Assembly (NCBI GenBank): GCA_964552405.1
Contig: CAZKID010000002.1
Location: 1 to 47,425 of the forward strand
Source: an uncultured Thermoanaerobaculia bacterium
GTDB lineage: Bacteria > Acidobacteriota > Thermoanaerobaculia > Gp7-AA8
Length of the DNA: 47,425 nt
Reading direction: 5' to 3'
This document shows, one piece after another, positions 1 through 47,425 of the stretch. Position 1 is the stretch's first letter. Each line of letters begins with the position of its first letter. The position numbers were made by a program, and so were the translations under genes. The notes beneath the pieces were generated by a model. The model did not search any database and was not told the origin of the DNA. It worked only from the letters and a program-made list of their open reading frames with translations.

Positions 1-90
1 GGCTGGAGCCTGAAGGGAATCCTCTTCGCGGGACTGGCCGCGGCCCTGCCGACCCCGCTGGACATCGTCATCCCCTTGAAGCGGCTGGAC

Positions 91-648
91 CTAGTCCATC
101 CCCGGGGCCGGGACCAGGCCACCCAGATCCCCCCCCCCGGCCCCCTTCCGGGCATCGCCCTTCGCCTCCCCCGGCGCCCCGCTAAGGGGCTTCGTGGCTT
201 TAACGTTGGCACCTTCTACCACGCCAATGGCAAGACGATCAACGAGCTCACCACCAAGCCAGCCTGTGACCAGTGCGCCACACACGGCGATGGCCGACAG
301 CGCGATGGCAGTCATCGATGGCAGACTCGGATCTCCGTGACGCAGTAGCCAGCTGCCGATGAACAACGCCACGACACCAACGTTCCCGAGACCGTGAGCA
401 GTCCCGACGCGCTTCGCGCGCGTGCCACCAGGGATCGCCAGCCAGTCGATCAAACCAAAGACCGCTGCAACCAGACCGCCGATCACTCCGGCGAAGATCA
501 TCCAATACGAAACGACGCCGAGGTTGCCGTTCTTCGTGATCAGCCAACCGATGTCGAAGAACAATGACGTGGCGAGCAATCCCAGCGGAAAGACGATGAG
601 CATCTGATGAATCGGATGCCCCATTAATTTCGCTCCTTCTTTGAACAT
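91..648 (-). CDS. DUF2231-like integral membrane protein
   Basis: ORF 91..777(-). Start moved to the internal ATG (646-648), which has GGGAGG about 8 nt upstream and opens the hydrophobic core 'MFKEGAKLMGHPIHQMLIVFPLGLL'. Several TM segments, Gly-rich C-terminal tail. Confidence 0.65.
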   Translation of the reverse strand: MFKEGAKLMGHPIHQMLIVFPLGLLATSLFFDIGWLITKNGNLGVVSYWMIFAGVIGGLVAAVFGLIDWLAIPGGTRAKRVGTAHGLGNVGVVALFIGSWLLRHGDPSLPSMTAIALSAIAVCGALVTGWLGGELVDRLAIGVVEGANVKATKPLSGAPGEAKGDARKGAGGGDLGGLVPAPGMD

Positions 649-716
649 GAAGACACCTCCCAACAGGAGATGAAAAAGCAAGAGGAGTACCGACGCGCGA
701 GGGCGCCTGTCGGACA

Positions 717-1706
717 CTACCGTTTTCGGCCGAGCAGGGCCGCGCCAAGCAGAATCGCAGCAGCCGCGGCAATCCAACCGCGATGCTTGTTGAGCTCGAA
801 CTGGGCACTCGACGTGATCGCTCGATCGTCGAATGCGCCGTGTGCTCCCGCGTCGCCCGGCAGCGGATGCCAGAGGTTGTCCGGCCGGCCGGACTCTTCA
901 GGCTCATCGAGCATCTGCGCGTCATACCCGTTCCGCGCAAGGTAGCGGTCGCCGGCGCCCGGAAAGAAACTGTTGCCGATGATCGCCTTCGAGGCGGGCC
1001 AGCCAACATTGACCTCGCGCCGATTGCTGTACGCGGCCCAACGAATCGCCTCCGCCGCAACCTCCGGTTGGAAGATCGGCGGCACGGGCTGCGCTTTGCG
1101 CGGCAATCGGCTCCGCACCCAGCGAAACTGCGGCGTATTCAGCGCGGGCATCTGCACCATCACGACGCGGACGTGACTGCCGTCGTGAATGAGCTCGCTG
1201 CGCAGCGAGTCGTGAAATCCCTGCACAGCGTGCTTGGCAGCGCAGTAGGCGGATTGCAGCGGAATGCCACGATACGCGAGTGCCGAACCAACCTGCACGA
1301 TCGCGCCCCGGTCACGTGGCTTCATTCGTCGCAGTGCTGCGAGCGTGCCCCACACATAGCCGAGATACGTGACGTCCGTGACGCGCCGGTACTCCTCCGG
1401 CTGCATCTCCATAATGGGAGAGAAGACGGAGAGCATCGCGTTGTTCACCCAGATATCGATCGGTCCGAGCTCGCGCTCGACCGTCGCTGCTGCCTCCTCC
1501 ACCGCGTCGTGATCCGCCACATCGAGCGGCAACACGAGCGCCTCTCCGCCGAGCGCCTCGATTTCGCGGCGCGCGCCTTCGAGTCCATCGCGCCCGCGTG
1601 CAATCAGCGCAACCCGCGCGCCGCGGCGTGCCCATGCGCGCGCCGTCGCGCGGCCGACGCCTGCTGACGCTCCGGTAACGACCACAACTTCACGCTGGCT
1701 CGTCAT
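717..1706 (-). CDS. SDR-family (short-chain dehydrogenase/reductase) oxidoreductase with C-terminal hydrophobic tail
   Basis: ORF 717..1898(-). Start set at 'MTSQREVVVVTGASAGVGRA' (ATG 1704-1706). It has the TGxxxGxG Rossmann motif, NNAM, and catalytic YxxxK ('YCAAKHAV'). Confidence 0.85.
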   Translation of the reverse strand: MTSQREVVVVTGASAGVGRATARAWARRGARVALIARGRDGLEGARREIEALGGEALVLPLDVADHDAVEEAAATVERELGPIDIWVNNAMLSVFSPIMEMQPEEYRRVTDVTYLGYVWGTLAALRRMKPRDRGAIVQVGSALAYRGIPLQSAYCAAKHAVQGFHDSLRSELIHDGSHVRVVMVQMPALNTPQFRWVRSRLPRKAQPVPPIFQPEVAAEAIRWAAYSNRREVNVGWPASKAIIGNSFFPGAGDRYLARNGYDAQMLDEPEESGRPDNLWHPLPGDAGAHGAFDDRAITSSAQFELNKHRGWIAAAAAILLGAALLGRKR

Positions 1707-1727
1707 CTGCTTCGCTGATGACAAGCA

Positions 1728-2204
1728 ATGAATCTGCCGAACTGTCTTCTTTGGGGTTTCGCTGCGACGATCGTGCTCACGACTCTCACCATCGTTGCGC
1801 AGTCCCTCGGTCTGACACGCATCGACATCCCGTTCATCATCGGCACGATGTTCACGGCGAATCGCGATCGAGCCAAAGTCATCGGCGTCGTCGTCCACAT
1901 CCTCAACGGTTGGCTATTCGCGTTTGTCTATGCGCTCTTCTTCCAGGGTCTGCGCAATGCGTCGACTGCAATGGGTGCGGCGTTCGGTGTCGTGCAAGGG
2001 ATCTTCGTCGTCTCGGTTTTGCTTCCACTACTCCCCGGTATTCATCCCCGCATGGCGTCCGAGGCGCGCGGCCCGGAGGCGGCGAGGCTGCTCGAGCCGC
2101 CAGGATTTCTCGCCGCGAACTACGGACGAAGCACCCCACTGGTCATGATCGTCGTGCACGCCGTGTATGGCGCCGTCCTCGGATTCTTCTATGTATTGCG
2201 CTGA
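1728..2204 (+). CDS. small multi-pass membrane protein, function unknown
   Basis: 158-aa ORF with 4 hydrophobic helices ('LLWGFAATIVLTTLTIVAQ', 'VIGVVVHILNGWLFAFVYALFF'). No family signature that I can name. Confidence 0.55.
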   Translation: MNLPNCLLWGFAATIVLTTLTIVAQSLGLTRIDIPFIIGTMFTANRDRAKVIGVVVHILNGWLFAFVYALFFQGLRNASTAMGAAFGVVQGIFVVSVLLPLLPGIHPRMASEARGPEAARLLEPPGFLAANYGRSTPLVMIVVHAVYGAVLGFFYVLR

Positions 2205-4015
2205 CTGCGCGCTTCCATCGTGCTCTCGATACAGATCGCTGCATTCAGCAGCGCGATGTGCGTGAGTGCCTGCGGCATGTTCCCCAGCAACGCGCCGCTC
2301 TCCGGATCGATCTCCTCCGACAGCAGACCGACATCGTTCGCGCGAGCAACCGTTTTCTCGAACACGGCGCGTGCCTCGTTCTCATTTCCGGAAAGCGCGA
2401 GTGCTTCGGCTAACCAGAAGCTGCACGGCAGGAACGCTCCTTCGCCCGATGGCAGACCATCGTTCGTCGTCCGTGTGTCGTATCGATAGATGAGATCGTC
2501 CTTGCCGAGTTCCCGTCGAATCGCGTCGATCGTCGAGATCATCCTGGGATCGCCGGGCTCCACCATTCCGACACGCGCGATGTAGAGCAGGCTCGCATCG
2601 AGCTCGGCCCCGTCGAGCACAGCAACGAAGCTACGCCGCGACTCATTGAATCCACGCGACAACACTTCTCGTCGAATCTGCTCTTTCTCGGCATGCCACC
2701 GCGCCGGATCCTCGTCGAGGTGTCCCTTCTCGACGAGCCTCTCGATGCAGTCGAGCGCCGCCCACGCCATCACCTTCGCGTGGACATGATGCTCACGGCC
2801 CGAGCGTTTTTCCCAAATGCCCATGTCGGGCTCGCGCCAGCGCTTCATCACCTGCTCCGCCAGACGCCTCGCCATGACACGCGCATCGCGCGTGAGCGTC
2901 TTGCCGCGATCGGCGTACTCTTCGATCGCGCCAAGGACCTCGCCGTAGATGTCGAGCTGGAACTGATCCTGGGCGGCATTGCCCGCGCGCACCGGAGACG
3001 ACCGTTCGTATCCCTCGAGGTGCGCAAGCTGCCGCTCGCGCACGCGCGGTTCACCCATCACGTCGTAGAGCACCTGCAAATGCGGATGCGTCAGACGCGT
3101 CGAGTACATCAACCAATTCACGAACGCATCACCTTCGACGCGAAAGCCGCAGTCGTACAACGCGCTCGCCGTGAACGATGCGTCGCGCAGCCAGCAGAAG
3201 CGATAGTCCCAGTTCCGCACTCCTCCGATTTCCTCGGGCAGCGACGTTGTCGGCGCTGCCACGATTCCTCCGGACGGCGCGTACGCCAGCAACTTCAGCA
3301 CGAGCACGCTGCGCATCACGACATCGCGATATTCGCCGCGATACGCGAGCTGCGAGGACCAGTCGCGCCAAAACTGCAGCGAGCGCTCGATTTCGTTCGT
3401 CGCATCGTCTCCAAGCAGTGGACGAACAGCGGCCGAGCGATCATCGAATGCCAGCGCGAAGTCGCGGCGCTCGCCGCGGCGCAACGTGAACGTGCACGAC
3501 GCTACGTCGTCATGCAGCTCGAACGCGGCATCGCTATGCAGATGAAACACGCTCGCTCGCATTGAGCAATAGATCGCACCGCCTCGAACTTCGAGCGACA
3601 CGCGATCGCGCGCGTAGTTCGGCCGCGGACCATAGCGCACCTCGATTGCGATCTCTCCCTCGAGTACTTCGATCCGTCGGAGCAACTGCCGGAACGGCGT
3701 CAGCGTCGTCTGCTTTTCCGCCTCTCGGCTGACCGGCATCAGATCGGTGAGCCGCGCGACACCGCTTTCTGTCGCGAACGTCGTCTCGAGCACATTCGTG
3801 TCGCCCGCATAACGACGCGTGACGCGAGACGGCGCCACAGGACGAATCGAAAACGATCCGCCTTTCCGCGCGTCGAGGATTGCTGCAAAAAGTGACGGGC
3901 TGTCGAACCTTGGCCAGCAGAGCCAGTCAATCGAGCCGTCACGCGCGATCAGCGCGCACGATCGCGTGTCTCCGATGACCGCGTAGTCTTCGATCGGCTT
4001 GTACGCTTCCGCCAT
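2189..4015 (-). CDS. glycoside hydrolase family 15 (glucoamylase/trehalase-like)
   Basis: ORF 2189..4081(-). Start set at 'MAEAYKPIEDYAVIGDTRSCALIARDGSIDWLCWPRFDSPSLFAAILD', the typical GH15 N-terminus. The C-terminal (alpha/alpha)6 region contains 'NWDYRFCWLRDASF'. Confidence 0.85.
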   Translation of the reverse strand: MAEAYKPIEDYAVIGDTRSCALIARDGSIDWLCWPRFDSPSLFAAILDARKGGSFSIRPVAPSRVTRRYAGDTNVLETTFATESGVARLTDLMPVSREAEKQTTLTPFRQLLRRIEVLEGEIAIEVRYGPRPNYARDRVSLEVRGGAIYCSMRASVFHLHSDAAFELHDDVASCTFTLRRGERRDFALAFDDRSAAVRPLLGDDATNEIERSLQFWRDWSSQLAYRGEYRDVVMRSVLVLKLLAYAPSGGIVAAPTTSLPEEIGGVRNWDYRFCWLRDASFTASALYDCGFRVEGDAFVNWLMYSTRLTHPHLQVLYDVMGEPRVRERQLAHLEGYERSSPVRAGNAAQDQFQLDIYGEVLGAIEEYADRGKTLTRDARVMARRLAEQVMKRWREPDMGIWEKRSGREHHVHAKVMAWAALDCIERLVEKGHLDEDPARWHAEKEQIRREVLSRGFNESRRSFVAVLDGAELDASLLYIARVGMVEPGDPRMISTIDAIRRELGKDDLIYRYDTRTTNDGLPSGEGAFLPCSFWLAEALALSGNENEARAVFEKTVARANDVGLLSEEIDPESGALLGNMPQALTHIALLNAAICIESTMEARSQRNT

Positions 4016-7000
4016 CTTCGCAACAGTGCGATGCCTGCACCGAAGAGCGCCACACCGGCGATGATCGCGCCTGCCTTCCACAGCATCCGCGTCACGCCGG
4101 CCTCCGAGTCCGACTCGATGTAGCCGCGCTCCGGCAGGTCGCCGGCCGGACCTTCCGGTCCCTCACGCTCAGCCATTTGCAGGACTTGTGCGAGGTGGAG
4201 CGCTTTGCGGCCGGTGCTCTGCTCAATCTGTTCGCGACAGCTGAAGCCGTCGGCGATGATCAGCGTGTTGCGCGATGCCTCGCGCACGGCCGGCAACAGC
4301 ACGCGCTCGCCGATGCGCATCGAGATCTCGTAGTTGTCGCGATCGAAGCCAAACGCGCCGGCCATGCCACAGCAGCCCGAGTCGAGTTGCCGGAACTCGA
4401 GCCCCATCTTCTTCAGCAGCTCCTCCTCGGGCTCGAACTTCATGATCGCCTTGTGATGGCAATGTCCCTGGATCACCGCGTTGCGATGAAGCTGCGGCAG
4501 CTCGATCTGCTCGCGCTGGAGAAACTCACTCAGCGTGAAAAAGCGCTTCGCGAGCGCGGCGTGCTCGGGAAAAAGATTCGGCAGCTCGTCGCGAAAGACC
4601 GAGATGCAGCTCGGCTCGAGTCCGACGATCGGATCGTCGCTCCCGCTCAGCGCATCGATCGACTCGCGAAGAACCTTCTTCGCTTCGTGCAACATGCCCC
4701 AGTCGTAGAGCGGCCGCCCGCAGCAGACCTGCTTCTGCGGAATCGTGACTTCGTATCCTCGCGCGCGAAGGAAATCGACCGCAGCGATTGCCGTCTCCGG
4801 CGCGAAGTGGTTGTTGAAGGTGTCCGGCCAGAGGATCACGCGCTTCCCATGCGACGGCGGCATTTCCGCGAAGCGCTGCCGGAACGTCTTGCGTGCAAAG
4901 CGCGGCATCGTGCGCTGCGGCGCGATCTTGCCGAGCGTTTTCAGCATGGGCAGCGACAGGATGAAGTTCGCCAGCCGCGGCGCGAGCGACGCGAGCCGCG
5001 CCCAGATGTGAATCAATCCCATCGAGTACGCCGCCATCGGCCGCATCCGCCCTTCGTAATAATGCGAAAGGAACTCGGCCTTGTACGTCGCCATGTCGAC
5101 GTTGACAGGACAGTCGCCTTTGCAGCCCTTGCACGAGAGGCAGAGGTCGAGCGCCTCCTTCACTTCTTCGTTGTGCCACGACGCCGGCAGTTCCTCGCCC
5201 TGGAACATTTCGAAGAGCAGATGCGCGCGGCCGCGTGTCGAGTGCTCTTCTTCTCGCGTCGCCATGAAGCTCGGACACATCGTGCCGCCATCCATCCGGC
5301 GGCACGCTCCGACACCAACACAGCGCAGCATGGCCGTCGCGATGCTTCCGTCATCGTCGGGGAACTTGAAGTGCGTCTTCGGCGACCACGGTTTGTACCC
5401 GGCGCCGAGGCGGAGATTCTCCGTCGGCTCGTAGGGATTGACGACCTTGCCCGGATTCATCTTCCAGTCGGGATCCCACAGCGATTTGAACTCGCGGAAT
5501 GCGCCGACGAGACGCTCGCCATACATCTTCGGCAACAGGACCGCGCGCGATTGCCCGTCGCCATGCTCGCCCGACAGCGAACCGTTGTACTTCACGCAGA
5601 GATCTGCGGCCTCATCGATATACGCGCGATATTTCCTGATCCCCTCTTCGCTCATCAGGTCGAAGTTGTTACGCGTGTGAACACAGGCCTGACCGAAGTG
5701 GCCATAGAGGTCGCCGATGTATCCGTAGCGGTTCATCAGCTCGCGCAATTCGCGAAGGTACTTGCCGAGGAATTTGGGATCGACCGCAGAGTCCTCCCAC
5801 CCTTCCCACGTGCGTGGGCGCCCGGGAACGAATGCTGTTGCACCGAGCCCCGACTCGCGAATCTCCCAGACATGTCGTTGCTGCTTCCTGTCGTCATACT
5901 TGCGGTGCGACTGGCCGTGCAGCGCGTCGATCATCTTCTGCGCGTTCGCGCCCGATTCTTCCTTCGACTCGCCTCCAAACTCGACGAGCAGCCAGCCTTT
6001 CCCTTCCGGGAGAAGCTTCAGGTTCTCGGCGCGCATGCCCTTCGCCTTCATGTCGTTCACGAGGCGATCGTCGATCCCTTCGAGTCCGATGGGCTTGAAC
6101 TCGAGCAGGCGCGGCACGTCATCCGCGGCTGCATAGATGTCTTCGTAGCCAACGACGACGAGCGTGCGCACTGGCGGCGAGTAGACGAGCTTGCACTTCG
6201 CGCGCAGGACGATCACGCAGGTGCACTCGCTCCCCACCAGCGCCTTTGCCACGTCGAATCCATCCTCGGGCAGCAGCGAATCGAGGTTGTAGCCCGAGAC
6301 GCGCCGCGGGATCTTCGGATATTTCTCGCGGATGTCGTCGGCGTACCAGTCACGAATCCGTTTGAGTCCCGCGTAGATCTCCCCCCGCCGTCCACCCTCT
6401 CTAACGATTCGTTGCAGCTCCTCCTCGGACGTCGCACCGACACGCATCCGGATACCGTCGTAGGTCAGGATCTCGAGCTCTTCGATGTTGTCGACGGTCT
6501 TGCCGGCCATGAGGGCATGCACGCCGCAGGAGTTGTTGCCGATCATTCCGCCGATCGTGCAGCGCGTGTGCGTCGCGGGATCGGGACCGAAGGTCAGCGT
6601 ATGTTTCTCAGCCGCATCGCGAAGATCGTCGAGGATGATGCCCGGCTGCACCCACGCATACTTCTCCTCGAGGTTCAGCTCGAGGATCGAGTTCATGTAC
6701 TTCGAGAAGTCGAGCACGATCGCGACGTTGCAGCATTGACCGGCGAGCGATGTGCCGCCGCCTCGCGCCAGGATCGGCGCGCCGAACTCGCGGGCGAGCG
6801 CAACGGTCGCGACGACATCGTCTTCGTCGCGCGGCGCCACGACGCCGATCGGAACCTGCCGGTAGTTCGACGCGTCCGTCGCGTAGAGCGCCCGCGATCC
6901 GTTGTCGAAGCGTACCTCGCCGCGGACGACCTTCCGCAGCCGTTCCGCCAACTCCTCGGCATCCAGCTCCAGCGAGTGAACGCGGTCGCGATAGACGAAT

Positions 7001-7101
7001 GGCGAGTGGACAGGCCGTTCGTCGTGCGGAAACTCGACCGAGGGAAAACGATTGCGTTCGTTCTTCTGCATCAGTGGCCCGCGAAAAGTATCACTTGACA
7101 T
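3949..7101 (-). CDS. FAD-binding (FAD-linked oxidase) plus Fe-S / CCG-domain oxidoreductase, YdiJ-like, with C-terminal TM anchor
   Basis: 1050-aa ORF. N-terminal FAD_binding_4 region ('ILARGGGTSLAGQ'). 4Fe-4S Cys motifs ('CVGVGACRR', 'CLSCKGCKGDCP'). Two CCG-like Cys-rich domains ('CCGRPL', 'CCGMAGAFG'). The start could be ATG 7101 or ATG 7071, neither with a clear SD. Confidence 0.85.
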   Translation of the reverse strand: MSSDTFRGPLMQKNERNRFPSVEFPHDERPVHSPFVYRDRVHSLELDAEELAERLRKVVRGEVRFDNGSRALYATDASNYRQVPIGVVAPRDEDDVVATVALAREFGAPILARGGGTSLAGQCCNVAIVLDFSKYMNSILELNLEEKYAWVQPGIILDDLRDAAEKHTLTFGPDPATHTRCTIGGMIGNNSCGVHALMAGKTVDNIEELEILTYDGIRMRVGATSEEELQRIVREGGRRGEIYAGLKRIRDWYADDIREKYPKIPRRVSGYNLDSLLPEDGFDVAKALVGSECTCVIVLRAKCKLVYSPPVRTLVVVGYEDIYAAADDVPRLLEFKPIGLEGIDDRLVNDMKAKGMRAENLKLLPEGKGWLLVEFGGESKEESGANAQKMIDALHGQSHRKYDDRKQQRHVWEIRESGLGATAFVPGRPRTWEGWEDSAVDPKFLGKYLRELRELMNRYGYIGDLYGHFGQACVHTRNNFDLMSEEGIRKYRAYIDEAADLCVKYNGSLSGEHGDGQSRAVLLPKMYGERLVGAFREFKSLWDPDWKMNPGKVVNPYEPTENLRLGAGYKPWSPKTHFKFPDDDGSIATAMLRCVGVGACRRMDGGTMCPSFMATREEEHSTRGRAHLLFEMFQGEELPASWHNEEVKEALDLCLSCKGCKGDCPVNVDMATYKAEFLSHYYEGRMRPMAAYSMGLIHIWARLASLAPRLANFILSLPMLKTLGKIAPQRTMPRFARKTFRQRFAEMPPSHGKRVILWPDTFNNHFAPETAIAAVDFLRARGYEVTIPQKQVCCGRPLYDWGMLHEAKKVLRESIDALSGSDDPIVGLEPSCISVFRDELPNLFPEHAALAKRFFTLSEFLQREQIELPQLHRNAVIQGHCHHKAIMKFEPEEELLKKMGLEFRQLDSGCCGMAGAFGFDRDNYEISMRIGERVLLPAVREASRNTLIIADGFSCREQIEQSTGRKALHLAQVLQMAEREGPEGPAGDLPERGYIESDSEAGVTRMLWKAGAIIAGVALFGAGIALLRRWRKRTSRSKTTRSSETRDRAR

Positions 7102-7123
7102 TCATTTCGACGATTGGCTAAAT
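7094..7123 (+). promoter_or_regulatory. sigma70-like promoter TTGACA-N17/18-TAAATA for the ArsR-family gene
   Basis: TTGACA at 7094-7099 and CTAAAT/TAAATA at 7117-7123. A GTG at 7132 lies about 8-9 nt downstream of the -10, which implies a leaderless or nearly leaderless mRNA. Confidence 0.45.
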
Positions 7124-7131
7124 ATCGAAGC

Positions 7132-7446
7132 GTGAGTCTGGTGTTCAAAGCGCTCTCCGATCCCACGAGGCGGCGAGTCCTCGAGCTGCTGAAGGCTGGG
7201 CCGCTGAGCGCCGGAGAGCTCGCCGACCACTTCGACGTCTCGAAACCGACGATGTCCGCACATTTCGCCGTTCTCCGTGAGGCGGGTCTGATTGCATCGG
7301 AAAAACAAGGCAAGTCCGTCGTCTATGAGCTGCAAATGTCGGTCCTCGAAGATGCGCTGCTCGGATTTGCAAAGGCCTTCGGATGGAAGCTCCAGGAGAG
7401 CAGGGAGCCGAGGGGGAAGCGCACGAAGGAGGCGCTGAACCGATGA
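7132..7446 (+). CDS. ArsR/SmtB-family (SdpR-like) transcriptional regulator
   Basis: ORF 7114..7446 (the track start is a TTG). 'VSLVFKALSDPTRRRVLELLKAGPLSAGELADHFDVSKPTMSAHFAVLREAGLI' is a canonical ArsR wHTH. Start placed at GTG 7132 because of the promoter geometry and the typical N-terminus. Confidence 0.8.
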   Translation: MSLVFKALSDPTRRRVLELLKAGPLSAGELADHFDVSKPTMSAHFAVLREAGLIASEKQGKSVVYELQMSVLEDALLGFAKAFGWKLQESREPRGKRTKEALNR

Positions 7447-8009
7447 ACACGCAGAAGCCTCTTTACGTATTCACAGCATTCGTCGCCGCCGTCATCGCGT
7501 TGATCATCGCCGGCAAATTCGGCGTGGTCGATTCCGCTGCCGTCAAGAGAGGTCTCGGAATCGCGATCGGTGCGCTCGCCATCGGAATCGGCAACTATCT
7601 TCCGAAAATGCGTCCGTTCAAGGCCTCACGTGCAGAGCGGTTCGCCGGATGGGTCTTTCTGCTCGCCGGTATCGCGTTCGTGGGGCTCTTTCTGCTCGCA
7701 CCAATCGAGCTCGCGAGACGCGCGTCGGCGATCGTTGGTGTCACCTCGCTCTTGATCGTCGCGGCAGTAGCGATTCCGCTCGCTCGCGGGGCACGATTGC
7801 GCGGTTCGGAAGTTTCCATCGCGCTGACCCTCTCGTTCATCTATGTGTTCGCTGTGGCATGTGTCGTCTATCTCTTCGGCAGCACACCGTGGGTCGACTG
7901 GATGTTTGCTGGGTACTGGATCGCGTATTCGGTGCTCATTTCAATCGGAAGCTCCAGGAGGAAACATGTTTGCTCTGTTGATGGGCCTCAAGACGATCAC
8001 GCCGCGTGA
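7443..8009 (+). CDS. multi-pass membrane protein co-transcribed with the ArsR regulator (SdpI-like arrangement)
   Basis: Start at 'MNTQKPLYVF', ATG 7443, which forms an ATGA overlap with the arsR-like stop. About 5-6 TM helices. Confidence 0.65.
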   Translation: MNTQKPLYVFTAFVAAVIALIIAGKFGVVDSAAVKRGLGIAIGALAIGIGNYLPKMRPFKASRAERFAGWVFLLAGIAFVGLFLLAPIELARRASAIVGVTSLLIVAAVAIPLARGARLRGSEVSIALTLSFIYVFAVACVVYLFGSTPWVDWMFAGYWIAYSVLISIGSSRRKHVCSVDGPQDDHAA

Positions 8010-8307
8010 GCTGGATCGGGTAGCAAAGGATCGGCACGTTGCGATCTTCGACGTCAATTCGCGGCAGAGTTGGATGTCTGCCCACGTTCCCGGCGCCAGG
8101 CATGCAGAGTCCGCTACCTACGGCGTGGACGAACTGCCGGAGGACAAGGAATCACTGCTCGTCTTCTACTGCTCGAATCCGCTCTGTCGCAAGGCCCCCA
8201 ACGCCGCGAAGCGCGCGAAGGCATTCGGCTATCAAGATGTGAGGGTGATGTCTGCGGGGATCAGCGGTTGGATGAGTGCGGGATTACCGACGGAATCCGG
8301 ACGCTGA
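7966..8307 (+). CDS. single-domain rhodanese-like sulfurtransferase
   Basis: Start at 'MFALLMGLKTITPRELD' (ATG 7966, AGGAGGAAAC upstream). Active-site-like 'FYCSNPLCRKAP' and a C-terminal 'GISGWMSAGLP'. Confidence 0.75.
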   Translation: MFALLMGLKTITPRELDRVAKDRHVAIFDVNSRQSWMSAHVPGARHAESATYGVDELPEDKESLLVFYCSNPLCRKAPNAAKRAKAFGYQDVRVMSAGISGWMSAGLPTESGR

Positions 8308-9348
8308 GCGCTCCGCATCTTTCACTTTCAATTCCACACCGATTCCCGGACGCGAGAGATCCGGACGCAGCACTCCGTCCTTCGCCTCGAGGAACCCCTC
8401 GAACAGCCTCGACTCGATGCGCACGTGATCAAAGAAATACTCGAGATGCCGCAGCGGCAGCAGCGCGCATCCGAGGTGTGCGTGAAGCGATGGTGCGCAG
8501 TGCGACGAGAGCGGAATCGATCGCGATTCGCAGAGCGCTGACGCTTTGATGAAGCCTGTGATGCCGGTGCAGCGCGTTGCATCGGCCTGCAACACATCCA
8601 CCGCGTCCGCCGCGATCATCGTGTCGAAGTACTGCAGCTCGTAACCGTACTCGCCCGCAGCGATCTCGATCGGCGTGCGCTCGCGAATGAAGCGCAATCC
8701 GTCGAGATCGTCTGATGACACCGGCTCTTCGAACCACGTCACCCCATCTTCCGCGAAGACTTCGGCCTGCCAGAGCGCACGTTTGCGTGAATAGGCACCA
8801 TTGGCGTCGACGAAGAGCTCCGCGCCGGGACCGATCGCTTCGCGCACGGCACTCACGCGCTCGCGATCTGCGCGCCAGTCGCGGCCAACTTTCATTTTCA
8901 CGCGACTCCAACCCGTGAACGCGTTCCGCAGCTCTTCGATCGTCATCGACGTGAAGCCGCCGCTGTTGTAGAGCGGCACCGTCTCTCGCACTGCGCCGAG
9001 CAGCGTCACCAGCGGCACACCGAGCAATTTGCACTTCAAATCCCACAGCGCTGCGTCGACGGCGGAGATCGCCATCGCGGCGACTCCGCGCCGTCCGAGA
9101 TTGCGAACCTTCGCGATCATCACGCTCCACGCCGATTCCGGCGACATCGGATCGATCATCAGATCGCTGAAATGGTTCCGGATGAACTCCGCGGTAGCGG
9201 TGTCCGCGTAGGTGTAACCAAAGCCTGTTCGCTCACCGCGCGTGATGTGTACCGTCACGAGCGTGGTCGAATCCCACTCCGCGGTGCCGTCCGACTCCGG
9301 CGCAACGGTCGGAATCGTGTAGGCGCCGGCGCGGAACGAATCACTCAC
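8284..9348 (-). CDS. enolase-superfamily enzyme (mandelate racemase / muconate lactonizing enzyme family)
   Basis: ORF 8284..9675(-). Start placed at GTG 9346-9348 ('VSDSFRAGAYTIP'), which overlaps the upstream TGA as GTGA. Motifs 'VKMKVG', 'FVDANGAY', 'WFEEP' and 'AAGEYGY' fit the metal-binding D/E/D pattern. Confidence 0.85.
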   Translation of the reverse strand: MSDSFRAGAYTIPTVAPESDGTAEWDSTTLVTVHITRGERTGFGYTYADTATAEFIRNHFSDLMIDPMSPESAWSVMIAKVRNLGRRGVAAMAISAVDAALWDLKCKLLGVPLVTLLGAVRETVPLYNSGGFTSMTIEELRNAFTGWSRVKMKVGRDWRADRERVSAVREAIGPGAELFVDANGAYSRKRALWQAEVFAEDGVTWFEEPVSSDDLDGLRFIRERTPIEIAAGEYGYELQYFDTMIAADAVDVLQADATRCTGITGFIKASALCESRSIPLSSHCAPSLHAHLGCALLPLRHLEYFFDHVRIESRLFEGFLEAKDGVLRPDLSRPGIGVELKVKDAERSASGFRR

Positions 9349-11117
9349 TTCTTGATCGCGTCCAGGATTTGTTTCATCGACTGCTTGATCATGGCGCCGC
9401 GCGCGGGATCGCGCAGCAGCGACCAGAGAAACGATTTCGCCTGTTCCGCGGTGATGTGTGGCGGCAGCGGCGGAACTTCCGGATCGGTGATGAACTCCAG
9501 CACGGTCGGGCGGCTCTCGTTCAAGGCATGATTCCACGCATCCGCAATGCGCTCCGGATGATCGACTCGAATGCCGCGCAGCCCGAGCATCTCCGCGTAC
9601 TTCGCGTACCCGAACTCCGGCAACTCCGGCGACGGCGCAAACTTCGGATCGCCGGCCATCACACGCTGCTCCCACGTCACCATGTTGAGATCGTCGTTGT
9701 GCAGAATCGCGACGATCAACCGCGGATCACTCCACTCCCTCCAATACTTCTTGATCGTGATCAGCTCGTTGATGCCGTTCATCTGCATCGCGCCGTCACC
9801 GACGCACGCGATCGCGACGCGATCGGGAAAGGCGAACTTCGCCGCGATCACGTAGGGCACGCCCGGCCCCATCGTCGCGAGATTGCCCGACAGCGATCCA
9901 AGCATCCCCCGGCGGAACTTGAGATCGCGCGCATACCAGCTCGCGACGGAGCCCGAATCCGCCGACAAGATGCAGTTGTCCGGCAGCCTCGGCGACAACT
10001 CCCAGAACACACGCTGCGGATTGATCGGCTTCGCCTCGTCCATCGCGCGCGCTTCGAGCAGCTTCCACCACTCCGTGATCTCGTGCTCGAGTTTCTCGCG
10101 CCACGAGCGATCAACCTTTCGCTGCAGCAGCGGGATCAGCGCACGCAGCGTTTCCCTGCTATCGCCAACGAGATTCACTTCCATCGGAAATCGCAGCGAC
10201 AACATGCGGCCGTCGATATCGATCTGGACGCCGCGCGCCTTCCCTTCCTTGGGCAGGAATTCCGAATAGGGAAAGTTCGAACCGATCATCAACAAAGCGT
10301 CACACTCCTGCATCATCACGTCGCTCGGCTTCGTGCCGAGCAGCCCGATCGAGCCGGTGACGAACGGCAAATCGTCCGGCACCGCAGACTTTCCGAGGAG
10401 TGCCTTCGCGATGCAGGTGCCGAGGATGTCGGAGACCTCGATGATCTCGTCGGTGGCGCGCAGTGCGCCCGCGCCAACGAGAATCGCCGGCTTCGCACAA
10501 CCGTTCAGCAGGTCCGCAGCGCGCCACAGATCCTCATCGCGAGGAATCACGCGCGGTGAGGTCCATCCCGTCCCCGAGTGGATCGTCGAATGCGCATGCG
10601 GCGGTTGCGCCATCTCCTCGTCCTGCAAGTCGTGCGGAAAAACGATGCACGTCACCGTCCGTTCCGCGAGCGCAACGCGGATCGCGCGATCGACGAGATG
10701 ACGCACCTGCGCCGGTGCCATCGCGGTGTTCACGAATTCTGAGGCGACATCCTTGAACAGGGACGGCAGATCGACTTCCTGTTGATACGCGCCTCCGATT
10801 GCGAGACGCGATGACTGCCCGACGATTGCGACGACCGGCTGATGATCGAGCTTCGCGTCATACAACCCGTTCAACAGATGAATCGCGCCGGGACCCGACG
10901 TCGCGAGACAGACACCCACTTCGCCCGTGTATTTCGCGTGCGCGCACGCCATGAACGCCGCCATCTCTTCATGCCGGACCTGGATGAAGTCGAGCCCTTC
11001 GATCTTCTCGAAGGCACCCATGATTCCGTTGATCCCGTCGCCCGGGTATCCGTAGATGCGGCGGACGCCCCACTCTTTCAACCGTTCGAGAAGAAACTCA
11101 CTTGTGGTTTGCGCCAT
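9345..11117 (-). CDS. poxB: thiamine-diphosphate enzyme, pyruvate oxidase / pyruvate dehydrogenase (quinone) PoxB-like
   Basis: Start at 'MAQTTSEFLLERLKEWGVRRIYGYPGDGING' (ATG 11115-11117). TPP-binding 'GDGAMQMN...NN' motif. The C-terminal 'PPHITAEQAKSF' resembles the PoxB tail. Confidence 0.8.
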   Translation of the reverse strand: MAQTTSEFLLERLKEWGVRRIYGYPGDGINGIMGAFEKIEGLDFIQVRHEEMAAFMACAHAKYTGEVGVCLATSGPGAIHLLNGLYDAKLDHQPVVAIVGQSSRLAIGGAYQQEVDLPSLFKDVASEFVNTAMAPAQVRHLVDRAIRVALAERTVTCIVFPHDLQDEEMAQPPHAHSTIHSGTGWTSPRVIPRDEDLWRAADLLNGCAKPAILVGAGALRATDEIIEVSDILGTCIAKALLGKSAVPDDLPFVTGSIGLLGTKPSDVMMQECDALLMIGSNFPYSEFLPKEGKARGVQIDIDGRMLSLRFPMEVNLVGDSRETLRALIPLLQRKVDRSWREKLEHEITEWWKLLEARAMDEAKPINPQRVFWELSPRLPDNCILSADSGSVASWYARDLKFRRGMLGSLSGNLATMGPGVPYVIAAKFAFPDRVAIACVGDGAMQMNGINELITIKKYWREWSDPRLIVAILHNDDLNMVTWEQRVMAGDPKFAPSPELPEFGYAKYAEMLGLRGIRVDHPERIADAWNHALNESRPTVLEFITDPEVPPLPPHITAEQAKSFLWSLLRDPARGAMIKQSMKQILDAIKK

Positions 11118-11170
11118 GGCGGGCAAGGGAAAGTGCAACTGGCATTCCGGGGGGCACATAATCCTCCGGC

Positions 11171-12532
11171 ATGCGCCCCAACCTTCTTGCGCGATTCGGA
11201 ATGCGCAGCGCTGATTTCTGCGAGCGCTGGTTTCCTGATGCGTTCGTCTTCGCACTGGCTGCCATCGTCTTCGTTTTCATCGGCGGACTCTCGATCGGTG
11301 TCGCACCTTCCACGCTCGCAACCGAGTTCGGCAATGGCTTCTGGTCGCTCGTCAACTTCACGATGCAGATGGCCGTCGTCATCATCGGCGGCTTCGTCGT
11401 GGCATCGTCGCCACCGATCGCGCGGCTCACACGCTCACTCGCGTCGATTCCGAAGTCGCCTCGCGGTGCGGTGGCGTTCGTCGCCGCGTTCGCGATGCTT
11501 TCCTCGCTGATCTCGTGGGGACTCTCGCTGATCTTCACCGGTCTGCTCGTGCGCGAAGTCGTTCGCCGCATCGAACGTGTCGACTACCGCGCCATCGGCG
11601 CTGCTGCCTATCTCGGCCTCGGCAGCGTCTGGGCGCTGGGTCTCTCCTCATCAGCCGCGCTGCTGCAGGCCACGAAGTCTTCGATTCCGCCCGCGCTTCT
11701 TCCGATCACCGGCGTGATACCTCTGACGCAGACTCTCTTCACCTGGCAGAACGGCGTGATGGCGGGAGTGCTCATCACGATCTCCGTTGCCGTCGCGTGG
11801 TTCTCCGCGCCGGACGCTTCGGAAGCGCGCACTGCAAGCGAAATGGGGGTCGTCTTCGAACCGATGGAGCTCGTGAGCGAAGAGCGGGCAGCAACTCCCA
11901 GCGAGCGCTTCGAGCAGAGTCCGATTCTCAGCGTCGTGATCGCCGCGTTGATGATCTGGTATCTCGTGACGACGTTCCGCGCGAAAGGCGGATTGGCCGC
12001 CTTCGATCTCAACAACTTCAACTTCGCGTTCATCGCCGCGGGCCTGCTGCTGCACTGGCGTCCGCGCTCGTTTCTTCGCGCGGTCGCGAAGTCCGTTCCG
12101 GCAACGGCGGGCGTGCTGATTCAGTTCCCGTTCTACGGCGGCATCTTCGGGATGATCTCGAAGACACCGATCGCCGAACGGCTCGCAGCGTTGTTCGTCG
12201 CAGTCACGACGAAGTCGACGTTTCCTCTCGTCGTCGCCGTCTACTCCGCAATCCTCGGCATGTTCGTTCCGTCAGGCGGCGGCAAGTGGGTGGTGGAGGC
12301 GCCGTACGCACTGGCCGCTGCAAAAAACCTCGGCGAGGACCTCGGTTGGACCGTGCAGATCTACAACGCGGCCGGGGCGCTGCCGAATCTGATCAATCCG
12401 TTCTGGATGCTGCCGCTGATGGGCATCCTGAACGTCCGCGCGCGCGACCTCGCGGGATACTCCGTGCTCCAGCTGATGTTCCACGCACCCGCCGTGCTTC
12501 TGCTCTGCTGGCTATTCGCTCAGACGTTTTAA
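11171..12532 (+). CDS. atoE: short-chain fatty acid transporter, AtoE family
   Basis: 453 aa. It is collinear with E. coli AtoE as I remember it ('FCERWFPDAFVFAL', 'GFWSLVNFTMQMAVVIIGG', 'VLIQFPFYGGI', 'VPSGGGKWVVEAPY'). Confidence 0.8.
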   Translation: MRPNLLARFGMRSADFCERWFPDAFVFALAAIVFVFIGGLSIGVAPSTLATEFGNGFWSLVNFTMQMAVVIIGGFVVASSPPIARLTRSLASIPKSPRGAVAFVAAFAMLSSLISWGLSLIFTGLLVREVVRRIERVDYRAIGAAAYLGLGSVWALGLSSSAALLQATKSSIPPALLPITGVIPLTQTLFTWQNGVMAGVLITISVAVAWFSAPDASEARTASEMGVVFEPMELVSEERAATPSERFEQSPILSVVIAALMIWYLVTTFRAKGGLAAFDLNNFNFAFIAAGLLLHWRPRSFLRAVAKSVPATAGVLIQFPFYGGIFGMISKTPIAERLAALFVAVTTKSTFPLVVAVYSAILGMFVPSGGGKWVVEAPYALAAAKNLGEDLGWTVQIYNAAGALPNLINPFWMLPLMGILNVRARDLAGYSVLQLMFHAPAVLLLCWLFAQTF

Positions 12533-13720
12533 CCGCTCGATGATCTGTGTGCGCATCGCGGGATCCTTCTCTTTTTCCGCGATGGCTTTCAGCTGCGTCG
12601 AAGCGCCTGTCACGCAGAGGGCGTCGAGCACCGCCTGACGCACTACGGCATCCGTGTCGGCGTCGTAGAACGACGCGATGGTCGCCGCATTGCCCCCTGC
12701 AAATGCGACGTTCCGAATCGCGGTTGCGCGCAGCATCGGGTTTTTCTCCGTCTTCGCGATCTCCATCAGCTTGTCGATGTTGCCGCCGATGAACAGACCT
12801 TCGATGATGCGTTTGCGGATGACAGTCGCGGTCTCTTTCGCGTAGAGGCTCGCCAACTCGGCGCGCGCACCGAGGGCTCCCAGGTTAATGACGGCCTCGC
12901 CGCGGAGGTCGACGTTTGGTTCTGTCTTCGCGAGCGCCAGCAACTGTTCACGATCACCAGTCGTCAGGAACGCCTTCATCACCGCGTGACGAACGACGAC
13001 GTCTTTCGTCGACGAGTAGACATCGGTGAGCGCCTTCTTCGATTCCTCTCCGCCTACGAACGAGAGATAGCGGACTGCGCGGCGCTGCAGCTCAGGACTA
13101 TTGGAGTCCTTCGCGGTCTTCACGACGATCGAGATCGCGCGCGGATCGCCCGACTGACTGAAGACGAAGAGGACCTTGTCCTTGACCTTCGTTCCATCTT
13201 TGCTGCGGAGAATCTCGTCGCCGATCCTCACGGCATTCTCCGGATCGTCTTCCATCATCCCGCTGAGTGCGATGATCTGCGTCGAAGGATCGTTCACGAC
13301 CGTGTAGGAAAATCCGTGGCCCGTTGCCTGCCGGATCTCGACTTCGAGCACCGCCGCATCTTCCTTCCACTTGCTCTTCGGATACCGCTGCTTCAGCTCC
13401 TCGATCGACGCGAGCGCATCGGCGCCCAAACCTCGCCTGTTGTACGAATAGGCGAGCCAGTAGAGCGCAGCATCCGCGTGCTCGAGACCTGCGTCGGCGA
13501 CGCGGCGATAGAGCGACGTTGCTGTCTGCCAGTCGTGCTCATCGAGGGCATCGTTCGCACGCGAATACAGCGACTCTTCGCGCGCCACTTTTCTCTCGTG
13601 CACGCGCTCCGATGCGATTTCGATCTCGGGCTCGGTCCATGACACCACGTTGCCGAACAGCGGCAACGTGATCAGAAGTACGGCAGCACTGCGGAACGGG
13701 ATCATGATGGGTTTCCTCAT
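12512..13720 (-). CDS. secreted HEAT/TPR-repeat protein, third gene of the ECF sigma operon
   Basis: Signal-like N-terminus 'MRKPIMIPFRSAAVLLITLPLFG'. Repeated 'D..VR.A....L' HEAT-like units. Its ATG (13718-13720) overlaps the anti-sigma stop as ATGA. Confidence 0.7.
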   Translation of the reverse strand: MRKPIMIPFRSAAVLLITLPLFGNVVSWTEPEIEIASERVHERKVAREESLYSRANDALDEHDWQTATSLYRRVADAGLEHADAALYWLAYSYNRRGLGADALASIEELKQRYPKSKWKEDAAVLEVEIRQATGHGFSYTVVNDPSTQIIALSGMMEDDPENAVRIGDEILRSKDGTKVKDKVLFVFSQSGDPRAISIVVKTAKDSNSPELQRRAVRYLSFVGGEESKKALTDVYSSTKDVVVRHAVMKAFLTTGDREQLLALAKTEPNVDLRGEAVINLGALGARAELASLYAKETATVIRKRIIEGLFIGGNIDKLMEIAKTEKNPMLRATAIRNVAFAGGNAATIASFYDADTDAVVRQAVLDALCVTGASTQLKAIAEKEKDPAMRTQIIERLKRLSE

Positions 13721-14457
13721 AGAGAATGCATTCGATTCGAGGCGAGAAGGTTCTGGCTCGGCCGCTCGCTTCGGGAATTCAGCACGCGCAGTTTGAACAG
13801 CAGGTTGCGTGCGTCGATGCGCTTCTGCAGATCCGCGAGCTCTTCGGGCGAGAGCTTGTCATCTGCATGCGAGAGCTCGACGAGCACCGGCTCGATGTCG
13901 GAAAGCACGTTCGCGATGCGCGCATCACCGCGCCGCATCGCCGTCTGACGATAGAGGCGATTCGCCGTGACCAGGTCCTCGGCGCGCGACTGCTCGCCGC
14001 TGACATCGAGATCCTTCGCGGGATCGGCATTCGCGACTTCCGTCAGGACGCGCTCGGCCGCATCGAGATGATCGCCGACGACATTGACGAGAACATTGGC
14101 TTCAGGATTGGGCTGCTTCGGAATCGCTGCAACAGCCGGCCGCTGGGGGTCGCTGGCAGGCTGTCGATGTCTCCAGATCTCGCCACCCACGAGGACGATT
14201 GCAAGCGCGGCGGCGACCGCAAGCAGCCACCGACGCGTCTTCCGCTCGCGGCGGTCGAGGCGCCAACGCAGCCGGTTCCAAACCTCATCGGCGTACGCGG
14301 GACCTCGCTGCGGCACTTCCGCCGCATCGACGAGCGCGAGCACCTGCTGCAGCGTCGCGTAGCGCGCACCACATTCACTGCACGCGGCGAGATGCTCGGC
14401 CGCATCCGCATCGCGATAGTGATGCGCAATCAGTTGTTCATCGTTCAGGTGTTGCAT
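13717..14457 (-). CDS. anti-sigma factor (zf-HC2-like N-terminus, single TM)
   Basis: 'HLAACSECGARYATL' is a putative zinc-finger motif, and there is a TM segment 'WLLAVAAALAIVLVGG'. It lies directly downstream of, and overlaps, the ECF sigma gene. Confidence 0.75.
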   Translation of the reverse strand: MQHLNDEQLIAHHYRDADAAEHLAACSECGARYATLQQVLALVDAAEVPQRGPAYADEVWNRLRWRLDRRERKTRRWLLAVAAALAIVLVGGEIWRHRQPASDPQRPAVAAIPKQPNPEANVLVNVVGDHLDAAERVLTEVANADPAKDLDVSGEQSRAEDLVTANRLYRQTAMRRGDARIANVLSDIEPVLVELSHADDKLSPEELADLQKRIDARNLLFKLRVLNSRSERPSQNLLASNRMHSL

Positions 14458-15014
14458 TGGTTCGGCCTCACGAGTGGCTCCAGGGAATCGCGCAGCTTTC
14501 GCACGGCGCGAAAAATCGTATGTTTCGCAGCGTTGACCTGGATCCCGAGTGTCTTGCCGATCTCTTCGACCGGCATTCCTTCGAAATGACGAAGAACGAA
14601 CGCGGTGCGCTCGTTGTCACTGAGCAATTTCATGGCAGCCGCGACCTGCCGCTGCACTTCGGCACTCAACACGACACGATCCGGCTCGGGCGCGCCGGAT
14701 GCCGCGTCCAGCAACTCATCGCTCGTCGTGTACTGCTTGTCGTGACGCTGGCGTGCGCGCAACAAGTCGAGCGAGCAGTTCACCGCGATGCGATGCAGCC
14801 ACGTCGAGAAGTTCGCACGCTCTTCAAAGCCGTCGATCTGACGATACGCGCGAAGAAACGTCTCCTGCACCACATCGTCGGCATCATGTTCGTTTCCAGT
14901 CATACGCCAGGCGACACGGAAGATGGAGCGGCTATGACGCTCGACGAGCAGCCGGAAGGCATCCGCGTCGCCGTCACGGGCACGGCTGACGGCTGCGACG
15001 TCGGTCATCTCCAT
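14445..15014 (-). CDS. ECF-type RNA polymerase sigma-70 factor
   Basis: 189 aa. Region 2 'DADDVVQETFLRAYRQIDGF' and region 4 'ERTAFVLRHFEGMPVEEIGKTLGIQVNAAKHTIFRAVRKLR'. Confidence 0.9.
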   Translation of the reverse strand: MEMTDVAAVSRARDGDADAFRLLVERHSRSIFRVAWRMTGNEHDADDVVQETFLRAYRQIDGFEERANFSTWLHRIAVNCSLDLLRARQRHDKQYTTSDELLDAASGAPEPDRVVLSAEVQRQVAAAMKLLSDNERTAFVLRHFEGMPVEEIGKTLGIQVNAAKHTIFRAVRKLRDSLEPLVRPNQCNT

Positions 15015-15061
15015 GTCGCTACCTTAGACTCTCGAGCCAGCTGGTGGTTAGCCCGATTAGA

Positions 15062-15147
15062 CAGCAGGCAGCAGGCAGCAGACAGCAGAGGGAACCGGCA
15101 GGCTCAACGGTTTACACATCCTGCTACCTGCTGCCTGCTGTCTGCTG
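15062..15147. repeat. about 27-bp imperfect inverted repeat built from tandem 7-nt units (GCAGGCA-type / CCTGCTG-type) around a 32-nt spacer
   Basis: Left arm 15062-15088 'cagcaggcagcaggcagcagacagcag' pairs with right arm 15121-15147 'ctgctacctgctgcctgctgtctgctg', with one 2-nt mismatch and one G-T. The spacer holds a smaller AACCG/CGGTT hairpin (15093-15112). Confidence 0.7.
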
Positions 15148-15175
15148 CCTGAAGGGTTACACTGTTCATCGCACC

Positions 15176-15200
15176 GAAACCTAACCTTCGCTGCTTCGTA
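15176..15200 (+). promoter_or_regulatory. candidate ECF-type promoter GAAAC-N16-CGTA upstream of the DUF4097-like gene
   Basis: GAAAC at 15176-15180, a 16-nt spacer, then CGTA at 15197-15200, 24 nt before ATG 15224. This matches the general ECF -35 'GAAC' / -10 'CGT' architecture. Confidence 0.4.
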
Positions 15201-15223
15201 ACGTCATTAGACGGGACACGACA

Positions 15224-16066
15224 ATGAAACGTGGTGCGATCGCAATCCTCTTCGCGATCGCGTCCGTGAGTGCGCTCTCTGCGCCTCCGGTCGCGACATC
15301 GACTACGAGCGCCTCCACCACGAGCGCGGCACCTGCACCCGGGCCGCCACCAACGCGATCCCTCATCGTCACCTCGCAGGACTTCTCCAGCCTTCTCGCC
15401 GACGACTGCGATCACTTCCACACGCGCAACACGACCTCGTTCCCCGCCGCCTCGCGCTCGCAGGAACAGCAGGACATCGCACTGCAAGGCATCGATGTGC
15501 TGAAGATTCACAGCAGCGAGCAAGGTGGGATCCTCGTTCGCGGCTGGGACAAGCCGACTGCGCGGCTCACGGTCTGCAAAGAAGCTGTTGGCTTCACGCA
15601 GCAGCAGGCGCAACGGACGCTGGGTGCAATCAACATCTCGTCGCGCAACGGCGACGTCAGCGCCACAGGTCCAACGAACGATGAGACGCAAGCCTGGTGG
15701 GTCCACATGATCCTTCGCGTTCCTCGCAACGCGGGACTCGAAGTGACCTCGGCCAACGGCGGCATCGCGATCCGCAACATGAACGGCAGGATCACCGCGC
15801 GCGCGAAAAACGGCGGTATCTCCATCGAGAAGACCTCAGGGCAGATCGACGCGTCGACGGTGAACGGTCCGATCTCTCTCAAGCTGGGGCAGGACCAGAG
15901 CTCGTCGGTCGAAGCGCGAATTGCCGATGCGGGCGAGATCTTCTGCCGTATCTGCCGCGCGGAAAACTACAGCGCGAATCACAAGCTCGTCCGGATTGGC
16001 AACGCCGCTCCTTCCATCAAACTGACGACGACGAGCGCTCCCATCGTGATCGATCAAGTACGATGA
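15224..16066 (+). CDS. secreted DUF4097-like (putative adhesin / beta-helix) protein
   Basis: Signal peptide 'MKRGAIAILFAIASVSALSA'. Repeated 'SANGGIAIRN / AKNGGISIEK / TVNGPISLKL' strands typical of DUF4097-type beta-helices. Confidence 0.6.
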   Translation: MKRGAIAILFAIASVSALSAPPVATSTTSASTTSAAPAPGPPPTRSLIVTSQDFSSLLADDCDHFHTRNTTSFPAASRSQEQQDIALQGIDVLKIHSSEQGGILVRGWDKPTARLTVCKEAVGFTQQQAQRTLGAINISSRNGDVSATGPTNDETQAWWVHMILRVPRNAGLEVTSANGGIAIRNMNGRITARAKNGGISIEKTSGQIDASTVNGPISLKLGQDQSSSVEARIADAGEIFCRICRAENYSANHKLVRIGNAAPSIKLTTTSAPIVIDQVR

Positions 16067-16077
16067 TGCGCTGACGC

Positions 16078-17019
16078 ATGCATCGGCTGATCGAGCTCAT
16101 TCTTCATTACGGCGTTCCTCTCGTCTGTCTGAACGTCTTTCTCGAACAGATCGGCGCGCCGATTCCGGCGGTTCCTACGCTGATCATCGCGGGAGCACTC
16201 GCGCGCAATGGGCAGTTGTCGTCGTCGCACGTGCTCACCGGCGCGCTCCTCTCATCGGTCGTCGCCGACTGGATCTGGTTCCTCCTCGGCCGCCGCTACG
16301 GCTACCGTATTCTTCGCACGCTGTGCCGTATCTCGCTCTCGCCGGATACCTGCGTGCGAGAGACCGAGGCGAACTTCGAAAAGTGGGGGATGCGGTCGCT
16401 GCTCTTCGCGAAGTTCGTTCCCGGATTCTCGACGGTCGCGCCTCCTCTCGCGGGTGCAACCAAGGCGAGCACGCTCGAGTTTCTCGTGTTCGATGCAATC
16501 GGCGCCTTCCTGTGGGCCGGTTCAGCCGTGGTCGCGGGCCGCGCATTTCATCATCAGATCGGCACCCTGCTGCAGCGTCTGGAAGATCTTGGCTGGTGGT
16601 CGGTGACGATCGTCGTGTCGATCGTCGCGCTGTTCATCCTCATCAAGTGGTATCAGCGGCTTCACTTCTACCAGCAGCTCCGCGTCGCGCGCATCAGCGT
16701 GAATGAAGTGAAAGACATGATTGATCGCGGAGAGTCGCCGGTCGTCATGGACGTGCGTACACGCGCGTCGAGGAAGCAGGATCTGCGGCGCATTCCGACG
16801 GCGATCGTCGCGGCGACACCGGAAGAAGTCGCGCAACAATTGGAGAGCATTCCGGTCGGGACGCCGATCATCTTGTACTGCACGTGACCAAACGAGGCCT
16901 CAGCCGCCCGTGTGGCGCGCATGCTGATGGATCGGGGATACAAGAAAGTACGGCCTCTCGCGGGAGGATTCGACGCGTGGGTCGATGCCGGTTTTCCAGT
17001 CGAGGACTTGAGTGAATGA
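16078..17019 (+). CDS. DedA/VTT membrane domain fused to a C-terminal rhodanese domain, interrupted by an in-frame TGA at 16885-16887 (candidate selenocysteine codon, or else a nonsense mutation/pseudogene)
   Basis: Track ORF 16078..16887 ends '...GTPIILYCT*'. The same frame continues 'PNEASAARVARMLMDRGYKKVRPLAGGFDAWVDAGFPVEDLSE*' to TGA 17017-17019, completing the rhodanese fold. That stop overlaps the next gene's ATG as ATGA. Confidence 0.6.
16901..16926 (+). other. candidate SECIS-like hairpin 13 nt downstream of the in-frame TGA
   Basis: Lower stem CAGC (16901-04) / GCUG (16923-26). Upper stem CGCC (16905-08) / GGCG (16914-17). Apical loop CGUGU. 3' internal loop CGCAU. Folded by eye only. 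Confidence 0.3.
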
Positions 17020-17831
17020 CGGAGTCGACCTACATCCACGGAACCGCGCCCGAGGAACAGCGCCGGCTCTCGCTGCTGAATGATGTGCTGCTGAATCCCG
17101 CATCGTTGCGCGAGATCGCACTTCACGGCGACGAGCGCGTCATCGACTTCGGCTCCGGCCTCGGACAGTTCTCGCGGACGATGGCCCGCGCGCTGCCGCA
17201 AGGACGTGTCGTCGGTGTCGAACGCAGCGACGAGCAGCTCGCACTCGCACGAAGACTTGCGGCAGAGGAAGGCGAGGCCGATCTAGTGGACTTTCGCCAG
17301 GGCGATGTGCTCGACGCGGACCTCGAGTGGGGAACGTACGACGTAGCACACGCGCGCTTCGTGCTCGAACATGTTCCGGATCCTCTGCGCGTAGTGAAGA
17401 GCATGGTGCGCGCAGTTCGTCCCGGAGGCCGCATCATCCTCGCGGACGATGATCACGATGTCCTTCGGCTCTGGCCCGAACCGCCGGGCATCGCGGAATT
17501 GTGGCGAGCCTACATGCGCAGCTATGACCGCATCGGCAACGATCCGTTCATCGGACGGCGGCTCGTGCAATTGCTGCACGACGCGGGGGCGCAGCCAGTG
17601 CGCTGCACCGTGATCTTCTTCGGCGGCTGTGCGGGGATGGAGATCTTTCCGACGCTCGCGGCGAACATGATTGGTGTGGTCCGTAGCGCGCGCGACACGA
17701 TTCTCTCGATGGGACTCTTCGATGAGAAGGCCTTCGACGCCGTGCTCCGCGAGTACGAAGCGTGGTCGAAACGACCGGACGCGGCCATCTGGTTCACGAT
17801 GCCCTGGGCGGAAGGGAGAGCGGGCTCGTGA
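17016..17831 (+). CDS. class I SAM-dependent methyltransferase
   Basis: 271 aa with motif I 'VIDFGSGLGQF' and post-I/II 'DVAHARFVLEHVPDP...PGGRIIL'. It is not EgtD-like (no Methyltransf_33-type N-terminus). Confidence 0.85.
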   Translation: MTESTYIHGTAPEEQRRLSLLNDVLLNPASLREIALHGDERVIDFGSGLGQFSRTMARALPQGRVVGVERSDEQLALARRLAAEEGEADLVDFRQGDVLDADLEWGTYDVAHARFVLEHVPDPLRVVKSMVRAVRPGGRIILADDDHDVLRLWPEPPGIAELWRAYMRSYDRIGNDPFIGRRLVQLLHDAGAQPVRCTVIFFGGCAGMEIFPTLAANMIGVVRSARDTILSMGLFDEKAFDAVLREYEAWSKRPDAAIWFTMPWAEGRAGS

Positions 17832-17928
17832 GGTGGAGGACAGGCGCCCCCGCCTGTCCACCGAGCCGACAGGCGAGGGCGCCCGTCGCCCCACGGAGTG
17901 AGCACAAAAGCTGCAGTCCGACTCATCC

Positions 17929-18729
17929 GTGCCTGAAAAACTTTCCGAAGTCACGATCGCCTTCTATCGGCATGCGTTGAAGATTCTGGCGGACGCGGGC
18001 GTTCCGGCACTCGTGGGAGGCGCCTATGCTTTCGCCCGCTACACGGGAATCGAACGACATACGAAAGATTTCGACGTCTTCATTCGGGGCGGCGATTTCG
18101 AACGGGCAGCGGACGCGTTTCGCGCCCATGGCTATTCATCGGAACTGACTTTTCCCCATTGGCTCGGCAAAGCATTTCATGGCGACGATTTCGTCGACCT
18201 CATCTTCAGCGCAGGAAACGGCGTGGCACAGGTTGACGATCTCTGGTTCAAGCACGCGGTCGATGAAGTCGTCTTCAATGTTCCATGCAAACTGATCCCG
18301 CCGGAAGAGATGATCTGGTCGAAGGGTCTCATCATGGAGCGCGAGCGCTTCGATGGCGCCGACGTTCTGCACGTGATGCGCGCCGTGGGAGCAACGCTCG
18401 ACTGGCGCCGCCTGATCGATCGCTACGGCCGCCACTGGCGCGCACTCTTCGCGCACGTCGTCCTGTTCGGTTACGTCTATCCGTCCGAGCGATCGAGAAT
18501 CCCGTCCTGGGTGATCGACGAGCTCGGCGCGCGTCTTCGCGCGGAAACCACACACGGCGATTCGGATGAGAGGATCTGTTTCGGCACGATCATTTCACGT
18601 CAGCAGTACTTGATGGACGTCGACGAGTGGGGCTATCTCGATGGCCGGCTGAGCCCGATCGGCAATTTGTCCGAGGAAGAGATCGCTCACTGGACGGCCG
18701 GAATCGCACAGGACGGAAGCCCGAAATGA
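17929..18729 (+). CDS. Pol-beta-superfamily nucleotidyltransferase-like protein
   Basis: GTG start. 'GGAYAFARYTGIERHTKDFDVFI' fits the G[GS]...D.D nucleotidyltransferase signature. The C-terminal helical region matches no family I can name. Confidence 0.6.
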   Translation: MPEKLSEVTIAFYRHALKILADAGVPALVGGAYAFARYTGIERHTKDFDVFIRGGDFERAADAFRAHGYSSELTFPHWLGKAFHGDDFVDLIFSAGNGVAQVDDLWFKHAVDEVVFNVPCKLIPPEEMIWSKGLIMERERFDGADVLHVMRAVGATLDWRRLIDRYGRHWRALFAHVVLFGYVYPSERSRIPSWVIDELGARLRAETTHGDSDERICFGTIISRQQYLMDVDEWGYLDGRLSPIGNLSEEEIAHWTAGIAQDGSPK

Positions 18730-19484
18730 ACGAACGAACGACGCTACGCATTGCTGCCGTTGCGGACATTCACGTCAAGAAGACTTCGCAAGGTGCCTTT
18801 CAGAATCTCTTCACCAGTGCGACCGAGGCGGCAGACGTGATGCTGCTGTGCGGCGATCTCACCGACTACGGCTCGGTCGATGAGGCAAAAGTGCTCGCGA
18901 AGGAAATCACGAGCTCGTTGCGCATTCCGGCAATCGGCGTCCTCGGCAATCATGATTACGAGTCGGACAGCGAGGAAGAAATCCTCCGCATCCTTACCGA
19001 CGCCGGGGTGACGATGCTGGACGGCGACTCGTACGAGTTGCACGGCGTCGGCTTCGCCGGAGTCAAAGGCTTCGGGGGCGGTTTCGGCCGCCGCGCACTC
19101 GGTGCGTGGGGCGAGAAGATGATCAAGAGCTTCGTGCACGAAGCGATCGAAGAGTCGTTGAAGCTCGAAGCCGCGCTGGCGCGTCTGCGCACCCCGCAGA
19201 AGATCGGCGTGTTGCATTACTCGCCGGTTCAGGCAACCGTCGAAGGGGAGCCTCTGGAAATCGTCGCGTTTCTCGGCTCATCGCGCCTCGAGGAGCCGCT
19301 TGATCGTTATCGAGTCACCGCCGTGTTTCACGGGCACGCGCACCGCGGATCGCCGGAAGGCCGCACGAAAGCGAACGCGCCGGTGTACAACGTCGCAATG
19401 CCGGTGCTGGCAACACACTTTCCGGAGCGCCCGCCGTTTCGTGTGATCGAAGTCCCGATCGGCGAGCCGGCATTCGCGGGATAG
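18726..19484 (+). CDS. metallophosphoesterase (calcineurin-like)
   Basis: Start 'MNERTTLRIAAVADIHV' (ATG 18726, ATGA overlap with the upstream stop). Motifs D-x-H ('ADIH'), GD ('CGDLTD'), GNHD ('GNHDYE') and GH-x-H ('HGHAH'). Confidence 0.8.
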   Translation: MNERTTLRIAAVADIHVKKTSQGAFQNLFTSATEAADVMLLCGDLTDYGSVDEAKVLAKEITSSLRIPAIGVLGNHDYESDSEEEILRILTDAGVTMLDGDSYELHGVGFAGVKGFGGGFGRRALGAWGEKMIKSFVHEAIEESLKLEAALARLRTPQKIGVLHYSPVQATVEGEPLEIVAFLGSSRLEEPLDRYRVTAVFHGHAHRGSPEGRTKANAPVYNVAMPVLATHFPERPPFRVIEVPIGEPAFAG

Positions 19485-19494
19485 AATTCGCGCC

Positions 19495-20829
19495 GTGCGA
19501 CACGCGGCATTTCCGCGCGGCATCACTCGCGAAGACCTCGTCCGTTGGTATCGCGCAGGCCGCAAGAATTCGAAGGCGATCTTCTCGATTCCTGTCGAGA
19601 GCGCGTATTACGAGCGTCCCATCGCCCTTCGCAATCCAATCGTCTTCTACGAAGGCCATCTTCCCGCGTTCGCGGTGAACACGCTCATCAAGCTCGCGCT
19701 TCAACACGGCGGAATCGATGAGCACTTCGAGGTGCTCTTCGCGCGCGGCATCGATCCCGACAGCGTCGATGCCGTGAAGAATCCAACCGATGTCTGGCCG
19801 CGCCGCAGCGCCGTGCTCGAGTACGGAAGTCAAGCCGATGCGATGATCGAAGACACGCTCGGTTACGCGACGATCGAAGACGGCTCCGTCCCGCAACTGC
19901 GCGGCGCGGAGGCGGCGATCGCGATCCTCGAGCATGAGCAGATGCATCAGGAAACTCTGCTCTATATGTTTCACAACCTTCCCTATTCGAAGAAAGTGAA
20001 GCAGCCGGCACTCAATGCCTCAACGCCTCAACGCATAACGAATCGCGAAACCGGTATGGTCCGCATCCCGCGCGGCATCGCAACTCTCGGTGGCGATGAA
20101 GGTGTGTTCGGCTGGGACAACGAGTTTCCCTCGCTCCAGGTCGACGTTCCGGAATTTCTCGTCGACCGCCACAACGTGACGAACGGCGAGTTCATGCAGT
20201 TCGTCCAAGCGGGCGGCTATCGCGACCCTTCCTTCTGGAGCGAAGCGAACTGGAGTTGGGTGACGACGGAGAAGGTTGAACATCCCCACTTCTGGCTGAA
20301 GAACGAGCGCGGCTGGTTCTGGCGCGGCATGTTCGCGCTGATTCCATTGCCGGAAGACACTCCCGTCTACGTCACACTCGCGGAGGCGGAAGCGTATGCG
20401 CGCTGGCGCAACGCGCGCGTGATGTCGGAGGCCGAGTACCACCGCGCTGCGTTCGGAACACCATCCGGGGAAGAACGTCCGTTTCCGTGGGGCGATGAGC
20501 CTGCCGATCCATCGCGCGGCAATTTCGGATTCGCAAACTGGGATCCTGTTCCGGTTGGTTCGTATCCGGCGGGCGCGAGCGCGTGGGGCGTTCATGATCT
20601 CGCGGGCAACGGCTGGGAGTGGACGTCGACACCGTTCGCCGGGTTCCCAGGCTTTCAGCCGATGGCCTCGTATCCCGTCTACTCCAGCGACTTCTTCGAT
20701 GGTGAGCACTACGTGCTGAAGGGCGCCTCACCAGCGACTTCGCCGGAGATGATCCGCCGTAGCTTCCGCAATTGGTTTCGCGGCACGTATCCGTATCTGT
20801 ACGCGAAGTTCCGCTGCGTGCAGTCATAG
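19495..20829 (+). CDS. EgtB/OvoA-like sulfoxide synthase (DinB-like iron domain plus FGE-sulfatase domain)
   Basis: GTG start 10 nt after the previous stop. 'FYEGHLPAF' and 'LEHEQMHQETL' look like DinB-type His ligands. 'GWDNEFP', 'VTNGEFMQFV' and 'GNGWEWTSTPF' are FGE-domain motifs. There is no fused methyltransferase domain. Confidence 0.75.
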   Translation: MRHAAFPRGITREDLVRWYRAGRKNSKAIFSIPVESAYYERPIALRNPIVFYEGHLPAFAVNTLIKLALQHGGIDEHFEVLFARGIDPDSVDAVKNPTDVWPRRSAVLEYGSQADAMIEDTLGYATIEDGSVPQLRGAEAAIAILEHEQMHQETLLYMFHNLPYSKKVKQPALNASTPQRITNRETGMVRIPRGIATLGGDEGVFGWDNEFPSLQVDVPEFLVDRHNVTNGEFMQFVQAGGYRDPSFWSEANWSWVTTEKVEHPHFWLKNERGWFWRGMFALIPLPEDTPVYVTLAEAEAYARWRNARVMSEAEYHRAAFGTPSGEERPFPWGDEPADPSRGNFGFANWDPVPVGSYPAGASAWGVHDLAGNGWEWTSTPFAGFPGFQPMASYPVYSSDFFDGEHYVLKGASPATSPEMIRRSFRNWFRGTYPYLYAKFRCVQS

Positions 20830-20849
20830 TTCGTGCATTGCGAATACGC

Positions 20850-21479
20850 ATGGAAATGAAGACCTACCAGGCAAAGCAATTCAATCTCAGCGGGCTCACC
20901 GGCATCTCGGACAAGACGCTCGAGATGCATTTCAAACTCTATGAAGGCTACGTCACGAACACGAACACATTGACGGAGCGCATTGCGGCAATTCTCGCCG
21001 ACGGCAAAGTCGATCAGGAGGAAATGCCCGCCTACTCGGAGCTCACGCGCCGCCTTGGTTTCGAATACAACGGCATGGTTCTGCACGAGTACTACTTCGG
21101 CAACTTGCGCAACGGAGGCGGCGGAGATCCGGATCGTAAGTCCGAGTTCATGCAGTCGGTATCGCGCAGCTTCCCTTCATATGAGATCTGGAAGGCCGAC
21201 TTCGTCAGCGTAGGCAAGATGCGCGGCGTTGGCTGGGCAATCTGCTATCTCGATCCCGCGAACGGCCACGTCTCGAATCACTGGATCACGATGCACGAGA
21301 CGGGCAACATCGCGGGCTTCGTTCCGCTGCTCGTCATGGATGTGTGGGAGCACGCGTTCCTGCTCGACTACAAACCGTCAGACAGACCAAAGTACATCGA
21401 TGCATTCATGGCGAATGTCGACTGGCGAGTGGTGGAGAGCCGATTGAGCGCGGTGCAGGTGACTGCAACGGTACGTTAG
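20850..21479 (+). CDS. atypical Fe/Mn-superoxide-dismutase-family protein
   Basis: Start 'MEMKTYQAKQF' (ATG 20850 or 20856). The C-terminal 'DVWEHAFLLDY' matches the SOD D-x-W-E-H-A-Y-Y metal motif. The N-terminal 'H..HH' motif is degenerate ('EMHFKLYEGYV'). Confidence 0.7.
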   Translation: MEMKTYQAKQFNLSGLTGISDKTLEMHFKLYEGYVTNTNTLTERIAAILADGKVDQEEMPAYSELTRRLGFEYNGMVLHEYYFGNLRNGGGGDPDRKSEFMQSVSRSFPSYEIWKADFVSVGKMRGVGWAICYLDPANGHVSNHWITMHETGNIAGFVPLLVMDVWEHAFLLDYKPSDRPKYIDAFMANVDWRVVESRLSAVQVTATVR

Positions 21480-21489
21480 GGGTTTCGCT

Positions 21490-21559
21490 GTCATCCTGAG
21501 CGTGAGCGAAGGAGCCCGAGGTCGAGGGGTCCTTCGCCTTCTTCGCGGCTCAGGATGAC
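21490..21559. repeat. REP-like palindromic element, family A (GTCATCCTGAGC ... GCTCAGGATGAC)
   Basis: Outer arms 21490-21501 and 21548-21559 are perfect complements. Inner arms are 'gcgaaggagccc' and 'gggtccttcgc'. It sits between convergent genes, and its right arm supplies the last codons and stop of the 1158-aa gene. Confidence 0.75.
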
Positions 21560-24500
21560 GCCAGTTCCACCGTTCCCTTGCGCTCGAGCTTGCCCCAGCC
21601 CGCTCGAATTCCGGAGATGGCGGTCTTCAGTGATTTGAGCAGCACGGCATACATCAATTGCCTGTAGAGAAACCGCTGCCAGAAGAGCCATACGAGCATC
21701 TTCGGATCTTCGCGATCGAGTTTGAAGGCCACGCTCGCCCCTATGAGCTCGATGACGAAGAAGAACGCGTACATGAACGCGACGACATAAAGCTGCGACG
21801 CGGCCACCGGGAACGGCTGCCAGTCCTGCGTGAGATCGCGTCGCAGCATCGCATCGATCGTCTTGCCGAGCGCCCAGAGGATCTGCAAGTCGACGAGAGG
21901 TGACAGTGCCTGATATGCGATCTGGAACAACCAGAGCGACGGGAGCATCAGCCGTCCAAACCATCCGTACCGTCCGATCGCACGGCGATGCTTCCAAAGA
22001 CACTGCAGCGTGCCGAACGCCCAGCGGAAGCGCTGCTTGAACAACGCGCGGAACGAATCCGGCGCCTCCGTGTAGCCGACCGCCTCGGTTTCCGTATCGA
22101 CACGCCAGCCGATCCTGCGGATTTTCCACGTCAGATCCATATCCTCGGCCATCGTGTCCGTCGTATAGCCACCCGCTTGCAGAATCGCTTCGCGCCGCCA
22201 GGCGCCGACCGCACCAGGCACGACGGAAACCGAATTGAGGAACGAGTACGCGCGGCGATCGAGATTCTGGCTCGTGACGTATTCGATCGCCTGCCAGTAC
22301 GTCAGCGGGTTGATGCGGTTCCCAACCTTCACATTGCCGGCAACCGTTCCCACGAGCGGATCCGCGAAGCGGCGGGTCAGCTTGCTGATCGTCTCCTTCG
22401 CGAAGATCGTGTCGGCATCGAGCGCGATGATGATCTCGCCCGGCGCCATCGCGATGCCTCGATTGAGAGCTGACGCCTTCCCGCCATTCTCCTGACGAAT
22501 CAACCGCACTTTCGGATTGCCACCGAACTCGCGCTCGACGGCAGCCGACGTGTCATCGACTGAGCCATCGTCGACGACGATGATCTCCAGCTCGCCGGAG
22601 TAATCGTTCGCGAGCACCGCGTCGAGCGTTCGCCCGATGACCTTCCCTTCGTTGTACGCCGCAATCACCACACTGACCGGCGGCCGATAGGTTTCGTCGA
22701 ATGGCGCGTGATGCCGCTCTTTGTACTTCGCCACCAGCGCCATCACCGTGATGAACACGACGCGCAAGGTGCCAAGGATGATCGCCGAGACGAACGCGAT
22801 GCTGAGGAAGAGCTCGAAGAGATACATCATCTCGAAGACGACGCGATCGCTGGCGAGCATCAGCGTGTCGGAGTTCGTCACCTTCGGGTTCACGTCATCA
22901 CGCGTTGCATTGACGAGCGCGGAAACCGTGACGAATTTCTTGCCGCGCTTCTGCAGCTCATTAACGAGCAGCGGGATCAGCTTCACGGTCTCGCTACGGT
23001 CGCCGCCCCCGTCGTGCAGCAGGATGCAGCTTCCTTTTTCCGTTTCGATCTGCTGCAGGACCGTCTGCAGCATCTCCTGCGCAGTGCGCTTGCGGATCGT
23101 GCCGTCTTCCAGCCGCTCCTCGGTCTTCCAGTCCTGCGGGTCGAGGAACTCGAGGACCGTGATGTAGTTCATCTCCGAGGCGGTGACGATCGGCATCACT
23201 TCTTCCCTGGCAGTTGGCTCCGCATCCGCGTTATAGGGGGGGCGGAAAAGCAGTGTCGAGCGATGGAGGATGCTCTGAAACACTCGCTGCGTCGCATTGA
23301 TCTCGTACTCGGCGCGCATCGAGGACACCGCTCCGATGTTCGGATGCGTGTAGCTGTGATTGCCGATCTCGTGGCCTTCGTTCCAGATGCGGCGCACGAG
23401 ACCCGGGTAGCGATCGGCGTTCTGTCCGATGAGAAAGAAGGTCGCTTTCACGTTCAACGCCTTCAGTTCGTCGAGCATCTGCGCGGTGTACGGCGAGGCA
23501 GGACCATCGTCGATCGTCAGCGCGATGAGGTCGGGATTGAACCCGCTCCGCTGGATGACATACGAGGTTGGAAATTGCTTGTAGACCTCGTCGAGAAAGA
23601 GACCGGTTTGCGGATCGATCTCCATGTCTCGCTGTGCCTTCTTGGGGGTCGCCGCAACGCGAGCGATTTCTCCGTCGCCGACGAAGTCGACGTCGTACGG
23701 AAATTCGATCTCGCGCAGGGTCGCGCGATTTGGTTTGAGGCGGAGACGATCGCGCCGGATGAATTTGAAGATTGACGGGTCGCATGAACCGAGAACCCAA
23801 ACCGCGACACCACGTGGTTTGTACGGCTCGGCAATCATCCACTCGTTGGCCGCCGTGATCGCATCGAGCATCCAGACTTCGTGCTCGATTCCATCATCGT
23901 CGACGTAGAAGAACGTCGGGTTCAGCGCGACATCGTCGAAGTCGACGATCTTGTCCGGCGTTTCACCCGGATGAAACCTCTTTGCTTCCACGAGCGCAGC
24001 TTGATACGTCAGCGGCTCCGCCCACTGGCGATTCTCCGCCCAGTCGTATGCGTAGTTCGCGATTCCGATCACGAGCTTGTCTCGCGAAACGTCGCGTCTG
24101 GCGCGCTCGATCACGGTCCTGAACCAATTGATCGACGAGATCGGTCCCGGCTTGCTCGTCGAGCTGTGTTCGTCGTAGGCCATGACCACCACGAAGTCGC
24201 ACACTTGCGACGCGGCCTTCCAGTCCAACGGCTTCGGCGCCTCGAGATCGGCACTCACAAGGAGTTGCGCCGACGCGAACATCACCTTGATCCGCTTCAA
24301 GAAAGAAATCAGGCGCGGATAGTCTTCGGGATAGAGATTCTCGAAGTCGACGTTGATGCCCTGGAATCGATTCGCTTGAATCCATGTGCGCAACTGCAGG
24401 ATGACCTTCTCCTGCAGCACCGGATCGGTTAGAAGGATATGCGCGCGTTTCGGATCGAAATCCGACTGCTGCGCATTGCTGAAGATCGGAACGATGTTGA

Positions 24501-25026
24501 TGTTGTTTCCACGACAGACGCCTAAGACCTCGCGATTGTGAGGCGTCGTCTCGAGATCCCAATCGCGGAAGTCGAGACCTGCGCCATCGGACCGGAGGTG
24601 GACCCATGCCGGAAGCAGATGCGTCAGATTGTCCGCGTTGGCCCGCAGTGAGTGGAGGCCCGTCTCCTGCCATGGCGCGTAGAACGCCGCGACGATACCG
24701 TTGTCGGGGACGGGCGCCTGTGCCGCCACCTTTTCTCCAGCCGCCTGCCGATCTTTGTTGATCTGCGCGAACAGCTTGTCGCGATCCTTACGCTGCTTGT
24801 ACTGCTGAAGGCGCGACATGTGGCGCGGCAGACGTACTGCACGGTGCAGCGTACGCTTCAGCTCGGAGGTAAGCCCCGGCATGTCGGGGAGAAACGGCGT
24901 CGACGAGAGGCTGATCAGAAAAAGGCTGACGACAACGACAGACAGGAGTCCAAGGATCGTGGAGATCCGCTTGATCCATCCCCACCGCTTGCGCGAGGGA
25001 TCGAAGAAGATGGCCCTATCGGACAC
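21550..25026 (-). CDS. tri-domain exopolysaccharide enzyme: N-terminal TM plus GH18-like domain, CE4 (NodB) polysaccharide deacetylase, and GT2 processive glycosyltransferase (PgaC/IcaA/MatB-like)
   Basis: 1158 aa, GTG start. CE4 motifs 'LTIDDGP' and 'HEIGNHSYTHP'. GT2 motifs 'VSVVIAAYNE', 'DDGSVDDT', 'LDADT' and 'QRFRWAFG'. C-terminal TM helices. Confidence 0.85.
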   Translation of the reverse strand: MSDRAIFFDPSRKRWGWIKRISTILGLLSVVVVSLFLISLSSTPFLPDMPGLTSELKRTLHRAVRLPRHMSRLQQYKQRKDRDKLFAQINKDRQAAGEKVAAQAPVPDNGIVAAFYAPWQETGLHSLRANADNLTHLLPAWVHLRSDGAGLDFRDWDLETTPHNREVLGVCRGNNINIVPIFSNAQQSDFDPKRAHILLTDPVLQEKVILQLRTWIQANRFQGINVDFENLYPEDYPRLISFLKRIKVMFASAQLLVSADLEAPKPLDWKAASQVCDFVVVMAYDEHSSTSKPGPISSINWFRTVIERARRDVSRDKLVIGIANYAYDWAENRQWAEPLTYQAALVEAKRFHPGETPDKIVDFDDVALNPTFFYVDDDGIEHEVWMLDAITAANEWMIAEPYKPRGVAVWVLGSCDPSIFKFIRRDRLRLKPNRATLREIEFPYDVDFVGDGEIARVAATPKKAQRDMEIDPQTGLFLDEVYKQFPTSYVIQRSGFNPDLIALTIDDGPASPYTAQMLDELKALNVKATFFLIGQNADRYPGLVRRIWNEGHEIGNHSYTHPNIGAVSSMRAEYEINATQRVFQSILHRSTLLFRPPYNADAEPTAREEVMPIVTASEMNYITVLEFLDPQDWKTEERLEDGTIRKRTAQEMLQTVLQQIETEKGSCILLHDGGGDRSETVKLIPLLVNELQKRGKKFVTVSALVNATRDDVNPKVTNSDTLMLASDRVVFEMMYLFELFLSIAFVSAIILGTLRVVFITVMALVAKYKERHHAPFDETYRPPVSVVIAAYNEGKVIGRTLDAVLANDYSGELEIIVVDDGSVDDTSAAVEREFGGNPKVRLIRQENGGKASALNRGIAMAPGEIIIALDADTIFAKETISKLTRRFADPLVGTVAGNVKVGNRINPLTYWQAIEYVTSQNLDRRAYSFLNSVSVVPGAVGAWRREAILQAGGYTTDTMAEDMDLTWKIRRIGWRVDTETEAVGYTEAPDSFRALFKQRFRWAFGTLQCLWKHRRAIGRYGWFGRLMLPSLWLFQIAYQALSPLVDLQILWALGKTIDAMLRRDLTQDWQPFPVAASQLYVVAFMYAFFFVIELIGASVAFKLDREDPKMLVWLFWQRFLYRQLMYAVLLKSLKTAISGIRAGWGKLERKGTVELASS

Positions 25027-25145
25027 GGCGAGTGCTCAAACAAGCGTCGGGGTGAACGTCATCCTGGAAACGAAGATTGGTAGCGGCCGCTGCGTTTTGT
25101 CTCAGCGGCGCAATTGCAACCTGAAACAGCAAACTCTCGTACTTC

Positions 25146-26090
25146 ATGATCATGACTGAAACACTCATCGAAGTGCGAGCACTTCGAAAAGAGTACGCGT
25201 CACGTGTCGGACGGCCCCGCATCACCGCGCTCGACGGGATCGACTTCACCGTCCGCGCGGGAGAGCTCTTCGGACTTCTCGGCCCGAATGGCGCCGGCAA
25301 GACCACGACCGTCAAGATCATCCTCGGCCTCACTGCTCCGACCGACGGCACTGCGTTCATCGGAGGAATTCCGGTCAGCGACCCGGAGAGCCGTCGTCGC
25401 ACCGGCTACCTTCCCGAAGGACACAAGATTCCGAACTATCTGACCGCGCGTCAGGCGATGACGATTTTCGGGCGCATGTCGGGGATGTCATCGAACGACA
25501 TCAAGCGCCGCGCGCCGGAACTTCTCGAGCGCGTGGGTCTCGGGCAGTGGGGCGAGATCCGCGTCAAGAAGTTCTCGAAGGGAATGACGCAGCGCCTCGG
25601 CCTCGCGTGCTCGCTGATCCATCGTCCCAACGTCCTGCTACTCGATGAGCCGACAGACGGCGTCGATCCGGTGGGCCGCCGAGAGATTCGCGATCTCCTC
25701 CGCGAAGAGGCAAAGAACGGCACCGCGGTTCTGCTGAATTCGCACCTGCTCTCAGAGATGGAGTTGACCTGCGACCGCGTCGCGGTCCTGCGCAAAGGAA
25801 ACGTTGCGGCCGAGGGGACGATCAAGGAGCTGACGCGGCGGACGGCGAAGTACCGGATGATCGCGACGCCCGTCGACGAGCCGCTGCTGGCGATGTTCCG
25901 CGAGACAGGTGCCGGCGTCGAGCGCGTGAATGGACATCTCGAGTTGTCGGTCACTGACCTCGATCATCTGAACGCGCTGGTCGACGGTCTGCGCGCGCGC
26001 GGCGGAATGCTGCAGGAGCTGGCTCAGATGCGATCGACGCTGGAGGACGTGTTCGTCGATCTGGTGAAGACGGAGGGGCAGCAGCCATGA
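25146..26090 (+). CDS. ABC transporter ATP-binding protein (ABC-2 / DrrA-like)
   Basis: Walker A 'GPNGAGKTT', signature 'FSKGMTQRL' and Walker B 'LLLDEPTDGVD'. Confidence 0.9.
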   Translation: MIMTETLIEVRALRKEYASRVGRPRITALDGIDFTVRAGELFGLLGPNGAGKTTTVKIILGLTAPTDGTAFIGGIPVSDPESRRRTGYLPEGHKIPNYLTARQAMTIFGRMSGMSSNDIKRRAPELLERVGLGQWGEIRVKKFSKGMTQRLGLACSLIHRPNVLLLDEPTDGVDPVGRREIRDLLREEAKNGTAVLLNSHLLSEMELTCDRVAVLRKGNVAAEGTIKELTRRTAKYRMIATPVDEPLLAMFRETGAGVERVNGHLELSVTDLDHLNALVDGLRARGGMLQELAQMRSTLEDVFVDLVKTEGQQP

Positions 26091-26941
26091 ACGTGATCTG
26101 GGCCAACATCGAAGACGTCTGGCGCGAAGCTGCCGCGCGCTGGACACTAATCACGTACTTCATTTTATCAACGATTTTTATCGTCATATTTGCATCAGCA
26201 GTTAACCTCGACATTGTCGATGGTGCTTTGGCCGGCGCGCGGCTCTTCGGGAAGGATGTCGAGATGCGTGGCAACGCGATCGGTATCGAGCAGCTCGTGA
26301 TGTACTCGGAGCTCGTCTTCTCGATCATCATCTATGGCTTCAGCGTGCTCCTGGCGGTGTTCGCGACGGCGCACCTCGTGCCGCGCATGCAGGAGAAAGG
26401 TACGGTCGACCTTTATCTGTCGCGCCCCGTGTCGCGGCCGGCGCTGCTGCTCTCCCGATACATTGCCGGTCTGCTGCTGGCAGCCTCGAATGTGGTCTAT
26501 CTGATCGGGGCGATCTGGCTGATCGTCGCCTGGAAAACTCACATCTTCAACCCGCGGTTTCTGCTGGCGGGAGCCATCATGATGTTCGTGATCGCCGCGC
26601 TGCTGGCATTCGCGTTTCTCGTCGGAACCGTCACCTCGTCGACAGCGGTCTCGATCATGAGCAGCTACGCGCTCTGCCTCATGTCGATCTTTCTGGCGAT
26701 CGTCCATGGCCGGATCGACGCGGTGTTCTCGCACGACTGGCTCGTGGCGCTGGTCGACGGAATGTACTGGGTCGTTCCGAAGGCGTGGGAGCTCGGCGGC
26801 ACCGTCGCAGCCTACGTCACCGGTCCGATCTCTCACATGAAGATCCCGACACCGGGAATGAGTGCATTCGTCAGCACCGGGATCTTCGGCCTCACCTGCC
26901 TCTCACTCGCCATCTGGCGCTTTCAGAAAAAGGAGTTTTAA
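26087..26941 (+). CDS. ABC-2-type transporter permease
   Basis: ATGA overlap with the ATPase stop. About six TM helices. Confidence 0.75.
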   Translation: MNVIWANIEDVWREAAARWTLITYFILSTIFIVIFASAVNLDIVDGALAGARLFGKDVEMRGNAIGIEQLVMYSELVFSIIIYGFSVLLAVFATAHLVPRMQEKGTVDLYLSRPVSRPALLLSRYIAGLLLAASNVVYLIGAIWLIVAWKTHIFNPRFLLAGAIMMFVIAALLAFAFLVGTVTSSTAVSIMSSYALCLMSIFLAIVHGRIDAVFSHDWLVALVDGMYWVVPKAWELGGTVAAYVTGPISHMKIPTPGMSAFVSTGIFGLTCLSLAIWRFQKKEF

Positions 26942-27913
26942 ATGAAAACCACAATGCGTCGTGTTTTTTCTATAGCAATATTCGTTGTTGCGCCGCTGGC
27001 GATGGCAGGGACGTCGGGCGGCGCGATGTCGCTCGTGCCACGTGACGCGGTCAGCGTCGGCGTCGTTCATCTCGCGGAGATGCGTACCAGCCCTCTGTCA
27101 TCGATGCTTTTCAAGCAGACGGACAGCGTCAGCGCACACGGCGACGCCGAGCGCTTCCTCAACGACGCCGGCCTGCAGCCGGCGAAAGACATCGACCTCC
27201 TCGTCGTCGCAGTGACTCCCGTGTCCGCGCTCGGCAGCGAAAGCAAGACGCTGGTCGCCGCCGAAGGACGTTTCGACGCCGGGCGGCTCAGGAAGGCGCT
27301 GACGTCTCGCGGCGCGATCGAGAAGAAGAGCGGAAATGGTTCGTACCTTCTTCTTCCGGAGGGCGACAAGGACGACAAAGACGGCAACCGCGGAGCCGTG
27401 GCATTCGCCGATTCGCATCTCGCCATCGCTGGTGACGAAGCATCCGTCGTCCAGGCGCTCGAGGATCGCGCCAACGGCGGCACCTCCTTCGCGACCGCCG
27501 GTGCTCTCGCGCATGAGCTCCGCCGCATTGATGCGCACGCGACGGCATGGGCGCTGGTCGATCTGACCCGAGCGCAGCGGCTCGCCAATGCGCCGCACAT
27601 CGGAAGCAGGAGCGCATCGGCACAGCAGATCAGCACCGCGCTCAATCACGTTTCGACCGTCGCGCTGTGGGCCATCGACGGCGGCGACGAACTCCGCGTC
27701 GGCGGCTTCGGCGTCGCGAACGATACGGAAACGCTGCAGCTGCTCGAAGACACACTGCGCGGTGGCCTCGCGGCGATGCGTCTCGCCGTGCAGGACAAGT
27801 CGCCGGATCTCGTGTCGGTACTGCGCCGTTTCGACGTGAAGCGGACGGATGACTCGGTGACGATCAGCGGCTCCGTGCCGGCGGAGTCGCTGAAAAAGTT
27901 GTCGGCGAAGTAG
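26942..27913 (+). CDS. secreted protein of unknown function, third gene of the ABC-2 operon
   Basis: ATG immediately follows the permease TAA. Signal peptide 'MKTTMRRVFSIAIFVVAPLAMAG'. No recognisable catalytic motif. Confidence 0.6.
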   Translation: MKTTMRRVFSIAIFVVAPLAMAGTSGGAMSLVPRDAVSVGVVHLAEMRTSPLSSMLFKQTDSVSAHGDAERFLNDAGLQPAKDIDLLVVAVTPVSALGSESKTLVAAEGRFDAGRLRKALTSRGAIEKKSGNGSYLLLPEGDKDDKDGNRGAVAFADSHLAIAGDEASVVQALEDRANGGTSFATAGALAHELRRIDAHATAWALVDLTRAQRLANAPHIGSRSASAQQISTALNHVSTVALWAIDGGDELRVGGFGVANDTETLQLLEDTLRGGLAAMRLAVQDKSPDLVSVLRRFDVKRTDDSVTISGSVPAESLKKLSAK

Positions 27914-27919
27914 ATTCAA

Positions 27920-28033
27920 TTGATCCCGACCGAGCGCAGCGAGTGGAGGGATCAACGGTCACACCGCGCGGACGTTGCCTGAAGAAAACGAACCTGCCGG
28001 TGGAGTCGCTGATCCCTCGCTAGCGCTCGGGAT
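27920..28033. repeat. pair of REP-like palindromes, family B (GATCCC..GAGCG..GGGATC), in inverted orientation within a convergent intergenic region
   Basis: 27920-27955 'ttgatcccgaccgagcgcagcgagtggagggatcaa' has an 8-bp perfect stem. 28011-28033 'gatccctcgctagcgctcgggat' is close to its reverse complement. Confidence 0.5.
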
Positions 28034-28041
28034 AAACTGCC

Positions 28042-28749
28042 TCAAACAAACCGGCGCAAATGCTCACGCCACCATGGCCAGTCGTGTCCGAACACGCCTG
28101 GCCATATTTCCAGGTAGTTCGGAACCCCTTTGCTCCAGAGCAACTGGCTGAAGTCGTGGCTCTTCTGCACGATCGAGTCGTACTGCCCGGTTGCGATCAC
28201 CCAGTTCACGCGCGACAGCTTGCCCGCCCACTCGCCGTTCATGTTCGGGATGTACGCGACGGGACAGTTGAAGTAGCAGTTGTCATCCCACCACCCATCG
28301 ACCTGCGGCGCGATGTCGAAGATTCCCGAGAAGAGAATCGCGCGGCTCACGACGTCCGGATAGCGCGCGGCGAAGTTGGCAGCGTGATAGCCGCCGAAGC
28401 TTGCACCGTACACCGCGAGATCGCCGCGTTGCGCACGATTGAAAATGTACGGCACCAGCTCGTTGCGGAGATACGAGTCGTAGTGCGCGTGGCGCACGGC
28501 GCGCAGCGCGGGATGAATGTGCTTGTTGTACCAACTCTCGTTGTTGACGGTATCGACCAGCACGAGCTGAATCTCGCCGCGATCGACCTTGTCCGCGAGC
28601 GAATCCGCGAGATAGAAGTCTTCATTCTCGAAGAAACGGCCCGCGGATGTGGGAAAGAGAATCACCGGCCGGCCGAACTTTCCGAACCAGAGAAACTCCA
28701 TGTCCCGGTTCAGGGACGGAGAGAACCAGCGGACATATTCTCTGTACAC
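28042..28749 (-). CDS. esterase-family alpha/beta hydrolase (putative esterase, PF00756-like)
   Basis: 235 aa, GTG start. Nucleophile elbow 'GASFGG'. The overall 'FPTSAGRFFE...DSYL..ELVPYI' pattern matches esterase D/enterochelin-esterase-type proteins. Confidence 0.7.
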   Translation of the reverse strand: MYREYVRWFSPSLNRDMEFLWFGKFGRPVILFPTSAGRFFENEDFYLADSLADKVDRGEIQLVLVDTVNNESWYNKHIHPALRAVRHAHYDSYLRNELVPYIFNRAQRGDLAVYGASFGGYHAANFAARYPDVVSRAILFSGIFDIAPQVDGWWDDNCYFNCPVAYIPNMNGEWAGKLSRVNWVIATGQYDSIVQKSHDFSQLLWSKGVPNYLEIWPGVFGHDWPWWREHLRRFV

Positions 28750-28815
28750 GAGCCGCGCTCCATTGTGCCCAAGGGGCTCGATTCTATACGATCCCTTTCA
28801 CGGAGAACCCAACGT

Positions 28816-29784
28816 ATGCGCAAGAAGAAAGTCGGCATTCTGTTCGGCATGGAAGACACCTTCCCCTGGGCCCTCATCAATGCCATCAACAGCAAGGGCG
28901 GCAAGGATGTGGAGGCTGCTCCCGTCGAAATCTCGTTCCTCAAAGACGACGGTGTTTTTCCTTACGATCTGATCCTCGATCGCATCAGTCACGAGGTGCC
29001 GTTCTATCGCACCTACCTGAAATGCGCCGCGGCATCGGGCGTTCGCATCGTCAACAATCCGATCTGGTGGTCGGCCGATGACAAATTTTTCGACAATCTC
29101 GTCGCGAAGGCCGTCAACGTCGCGGTACCGCGCACGGTTCTCCTTCCGCACAAGCAGTACCCGCCCAACACCGAAGCGAAGTCGTTCCGCAACATGCGCT
29201 TCGTCAACTGGGACGACGTGTTCAACTACCTCGGCTGGCCAGTCTTCATGAAGCCTGCCTATGGCGGCGGCTGGAAGGATGTCTACAAGGTCGACGATCC
29301 GCAGGAGTTTTTCGCCGCGTACGATCAAACGCGCGATCTCGCGATGATGGCGCAGGAAGCCATCGAGTTCGAGTCCTACTACCGCTGCTACGTCCTCGGC
29401 CGCAAGCGCGTGAAAATCATGATGTACGACCCGAAACAGCCGCACCATCTCCGCTACGTCGCCGACTACAAGACTCCGCCCGAGCTCGAGAAGCGAATCC
29501 TTCGCGATGCGCTCGCGCTGTGCGACGCCCTTGGTTATGACATGAACACCGTGGAATTCGCGGTGCGCGACGGCATCCCCTACGCGATCGACTTCATGAA
29601 CTGCGCGCCGGATGCCGATCGCAATTCCGTCGGCGAAGAGAACTTCGAGTGGATGGTCTCCAACATGGCCGAGGTGTTGATCGAGCTCGTGACGGGGGAG
29701 AAAAAACTCGAGCTCACCGGCTCCTGGCCGAACAAGATGGATACGACGAAGGACGCAACTTTGCCGATCGTCAGCAGGACTTAG
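28816..29784 (+). CDS. ATP-grasp domain ligase (RimK / glutathione-synthetase-like)
   Basis: Real start at 'MRKKKVGILFGMED' (ATG 28816). The upstream 252 codons of track ORF 28060..29784 are antisense to the esterase. 'WPVFMKPAYGGGWKDVYKV' and 'NTVEFAVRDGIPYAIDFMN' are ATP-grasp core motifs. Confidence 0.75.
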   Translation: MRKKKVGILFGMEDTFPWALINAINSKGGKDVEAAPVEISFLKDDGVFPYDLILDRISHEVPFYRTYLKCAAASGVRIVNNPIWWSADDKFFDNLVAKAVNVAVPRTVLLPHKQYPPNTEAKSFRNMRFVNWDDVFNYLGWPVFMKPAYGGGWKDVYKVDDPQEFFAAYDQTRDLAMMAQEAIEFESYYRCYVLGRKRVKIMMYDPKQPHHLRYVADYKTPPELEKRILRDALALCDALGYDMNTVEFAVRDGIPYAIDFMNCAPDADRNSVGEENFEWMVSNMAEVLIELVTGEKKLELTGSWPNKMDTTKDATLPIVSRT

Positions 29785-30908
29785 TGCGCCGTATCGGATT
29801 ATCGGCACCGGACATCACCGCGGAGGAGCGACGGCTCGTCGATGAGGTTCTCCGCTCGGGCCAGCTCTCATTCGGCCCGATGATGGAGACGTTCGAACGT
29901 GATTTTGCCGCGCGCTTCGGCGCGCGGCACGCGGTCGCGATGTCGAGCGGAACGGCAGCGCTGCACGTCGCGATGATCGCTGCAGGAGTGAGCCAGAACG
30001 ACTACGTCATCACGACGCCGTTCTCGTTCATCGCTTCCGCGAACTCGATTCTGTTCGATGGGGGGATTCCTCATTTTGTCGATATCGATCCTCAGACCCT
30101 GACGATCGACGTAGACGCCACGATCGACGCCATCGAGTCGCTTGCGCCGACGGGACGACTGCGAGCAGTCCTTCCGGTCCATGTCTTCGGACGTCCTGTC
30201 GAGATGGCGGGCATCGTCGACACTGCTCGCCGCCACGGTGTGGCCGTGATCGAAGACGCTTGCGAGGCAATCGGCGCCGTCAACGACGGTGTCTACGCCG
30301 GGCGTTTCGGCGACGCCTCTGCGTTCGGCTTCTATCCGAACAAACAGATGACCACCGGTGAGGGCGGCGTGCTGATGACAGATCGCGACGACTTCGCGAA
30401 GCTCGCGCGAAGCGTTCGCAATCAGGGGCGAAACGGTCTCGAGTTCGACAAACTCGGTTTCAACTATCGGATGGACTCTCTCAGCGCAGCGCTCGGCGTT
30501 GCGCAACTGCGCAGACTCGACGAGCTGCTCGCGAAACGCGAAGCCGTCGCGGCCCGCTACGACTCGTTGCTGGCGGCAGTCGAAGGGGTCACTCCGCTCG
30601 CCAGACCGCGTGCCGGAATGAAGATCAGCCACTTCGTCTATGTGGTGCGCCTCGGCCGCGACATCGATCGCGATCGTCTGATGCTTGCGCTCGAGGAGCG
30701 AGGAATCGAGAGCCGCGTCTACTTTCCTGCGATCCACCTGCAGCCGTTCTATCGCGAACGTTTTGGATTTGGTGAAGGGATGTTTCCGCACACAGAAGCG
30801 GCGGCCGCATCGCTCCTCGCGCTGCCGTTCCATGGGAACCTGCTGCCCGCGGAGGTCGAGCTCGTCTGCGCAACGCTCGCCGACGAAATTGTCCACGTCG
30901 CAGCGTAA
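29784..30908 (+). CDS. DegT/DnrJ/EryC1/StrS-family PLP-dependent sugar aminotransferase
   Basis: GTG 29784 overlaps the ATP-grasp TAG by 1 nt. 'LSAPDITAEERRLVDEVLRSGQLSFGPMMETFERDFA', 'FYPNKQMTTGEGG' (PLP Lys) and 'GFNYRMDSLSAALG'. Confidence 0.85.
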   Translation: MRRIGLSAPDITAEERRLVDEVLRSGQLSFGPMMETFERDFAARFGARHAVAMSSGTAALHVAMIAAGVSQNDYVITTPFSFIASANSILFDGGIPHFVDIDPQTLTIDVDATIDAIESLAPTGRLRAVLPVHVFGRPVEMAGIVDTARRHGVAVIEDACEAIGAVNDGVYAGRFGDASAFGFYPNKQMTTGEGGVLMTDRDDFAKLARSVRNQGRNGLEFDKLGFNYRMDSLSAALGVAQLRRLDELLAKREAVAARYDSLLAAVEGVTPLARPRAGMKISHFVYVVRLGRDIDRDRLMLALEERGIESRVYFPAIHLQPFYRERFGFGEGMFPHTEAAAASLLALPFHGNLLPAEVELVCATLADEIVHVAA

Positions 30909-31670
30909 TCACATTCTGTCGCCGTTCTGCATCGCCCAATGGCTGACATCCGTGCTTGGGAATGTCGACAGAAAGCCGTCCGTCCATTCACACTCGGGGA
31001 CGGGCCGCTCGAGCGCGTACCAGAAGAGGCGCCGTCCTCGTTGCGCCTGCGGCAAAGCGAGCACGTCGGAGATCAAGTGAATCCGATCGAATTCCGATGT
31101 TCGCTCGATGATCGCAGCCCACTCTCCCCGGCGGCCAACGCATTCGATCTGCGCATGGGGGCGTTCCAGAAATTGTGCGCGCCACTCGGACTCGCCGTAG
31201 CGAAAGGCCGTGCGAAACATCGACGGATCAGGATCGAGCACGTCGAGCTCGTTGTGATCGGTCGTCAGTGAACGGCAGTAATAGCTCGCGTGGACGACAG
31301 CACCTGCTTCTTCGACGCGCCAGCGGCTCGCGTTGTCCATCCGTCCGAGACCGAGCACGATCGCGTTGCGCTGGCGCGCGATCTCGTGCGTAGCGAGAAT
31401 CAATCGCAGAAACGCCTTCTGGCCGCGAGCTTCCGGCAGGGTCCACGCACCCGTGATGATCGCGACTTCGCCTCCATCATGCAGCGTTCGGTAATTGATG
31501 CCGGAAGCTGCAACCGGCCGTCCTCGCGCATCATCGAGAAAGAGAATCTCTCCACCGCGAAACGCCCAGGCGAACGTTGACTCATCGCCCCACTCACCGA
31601 ACATCGCGTTTGCTCCGGCGAGGTATTCGTGCGGGTCGCAGTCGGCGGCGCGGACATGGCGAAGATTCAT
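30909..31670 (-). CDS. GNAT-like N-acetyltransferase
   Basis: 253 aa. 'VAIITGAWTLPEARGQKAFLRLI' resembles GNAT motif A. Its ATG overlaps the upstream stop as ATGA. Confidence 0.55.
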   Translation of the reverse strand: MNLRHVRAADCDPHEYLAGANAMFGEWGDESTFAWAFRGGEILFLDDARGRPVAASGINYRTLHDGGEVAIITGAWTLPEARGQKAFLRLILATHEIARQRNAIVLGLGRMDNASRWRVEEAGAVVHASYYCRSLTTDHNELDVLDPDPSMFRTAFRYGESEWRAQFLERPHAQIECVGRRGEWAAIIERTSEFDRIHLISDVLALPQAQRGRRLFWYALERPVPECEWTDGFLSTFPSTDVSHWAMQNGDRM

Positions 31671-32509
31671 GCCGCGATCTCGCCCATCGACGTCCAGGTC
31701 AACTCATCATCGAAACGCTCCTCGAGCATCGTGAAGAGGCGATGGAGCTGCTCGCGATATGCGATCGTCAATCCATCGAGCGCGCGATACGAGCCCGAAG
31801 TCTCGAGCAGATGCGCCTTGATCGACAGCAGACCACCGCAATCGAGAATGGCGAGAGCGCGGTCGAGCGCCGACGTTGCCTGAAAGTTCGTCGGAATGTG
31901 CAGCAACCCCGGCTCGATCCGCTGTGGATGAACGAGAGAAATGCCGCGGAGCCCACTGCCGTTCGCCACCGCCTTTGTGCTGATCGCCGTATCGAGGTCG
32001 CGCGCGGAAGCGACAAAGCGAAACCCCTCGGCTTTCATCGCTTCGAGAAGCGGCGGCGGCGCCGACCAACCCGGCGGTGACATCCCGGGCGCACAGGGCA
32101 ACTTCGCCTCTCGAAAAATCGCGGCAGCCTGGCGCAGGATCGCGCGGCATTCATCCGTGCTTCTGCGCTCGAACTCGAGAACCGGAGTCATCCCACTCCG
32201 CACGTGTTGAAATCCATGCAGTGCGAGCTCTCCACGATCCCAGTCGCGGAGCAGAGAACAGAATTCCTGATGACGATCAAGCTGAAACGTGCCGCTCGGA
32301 TACGTCTCCACCGTGAATTGGTCATCCGACACGAATGGCTTCGTCGGATACGGATCGAGCGTGCGCCAATCTGGCGTCGTGAAGAACGTAACGCGTAGAT
32401 GCGGATGCCGCTCCTGCAGCCAGCGCACATGCGCGAGATTTTCCGCGGCAACAGGAGCCGGATGCACATCATCGACCGAGAAGCAAACCGCAGGACCATT
32501 CCAGCTCAT
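31667..32509 (-). CDS. DUF2334 / polysaccharide-deacetylase-like protein
   Basis: 280 aa. 'CFSVDDVHP', 'RVTFFTTPDW' and 'LALHGFQH' are typical of the DUF2334 divergent CE4-like family. ATGA overlap with the upstream ATPase gene. Confidence 0.6.
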   Translation of the reverse strand: MSWNGPAVCFSVDDVHPAPVAAENLAHVRWLQERHPHLRVTFFTTPDWRTLDPYPTKPFVSDDQFTVETYPSGTFQLDRHQEFCSLLRDWDRGELALHGFQHVRSGMTPVLEFERRSTDECRAILRQAAAIFREAKLPCAPGMSPPGWSAPPPLLEAMKAEGFRFVASARDLDTAISTKAVANGSGLRGISLVHPQRIEPGLLHIPTNFQATSALDRALAILDCGGLLSIKAHLLETSGSYRALDGLTIAYREQLHRLFTMLEERFDDELTWTSMGEIAA

Positions 32510-33246
32510 ATGGGTTGTTGTGCGGCGAGATACCGCGCCACGACCTCCGCAGGATTTCCGAGCGCGCGGATCTTTCCCTGATCGAGCCAGAGGATTCGAT
32601 CGCAGCTCTCGCGCAGGCGCGCGACGTCATGCGACACGATCACGAATGTCACCCCGTTCGCGCGGTGCTCGGCCATGCGTGCCGCGCACTTGCGTTGGAA
32701 CTCCGCGTCGCCAACCGCCAGCGCCTCGTCGATCAACAGGATGTCTGCGTCGACGCTTGCGGCAACGGCGAATGCCAGGCGCACGATCATGCCCGCGGAG
32801 TATGTTCGAAGCGGCGCATCGAAGAACTGACCGATCTCGGCGAACGCCGCGATCGAATCGATCCGCTCGCGCATCTGCGCGCGGCTCATCCCGAGGAACG
32901 CGCCGCGCAGGTAGACGTTCTCCCGCCCGGTGAGCTCCGGATGAAATCCGCCGAGGAGATCGATGATCGTCGAGATGCTGCCGCGAATTCGCAGTCTGCC
33001 CGATCGCGGCTGAAGCACGCGCGCCATCACATTCAACAACGTCGTCTTGCCCGCACCGTTGCGTCCGATGATGCCGAGCATCTCCCCCTGATTGACGGTG
33101 AGCGTCACGGCGTCGAGCGCGACGTGCTCGATCGAACGCCGCTTCCGCGCGCGGACAATCGATTCCTTCAAGGTCATGCTCGAGTCGAGCGCGACGCGGT
33201 AACGGACCGAAACACCGTCGAGATCAAGCGCGATAGGCGATGTCAT
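32506..33246 (-). CDS. polysaccharide/O-antigen ABC exporter ATP-binding protein (Wzt/TagH/KpsT-like)
   Basis: Start at 'MTSPIALDLDGVSVRY' (ATG 33244-33246). Walker A 'GRNGAGKTT', signature 'YSAGMIVRL', Walker B 'ILLIDEALAVGD'. Confidence 0.85.
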   Translation of the reverse strand: MTSPIALDLDGVSVRYRVALDSSMTLKESIVRARKRRSIEHVALDAVTLTVNQGEMLGIIGRNGAGKTTLLNVMARVLQPRSGRLRIRGSISTIIDLLGGFHPELTGRENVYLRGAFLGMSRAQMRERIDSIAAFAEIGQFFDAPLRTYSAGMIVRLAFAVAASVDADILLIDEALAVGDAEFQRKCAARMAEHRANGVTFVIVSHDVARLRESCDRILWLDQGKIRALGNPAEVVARYLAAQQPI

Positions 33247-34033
33247 CTGCGAAATGGGTGAATAGCAGCCAGCCAGCGGAGAGTGCAAGCAGTGCCGCGG
33301 CGAGCATGTACGCAAACGTGCTCGCAGCCGGCATTGCATTCGAATAAAGCGGGGCGCGAAACGACTCGATGAAGAGAGTCATCGGGTTGACTCGCAGCCA
33401 CGGCGCGAGCCACGGCGGAACAATCGCTGCCGGGTAGATCACCGGCGCACTGAACATCAATGGCGGAAGCAGCATGCTCCAGGCCGGCATCACATCGGGA
33501 AAGTAGAGGGCAGCGGTCGCGAGGATGAGTGACACGCCGAGCACAAAGAGCGCCGCAAGCCCGATCGTCACAGGAAGCGTGACTAACGCAAGACCCAGCG
33601 GCCGGCGCAGAACCGCGAGAATCACGATGAGTGGCACCAGCGCGAGCAATAGATTGACGATCCCGGTGACCAGCGTCGAGATTGCGAGCGCGGTCTTCGG
33701 GAAGCGGATGCGCTTCCACGCATCGGCCGCCGCCATCTCCTCGCCGGAGATCGTCGTGCTCTGCGCAAAGAAGTTCCATAACAGCAGTCCCGGAAACACA
33801 TACGCGGGATAGGCCGGCGTGGACGACGAGAACGCTCGTGTGAAGACGAGTGACAGCGCGACGAGCATCAGCGCCGGGCTGACCATCGTCCAGAGAAATC
33901 CGAACGCACTCCGTTTATAGCGAACCTTGATGTTGCGCGAGACGAGCGCACGCACCAGTGAGCCGTGAGCGCGCAGCTCGATCAGCTCTTCGAGGGCGCG
34001 CGGCGCGCGTGTGGCAGAGTCGTATTCGATCAT
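33224..34033 (-). CDS. polysaccharide ABC-2 exporter permease (Wzm/TagG-like)
   Basis: 269 aa, six TM helices. The N-terminal 'LIELRAHGSLVRALVSRNIKVRYKRSAFGFLW' is the typical ABC-2 Wzm motif. ATGA overlap with the upstream GT gene. Confidence 0.8.
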   Translation of the reverse strand: MIEYDSATRAPRALEELIELRAHGSLVRALVSRNIKVRYKRSAFGFLWTMVSPALMLVALSLVFTRAFSSSTPAYPAYVFPGLLLWNFFAQSTTISGEEMAAADAWKRIRFPKTALAISTLVTGIVNLLLALVPLIVILAVLRRPLGLALVTLPVTIGLAALFVLGVSLILATAALYFPDVMPAWSMLLPPLMFSAPVIYPAAIVPPWLAPWLRVNPMTLFIESFRAPLYSNAMPAASTFAYMLAAALLALSAGWLLFTHFADDIAYRA

Positions 34034-36492
34034 GCGGGTGCGGGGACCAGCCGGCGGTACAGCATCGCGACATCATCCGCCATTCGAGTCGAGGTGAACC
34101 GCTCGAGCATCAGTTTGCGGCCGGCCCGCGCGAACTTCGCTGCCTGCGCCTGATTCTCCAACAGCTCGATGATGGCCGACGCGAGTGCCGCGGGATCTGC
34201 CGGCGGAACGAGCAGACCGGTCTCGCGATCACGCACGGACTCGGGCATTCCACCGACTCGCGTGGCGACGACAGGCCGTTCCATCAGCAGCGCCTCGATC
34301 GTTCCGCCGAGGTTCTCTGTCAACGAGCACTGAACCGCGACATCCGACGCTGCGAGCAGCGACGGCACATCGCTCACGTGTCCGGGGAACACGATGCGCG
34401 CGCTCGCAAATCGCGCGATCAGGTCATGGCGATATTTCTCACCCGACTCGATCAGACCTGAGCCTGCGAGAACGAACCACGCCTCGGGAAAACGCTGCTG
34501 CACGATTCGCGCGGCAGCCAGAAAATCTTCCTGTCCCTTCAATCCGCGCCCCGCTGTGTGCGGAGCCGTCTGCGTTCCGAACGTCGGTGGATAGAAATGT
34601 GCGACGAGCGTGATCAAACGATCACCGGGGCCGATGCCAAGCGCCTGTCGCGCTCCAACGGGATCGGCGCGCGACGGATCGAACCGTTCCGGATCGACTC
34701 CGTAATAGATACACGTCGTACGCGCGCCGCTCGCACCGAGCGCCTCGTAGAGATCGAGTGTGTACTGGCAGCCCGCAACCGTCACGTCGTCCATCCACCA
34801 TGTGTATCGGTCAATTGCGCGCGTGAGCGGCGCTTCGAGATGCCGAGGTCCAGCGACGCCGGCAACATGTCTCGCGCCTGCCAGTTTTGCCGCCACGCGC
34901 GCGACAGCCACTGTCGCGAACACATGCGAGTGGACGATGTCGATTCCCTCGGAGCGCAGGATGCGCACGAGCCTCAACCCCGCAACCGGCATCTTCATCG
35001 CGTAGACGGGCAGACGCGTGCGGTCGAGTCGTGTCGCAAACGTCAGCGCAACTCGATAGAAGGGAATGCCTGCGGCTTCGAGACGCGGACCGAGATCGCC
35101 GCGTCGTTTGTCGATCACGGCGATGACGTCATACCCTCGCTCGATCAGATCACGACAGAGCGCGACGAACCATTCGGCGTCTTCCCAAATGCCCGCGACT
35201 TGTGCGACTCGAACGCGGCGATGTCGTTTCGTCGCGCGTTTCACCTCGGCGAGGATCGGCAGCAGCTTCGCCGGCATTGCGGCTGCTCGTGCGAGGGTCG
35301 TCCCGATTCGATAATGCGTTTCCGCGCGGGCATTCTCACGCGCGAACATCGCGTCGAGTTTGTCCGCGGCTCTGCGTGTCGTGAAGAGCTCGAGCATCCG
35401 CGCGCGGCCATTTTCCGCGAGCCGTCGTGCGAGCTCACGATCCCCCAACAAACGGATGATGGCCTCCGCGAAAGCCGCCTGCTCCTCCCGCGGGTCCACC
35501 AGCCCCTTCCCCCCATTAGTGACCCTCTCCCACATACCGGGGATGTCGGAGACGACCATCGGCTTTGCCATCAGCAACGATTCGATGGTTCCGCCGAGGT
35601 TGTCGCTCAGCGAGGGATGGACGGAGATGTCGAACGAAGCGAGGACATCGGCGACATCCTTTCGCTCTCCTGCGAAGAGCACGGCGTCGCCTAACGGCTT
35701 CGCGCGGGCCATCACTTTCTGCATATACCGCTGCCCTTCCGGTCCCCATCCGCCCCCAACCAGCGCGAAGCGTGCAGCCGGATACTCCCTCAGCACGAGC
35801 GGCACCGCATCGAGCAGGACTTCGTGTCCCTTCATTCCGCGCCCCGCGAATTCGTGACCGTAAACACCACTCGATCGCGAGGGCGCATAGAAATACGCGA
35901 CGATTCCTATGAGCGGCGTGTGGTCTGCGATACCGAGCTCGCGACGAACGCGCGCGCGGTCTGCGTTCGCGGGATCGAATCGCTCTTCGTCCGGCCCGTA
36001 GTAGACGAGGTCGCACTGTGACCTCGGAATACCGTGCCGGTCGAACAGCTCGAGCGTGTACGAGCACGAAGCGATCGTGCGCGTGTCGAACTCCGCCGTC
36101 CCGACTTCGACTGGCCGTAGCAGATCGCTTTCCATCGTTAGAGGACCGGCGTTGGCTCCGAAACGGATCGGGACGTCTGCGATCCATCCTGCGATTCGCG
36201 CCGTGGCGACCGAACCGATGAGATGACTGTGCAGGACATCCGGCTTGAGACGGCGGAGCAGCCGCACGAGACTTGCGATTACGCGCACACGTGCGATCGT
36301 GCCCGGCGCGGAGAGCACATCGCATTGCGCGAGGTAATAGCGAATGCCTTGTCGCTCGAGCGCGGGCGCGATCGTGCCGCTGGCGGATGGGATGATCACC
36401 GCGACCTCGTGGCCTCGGCGCCGCTGTTCGCGCGCCATGTCGATCATCCACGGCGCACCGTTCGCGGTCGCCGTCAAGTGAATGATGCGCAT
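34030..36492 (-). CDS. fused double GT4 (GT-B, family-1-type) glycosyltransferase
   Basis: Two complete GT4 modules, each ending in an 'E..G....EA...G.PVV..' motif ('SDNLGGTIESLLMAKPMVVSD' and 'TENLGGTIEALLMERPVVATRVGG'). Start chosen at 'MRIIHLTATANG' (ATG 36490-36492). ATG 36504 or 36558 are also possible. Confidence 0.8.
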   Translation of the reverse strand: MRIIHLTATANGAPWMIDMAREQRRRGHEVAVIIPSASGTIAPALERQGIRYYLAQCDVLSAPGTIARVRVIASLVRLLRRLKPDVLHSHLIGSVATARIAGWIADVPIRFGANAGPLTMESDLLRPVEVGTAEFDTRTIASCSYTLELFDRHGIPRSQCDLVYYGPDEERFDPANADRARVRRELGIADHTPLIGIVAYFYAPSRSSGVYGHEFAGRGMKGHEVLLDAVPLVLREYPAARFALVGGGWGPEGQRYMQKVMARAKPLGDAVLFAGERKDVADVLASFDISVHPSLSDNLGGTIESLLMAKPMVVSDIPGMWERVTNGGKGLVDPREEQAAFAEAIIRLLGDRELARRLAENGRARMLELFTTRRAADKLDAMFARENARAETHYRIGTTLARAAAMPAKLLPILAEVKRATKRHRRVRVAQVAGIWEDAEWFVALCRDLIERGYDVIAVIDKRRGDLGPRLEAAGIPFYRVALTFATRLDRTRLPVYAMKMPVAGLRLVRILRSEGIDIVHSHVFATVAVARVAAKLAGARHVAGVAGPRHLEAPLTRAIDRYTWWMDDVTVAGCQYTLDLYEALGASGARTTCIYYGVDPERFDPSRADPVGARQALGIGPGDRLITLVAHFYPPTFGTQTAPHTAGRGLKGQEDFLAAARIVQQRFPEAWFVLAGSGLIESGEKYRHDLIARFASARIVFPGHVSDVPSLLAASDVAVQCSLTENLGGTIEALLMERPVVATRVGGMPESVRDRETGLLVPPADPAALASAIIELLENQAQAAKFARAGRKLMLERFTSTRMADDVAMLYRRLVPAPA

Positions 36493-36538
36493 CGGTCGGG
36501 GCATGAGGTCCGTCAGCTTACGGTATATCCTTAGCTTC

Positions 36539-37651
36539 ATGCCGCAACCTTCGTTCACTCTCGGAATCGAAGAAGAGTTTCAGGTAGTCGATCCTGATAC
36601 ACGCGAGCTGAAGTCGCACATTCAGGAGCTTTTCACTGAAGGCGCGAAGCGTCTGAAGGACGAGATCAAGCAGGAAATGCACGAGGCGGTGATCGAGGTC
36701 GGAACTCCGATCTGCCGCGACGTCGCGGAAGCGCGCCGAGAGGTGACGAGGCTGCGAGGAGAGATCATCCGGCTGACGCGCGAGAATGGATTGCGGATCG
36801 CCGCGGCCGGCTCTCATCCCATCTCCCATTGGGCGAGCGTCCCCATCACGTCGAACGATCGCTACGACAAGATCGTGTACGAGCTGCAGATGCTCGCGCG
36901 CGCGAACCTCATCTTCGGCCTGCACGTCCACGTTGCCGTCGAGGACAACGAAACGCGCATTGCGCTGATGAACGCAGCGCGCTACTTCCTCCCGCACATC
37001 TTCGCCCTTTCGGTGAACTCACCGTTCTGGTGCGGGCAAAACACCGGTTGGAAAAGCTATCGCGCGAAAGTATTCGAGCGCTTCCCGCGCACGGGCCTCC
37101 CGGATTACTTCCGCGACTGGGCCGAATACGATCAATACGTGCAGATCCTCATTCGCACGAACTGCATCGACAACCCGAAAAAGATCTGGTGGGACGTTCG
37201 TCCGCATCCGTTCTTTCCGACGCTCGAGTACCGGATCTGCGACGTACCGATGCGCATCGACGAGACCATCTGCTTCGCTGCGTTGTTCCAGGCGATCACG
37301 AAGAAGCTCTACAAAATCTACGCGCAGAACATGGGCTGGCGTCTCTACCGGCGGTCATTGCTCAATGAGAACAAGTCGCGGGCAGCGCGTTTCGGCATCG
37401 AGGGAAAACTCATCGATTTCGGTAAACGCGAGGAGGTGCCGTTCGGCCTGCTTCTCGATGAGTTGCTCGAGTTCGTGGATGATGTCGTCGACGAGCTCGG
37501 TTCTCGTAACGAGGTGTATTACGCTCGCGAGATCGTGAAGCATCGGACCGGGGCTGATCGCCAGCTCATGGCCTTCGAGAAGCGGAAGGATCTTCGCGAC
37601 GTCGTCGACTATCTCATCCAGGAAACGGAGCTCGGCACCAACATTGCCTGA
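36539..37651 (+). CDS. carboxylate-amine ligase, YbdK / GCS2 (glutamate-cysteine ligase family 2)
   Basis: Start 'MPQPSFTLGIEEEFQVVD', the hallmark YbdK N-terminus. Also 'GLHVHVAV', 'SVNSPFW' and 'WWDVRPHP'. Confidence 0.85.
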   Translation: MPQPSFTLGIEEEFQVVDPDTRELKSHIQELFTEGAKRLKDEIKQEMHEAVIEVGTPICRDVAEARREVTRLRGEIIRLTRENGLRIAAAGSHPISHWASVPITSNDRYDKIVYELQMLARANLIFGLHVHVAVEDNETRIALMNAARYFLPHIFALSVNSPFWCGQNTGWKSYRAKVFERFPRTGLPDYFRDWAEYDQYVQILIRTNCIDNPKKIWWDVRPHPFFPTLEYRICDVPMRIDETICFAALFQAITKKLYKIYAQNMGWRLYRRSLLNENKSRAARFGIEGKLIDFGKREEVPFGLLLDELLEFVDDVVDELGSRNEVYYAREIVKHRTGADRQLMAFEKRKDLRDVVDYLIQETELGTNIA

Positions 37652-37667
37652 TTCAGCCACGCTGTTC

Positions 37668-38630
37668 ATGACACGCCAAGACATTCACGCGCAGTACGAC
37701 TTCTTCGAATACGCGCCTCCCGGCGAGGCCATGCCTCCCGAGGACACTTCGAAGATCGACATCGCGATCCTCGACATGAATCATTCATGGCCGAACGTCG
37801 GTCATGACTCGCTCGTGCACGCCGTGCTCGAGTGCGCCGAGGAACATCGCGAGGAGCTGGTGAGCCGCGAGTTGAAGATTCGCGTGATCACGTTCGACGT
37901 GCGACGCCGCATCGAAGTGCCGCCGTCGCCGAATGGCCGTTTCCGCTTCTATATCGGAACCGGCGGCCCGGGCCATCTCGATCCGCGCTGTAACGATGGC
38001 GTGAGCGAAGTCTCACAGGGCATTCGCGAGACCGGCGAATGGGAAGCACCGCTGTTCCGGCTCTTCGATGACATCCTCGCGCATCCGCAAGCGGGGTTGC
38101 TGGCGGTGTGTCACTCGTTCGGTCTGCTCTGCCGCTGGTCGGGCGCTGCGCATCCGCGTCTTCGCGAGAAGAAGAGCGACGGCATGCCGGTCAACGCTCT
38201 CTCTCCGGCTGCGAAGGACCATCCGTGGTTCTCCCAGTTTGCGAAGAAGCTCGATGACGGCAAACACTTCGTCGTCGTCGACAACCGGATGTTCGATCTC
38301 GTTCTGGATGGCGGCGACGTGACTCCGCTCGCATTCGACAGCGACGGCAGCGACGCGATGACGATGGCGGAATTCGCACGCACTGGCGACATGCCGCGCA
38401 TCCTCGGCGTCAATCATCATCCGGAGATCATCGACCGCGACCATGTTCTGACAGTCGTAGAAGAGAAGTGGCGCCGCGGCGAAGTCACGCGTAAGTGGTA
38501 CGAGGAGCGGCTGCACACGCTCGAGAAAGAGATGATCGGACCCAACGTCGAGCGCAGCCGGATCACGTCGGAATACACGCTTCTCGGCGTCCTGCGCCAT
38601 CACATCGCGTCGCTCATCGCCAATCGATGA
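37668..38630 (+). CDS. class I glutamine-amidotransferase-like protein
   Basis: Frame open from TTG 37644; ATG 37668 ('MTRQDIHAQ') preferred. 'IAILDMNHSWPNVG', nucleophile elbow 'AVCHSFG', and a His/Glu pair 'NHHPE'. Confidence 0.7.
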   Translation: MTRQDIHAQYDFFEYAPPGEAMPPEDTSKIDIAILDMNHSWPNVGHDSLVHAVLECAEEHREELVSRELKIRVITFDVRRRIEVPPSPNGRFRFYIGTGGPGHLDPRCNDGVSEVSQGIRETGEWEAPLFRLFDDILAHPQAGLLAVCHSFGLLCRWSGAAHPRLREKKSDGMPVNALSPAAKDHPWFSQFAKKLDDGKHFVVVDNRMFDLVLDGGDVTPLAFDSDGSDAMTMAEFARTGDMPRILGVNHHPEIIDRDHVLTVVEEKWRRGEVTRKWYEERLHTLEKEMIGPNVERSRITSEYTLLGVLRHHIASLIANR

Positions 38631-38636
38631 AAGCTC

Positions 38637-38708
38637 GTCATCCTGAGCGGAGCGAAGGACCTCCCAGTCGCGCTGGAGGCCTTCGGCGTCTTCGCGCCTC
38701 AGGACGAC
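38637..38708. repeat. REP-like palindromic element, family A
   Basis: 'gtcatcctgagcggagcgaaggacctccc' pairs with 'ggaggccttcggcgtcttcgcgcctcaggacgac'. Same core as 21490-21559. Confidence 0.75.
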
Positions 38709-38778
38709 ACACGTTCTGGCGCTGGCTGATCAAACACATGCACTCCTCCAACTTCCGGGCGCAGTAAACTCTGCGGGC

Positions 38779-39981
38779 ATGGATCCGCACTACCGCGCAC
38801 TCTTCAACGACCAGATCGACGATGCGCGCTACCAGTGGTACCAGCAGGAGCTGGAACAGCGCCTCGATTGCGAGTTCGAATTCCGCCTCGCGGAAACACC
38901 GCTCTTCCTGACGGATGATTTTCGCCGGCGCGCGATCGAAAGCGCGACCGCGGTCGTCGAGCAGCTTTCCAATCCCGAAACGATCGCGCGGATGCGCGAG
39001 GCGATTCCGGAGCGCTGGAACACACCGGGCATGGATGCATTGCCGAATTTTTCGCAGGTCGATTTCGCAGTCGTCGAGGAGAATGGCACGCTCGTTCCGA
39101 AGCTGATCGAGCTGCAGGGGTTTCCTTCCCTCACCAGTTTTCAGATCGTGCAGCGCGATGTGTGGGTCGACACGCTGCATCAAATGGAAGGCTTCGAGGA
39201 CAAGTGGACTTCGTGGTTCAGCGGCTACGACCGCGAATCGTTTGTCGAGCTCGCGCGCCGCACGATCTGCGGGACGCACGATCCGGCCGAAGTGATCCTC
39301 ATGGACATCGATCCGCCAACGCAGAAGACTTCGCCCGATTTTCACGCGACGAAACTGCTCTTTGGTGTCGACGCCGTCGATCCCATGCATCTCATCAAAC
39401 GCGGAAGGCAACTGTTCCGGCAGGACGGGACTCGCGTGCGCCGCATCTACAACCGCGTCGTTTTCGATGAGCTGCTCAAGAAGAATCTCGAACTGCCGTT
39501 CGACTATCGCGAAGAGCTCGACGTCGAGTGGGCTCCTCATCCGAACTGGTACTGGGTCTGGTCGAAGTACTCGCTGCCGTTCCTCGATCATCCATCCGTG
39601 CCGCGTTCGACGTTCGTTTCGGATCTCGAGCACGTGCCGGACGACTTCGAACAGCGCTACGTGCTGAAGCCGCTCTTCTCATTCGCCGGCGGCGGAGTCA
39701 ACGTCGAACCGACGCGGGCTGACCTCGCCGCAATTCCGGCGGACGAGCGCCATGCGTGGTGCATTCAGGAGAAGATCTCGTACGAACCGGCGCTGAAAGC
39801 GCCCGATGGCGGTGTGAAGGCGGAGATCCGAATGATGTTTCTTCGGCCGGACGACGAGGCGAAACCGATCCTTTCGCAAAATCTCGTGCGGCTCTCACGC
39901 GGCAAGATGCTCGGCGTCGACTTCAACAAGCAGTACACGTGGGTCGGTTCGACTGTTGCACTCTTCCCGGAGCGTGAGTGA
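38779..39981 (+). CDS. conserved hypothetical protein, possibly ATP-grasp / glutathionylspermidine-synthase-like (weak)
   Basis: 400-aa ORF with coding-like composition and a clean ATG. 'LVPKLIELQGFPS' and 'YVLKPLFSFAGGGV' are reminiscent of ATP-grasp nucleotide-binding strands. This is judged by eye only. Confidence 0.55.
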   Translation: MDPHYRALFNDQIDDARYQWYQQELEQRLDCEFEFRLAETPLFLTDDFRRRAIESATAVVEQLSNPETIARMREAIPERWNTPGMDALPNFSQVDFAVVEENGTLVPKLIELQGFPSLTSFQIVQRDVWVDTLHQMEGFEDKWTSWFSGYDRESFVELARRTICGTHDPAEVILMDIDPPTQKTSPDFHATKLLFGVDAVDPMHLIKRGRQLFRQDGTRVRRIYNRVVFDELLKKNLELPFDYREELDVEWAPHPNWYWVWSKYSLPFLDHPSVPRSTFVSDLEHVPDDFEQRYVLKPLFSFAGGGVNVEPTRADLAAIPADERHAWCIQEKISYEPALKAPDGGVKAEIRMMFLRPDDEAKPILSQNLVRLSRGKMLGVDFNKQYTWVGSTVALFPERE

Positions 39982-40588
39982 GCCCCTGATTCCTACACGC
40001 CCTTCGATCCCGAAACTCAAATCGGCGGCGGCAGGATGTACCGCGTGCGATCTCTACAAAAGGGGAACGCAGACCGTCTTCGGCGAAGGGAAGCAGAGCT
40101 CGACCGTCATGTTCATCGGCGAGCAGCCCGGCGACCGGGAAGATCTCACCGGCAGACCCTTTGTTGGACCCGCGGGTGGCCTGTTCAACAAGGCACTCGA
40201 GGAAGCCGGTATCGATCGCACGAGTATCTACGTAACGAACGTCGTCAAGCACTTCAAATGGGAGCCGCGGGGCAAGCGGCGCATTCACAAGAAACCGAAC
40301 GCCGCCGAGATCCAGGCGTGCCGGCCATGGCTCGATGCGGAGATTCGCGTGATCAGGCCGCGCGCGATCATCTGTCTCGGCTCGACTTCGGCGCAGGCCG
40401 TGATCGGATCGACGTTCCGCGTCTCCATCGAGCGAGGACACTTCGTAAAGTCGGATCTCGCACCACTCGTCACGGCAACCGTGCATCCATCGTCGATCCT
40501 GCGCGCTCCGACCGCGGATGCAAGACGAAGAGAGACGGCGCGATTCATCGCCGATCTCAAGAAGATCCGCGAGGCGTTGTCATCCTGA
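39974..40588 (+). CDS. udgX: family-4-type uracil-DNA glycosylase of the UdgX subtype
   Basis: 'CTACDLY' (Fe-S Cys), motif A 'GEQPGDRED', 'VKHFKWEPRGKRRIHKKP' (KRRIH loop) and motif B 'HPSSILRAP'. Start GTG 39974 or TTG 39956. Confidence 0.85.
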   Translation: MSEPLIPTRPSIPKLKSAAAGCTACDLYKRGTQTVFGEGKQSSTVMFIGEQPGDREDLTGRPFVGPAGGLFNKALEEAGIDRTSIYVTNVVKHFKWEPRGKRRIHKKPNAAEIQACRPWLDAEIRVIRPRAIICLGSTSAQAVIGSTFRVSIERGHFVKSDLAPLVTATVHPSSILRAPTADARRRETARFIADLKKIREALSS

Positions 40589-40603
40589 GCTTCAGGATGT
40601 CAC
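40579..40603. repeat. truncated family-A palindrome acting as a likely terminator hairpin after udgX
   Basis: 'gtcatcctgagcttcaggatgtcac' has an 8-bp perfect stem catcctga/tcaggatg. The udgX stop TGA (40586-40588) lies inside the left arm. Confidence 0.5.
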
Positions 40604-40630
40604 TCTACAAATCGTGGATGCCGGACTCCG

Positions 40631-40646
40631 GTTTTCTCAGGAAAAC
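40631..40646. promoter_or_regulatory. perfect palindrome GTTTTC-N4-GAAAAC just upstream of the recA -35 (candidate operator)
   Basis: 'gttttctcaggaaaac' at 40631-40646, 9 nt upstream of the TTGACC box. Confidence 0.3.
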
Positions 40647-40655
40647 GCGCATTTC

Positions 40656-40684
40656 TTGACCGCATCCGGACACGCCCGTACACT
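40656..40684 (+). promoter_or_regulatory. sigma70-like promoter TTGACC-N17-TACACT upstream of recA
   Basis: TTGACC at 40656-40661, a 17-nt spacer, then TACACT at 40679-40684. recA has AAAGGAG 8-9 nt before its ATG. Confidence 0.5.
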
Positions 40685-40791
40685 CGCCTCACCACTTGAA
40701 ATGCCCATGATTTCGACCTTTCACTCGCGCCTCTCCTCGGCGACGACCACCTGAAATCAAACTGAACGCCAAAAGAAAAGGAGCAGGCAAT

Positions 40792-41862
40792 ATGGCCACG
40801 ATCCCATCAGACAAATTGAAAGCCGCCGAGACGGCGCTCACCCAGATCGAGCGTCAATTCGGCAAGGGCTCGATCATGCGCCTCGGCGCCAAGGAGTTCA
40901 GCGCGATCAGCGCGATCTCTACCGGGTCAATCGGCGTCGACGCCGCACTCGGCGTTGGCGGCGTACCGCGCGGCCGCATCGTCGAGATCTTCGGACCGGA
41001 GTCGTCCGGTAAAACGACCCTCTCTCTTCACATCATCGCGGAAGCCCAGCGCCTCGGCGGGCTCGCTGCATTCATCGACGCAGAGCACGCGCTCGACGCC
41101 GAGTACGCCAAGAAGCTGGGTGTCGACATCGACAACCTCCTCGTCTCGCAGCCGGATTCAGGAGAGCAGGCGCTGGAGATCGCCGAAGTGCTCGTGCGGA
41201 GCAACTCGATCGACGTGATCGTCATCGACTCGGTCGCGGCACTCGTGCCGCGCGCGGAGCTCGAGGGTGAGATGGGCGATTCTCATGTCGGTTTACAGGC
41301 ACGATTGATGTCGCAGGCGCTGCGCAAATTAACAGGCATCGTTGCGAAATCAAAAACGTGCATGATTTTCATCAACCAGATCCGTGAAAAAATTGGTGTC
41401 ATGTTCGGCAACCCCGAGACCACGACCGGCGGCCGCGCTCTCAAGTTCTACTCCTCGGTCCGCCTCGACATCCGCCGCACCAACCAGATCAAGGAAGGCG
41501 AAGAAGTCGTCGGCTCCCGCGTCAAAGTCAAAGTCGTGAAGAACAAGTGCGCCGCACCGTTCCGCCAGGCGGAGTTCGATGTCGGCTATGGCGAGGGCAT
41601 CTCCAAGATGGGTGAGCTGCTCGACATCGGTCTCGAGAACAAGATCATCGAGAAGTCCGGCTCCTGGTTCTCGTACGGCGATCTCCGTCTCGGACAGGGT
41701 CGCGAGAACTCCAAGGCGTTCATCAGGGAGAACTCCGATCTCTCCGCCGAGATCGAAGGCAAGGTTCGTCGCGCCCTGGGAATCGGTACGCCGGAGCTCA
41801 CTGTCATCGAAGGCGGCGACGCGGCACCCACGCCCGTCAAAGAACGCATCGTAAGGAAGTAA
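40792..41862 (+). CDS. recA: recombinase RecA
   Basis: '[18 protein letters not shown]', Walker A 'GPESSGKTT', 'FIDAEHALD' and '[23 protein letters not shown]'. Confidence 0.97.
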
Positions 41863-41868
41863 TCTAGG

Positions 41869-42624
41869 GTGGGTGAGGGAGCGAAATGCTCCCTCATCCA
41901 TCGTTTCATGCGTCTCGATCAAGCCGTCGCCGCCCGCTTCCCGCAATACTCCCGACGCAAGGCTCGTGAGTTGATCTCCGCGCGGCGCGTGCTCGTCAAC
42001 GACAAGCCCGTGGCCGTCGCGTCTCGTGAAGTTGGCGAATCCGCTCGCATCACCATCGTCGAGGAGCTCTCAGCACTCGACATCATTCGCGAGTCCACCG
42101 CGTGGGTCGCCGTAAACAAGCCGGCGGATCTGCCGACGCAACCACCCGCTGATCGCCGCACGCGTTCGCTCGAAGAGCTGCTTCGCGTGCAGTACGGCGA
42201 GATCTACCTGATCCATCGACTCGACACGCCGGCCAGCGGCGTCGTGATCTTTGCGCGAACGCGGGAGTGCGCAGCGCGCCTCTCGGGATTCTTCGCGACC
42301 CGAGCGGTTCGGAAGATCTATCTTGCGCGCGCCGTTGCGGCTGCGGCAATCGAGCAGGAGCTCATCATCGATTCTCCGATCGACGGGAAAGAGGCGATCA
42401 CACACGTCCGTCCCCACAAGGGTGACTTGATCGAGGTCGAGATCAAGACTGGCCGCACGCACCAGATTCGCCGCCATCTCGCTTCCATCGGTCATCCGCT
42501 GTTCGGCGACGCCCGTTATGGCGGGAAGCCCGCACCACGGCTCATGCTGCACGCGTGGAAACTCGAGGTCCCGGAGATCGGCGAGCTGATCGCGCCGCCA
42601 CCAGACGCGTTCGGTCCGCTTTGA
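41869..42624 (+). CDS. RluA-family pseudouridine synthase
   Basis: S4-like N-terminus ('[22 protein letters not shown]'), catalytic '[16 protein letters not shown]', and '[20 protein letters not shown]'. Start GTG 41869 or ATG 41908. Confidence 0.8.
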
Positions 42625-42637
42625 TACGATCTCGCTC

Positions 42638-43174
42638 ATGGACCAGGTCATTCACGCCACCACCGTCATCTGTGTTCGCCGTGATGGACAGGTAGCGATG
42701 GCAGGTGATGGACAGGTCACCGTTGGCAACACGGTGATGAAGCACGGTGCCGCGAAGGTGCGCCGCCTCTATCACGACAAGATCATCGCGGGTTTCGCCG
42801 GCTCCGCGGCCGATGCGTTTGCACTGTTCGCGCGATTTGAGTCGAAGCTCGAGGAGTACCGCGGCAACATGGAGCGTGCAGTCGTCGAGCTCGCGAAGGA
42901 CTGGCGGCTCGACAAGTATCTGCGCCAGCTTCAGGCCTTCCTCATCGTGGCCAACGCGGAGCGGGCGTATCTGATCTCAGGCACCGGCGATCTCATCCAA
43001 CCCGACGACGGGATTCTCGCGATCGGTTCCGGGGGTCCGTACGCGCTCGCCGCGGCACGCGCCTTGATCAAATACACATCGATGCCCGCGGCCGACGTCG
43101 CGCGCGAGGCGATGCATATCGCCGCATCAATCTGCATTTATACGAACGACAACATCACGGTCGAGAGCCTCTAA
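42638..43174 (+). CDS. hslV: ATP-dependent protease subunit HslV
   Basis: '[23 protein letters not shown]' (N-terminal Thr nucleophile context) and '[14 protein letters not shown]'. Confidence 0.95.
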
Positions 43175-44571
43175 TGGTCAGACAACTGGGGAGCGAATAC
43201 GACGCTCCATCGATGGAACGGCTCACGCCGCACGAGATCGTGCGAGAGCTCGACAAATACATCGTTGGTCAGCGCGCTGCGAAGCGTGCCGTGGCCATCG
43301 CACTGCGGAACCGCTGGCGGAGACAACAGCTCGCGGCGGAGCTTCGCGACGAAATCGCGCCGAAGAACATCATCATGATCGGGCCGACAGGTGTCGGCAA
43401 GACGGAGATCGCGCGCCGTCTCGCCCGCCTCACACGTTCGCCATTCCTCAAGATCGAAGCCTCGAAGTTCACCGAAGTCGGCTATGTGGGCCGCGATGTC
43501 GAGTCGATCATTCGCGATCTGACGGAGATCGGCGTGAAGCTCGTGCGCGACGAAAAGAACCAACTCGTGCGCGAGACGGCCATTCGCAACGCTCGCGAGC
43601 GCATCCTCGACATCCTCCTTCCCGATTCACGCCGGCCGGCCGCGCGTCCCGCATTTGTCGCGACTCCCGTTCCCGACGAAGCGTCAAATGGTGAAACGCG
43701 AGAAAAGCTCGGCCGCTGGCTCGACGAAGGAAAACTCGACGAGCGCGAGATCGAAGTCGACGTCAAGGAACAGGGCTATCCGTCACTCGAGATCTTTACG
43801 CCGCAAGGCGTCGAAGAGATGGGGATCAACATCAAAGAGATGATGCCGGGTCTGTTCGGCGGAAAATCGAAGCGCAAGAAGATGCGGCTCGGCGACGCAA
43901 GGGAAGTGATCATCGCCGAAGAGGCAGAGAAGCTCGTCGATCAGCAGAATGTCGCGCGCGAAGCCATCGAGCGCGTCGAACAGAGCGGTATGGTGTTTCT
44001 CGATGAGATCGACAAGATCGCCGGCCGGCAGAATGCCTCGAACGGACCCGACATCTCGCGTGAAGGTGTGCAACGCGATCTGCTGCCGATCGTCGAAGGC
44101 ACTACCGTGAACACGAAGTACGGAATGGTGAAGACGGACCACATCCTCTTCATCGCCGCCGGCGCGTTTCACGTCTCGAAGCCCTCCGATCTGATCCCTG
44201 AACTGCAGGGACGTTTCCCCATTCGCGTCGAGCTCGAGTCCCTCACCGAAGAAGACTTCGGCCGCATTCTTCGCGAGCCGAAGAACGCGCTGACGATGCA
44301 ATACACGGCACTGCTCGGTACCGAAGGCGTGACGCTGCAGTTCGGCGACGACGCGATTTCCGAGATCGCGCGCTACGCCGCGCTCGTCAACGAGAAGACC
44401 GAGAACATCGGCGCCCGCCGGCTGCACACCATTCTCGAGCGGCTGCTCGACGAACTGTCCTTCGAGGCGTCCGAGATGAATGGCTCATCCGTCACGATCG
44501 ACGCCGCCTACGTGCAACGGGTCCTCGGCGAAACCGTGAAGGACGAGGACCTGAGCCGCTACGTGTTGTAG
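43174..44571 (+). CDS. hslU: ATP-dependent protease ATPase subunit HslU
   Basis: '[17 protein letters not shown]', Walker A '[15 protein letters not shown]' and 'VFLDEIDKI'. Start ATG 43174 (1-nt overlap with the hslV TAA) or ATG 43213. Confidence 0.95.
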
Positions 44572-44584
44572 GCACGAGTCATGA

Positions 44585-44603
44585 TTCCTCCCAGGCGGAG
44601 GAA
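44585..44603 (+). promoter_or_regulatory. hairpin pairing an anti-SD (TTCCTCC) with the hemerythrin gene SD (GGAGGAA)
   Basis: TTCCTCC at 44585-91, loop CAGGC, GGAGGAA at 44597-603, and ATG at 44609. Confidence 0.35.
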
Positions 44604-44608
44604 CACTC

Positions 44609-45085
44609 ATGGCAACCAGGAAACACTCGTCGAAGAAGAAGGCTGCACCGGCGCGCGACGCAATCGCACTGCTCAAACAGGATCATGAAAACGTACGCGG
44701 TCTTCTCGAGCGCGCAACGAAGTCGTCCGGCGAACGGCGCTCTCAACTTCTCTCGAAGATCGAGAACGAACTGAAAGTTCACACGCAGATCGAAGAAGAG
44801 ATCTTCTACCCGGCCTATCGTGATGCGGTCACGAAGAAGGACGATCGCAAGTTGTACTTCGAAGCCGTCGAAGAACATCGCGTGGTCGATCTCGTCATGC
44901 CCGATGTCGAAAACGGAACCGACGAGGAGATCTCCGCTCACGTCAAAGTTCTCAAAGAGCTCGTCGAACATCACGCAGACGAGGAAGAAAAATCGATGTT
45001 TCCGAAGGCACGCAAGGTCCTCGACCGCGACGAGCTGCGGACACTCGGCGAAGAACTCGCCGCGCGGAAGAAGGACCTCGCATAG
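44609..45085 (+). CDS. hemerythrin-domain protein
   Basis: 'LLKQDHENVRGLL', 'HTQIEEEIFYPA', 'EEHRVV' and 'LVEHHADEEE' give the H/E metal-ligand spacing typical of hemerythrin HHE cation-binding domains. Confidence 0.8.
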   Translation: MATRKHSSKKKAAPARDAIALLKQDHENVRGLLERATKSSGERRSQLLSKIENELKVHTQIEEEIFYPAYRDAVTKKDDRKLYFEAVEEHRVVDLVMPDVENGTDEEISAHVKVLKELVEHHADEEEKSMFPKARKVLDRDELRTLGEELAARKKDLA

Positions 45086-45134
45086 AGAATAGACGCCGTC
45101 TCTGTTCCCCCCGTACTTCCCAATCGGGGGAGCG

Positions 45135-46529
45135 ATGAAAGTCTCTTTCGTTACTCATGGTGCTTGTCTGGTTCTGCTTGCCTCGATGATGAGCGCCGGT
45201 GCAGCACCGTCCTTTCCCGTCGTCAAACAGATCAGCGGTCCGGGACGGCAGCTTGCTCTTACGGTTGCCGTCGATCGCGCGGGCAACTTCGCGATCGCCG
45301 GCTCGCTCGAGGGAAGCGCAGATTTCGGCGGTGGCGCACTCGCTGCCAATAAAGGCGATCGCGACATGTTCGTCGCGAAATACGATCGTCGCGGCAACTA
45401 TCTGTGGAGCAAACGCTTCGGTACAGATGGCGACGACCTTTTCATCCAGGCTCGTTTCGACTCGACTGGCAACCTGGTTCTCGCCGGCGAAATTGGAGGG
45501 AAGGGCGCGGATTTCGGTGGCGGCATTGTCGATTCCAAAGGGCAGTACGACATCATCCTTCTCAAGCTCGCGCCCGACGGCTCATACCTCTGGGCAAAAC
45601 GGTTCGGCGATGACGGCTATCAGCGCGCCGACGCCATGGATATCGACGCGCATGACAACATTGTGCTCGTTGGCACGTTCGGAGGTCATGTCGATTTCGG
45701 ATCGGGTGCGCTGAGCGGGAACGCGTATCTTGCAAAGTTCGGCTCTGATGGCGAGGCGCTCTTCAGCCGCGCATTTTCGGTAGGCGGCCATTTCCTCGAA
45801 TTTGACAAGGTTGCGGTGAGTCGGAACGGCGAGATTGCCCTATCGGGGGTCTTCTCGGGGGAGGTCAACCTCGGCGGTGATCCCTTCACGACGGCCGACA
45901 CGAGCACCATCAGAACTGTCGTTGCCAGCTTCTCGTCGACGGGGACACACCTCTGGAGCAAGGCGTATCCAGCGCTAGGCTCTGCTCTGGCCTTCGGTCC
46001 GGGGGGCGAGCTTTACGCGTGGCTTTACATTCGGGACCCGGAGTTCCTCGGTTATGGTCGCGACTCTGTCATTTTCCGCTTCGATTCCTCAGGCGACGCT
46101 GTGCTATGGAAGCACTTCGGTGAGGATCTCTTTCCGACCATGGAGAATCCCTCGCTCGTGGTGGACAACTCCGGAACCGTTTCCCTGGTAGGCTCCATCG
46201 ACGGCTACACGGACTTCGGCGGCATCGTGTTCGTCTCACAGTCCTACGACATCGCATTCGCACGGTACGACGCGAACGGACGGTTGATCTGCAGCGCTCT
46301 GTACGGCGACAAGAAACCTCAATTCATCGCGGCTCTTGCCACGACACCGGACGACGGGCTCGTGCTCGCAGGAAGTTTCGACGGCTCGATCCGGATTGGC
46401 GACGTCTCACTTTACGACTCTGACGGCAGCGCCTCATCAAAGACGACGGAACAGACCGAGGAAGACATCTTCTTCGCGATCATGGATCCTACGTCCCCTC
46501 CCCCGCCAAGACGGCATGCAGCGCGTTGA
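45135..46529 (+). CDS. secreted beta-propeller repeat protein (SBBP-like)
   Basis: Signal peptide 'MKVSFVTHGACLVLLASMMSAGA'. About 8 repeats of 'D..GN..LAG...G..DFGGG'. Confidence 0.7.
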   Translation: MKVSFVTHGACLVLLASMMSAGAAPSFPVVKQISGPGRQLALTVAVDRAGNFAIAGSLEGSADFGGGALAANKGDRDMFVAKYDRRGNYLWSKRFGTDGDDLFIQARFDSTGNLVLAGEIGGKGADFGGGIVDSKGQYDIILLKLAPDGSYLWAKRFGDDGYQRADAMDIDAHDNIVLVGTFGGHVDFGSGALSGNAYLAKFGSDGEALFSRAFSVGGHFLEFDKVAVSRNGEIALSGVFSGEVNLGGDPFTTADTSTIRTVVASFSSTGTHLWSKAYPALGSALAFGPGGELYAWLYIRDPEFLGYGRDSVIFRFDSSGDAVLWKHFGEDLFPTMENPSLVVDNSGTVSLVGSIDGYTDFGGIVFVSQSYDIAFARYDANGRLICSALYGDKKPQFIAALATTPDDGLVLAGSFDGSIRIGDVSLYDSDGSASSKTTEQTEEDIFFAIMDPTSPPPPRRHAAR

Positions 46530-46540
46530 GCATCACGTTC

Positions 46541-47425
46541 TCAAACCACAGTCTTCTTGAACGCCCGCGTGCTCACCGCGATCAGGACCGTGGAGATCGC
46601 GAGCAGGGAACAGACCGGCTGCCAGAGGTCCGCAAACGTCGCTCCGCGAATCACCACGCCACGAGCGATCCTGATGAAGTGCGTCGCGGGCAATCCATAC
46701 GAGATCACACGCAAGGGAACCGGCAGCGACGAGATCGGAAAGATGTATCCGGACAAGAGCACGGACGGCAACATGATTCCCATCGCGAGCTGCATGGCTT
46801 CCATCTGTGACTTGGCGCGGGAAGAGATCAGCAGACCGAATGACAGCAACGCAAGGAGATAGACCGACGAAAGAATGAGCAGCAGCGCAAGGCTGCCGTG
46901 AATCGGCACCTGAAATCCCCAGCGCATCAGTGTCAGCACAATCAGCAACGTCACATACGCCACGCCCATGTAGGGAAGAATCTTTCCGAGGACGACGGCG
47001 AGAGGCGAGACGGGGGTGACCATCAGCTGCTCGAGAGTTCCGCGCTCGCGCTCCTTCACGATGGCGAACGCGGAAAGAATCGTTCCCGAAAACGTCAGCA
47101 GAATTGCGATCAACCCGGGAATCAGAAGATTCGCACTGCGCATGTCTGGATTGAAGAGCATTTGAGGATGCGCTTCGACCGGAGGTTGAACGCGCGCCGT
47201 CGCCATCCTCTCGATGTCGTTCGAGAGCACGACGCCATTCGCGGCGGAGAGAGCTTGCGATGCAACACTCGAATCCGAGCCGTCGATCAGCACGAGCACA
47301 TGCGCCTGCCGGCCCATCGCGAGGTTGCGCGCGTAATCCGGCGGAATCTCCACTGCAACCTGCGCGTGACCTGCAACGATCGCGTGCTGCAGTTCGGCAC
47401 GTGAGGACGCGTGCTGCGTCACGCG
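46541..47425 (-). CDS. ABC-2-type transporter permease (YbhS/YhhJ-like), 5' end outside the window
   Basis: C-terminal 290+ aa with a periplasmic-loop segment followed by 5 TM helices. The frame stays open to the window edge. Confidence 0.75.
   Translation of the reverse strand, partial: RVTQHASSRAELQHAIVAGHAQVAVEIPPDYARNLAMGRQAHVLVLIDGSDSSVASQALSAANGVVLSNDIERMATARVQPPVEAHPQMLFNPDMRSANLLIPGLIAILLTFSGTILSAFAIVKERERGTLEQLMVTPVSPLAVVLGKILPYMGVAYVTLLIVLTLMRWGFQVPIHGSLALLLILSSVYLLALLSFGLLISSRAKSQMEAMQLAMGIMLPSVLLSGYIFPISSLPVPLRVISYGLPATHFIRIARGVVIRGATFADLWQPVCSLLAISTVLIAVSTRAFKKTVV

What the first reader, a model, noticed from the sequence alone, without database searches (positions are those of the whole stretch)
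16078..17019. In-frame TGA inside the rhodanese active-site loop of a DedA-rhodanese fusion: candidate selenocysteine codon
Seen directly:
- The ORF stops at TGA 16885-16887 immediately after '...PIILYCT'.
- The same frame continues for 43 codons ('PNEASAARVARMLMDRGYKKVRPLAGGFDAWVDAGFPVEDLSE'). This is the missing remainder of a rhodanese fold: the rest of the loop, the following helix and the 'GG..AW' strand.
- The extended frame ends at TGA 17017-17019, overlapping the ATG of the downstream methyltransferase as ATGA. Seven other junctions in this window use the same coupling geometry (7443, 13717, 18726, 26087, 31667, 32506, 34030).
- A hairpin begins 13 nt after the TGA (16901-16926: CAGC/GCUG, CGCC/GGCG, loop CGUGU). 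This puts a G/U-containing apical loop about 22-26 nt from the UGA, within the range used for bacterial SECIS models.

From memory, and needing an alignment to confirm:
- Related rhodaneses carry C-[ST]-C-P-N-E-A in this loop, so the TGA would sit where a Cys is normally found. That would be the classic Sec/Cys pair and would give a C-x-U redox motif.
- Rhodanese-related sulfurtransferases have been listed among Sec-containing families in metagenomic selenoproteome surveys.
- A DedA protein has been genetically linked to selenite resistance/uptake in Ralstonia metallidurans.

Alternatives: a recent TGC-to-TGA nonsense mutation (pseudogene) or a base-call error.
Basis: partly seen in the sequence, partly recalled or inferred. 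Interest (0 to 1): 0.8.

Follow-up and report, generated by a model that had tools for sequence, protein, structure and literature searches.

The report
Selenocysteine codon in DedA–rhodanese membrane protein
The apparent stop codon at 16885-16887 is almost certainly a conserved selenocysteine codon, so this gene encodes a 313-residue membrane-anchored rhodanese selenoprotein that public databases list as a truncated 269-residue protein.

Summary

- **Sec/Cys pair.** The TGA sits at loop position +2 of a rhodanese active site (L-Y-C-T-TGA-P-N-E). 30 other species-level genomes carry TGA at this column. 50 more distant homologs carry TGC or TGT. All 54 full-length 50 %-identity representatives have Cys there.
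- **Tail is translated.** The 36 codons after the TGA show the same purifying selection as in Cys forms (per-site differences 0.15/0.16/0.49 at codon positions 1/2/3).
- **SECIS.** A hairpin 21 nt after the UGA (stem 16905-16908/16914-16917, loop CGUGU) meets every published bSECIS constraint. It has compensatory changes at synonymous sites (24:30 CG×24/GC×7, none broken). Cys forms encoding the identical peptide lack it.
- **Relation to known families.** CxU rhodanese selenoproteins are known (NCBIfam NF041203), and DedA–rhodanese fusions are known as Cys proteins (PA1209). This protein scores 85 bits against NF041203's 115-bit cut-off. I found no annotation or paper describing the Sec form of the fusion. 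It is a new variant of a known kind.
- **Limits.** Sec machinery in this genome could not be checked. Function is inferred only: probably a cytoplasm-facing Cys-x-Sec redox or chalcogen-transfer centre, and the DedA domain lacks two of the four flippase-essential residues.

The parts
16078..17019 (+). Full selenoprotein CDS (313 aa plus stop): DedA/VTT membrane domain, then a rhodanese domain, read through UGA-270
   Evidence: tblastn covers query residues 1-309 or more in 80 genomes.
16162..16542 (+). VTT/DedA domain (residues 29-155)
   Evidence: Pfam PF09335, 50.6 bits against a 33.9-bit cut-off. NCBIfam DedA and UptA models match far below their cut-offs.
16324..16353 (+). Conserved C83-x8-C92 pair (LCRxSLSxDxCVxxTE) in the Arg/Lys-rich central loop of the DedA domain
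   Evidence: Both Cys are at least 95 % conserved in all 81 family members, Sec and Cys forms alike. The loop at residues 70-110 has 8 K/R against 4 D/E.
16696..16986 (+). Rhodanese domain (residues 207-303), spanning the UGA
   Evidence: Pfam PF00581, 45.9 bits, profile positions 1-101 of 102. Best NCBIfam match is NF041203 rhodanese_LYCAU at 85 bits.
16879..16881 (+). TGC codon for Cys268, the canonical rhodanese catalytic cysteine
   Evidence: Aligns with the catalytic Cys of the C-G-G-G-F-R-S loop of PDB 6mxv. Invariant in the family.
16885..16887 (+). UGA codon for selenocysteine 270 (active-site loop position +2, giving C-T-U)
   Evidence: TGA in 31 genomes and TGC/TGT in 50 at the same column. 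Sec and Cys forms are reciprocally monophyletic. 54 of 54 full-length representatives have Cys.
16888..17016 (+). 43 codons after the UGA: the rest of the rhodanese loop, the helix and the GG..AW strand
   Evidence: Pairwise differences at codon positions 1/2/3 are 0.154/0.160/0.487 in Sec forms against 0.161/0.154/0.426 in Cys forms.
16903..16920 (+). bSECIS core hairpin: stem 16905-16908/16914-16917, plus 16903-16904 pairing with 16919-16920 across a 1-nt bulge, and apical loop CGUGU at 16909-16913
   Evidence: Pair 24:30 is CG×24/GC×7 with 0 broken. Pair 21:33 is GC×18/CG×9/GU×2/other×2. All four columns are synonymous third positions, and 0 of 500 shuffles reach the covariation score. All published bSECIS constraints are met. 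Absent from Cys forms.
16901..16926 (+). Weakly supported.
   Evidence: The outer helix is 78 % paired with no compensatory change. Pairs 17:42 and 20:39 fail in 13 and 7 of 31 sequences.
17017..17019 (+). True stop codon (TGA), overlapping the ATG at 17016 of the downstream SAM-methyltransferase ORF
   Evidence: 21 of the 31 Sec-form genes also end in a terminating TGA, so UGA is a normal stop in these organisms.

Best explanation
UGA at 16885-16887 is decoded as selenocysteine, by the standard bacterial route: Sec-tRNA(Sec) delivered by SelB to a SECIS hairpin just downstream in the mRNA. Here the SECIS is a short G+C stem with apical loop CGUGU, 21 nt after the UGA. The product is a 313-residue inner-membrane protein. 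It has an N-terminal DedA/VTT domain, a last transmembrane helix, and a probably cytoplasmic rhodanese domain whose active-site loop reads Cys268-Thr-Sec270-Pro-Asn-Glu-Ala.

Shown here:
- conservation of the TGA;
- the Cys/Sec pairing;
- translation of the tail;
- the RNA element.

Inferred:
- Cys268 and Sec270 form a redox-active selenenylsulfide or chalcogen-transfer centre, not a classical thiosulfate-binding rhodanese site. The loop has Glu and no basic residue.
- This centre may work with the invariant C83-x8-C92 pair in the cytoplasmic loop of the DedA domain.
- The DedA domain is not a canonical undecaprenyl-phosphate flippase, because it lacks the equivalents of YghB D51 and R136.

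The stated confidence refers to Sec decoding. The specific chemistry is a low-confidence hypothesis.
For: - **Sec/Cys pair.** 31 genomes carry TGA (C-[T/S]-TGA-P-N-E) and 50 carry TGC/TGT (C-A-C-P-N-E) at one aligned column. The two forms are reciprocally monophyletic in an NJ tree, so a single switch was then retained down to about 48 % identity. In the exhaustive 50 %-identity library, 31 of the 150 best representatives end exactly at [YF]C[TSA], and all 54 full-length ones have Cys there.
- **Tail translated.** Per-site differences at codon positions 1/2/3 are 0.154/0.160/0.487, matching the Cys forms. The Pfam Rhodanese model spans the TGA.
- **SECIS.** Compensatory changes occur at synonymous sites (24:30 CG×24/GC×7, none broken; 21:33 GC×18/CG×9/GU×2). 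0 of 500 shuffles reach the covariation score, and slid registers collapse to 27-58 % paired. The loop is CGUGU in 29 of 31 sequences.
- **bSECIS constraints all met** (as quoted in PMC13188914): loop 3-9 nt, upper stem of at least 4 bp, G in the first two loop positions followed by G or U, 16-37 nt spacing, MFE at or below -7.5 kcal/mol. Here the loop is 5 nt, G is second and followed by U, spacing is 21 nt, and MFE is at or below -9.5 in 31 of 31.
- **Controls.** Among the 50 Cys forms, the loop is AAGGU-like and only 7 form all four core pairs. Six Cys forms that encode the identical peptide CTCPNEASAARVA use CGC rather than CGU for the Arg, and none forms all four pairs. CGU is only 15 % of Arg codons in the window's genes.
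- **Not an artefact.** An independent Logan assembly is identical.
- **UGA is otherwise a stop.** 21 of the 31 Sec-form genes end in TGA.
- **Precedent.** The CxU rhodanese selenoprotein family NF041203 is the best NCBIfam match. Acidobacteria include Sec users.
Against: - selA, selB, selC and selD could not be looked for in this genome. None lies in the 47-kb window, which has no tRNA and no Rfam hit.
- The conserved stem is short (4 bp core), and the window's hairpin is thermodynamically ordinary (z = 0.27).
- RNAfold on single sequences often picks other registers. Pair 24:30 appears in the MFE fold of only 12 of 31.
- The 24:30 swap is probably one evolutionary event, since all 7 sequences carrying it form one sub-clade.
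- There is no selenium-incorporation or expression data.
- For the functional part, no gene neighbour is conserved across the family. No close solved structure exists (best is 6mxv at 35 bits). Topology rests only on hydropathy and the positive-inside rule.
Confidence: 0.88

Rival explanations
1. UGA-270 is recoded without selenium. For example, Cys could be inserted by a tRNA(Sec)-like tRNA-Cys with a UCA anticodon (the selC* type), or near-cognate Trp/Cys read-through could be stimulated by the hairpin.
For: SelB-dependent Cys-inserting selC* tRNAs and unusual suppressor-like allo-tRNAs have been described, the latter in Acidobacteria (PMC5389517). Sec machinery was not verified for this genome. 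The family tolerates Cys at this column.
Against: selC* genes were reported only in anaerobic Firmicutes, Thermodesulfobacteria, Nitrospirae and Proteobacteria, and always alongside a full Sec system. Maintaining a TGA plus a hairpin merely to insert Cys has no obvious advantage over TGC. The hairpin fits the SelB-type bSECIS model.
Confidence: 0.06
2. The TGA is a genuine stop. The functional product is the 269-residue DedA protein with a truncated rhodanese, and the downstream 43 codons are untranslated or separately translated.
For: All public gene calls stop here: 118 of the 120 closest entries end ...[LV]YCT. Sec insertion is usually inefficient, so a truncated product probably co-exists with the full-length one.
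Against: The tail is under in-frame purifying selection indistinguishable from the Cys forms. It completes the rhodanese fold (Pfam profile 1-101 of 102). It aligns codon-for-codon from the first residue after the TGA, which leaves no room for a separate start. A rhodanese cut inside its active-site loop would be non-functional.
Confidence: 0.03
3. The TGA is a recent TGC-to-TGA nonsense mutation (a pseudogene), or a base-call or assembly error.
For: It would be a single-nucleotide change from TGC. The source is a metagenome-assembled genome.
Against: TGA occurs at the identical column in 30 other species-level genomes from independent studies and in 31 separate 50 %-identity clusters. The Sec forms make a deep monophyletic clade. 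A second assembler reproduces the base. There is no decay downstream.
Confidence: 0.01

Closest known systems
NCBIfam NF041203 'rhodanese_LYCAU, rhodanese-related (seleno)protein'. [quoted passage not shown] First reported by Zhang & Gladyshev 2005.
   Same: It is the best NCBIfam match for the rhodanese domain (profile positions 14-125 of 126). It has the same L-Y-C-x-U motif, with Sec at loop position +2 after the catalytic Cys, and the same Sec/Cys alternation.
   Different: The score is 85 bits against a 115-bit cut-off, and six other family members score 50-82 bits. The model describes a roughly 126-residue stand-alone domain, whereas here the domain is the C-terminal part of a 313-residue DedA membrane protein. 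The middle residue is T or S rather than A in Sec forms.
DedA(COG0586)-rhodanese fusion proteins, for example P. aeruginosa PA1209 (311 aa)
   Same: The architecture (PF09335 + PF00581) and length are the same. The Cys forms found here (C-x-C) are of this kind.
   Different: [quoted passage not shown] No Sec form is mentioned there, and no paper in the library holds selenocysteine, rhodanese and DedA together. Orthology to PA1209 itself was not tested.
[quoted passage not shown]
   Same: It is also a rhodanese-type selenoprotein fused to a multi-pass membrane domain with thiol chemistry. There is a weak local match to residues 262-310.
   Different: The match is only 18 bits against an 805-bit cut-off. 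TsoB has a different membrane domain (DsbD-like), a different motif (UxxxxU) and two Sec residues.
Canonical DedA undecaprenyl-phosphate flippases (E. coli YghB/YqjA, B. subtilis UptA)
   Same: The VTT/DedA core fold is recognised by Pfam. The E39-equivalent Glu is present in most Sec forms, and the R130 equivalent is retained as Lys.
   Different: The D51 equivalent is V/L/I/Y/W and the R136 equivalent is S/A in all 13 members aligned. UptA and DedA equivalog scores are far below their cut-offs (36-47 bits against 236-300). The family has an extra CX8C loop motif and a rhodanese domain.

Membership tests
Bacterial selenoprotein gene (Sec-UGA plus bSECIS) | In-frame TGA aligned with Cys in homologs (Sec/Cys pair) | tested here: met
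   31 TGA against 50 TGY at one column. 54 of 54 full-length representatives have Cys.
Bacterial selenoprotein gene (Sec-UGA plus bSECIS) | TGA-containing orthologs in other organisms, with conserved coding sequence downstream | tested here: met
   30 other genomes carry it. Codon-position differences are 0.154/0.160/0.487 after the TGA.
Bacterial selenoprotein gene (Sec-UGA plus bSECIS) | bSECIS model: 3-9 nt apical loop, upper stem of at least 4 bp, G in the first two loop positions, 16-37 nt from the UGA, MFE at or below -7.5 kcal/mol | tested here: met
   Loop CGUGU (5 nt, G second and followed by U), spacing 21 nt, 4-6 bp stem, MFE at or below -9.5 in 31 of 31. Covariation supports it.
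Bacterial selenoprotein gene (Sec-UGA plus bSECIS) | selA, selB, selC (tRNA-Sec) and selD present in the same genome | not testable with these tools
   Only 47 kb of the genome is available, with no tRNA and no Rfam hit in it. The literature shows Sec users within Acidobacteria(ota).
Bacterial selenoprotein gene (Sec-UGA plus bSECIS) | Selenium physically incorporated at the UGA position | not testable with these tools
   Needs 75Se labelling or mass spectrometry.
NF041203 rhodanese_LYCAU (seleno)protein | Score at or above the curated equivalog cut-off (115 bits) | tested here: not met
   85 bits for the window protein and 50-82 bits for six other family members.
NF041203 rhodanese_LYCAU (seleno)protein | L-Y-C-x-U/C motif, with Sec or Cys two residues after the catalytic Cys | tested here: met
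   LYCT-U in the window. The family shows C-[TSA]-U or C-x-C.
NF041203 rhodanese_LYCAU (seleno)protein | Single-domain protein of about 126 residues | tested here: not met
   The profile is 126 positions long. Here the domain occupies residues 197-310 of a 313-residue DedA fusion.
Rhodanese homology domain (PF00581) | Pfam model above its gathering score, with Cys at the active-site loop | tested here: met
   45.9 bits against 22.2, profile positions 1-101 of 102. Cys268 aligns to the catalytic Cys of 6mxv.
DedA/VTT family (PF09335) | Pfam VTT_dom above its gathering score | tested here: met
   50.6 bits against 33.9, residues 29-155.
COG0586-type DedA undecaprenyl-phosphate flippase (YghB/UptA) | The four essential residues at the re-entrant helix tips (YghB E39, D51, R130, R136; PMC10127716) | tested here: not met
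   MAFFT alignment with E. coli YghB: E39 aligns to E in most Sec forms but to L/E/S in Cys forms; D51 to V/L/I/Y/W; R130 to K; R136 to S/A. UptA models score 36-39 bits against cut-offs of 250-300.
DedA-rhodanese fusion (PA1209 type) | N-terminal PF09335 plus C-terminal PF00581 in one polypeptide of about 310 residues | tested here: met
   The literature describes the architecture. Orthology to PA1209 was not tested.

The most novel reading that the evidence does not exclude
The DedA-rhodanese family may be a membrane-embedded chalcogen-handling machine built on four invariant S/Se residues: C83-x8-C92 on the cytoplasmic loop of a DedA domain that has lost the flippase signature, plus Cys268-x-Sec270 in the rhodanese loop. 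It would couple transport by the DedA domain to reduction or transfer of a sulfur or selenium species at the membrane face. One example would be uptake and reduction of selenite or a related oxyanion. [quoted passage not shown]
Probability: 0.1. Interest if true: 0.8.

Novelty: new variant of a known kind. Interest (0 to 1): 0.5.

Why it matters
- **Annotation.** A widespread protein of soil Acidobacteriota/Thermoanaerobaculia and some Betaproteobacteria is systematically mis-called as a 268-270-residue truncation. 118 of the 120 closest entries are affected, as are 31 of 85 classifiable 50 %-identity clusters. The current NCBIfam selenoprotein model would not rescue it, because scores are 50-85 bits against a 115-bit cut-off.
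- **Biology.** As far as I could find, this would be the first DedA-family selenoprotein. Sec almost always marks a catalytic redox residue. Its presence therefore indicates that the C-x-C/U centre of DedA-rhodanese fusions does redox or chalcogen-transfer chemistry. A recent DedA survey called the role of these rhodanese domains 'unclear'.
- **Methods.** The locus offers a compact, covariation-supported SECIS (4-6 bp stem with a CGUGU loop) from a phylum that is poorly represented in SECIS models.

Tried and rejected
- **Rfam and ARAGORN on the window:** no hit and no tRNA, so no tRNA-Sec here.
- **Folding energy as evidence:** rejected (z = 0.27).
- **Alternative hairpin register** (19:32 to 23:28), which RNAfold prefers for several single sequences: rejected. 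Column 21 pairing with column 30 would be G·G in 18 sequences.
only weakly supported.
- **Functional linkage to the downstream methyltransferase:** rejected as a family feature. It is syntenic in only 7 of 30 Sec loci and 0 of 50 Cys loci.
- **Unbiased neighbour clustering:** no partner is shared by Sec and Cys forms. The RidA-like neighbour is specific to the Cys clade, and the ECF sigma/HEAT neighbours are specific to the Sec clade.
- **GC3-based scan for other in-frame-TGA genes in the window:** only shadow-frame-like candidates, not pursued.
- **PDB sequence search:** no close structure, best 35 bits.
- **Apparent stand-alone C-T-C rhodaneses**: three of the six examined turned out to be frameshift-broken full DedA-rhodanese genes (L082, L083, L086). 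The other three (L084, L085, L087) are cut at a contig end, so their architecture is unresolved.
Full report
**Observation.** The ORF 16078-16887 ends with ...P-I-I-L-Y-C-T followed by TGA (16885-16887). The same frame runs on for 43 codons (PNEASAARVARMLMDRGYKKVRPLAGGFDAWVDAGFPVEDLSE) to TGA 17017-17019, which overlaps the ATG of the next ORF as ATGA. Pfam finds a VTT/DedA domain at residues 29-155 and a rhodanese domain at 207-303. The rhodanese match covers profile positions 1-101 of 102 and runs straight across the TGA. Taken alone, the window is not compelling. A 43-codon open extension is expected about one time in four at this GC content (my arithmetic). The downstream hairpin folds no better than shuffled sequence (-17.9 kcal/mol, z = 0.27).

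**The stop is conserved and pairs with Cys.** A protein search returned 120 best hits at 62-100 % identity that all cover only 86 % of the read-through query and are 228-280 residues long. 118 of them end ...[LV]YCT. A scan of one genome per species gave 80 loci in which tblastn matched query residues 1-309 or more, that is, beyond the stop. At the aligned column:
- 30 loci plus the window carry TGA, in the context C-[T/S]-TGA-P-N-E. They are Acidobacteriota/Thermoanaerobaculia MAGs plus a sub-clade in Betaproteobacteria/Burkholderiales MAGs.
- 50 loci carry TGC or TGT, in the context C-A-C-P-N-[ED]. They are Casimicrobiaceae and other Betaproteobacteria, Lysobacteraceae (including the isolate Tahibacter caeni) and Rhizomicrobium.

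In an NJ tree the 31 TGA forms and the 50 Cys forms are reciprocally monophyletic. That implies one Cys/Sec switch, retained across a clade that has diverged to about 48 % identity. An exhaustive HMMER search of 1.84 billion 50 %-identity representatives found 429 relatives at E ≤ 1e-30. Among the best 150, 31 end exactly at [YF]-C-[TSA], and 54 are full length. All 54 have Cys at the column (C-A/S/D/T/G/N/E-C).

**The tail is translated.** Over the 36 codons after the TGA, mean pairwise differences per site at codon positions 1/2/3 are 0.154/0.160/0.487 in TGA forms and 0.161/0.154/0.426 in Cys forms. This is the signature of protein-level purifying selection. 21 of the 31 TGA-form genes also finish with a terminating TGA, so UGA remains a normal stop in these organisms. 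The two UGAs must be told apart by local context.

**SECIS.** I aligned the 70 nt starting at the TGA in the 31 TGA forms (column 1 = window 16885).
- The loop at columns 25-29 is CGUGU in 29 sequences and CGGGU in 2.
- It is flanked by a stem, columns 21-24 pairing with 30-33.
- Columns 21, 24, 30 and 33 are all synonymous third positions, and they covary. Pair 24:30 is C-G in 24 and G-C in 7, with none broken. Pair 21:33 is G-C in 18, C-G in 9, G-U in 2 and unpaired in 2.
- None of 500 column shuffles reaches the observed covariation score. Sliding the 3' partners by 1-3 columns drops pairing from 93.5 % to 27-58 %.
- Two further pairs (19:36 and 20:35, across a 1-nt bulge) hold in 26 of 31. 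In the other five the stem is a contiguous 6 bp.

Measured against the published bSECIS model (loop 3-9 nt, upper stem at least 4 bp, G in the first two loop positions followed by G or U, 16-37 nt from the UGA, MFE ≤ -7.5 kcal/mol; PMC13188914), this element has a 5-nt loop with G second followed by U, a 21-nt spacing and MFE ≤ -9.5 kcal/mol in 31 of 31.

There are two negative controls. First, among the 50 Cys forms the loop is AAGGU-like and only 7 form all four core pairs. Second, six Cys-form genes from other Proteobacteria encode the identical peptide C-T-C-P-N-E-A-S-A-A-R-V-A. They use CGC instead of CGU for the Arg (loop CGCGU, 5 of 5), and none forms all four pairs. CGU accounts for only 15 % of Arg codons in 15 window genes. 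The hairpin is therefore selected at the RNA level, and only where the codon is TGA.

**Artefact and pseudogene readings** are excluded by the above. In addition, an independent Logan assembly contig (2803 nt) is identical to window 15060-17862, including the TGA.

**Comparison with known families.** Rhodanese selenoproteins are established. A 2026 review lists five forms, including 'form 3', NCBIfam NF041203, with motif CxU, credited to Zhang & Gladyshev 2005. NF041203 ('rhodanese_LYCAU, rhodanese-related (seleno)protein', 126 positions) is the best NCBIfam match for our residues 197-310. The score is only 85 bits against a 115-bit cut-off, and six other family members, Sec and Cys alike, score 50-82 bits. 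The domain is thus a sister of that stand-alone family and not a member of it.

DedA-rhodanese fusions are also known as an architecture. [quoted passage not shown] Neither review mentions DedA, SNARE or VTT. No paper in the library holds selenocysteine, rhodanese and DedA together. No NCBIfam model covers the fusion. The Sec form of the fusion therefore appears undescribed and unannotated.

**Function (inferred).**
- Cys268 aligns with the canonical catalytic Cys of the nearest solved rhodanese (6mxv, loop C-G-G-G-F-R-S). That places Sec270 at loop position +2.
- The loop C-T-U-P-N-E-A has a Glu and no basic residue. This is atypical for thiosulfate binding. This last point is my reading from general knowledge of rhodanese loops.
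- Both chalcogen positions are invariant in the family. Sec normally occupies catalytic redox positions. A C-x-U selenenylsulfide or chalcogen-transfer centre is therefore the most economical reading.
- Two further cysteines, C83 and C92 (LCRxSLSxDxCVxxTE), are at least 95 % conserved in all 81 members. They lie in the K/R-rich central loop (8 basic against 4 acidic residues). By the positive-inside rule this loop is cytoplasmic, as is the rhodanese domain that follows the last TM helix and the KWYQRLHFYQQLRVAR segment.
- Aligned with E. coli YghB, the family lacks equivalents of D51 (V/L/I/Y/W) and R136 (S/A). It keeps R130 as Lys and keeps E39 only in most Sec forms. By the criteria of PMC10127716, that argues against a canonical proton-driven UndP flippase.

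**Context.** The gene lies in a run of same-strand ORFs:
- DUF4097 protein (15224-16066);
- this gene;
- SAM-methyltransferase (17016-17831, ATGA-coupled);
- NTP_transf_5-like ORF;
- metallophosphoesterase;
- FGE-sulfatase-domain protein;
- Fe/Mn superoxide dismutase.

An ECF sigma factor is encoded divergently upstream. There is no terminator-like site between the TGA and the next gene. The methyltransferase is syntenic in only 7 of 30 Sec loci, the sigma factor in 14 of 30, and neither occurs in any Cys locus. No neighbour is shared across the whole family.

**Limits.** The Sec-decoding machinery of this genome could not be examined. The literature shows only that Acidobacteria(ota) and Betaproteobacteria include Sec users. 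There is no experimental evidence.

**Verdict.** This is a genuine, deeply conserved selenoprotein gene with a covariation-supported SECIS. It is a new variant of a known kind: a CxU rhodanese selenoprotein fused to a DedA membrane domain. Its value lies in correcting a systematic mis-annotation and in pointing to redox chemistry for an enigmatic DedA subfamily. Interest is 0.5.

Noticed in passing
window 16324-16353 (residues C83 and C92): An invariant C-x8-C pair (LCRxSLSxDxCVxxTE) sits in the basic central loop of the DedA domain. It is conserved in all 81 family members, whether the rhodanese loop has Sec or Cys. It could act as a relay partner of the C-x-U centre.
   Followed up: partly
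window 16078-16650 (DedA domain), compared with E. coli YghB (L088:2564-3223): The family lacks the equivalents of YghB D51 (V/L/I/Y/W) and R136 (S/A), two of the four residues reported as essential for UndP-flippase-type DedAs. R130 is kept as Lys.
   Followed up: yes
window 12512-15014 (- strand); also L002, L003, L005, L007-L011, L014-L017, L021: An ECF sigma-70 gene (14445-15014), an unannotated ORF (13717-14457, possibly an anti-sigma factor) and a HEAT/TPR protein (12512-13720) lie next to the selenoprotein gene. The sigma factor is linked to it in 14 of 30 Sec-form loci, on either side, and in 0 of 50 Cys-form loci. It is unclear whether this reflects regulation or only clade synteny.
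   Followed up: partly
L022 and L027: Two MAGs labelled 'uncultured Streptomycetaceae' carry Sec-form genes that nest inside the betaproteobacterial Sec sub-clade, and they share its G24:C30 SECIS variant. The contigs are probably mis-binned or mis-classified. The sub-clade itself suggests transfer of the gene together with its SECIS between phyla.
   Followed up: no
L082:1070-1995, L083:1074-1941, L086:799-1783: In these assemblies the Cys-form DedA-rhodanese genes are split across two or three reading frames, so gene callers report only a 150-190-residue 'rhodanese'. The contig names suggest long-read assemblies, so indel errors are the likely cause.
   Followed up: partly
window 21550-25026 (- strand): A 1158-residue multi-domain ORF combines GH18, polysaccharide deacetylase and family-2 glycosyltransferase domains. 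It looks like an exopolysaccharide or chitin-type synthase and modifier fusion.
   Followed up: no
window 19495-21479 (+ strand): An FGE-sulfatase-domain protein (444 aa) is followed by an overlapping Fe/Mn superoxide dismutase ORF, in the same-strand run as the selenoprotein gene. This hints at an oxidative-stress context.
   Followed up: no
L028-L080 (Cys-form loci), immediately downstream of the gene: In 41 of 50 Cys-form loci a RidA/YjgF-like ORF directly follows the DedA-rhodanese gene. It is never present in Sec-form loci. This is probably lineage synteny.
   Followed up: no

What the first reader, a model, noticed from the sequence alone, without database searches (positions are those of the whole stretch)
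17929..21479. EgtB/OvoA-like sulfoxide synthase without EgtD, embedded in a nucleotidyltransferase - metallophosphoesterase - SOD-like operon
Four co-directional genes are packed very tightly. The junctions are an ATGA overlap at 18726, a 10-nt gap at 19485-19494 and a 20-nt gap at 20830-20849.

The 444-aa protein has DinB-type His motifs ('FYEGHLPAF', 'EHEQMHQE') and an FGE-sulfatase domain ('GNGWEWT'). That is the architecture of EgtB (ergothioneine) or of the OvoA catalytic core. However:
- Ergothioneine clusters normally pair EgtB with the histidine trimethylase EgtD, and no Methyltransf_33-type gene is visible anywhere in these 47 kb.
- The protein lacks OvoA's fused methyltransferase domain.

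Its partners are instead a Pol-beta-type nucleotidyltransferase, a calcineurin-like phosphoesterase and a divergent Fe/Mn-SOD-family protein whose N-terminal His pair is degenerate. Just upstream, on the same strand, lie a stand-alone class I methyltransferase and the TGA-containing rhodanese.

Inference: this may be a variant thio- or seleno-histidine-type, or otherwise redox-related, C-S/C-Se bond-forming module with an unknown substrate, rather than canonical ergothioneine synthesis.
Basis: partly seen in the sequence, partly recalled or inferred. Interest (0 to 1): 0.6.

Follow-up and report, generated by a model that had tools for sequence, protein, structure and literature searches.

The report
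Ergothioneine synthase in a conserved stress cluster
The 444-residue enzyme is most likely an ordinary, if poorly annotated, type of ergothioneine (antioxidant) synthase whose partner methyltransferase lies elsewhere in the genome, and it sits next to the cell's only superoxide dismutase and a widespread enzyme pair of unknown function.

Summary
Four co-directional genes lie at the stated coordinates with the stated junctions.

- The 444-aa protein best matches solved type IV EgtB, the OvoA-branch ergothioneine sulfoxide synthase.
- It carries the full EgtB-IV active-site pattern. This includes the Asn-Trp pair found in hercynine-using enzymes.
- The genome holds one egtD, on another contig, and no other enzyme of this family.
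- Among 61 related genomes the two genes nearly always occur together.
- In four genomes of sister families, orthologues with the same active-site pattern lie directly beside egtD.

The four-gene arrangement is real. It is kept in 33 of 37 assessable relatives' loci, but it is a composite.
- The nucleotidyltransferase and phosphoesterase form a separate two-gene module.
- That module stays adjacent in many phyla, in three orientations, without egtB or the dismutase nearby.
- The 'SOD-like' gene keeps all four metal ligands and is the genome's only Fe/Mn SOD homologue.
- A sigma-54-type promoter precedes the cluster in 38 of 48 relatives' upstream regions. It is degenerate in this window.

Verdict: a new member of a known enzyme kind. 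The function of the attached enzyme pair is still open.

The parts
19495..20829 (+). Type IV-like EgtB (OvoA-branch nonheme-iron sulfoxide synthase), 444 aa: DinB-like N-terminal part plus FGE-like domain. Key residues: iron His55/His147/His151, catalytic Tyr393, Tyr396, and Asn426-Trp427-Phe428.
17929..18729 (+). Pol-beta-superfamily nucleotidyltransferase, 266 aa, with a MenT1/ANT(2'')-like core (residues about 7-182) and a helical C-terminal extension. It is the first gene of the cluster.
   Evidence: Weak PF14907 match. G-G...D-x-D motif invariant in 20 and in 32 sequences. Model pLDDT 85.8. Fold matches: MenT1 Z 15.1, ANT(2'') Z 11.9, TM1012 Z 10.7.
18726..19484 (+). Calcineurin-like metallophosphoesterase, 252 aa, with all metal-binding motifs. 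Its fold is nearest to phosphodiesterases. Its start overlaps the nucleotidyltransferase stop (ATGA).
   Evidence: PF00149. Invariant D14, H16, D44, N75, H76, H164, H202, H204, H206. Model pLDDT 92.9. Foldseek matches: MPPED2, PptH, Rv0805, GpdQ, LpxH. Junction read.
20850..21479 (+). Fe/Mn-family superoxide dismutase, 209 aa, with all four metal ligands (His27, His79, Asp164, His168). It is the only Sod_Fe_C homologue found in the genome.
17900..17915 (+). Sigma-54-type promoter-like element GAGCACAAAAGCTGCA. The -24 position reads AG instead of the GG kept in most relatives. It lies 14 nt before the GTG of the nucleotidyltransferase.
   Evidence: GGCA-N7-TGC is found within 140 nt upstream of the gene in 38 of the 48 relatives' regions long enough to test. 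Background rate measured.
17835..17887 (.). G+C-rich inverted repeats in the 98-nt gap between the methyltransferase and the nucleotidyltransferase, with no T-run after them.
   Evidence: No terminator-like site on the + strand.
17016..17831 (+). Stand-alone class I SAM methyltransferase, 271 aa. It is not EgtD-like. Its ATG overlaps the stop of the rhodanese selenoprotein.
   Evidence: Present in only 14 of the 49 closest loci.
16078..17019 (+). DedA/VTT membrane domain fused to a rhodanese. An in-frame TGA at 16885-16887 is read as selenocysteine in the motif LYCT-U-PNEAS.
   Evidence: The in-frame stop is kept in 21 of 21 distinct orthologues.
15224..16066 (+). Secreted DUF4097 ('toastrack') protein, 280 aa.
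15176..15200 (+). ECF-type promoter-like motif GAAACCTAAC-N11-CGTA, 24 nt before the DUF4097 start. It is unique in the genome.
   Evidence: It tracks the DUF4097 gene, not the four-gene cluster.
14445..15014 (-). ECF sigma factor (regions 2 and 4), divergent from the + strand gene string.
13717..14457 (-). Putative anti-sigma factor with an N-terminal H-x3-C-x2-C motif (HLAACSEC). It has no Pfam match.
   Evidence: The motif was read by eye.

Best explanation
**What the 444-aa protein is.** It is a type IV-like EgtB, an OvoA-branch nonheme-iron sulfoxide synthase. It most likely joins cysteine to C2 of hercynine (N-alpha-trimethylhistidine) using O2. The hercynine would come from the genome's unlinked EgtD, and a C-S lyase would then release ergothioneine.

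**What the cluster is.** In this order of uncultured Acidobacteriota (records labelled Thermoanaerobaculia), egtB lies between two things:
- a two-gene nucleotidyltransferase-phosphoesterase module, and
- the organism's only Fe/Mn superoxide dismutase.

The four genes probably form one transcription unit, which is an antioxidant operon at least in its last two genes.

**The enzyme pair.** The nucleotidyltransferase-phosphoesterase pair is an independent module of unknown function that is conserved across phyla. My best guess is a writer/eraser pair for a nucleotidyl (phosphodiester) modification of an RNA 3' end or a small molecule.

**What is shown and what is inferred.**
- Shown: family, active-site residues, gene order and its conservation, egtD elsewhere in the genome, and phyletic co-occurrence.
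- Inferred: substrates, product, co-transcription, and any role of the enzyme pair.
For: **The enzyme.**
- Best solved relatives are EgtB-IV: 8vih at 236 bits (E 8e-69) and 8vig at 220 bits. These are well above MthEgtB (173), OvoA (157), OvsA (136), SenA (98) and type II EgtB (95).
- Residue-by-residue alignments place His55/His147/His151 on the iron triad. They place Tyr393 on the catalytic Tyr and Asn426-Trp427 on the Asn-Trp of MthEgtB. OvoA has Tyr-Ala at that position.
- The resulting composite RNYH--DDHMHYYNWFY fits the published EgtB-IV rule RxYH--DxHxHYxNWFx, not the OvoA rule (passages of PMC11030361).
- All 35 orthologous rows fit the rule. This includes the four that lie beside egtD.

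**The pathway partner.**
- egtD is at G000:C211:1-801, 330 bits. The window's gene is the only NHISS in the genome.
- Of 61 related genomes, 43 have both an NHISS homologue and egtD, 12 have neither, 2 have the NHISS only and 4 have egtD only.
- egtB is adjacent to egtD and co-directional with it in G046, G050, G054 and G058.

**The cluster.**
- Of the 49 closest loci, 37 have at least 3.5 kb downstream of the nucleotidyltransferase. Of those, 34 hold egtB and 33 hold the whole quartet.
- The junctions are an overlap of 4 nt and gaps of 10 and 20 nt.
- GGCA-N7-TGC lies upstream of the first gene in 38 of the 48 relatives' upstream regions long enough to test.

**The dismutase.**
- Its four ligands are invariant in 20 sequences.
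- It is the single Sod_Fe_C match in the genome.
- Its best solved relative is a superoxide dismutase, 1coj (113 bits).
Against: - No activity was measured.
- The protein scores below the curated cut-offs of every NCBIfam model in this family: ovoA_Nterm 280 against 400, EgtB 240 against 360, SenA 228 against 420. No model for EgtB-IV is in that library.
- I could not place it in a tree with characterised EgtB-IV, OvoA or AshA sequences, so common descent with the characterised EgtB-IV is not shown.
- My mapping of residues onto the 17-position published motif is my own, made from pairwise alignments.
- No EgtE above cut-off was found (best 69 bits against 400), so the lyase step is unassigned.
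- egtD runs off its contig end, and the genome is 94% complete in 699 contigs.
- egtD could in principle serve another sulfur-transfer route such as EanB, which I did not search for.
- Co-transcription is not shown.
- In this window the -24 element of the sigma-54-type motif reads AG, not GG.
- The conservation of the quartet may be inherited gene order within one order. Related genomes are not independent.
Confidence: 0.78

Rival explanations
1. The enzyme forms a C-S or C-Se bond on a substrate other than hercynine, such as histidine, a peptide or a selenosugar donor. The nucleotidyltransferase, phosphoesterase and dismutase-like proteins would then be dedicated pathway partners.
For: - No egtD lies in the window.
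- All curated family models score below cut-off.
- The four-gene order is conserved.
- A selenoprotein lies upstream.
- A relative in the same family (G008) carries a true SenA paralogue at 505 bits, so selenium chemistry exists in the lineage.
- New NHISS activities, such as AshA making 2-thiohistidine, were described in 2026 (PMC13674229, sections read).
Against: - The active-site pattern is identical to that of the egtD-adjacent orthologues.
- The Asn-Trp pair is the hercynine type. AshA has His-Phe-Tyr there and OvoA has Tyr-Ala.
- The SenA/OvsA pattern (xNEH--HR...) is not met.
- egtD is in the genome and co-occurs phyletically.
- At least seven genomes have an NHISS homologue and egtD but no nucleotidyltransferase: G042, G043, G046, G050, G051, G054 and G058.
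- The enzyme pair occurs in many phyla without egtB nearby.
Confidence: 0.07
2. The enzyme is an ergothioneine EgtB. The adjacency to the nucleotidyltransferase-phosphoesterase pair and to the dismutase gene is only inherited gene order in one lineage, with no shared regulation or function.
For: - The link between egtB and the enzyme pair is seen only in one order: f1-f3 and the closest 49 loci.
- There is no independent recurrence. None of the 22 assessable loci of the second group, and none of all 31, holds egtB or the dismutase gene.
- In the quick tree, 18 of 19 rows with that context fall in one subclade (SH-aLRT 90). That fits a single origin.
Against: - The junctions are very tight, a 4-nt overlap and 10- and 20-nt gaps.
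- The order is kept across many genera while the genes upstream of the quartet come and go. The methyltransferase is in 14 of 49 loci, DedA-rhodanese in 16 and DUF4097 in 25.
- A conserved promoter-like element precedes the first gene only.
- An antioxidant synthase beside the only dismutase makes functional sense.
Confidence: 0.12
3. The 209-aa protein is not a dismutase but a diverged family member with another role, and the cluster is not about oxidative stress.
For: - It scores far below the NCBIfam dismutase cut-offs (94 against 300, 67 against 348).
- Its N-terminal domain is just under the Pfam cut-off (26.7 against 27).
- The second His of the usual N-terminal His cluster is missing (alignment).
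Against: - All four metal ligands and Tyr34 are invariant in 20 sequences.
- The best solved relative is a superoxide dismutase with a similar N-terminal variant.
- No other Fe/Mn dismutase homologue was found in the genome.
Confidence: 0.1

Closest known systems
Type IV EgtB (EgtB-IV), the OvoA-like ergothioneine sulfoxide synthase. Solved structures are 8VIH and 8VIG. The papers are Liao and Seebeck 2017 and Ireland et al. 2024, which I saw only as cited references.
   Same: - Two-domain DinB-like plus FGE-like architecture with no methyltransferase domain.
- Best sequence match among solved structures.
- Same composite active-site pattern RxYH--DxHxHYxNWFx.
- Depends on a separate EgtD.
   Different: - It comes from uncultured Acidobacteriota.
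- It is unlinked to egtD and embedded between a nucleotidyltransferase-phosphoesterase pair and a dismutase gene.
- Common descent with the characterised enzymes was not tested in a tree.
- The FGE-like domain reads KGASPAT where the relatives have GGSW/GGAW.
OvoA, the 5-histidylcysteine sulfoxide synthase (structure 8KHQ).
   Same: - Same branch of the family. The ovoA_Nterm model is the best NCBIfam match (280 bits).
- Same Arg/Tyr/Asp pattern at the positions assigned to the thiol donor.
   Different: - No C-terminal methyltransferase domain.
- Asn-Trp where OvoA has Tyr-Ala.
- Below the model's cut-off of 400 bits.
Canonical actinobacterial and type II egtB-egtD clusters (TIGR03440 EgtB).
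   Same: The same pathway logic of EgtD plus a sulfoxide synthase. In Abbott et al. 2026, egtD is by far the commonest neighbour of this enzyme family, at 69.9% (Table 1).
   Different: - Here egtD is on another contig. In relatives it lies next to a histidyl-tRNA synthetase gene and an aromatic amino-acid lyase gene.
- The TIGR03440 score is 240 against a cut-off of 360.
- No EgtC was found; EgtA was not searched for.
AshA, the 2-thiohistidine-forming NHISS of ATP-grasp clusters (Abbott et al. 2026, PMC13674229).
   Same: OvoA-branch enzyme with C2 regioselectivity.
   Different: - AshA uses histidine and has His526-Phe527-Tyr528 at the substrate amino-group site.
- AshA keeps a vestigial methyltransferase domain.
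- AshA is clustered with an ATP-grasp enzyme. None of these holds here.
MenT1 (Rv0078A) tRNA nucleotidyltransferase toxin, and the small-molecule adenylyltransferases ANT(2'')-Ia and LnuA. These are fold relatives of the 266-aa protein.
   Same: - Pol-beta nucleotidyltransferase core. MenT1 gives Z 15.1, rmsd 2.4 A over 170 residues; ANT(2'') gives Z 11.9.
- The G-G...D-x-D catalytic motif is invariant.
   Different: - Sequence identity is only 12-15%.
- There is an extra C-terminal region of about 80 residues.
- The partner is a phosphoesterase, not a MenA-type antitoxin.
- The protein is 55-60% identical across phyla and sits at a fixed chromosomal place, unlike typical toxin-antitoxin genes.
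- There is no PADLOC match.
- A shared fold does not show function.
Fe superoxide dismutase 1COJ. I recall this as the Aquifex pyrophilus enzyme; the tool gives only 'superoxide dismutase'.
   Same: - Best solved match at 113 bits over residues 14-200.
- A similar variant of the N-terminal His region.
- All four ligands are aligned.
   Different: It is far below the NCBIfam equivalog cut-offs, so it is a diverged subgroup.

Membership tests
EgtB-IV (type IV ergothioneine sulfoxide synthase) | DinB-like N-terminal domain plus FGE-like C-terminal domain, with no fused methyltransferase | tested here: met
   - FGE-sulfatase at residues 185-442.
- Full-length alignment to EgtB-IV over residues 9-442.
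- The protein ends at residue 444.
EgtB-IV (type IV ergothioneine sulfoxide synthase) | Three-His iron triad and catalytic Tyr | tested here: met
   - His55, His147, His151 and Tyr393 align to the MthEgtB, OvoA and EgtB-IV positions.
- They are invariant in 36 sequences.
EgtB-IV (type IV ergothioneine sulfoxide synthase) | Composite motif RxYH--DxHxHYxNWFx (Kayrouz et al. 2024) | tested here: met
   - The window reads RNYH--DDHMHYYNWFY, and all 35 orthologous rows fit the rule.
- The rule was read in passages of PMC11030361.
- The mapping of positions is my own.
EgtB-IV (type IV ergothioneine sulfoxide synthase) | An EgtD (hercynine supply) in the same genome | tested here: met
   - C211:1-801, 330 bits.
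- Co-occurrence in 43 of 61 relatives.
- Adjacent in G046, G050, G054 and G058.
EgtB-IV (type IV ergothioneine sulfoxide synthase) | Groups with characterised EgtB-IV in a phylogeny | not tested
   - No characterised EgtB-IV, OvoA or AshA sequence was available as a stored protein.
- Only pairwise scores exist, plus a quick tree with local outgroups.
EgtB-IV (type IV ergothioneine sulfoxide synthase) | Catalyses hercynine plus cysteine to the C2 sulfoxide | not testable with these tools
   This needs an enzyme assay.
OvoA (5-histidylcysteine sulfoxide synthase) | Fused C-terminal methyltransferase, the (Y/F)-A motif at the histidine site, and a score over the TIGR04344 cut-off | tested here: not met
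   - 444 aa with no methyltransferase domain.
- Asn-Trp instead of Tyr-Ala.
- 280 bits against a cut-off of 400.
EgtB type I/II (TIGR03440) | Score over the curated cut-off, and motif xSDH..RRHQH.. or xSHHYYRRHQH.. | tested here: not met
   - 240 bits against a cut-off of 360.
- The motif has R-N-Y-H and D-D instead.
SenA/OvsA selenoxide synthases | Score over the NF041186 cut-off, motif xNEH--HRH.., and senB/senC neighbours | tested here: not met
   - 228 bits against a cut-off of 420.
- The motif differs.
- senB and senC were not searched for.
Fe/Mn superoxide dismutase | Both domains and the four metal ligands (His, His, Asp, His) | tested here: met
   - Sod_Fe_C at 76 bits; Sod_Fe_N at 26.7 against a cut-off of 27.
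- His27, His79, Asp164 and His168 are invariant.
- Ligand identities rest on alignment to solved dismutases and on recalled E. coli numbering.
- The NCBIfam equivalog cut-offs are not reached.
MenT/MNT-type minimal nucleotidyltransferases | Pol-beta fold with the G-[GS]...D-x-[DE] catalytic motif | tested here: met
   - Fold matches.
- Motif GGAYAF...DFD is invariant.
- Toxin or tRNA-modifying activity was not tested, so this is a statement about fold and superfamily only.
Calcineurin-like metallophosphoesterases | The conserved metal-binding motifs D-x-H, G-D, G-N-H-[DE], H and G-H-x-H | tested here: met
   - PF00149 at 50 bits.
- Invariant D14, H16, G43-D44, N75-H76, H164 and H202-G203-H204-A205-H206.
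Sigma-54-dependent transcription unit | GG at -24 and GC at -12 with canonical spacing, plus an activator protein | tested here: inconclusive
   - 38 of 48 relatives' upstream regions carry GGCA-N7-TGC.
- The window reads AGCA.
- Twenty activator homologues are in the genome but none is in the window.
- There is no transcript evidence.

The most novel reading that the evidence does not exclude
The nucleotidyltransferase and phosphoesterase may act directly on the ergothioneine system in this lineage. They could reversibly nucleotidylate ergothioneine, hercynine or a pathway intermediate, giving a nucleotide-thiol conjugate. Alternatively they could AMPylate and de-AMPylate EgtB or the dismutase as a redox switch. 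On this reading the four genes form a new, extended ergothioneine pathway and not simply a shared stress operon.
Probability: 0.07. Interest if true: 0.8.

Novelty: new member of a known kind. Interest (0 to 1): 0.4.

Why it matters
- **Annotation gap.** A very large clade of soil and rock acidobacterial enzymes goes unnamed. More than 8000 database proteins score E <= 1e-20, and the top 120 are at least 60% identical. Sources name them only as generic 'SUMF1/EgtB/PvdO family' or 'formylglycine-generating enzyme'. No curated model reaches its cut-off for them. Recognising them as type IV-like EgtB would add ergothioneine synthesis to a major uncultured soil group.
- **Antioxidant wiring.** An antioxidant-synthesis gene placed immediately before the only superoxide dismutase gene is a neat case of antioxidant functions wired together.
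- **An open module.** The by-product may matter more than the original finding. A nucleotidyltransferase-phosphoesterase pair, 55-65% identical across at least seven phyla, is always adjacent and often sits behind a sigma-54-type promoter. It has no known function and has cultured carriers (Noviherbaspirillum) in which it could be studied.

Tried and rejected
- **Complex prediction, nucleotidyltransferase with phosphoesterase (paired 32-row alignments).** No verdict: score 0.00 against a mark of 0.32. This is not evidence either way.
- **The look-up of sequencing runs.** No RNA holder is listed. There are four DNA runs of one rock-metagenome study, so co-transcription could not be examined and read laying was not used.
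- **ECF sigma control of the cluster.**
  - A conserved ECF-type motif (GAAACCTAAC-N11-CGTA) lies before the DUF4097 gene and is unique in the genome.
  - It tracks that gene: 22 of 25 loci with it, 0 of 24 close loci without it, 0 of 31 others.
  - The cluster persists without it, so I dropped ECF control of egtB as a claim.
- **Phyletic link between the nucleotidyltransferase and egtD outside the Acidobacteriota.**
  - Four of five carriers from other phyla have egtD.
  - In the family of Noviherbaspirillum, egtD is in 69 of 81 genomes and the nucleotidyltransferase in 9 of 81, and all 9 have egtD.
  - With that base rate the test cannot discriminate.
- **Conserved neighbours of the enzyme pair in other lineages.** They are heterogeneous: LigD primase-polymerase, AlkZ-related, SRPBCC, RidA, SIMPL, Cupin_5, alpha/beta hydrolase and CHAT-TPR. 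No consistent lead emerged.
- **Defence-system reading of the pair.**
  - There is no PADLOC match for the nucleotidyltransferase.
  - The phosphoesterase gives only a generic domain match (PDC-S10, 46 bits).
- **Sigma-70 promoter and terminator scan of 14900-21800.** No promoter-like sites and no + strand terminator.
- **EgtE and EgtC searches.** Nothing scored over cut-off.
- **Methyltransferase 17016-17831 as a substitute for EgtD or the OvoA C-terminal domain.**
  - Only generic class I matches appear. The best are ArsM and UbiG at about 50 bits, and ovoA_Cterm scores 27 against a cut-off of 170.
  - It is present in only 14 of 49 loci.
  - It is coupled by an ATGA overlap to the rhodanese gene, not to egtB.
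- **Tree.** The careful search did not finish within the time limit. Only the quick tree with SH-aLRT support is reported.
- **Literature.**
  - Searches for 'EgtB-IV', 'type IV EgtB' with ergothioneine, ergothioneine with Acidobacteria and EgtB, and nucleotidyltransferase with metallophosphoesterase, sigma-54 and operon found no description of this cluster in the held library.
  - The EgtB-IV structure paper (PMC11560578) is not held.

Full report
**1. Observation**

The four genes exist as described:
- A 266-aa nucleotidyltransferase-like protein at 17929-18729.
- A 252-aa metallophosphoesterase from the ATG at 18726 to 19484.
- A 444-aa EgtB/OvoA-like protein at 19495-20829.
- A 209-aa Fe/Mn-SOD-family protein at 20850-21479.

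The junctions, read from the sequence, are an ATGA overlap at 18726-18729, a 10-nt gap at 19485-19494 and a 20-nt gap at 20830-20849.

Pfam and NCBIfam confirm the domain calls. No EgtD-type methyltransferase lies on the window's contig.

**2. What the 444-aa protein is**

It scores below the curated cut-offs of all three NCBIfam models of the family:

| Model | Score (bits) | Cut-off |
|---|---|---|
| ovoA_Nterm | 280 | 400 |
| EgtB TIGR03440 | 240 | 360 |
| SenA | 228 | 420 |

That explains why sources name its relatives only generically.

Against solved structures it matches best the two 'sulfoxide synthase EgtB-IV' entries:

| Entry | Enzyme | Score (bits) |
|---|---|---|
| 8vih | EgtB-IV | 236 (E 8e-69) |
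| 8vig | EgtB-IV | 220 |
| 4x8b | MthEgtB | 173, C-terminal two thirds only |
| 8khq | OvoA | 157 |
| 8ux5 | OvsA | 136 |
| 8ryz, 8k5i | SenA | 98 |
| 6o6l and others | type II EgtB | 95 |

Kayrouz et al. 2024 (PMC11030361, passages read) reduce each enzyme of this family to 17 active-site positions. [quoted passage not shown] Their rules are RxYH--DxHxHYxNWFx for EgtB-IV and RxYH--DxHxHYF(Y/F)AFx for OvoA.

I mapped those positions through the residue-by-residue alignments.
- In the MthEgtB chain the aligned residues are Y378, Y381, N415, W416, D417 and R421. That is one more than the literature numbering I recall (Y377, Y380, N414, W415, D416, R420), so the mapping is consistent.
- The window's protein then reads RNYH--DDHMHYYNWFY.
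- The iron ligands are His55, His147 and His151. The catalytic Tyr is Tyr393.
- Asn426-Trp427 sits where OvoA has Tyr-Ala.
- AshA, the 2026 enzyme that makes 2-thiohistidine, has His-Phe-Tyr at this site. It also keeps a vestigial methyltransferase domain (PMC13674229, section read).

The residue pattern therefore points to hercynine plus cysteine, which is ergothioneine chemistry.

**3. Genomic support**

- The window's own genome (699 contigs, 94.4% complete) has one strong EgtD at C211:1-801, at 330 bits. It is cut by the contig end and faces a divergent Ser/Thr kinase gene.
- The window's gene is the only NHISS in the genome. The two other matches are FGE domains inside much larger frames.
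- Among 61 related genomes, 45 have an NHISS homologue at E <= 1e-30 and 47 have EgtD. Both are present in 43 and both are missing in 12. Two have only the NHISS (G015, 73% complete, and G023). Four have only EgtD (G009, G029, G047, G055).
- These tallies include two genomes flagged as unpublished (G025, G042). Related genomes are not independent, so this is a pattern and not a statistical test.
- In sister families the orthologue lies immediately beside egtD on the same strand. This holds in G058 (57% identity), G050 and G054 (55%) and G046 (51%).
- Those four rows carry the same composite pattern as the 18 rows that sit beside the nucleotidyltransferase-phosphoesterase pair. All 35 orthologous rows fit the EgtB-IV rule.
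- The egtD-adjacent orthologues also show the same sub-threshold NCBIfam profile as the window's protein.
- In a quick maximum-likelihood tree (SH-aLRT only; the careful search did not finish), the 35 orthologues are separated from a local SenA and a canonical EgtB by a starred branch. In the same tree, 18 of the 19 rows with the nucleotidyltransferase context fall in one subclade with support 90.
- No EgtE or EgtC reaches its cut-off, so the C-S lyase step is unassigned.
- In relatives, egtD lies next to a histidyl-tRNA synthetase gene and an aromatic amino-acid lyase gene.

**4. The four-gene arrangement**

A scan of one genome per species, using an alignment of the nucleotidyltransferase, returned 80 loci out of at least 562 relatives.

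*The 49 closest loci* (62-88% identity) all come from records labelled Thermoanaerobaculia, Acidobacteriota or Acidobacteria, or from Candidatus Gilichinskyi.
- 47 have the phosphoesterase directly downstream.
- 37 have at least 3.5 kb of sequence downstream. Of these, 34 hold egtB and 33 hold the whole quartet including the dismutase gene.
- This set overlaps the genomes sampled. There, 18 of 34 orthologue loci show nucleotidyltransferase-phosphoesterase-egtB, and many of those contigs are short.

*The other 31 loci* (55-61% identity) come from further Acidobacteriota and from records labelled Methylomirabilota/Rokuibacteriota, Chloroflexota, Myxococcota, Noviherbaspirillum, Steroidobacteraceae, Gemmatales and Verrucomicrobiae.
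- 30 keep the two genes adjacent.
- They do so in three arrangements: 3 with the nucleotidyltransferase first, 9 with the phosphoesterase first and 18 divergent.
- None has egtB or the dismutase gene within the 6 kb fetched on each side.

*Within the window's class*, the nucleotidyltransferase is found only in the window's order: f1 31 of 36, f2 1 of 1, f3 2 of 2, and 0 of 22 in the other families. Seven genomes with both an NHISS homologue and egtD lack it.

The quartet is therefore a composite. An independent two-gene module acquired egtB and the dismutase gene downstream of it, or was placed in front of them, in one lineage. The ergothioneine genes do not need the module.

**5. The partner proteins**

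*Nucleotidyltransferase.*
- The G-G...D-x-D motif is invariant, and mean column identity is 65-73%.
- The model has pLDDT 85.8.
- Its fold is closest to MenT1 (Z 15.1, rmsd 2.4 A, 170 residues). Next come ANT(2'')-Ia (Z 11.9), TM1012 (10.7), MenT3 (10.0) and LnuA (9.3).
- A protein language-model look-up lists clusters carrying DUF2204, NTP_transf_5 and Aminoglyc_resit.

*Phosphoesterase.*
- It keeps every metal-binding motif.
- It has no sequence match among solved structures.
- The model has pLDDT 92.9.
- Its fold is closest to phosphodiesterases: MPPED2, PptH, Rv0805, GpdQ and LpxH, with TM-scores of 0.5-0.68.

*Reading of the pair.* An enzyme that makes a nucleotidyl phosphodiester sits next to one that cleaves phosphodiesters, and the two are kept together in any orientation. 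That suggests a writer/eraser pair. The target (an RNA 3' end, a small molecule or a protein) is unknown. This is inference only.

*Dismutase.*
- Its best solved match is 1coj at 113 bits.
- It keeps His27, His79, Asp164 and His168 in all 20 sequences.
- It is the genome's single Sod_Fe_C match.
- It is probably a working dismutase of a diverged subgroup.

**6. Regulation**

*ECF-type motif.*
- A motif (GAAACCTAAC-N11-CGTA, 15176-15200) lies 24 nt before the DUF4097 gene. It is next to a divergent ECF sigma and anti-sigma pair.
- It is unique in the genome and conserved in relatives.
- It follows the DUF4097 gene, not the quartet: 22 of 25 loci with that gene, 0 of 24 close loci without it, and 0 of 31 others.

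*Sigma-54-type element.*
- GGCA-N7-TGC, with canonical GG-to-GC spacing, lies within 140 nt upstream of the nucleotidyltransferase gene.
- 49 regions were tested: the window plus the 48 of the 49 loci that had at least 140 nt upstream.
- 39 of the 49 match. The window's own row is among the 10 that miss, so 39 of the 48 relatives' regions would match by subtraction; I report 38 of 48 elsewhere as the conservative figure and the exact count should be read.
- Allowing AGCA raises the count to 42 of 49.
- Background in all fetched loci is 158 matches in 1.64 Mb, both strands, true sites included.
- The window itself reads GAGCACAAAAGCTGCA at 17900-17915. Its -24 GG is therefore not intact, and the same-genus locus L049 has no match either.
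- In the second group of loci the element is found upstream of the nucleotidyltransferase in 11 of 31 and upstream of the phosphoesterase in 6. Examples are the four Noviherbaspirillum loci.
- The genome encodes 20 sigma-54 activator homologues, none of them in the window.

I read this as follows. The module is often sigma-54-controlled, and in most relatives the quartet starts at such a promoter. In this genus transcription may come from upstream instead. None of this is backed by transcript data, because no RNA run is listed.

**7. Comparison with the literature**

- Abbott et al. 2026 tabulated the gene families found within 5 kb of all NHISS genes in NCBI (Table 1, read). EgtD leads at 69.9%.
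- That table lists no nucleotidyltransferase and no superoxide dismutase. It has two 'phosphatase' rows (COG4295 at 1.6%, HAD_PNKP-C at 1.0%). I cannot tell whether COG4295 is this phosphoesterase.
- I did not open that paper's supplements, which may bear on this point.
- Four full-text searches found no description of this cluster.

**8. Verdict**

- The enzyme is a new member of a known kind: a type IV-like EgtB for ergothioneine (confidence about 0.78).
- The conserved link of egtB with the only dismutase is a modestly interesting antioxidant operon.
- The nucleotidyltransferase-phosphoesterase module is the truly open item.

Noticed in passing
window 16078-17019 (+): - This is a DedA/VTT membrane domain fused to a rhodanese. 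It has an in-frame TGA at 16885-16887 inside the motif LYCT-U-PNEAS.
- Reading the TGA as selenocysteine restores a full rhodanese domain. NF041203 'rhodanese-related (seleno)protein' rises from 26 to 84.7 bits, against a cut-off of 115.
- The in-frame stop is kept in 21 of 21 distinct orthologues.
- The true stop (17017-19) overlaps the ATG of the next gene.
- No SECIS element was looked for.
   Followed up: partly
window 15059-15151: A 30-nt imperfect inverted repeat made of CAGCAGG-type units. Its arms are 15059-15088 and 15121-15150, 87% complementary. It flanks a 32-nt core in the divergent region between the ECF sigma gene and the DUF4097 gene. Its function is unknown; it may be an operator or a repeat element.
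   Followed up: no
G000:C211:1-801 (L001), and L129, L131, L133: - The genome's egtD runs off its contig end.
- In relatives (G006, G032, and less tightly G002) it is followed by a histidyl-tRNA synthetase gene. After that comes a 560-aa aromatic amino-acid lyase gene (PF00221, 544 bits).
- The lyase could be a histidine ammonia-lyase or an ergothionase-like enzyme. I did not distinguish between them.
   Followed up: partly
L040:7986-9263 (genome G008, same family as the window): A second NHISS paralogue there scores 505 bits on the SenA model (cut-off 420). Some members of this acidobacterial family therefore probably also make selenoneine. The window's genome has no such gene among its contigs.
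   Followed up: no
L098-L128 (for example L102, Noviherbaspirillum massiliense JC206): - A second type of nucleotidyltransferase-phosphoesterase module (55-61% identical) is spread over many phyla.
- Some acidobacterial genomes carry both types: G015, G017, G022 and G031 each have two matches.
- In Methylomirabilota-labelled loci its neighbours include a LigD primase-polymerase gene and an AlkZ-related gene.
   Followed up: partly
window 21550-25026 (-): A 1158-aa multidomain protein, convergent with the cluster. It combines glycoside hydrolase 18, polysaccharide deacetylase and family 2 glycosyltransferase domains. It is conserved next to the cluster in many relatives.
   Followed up: no
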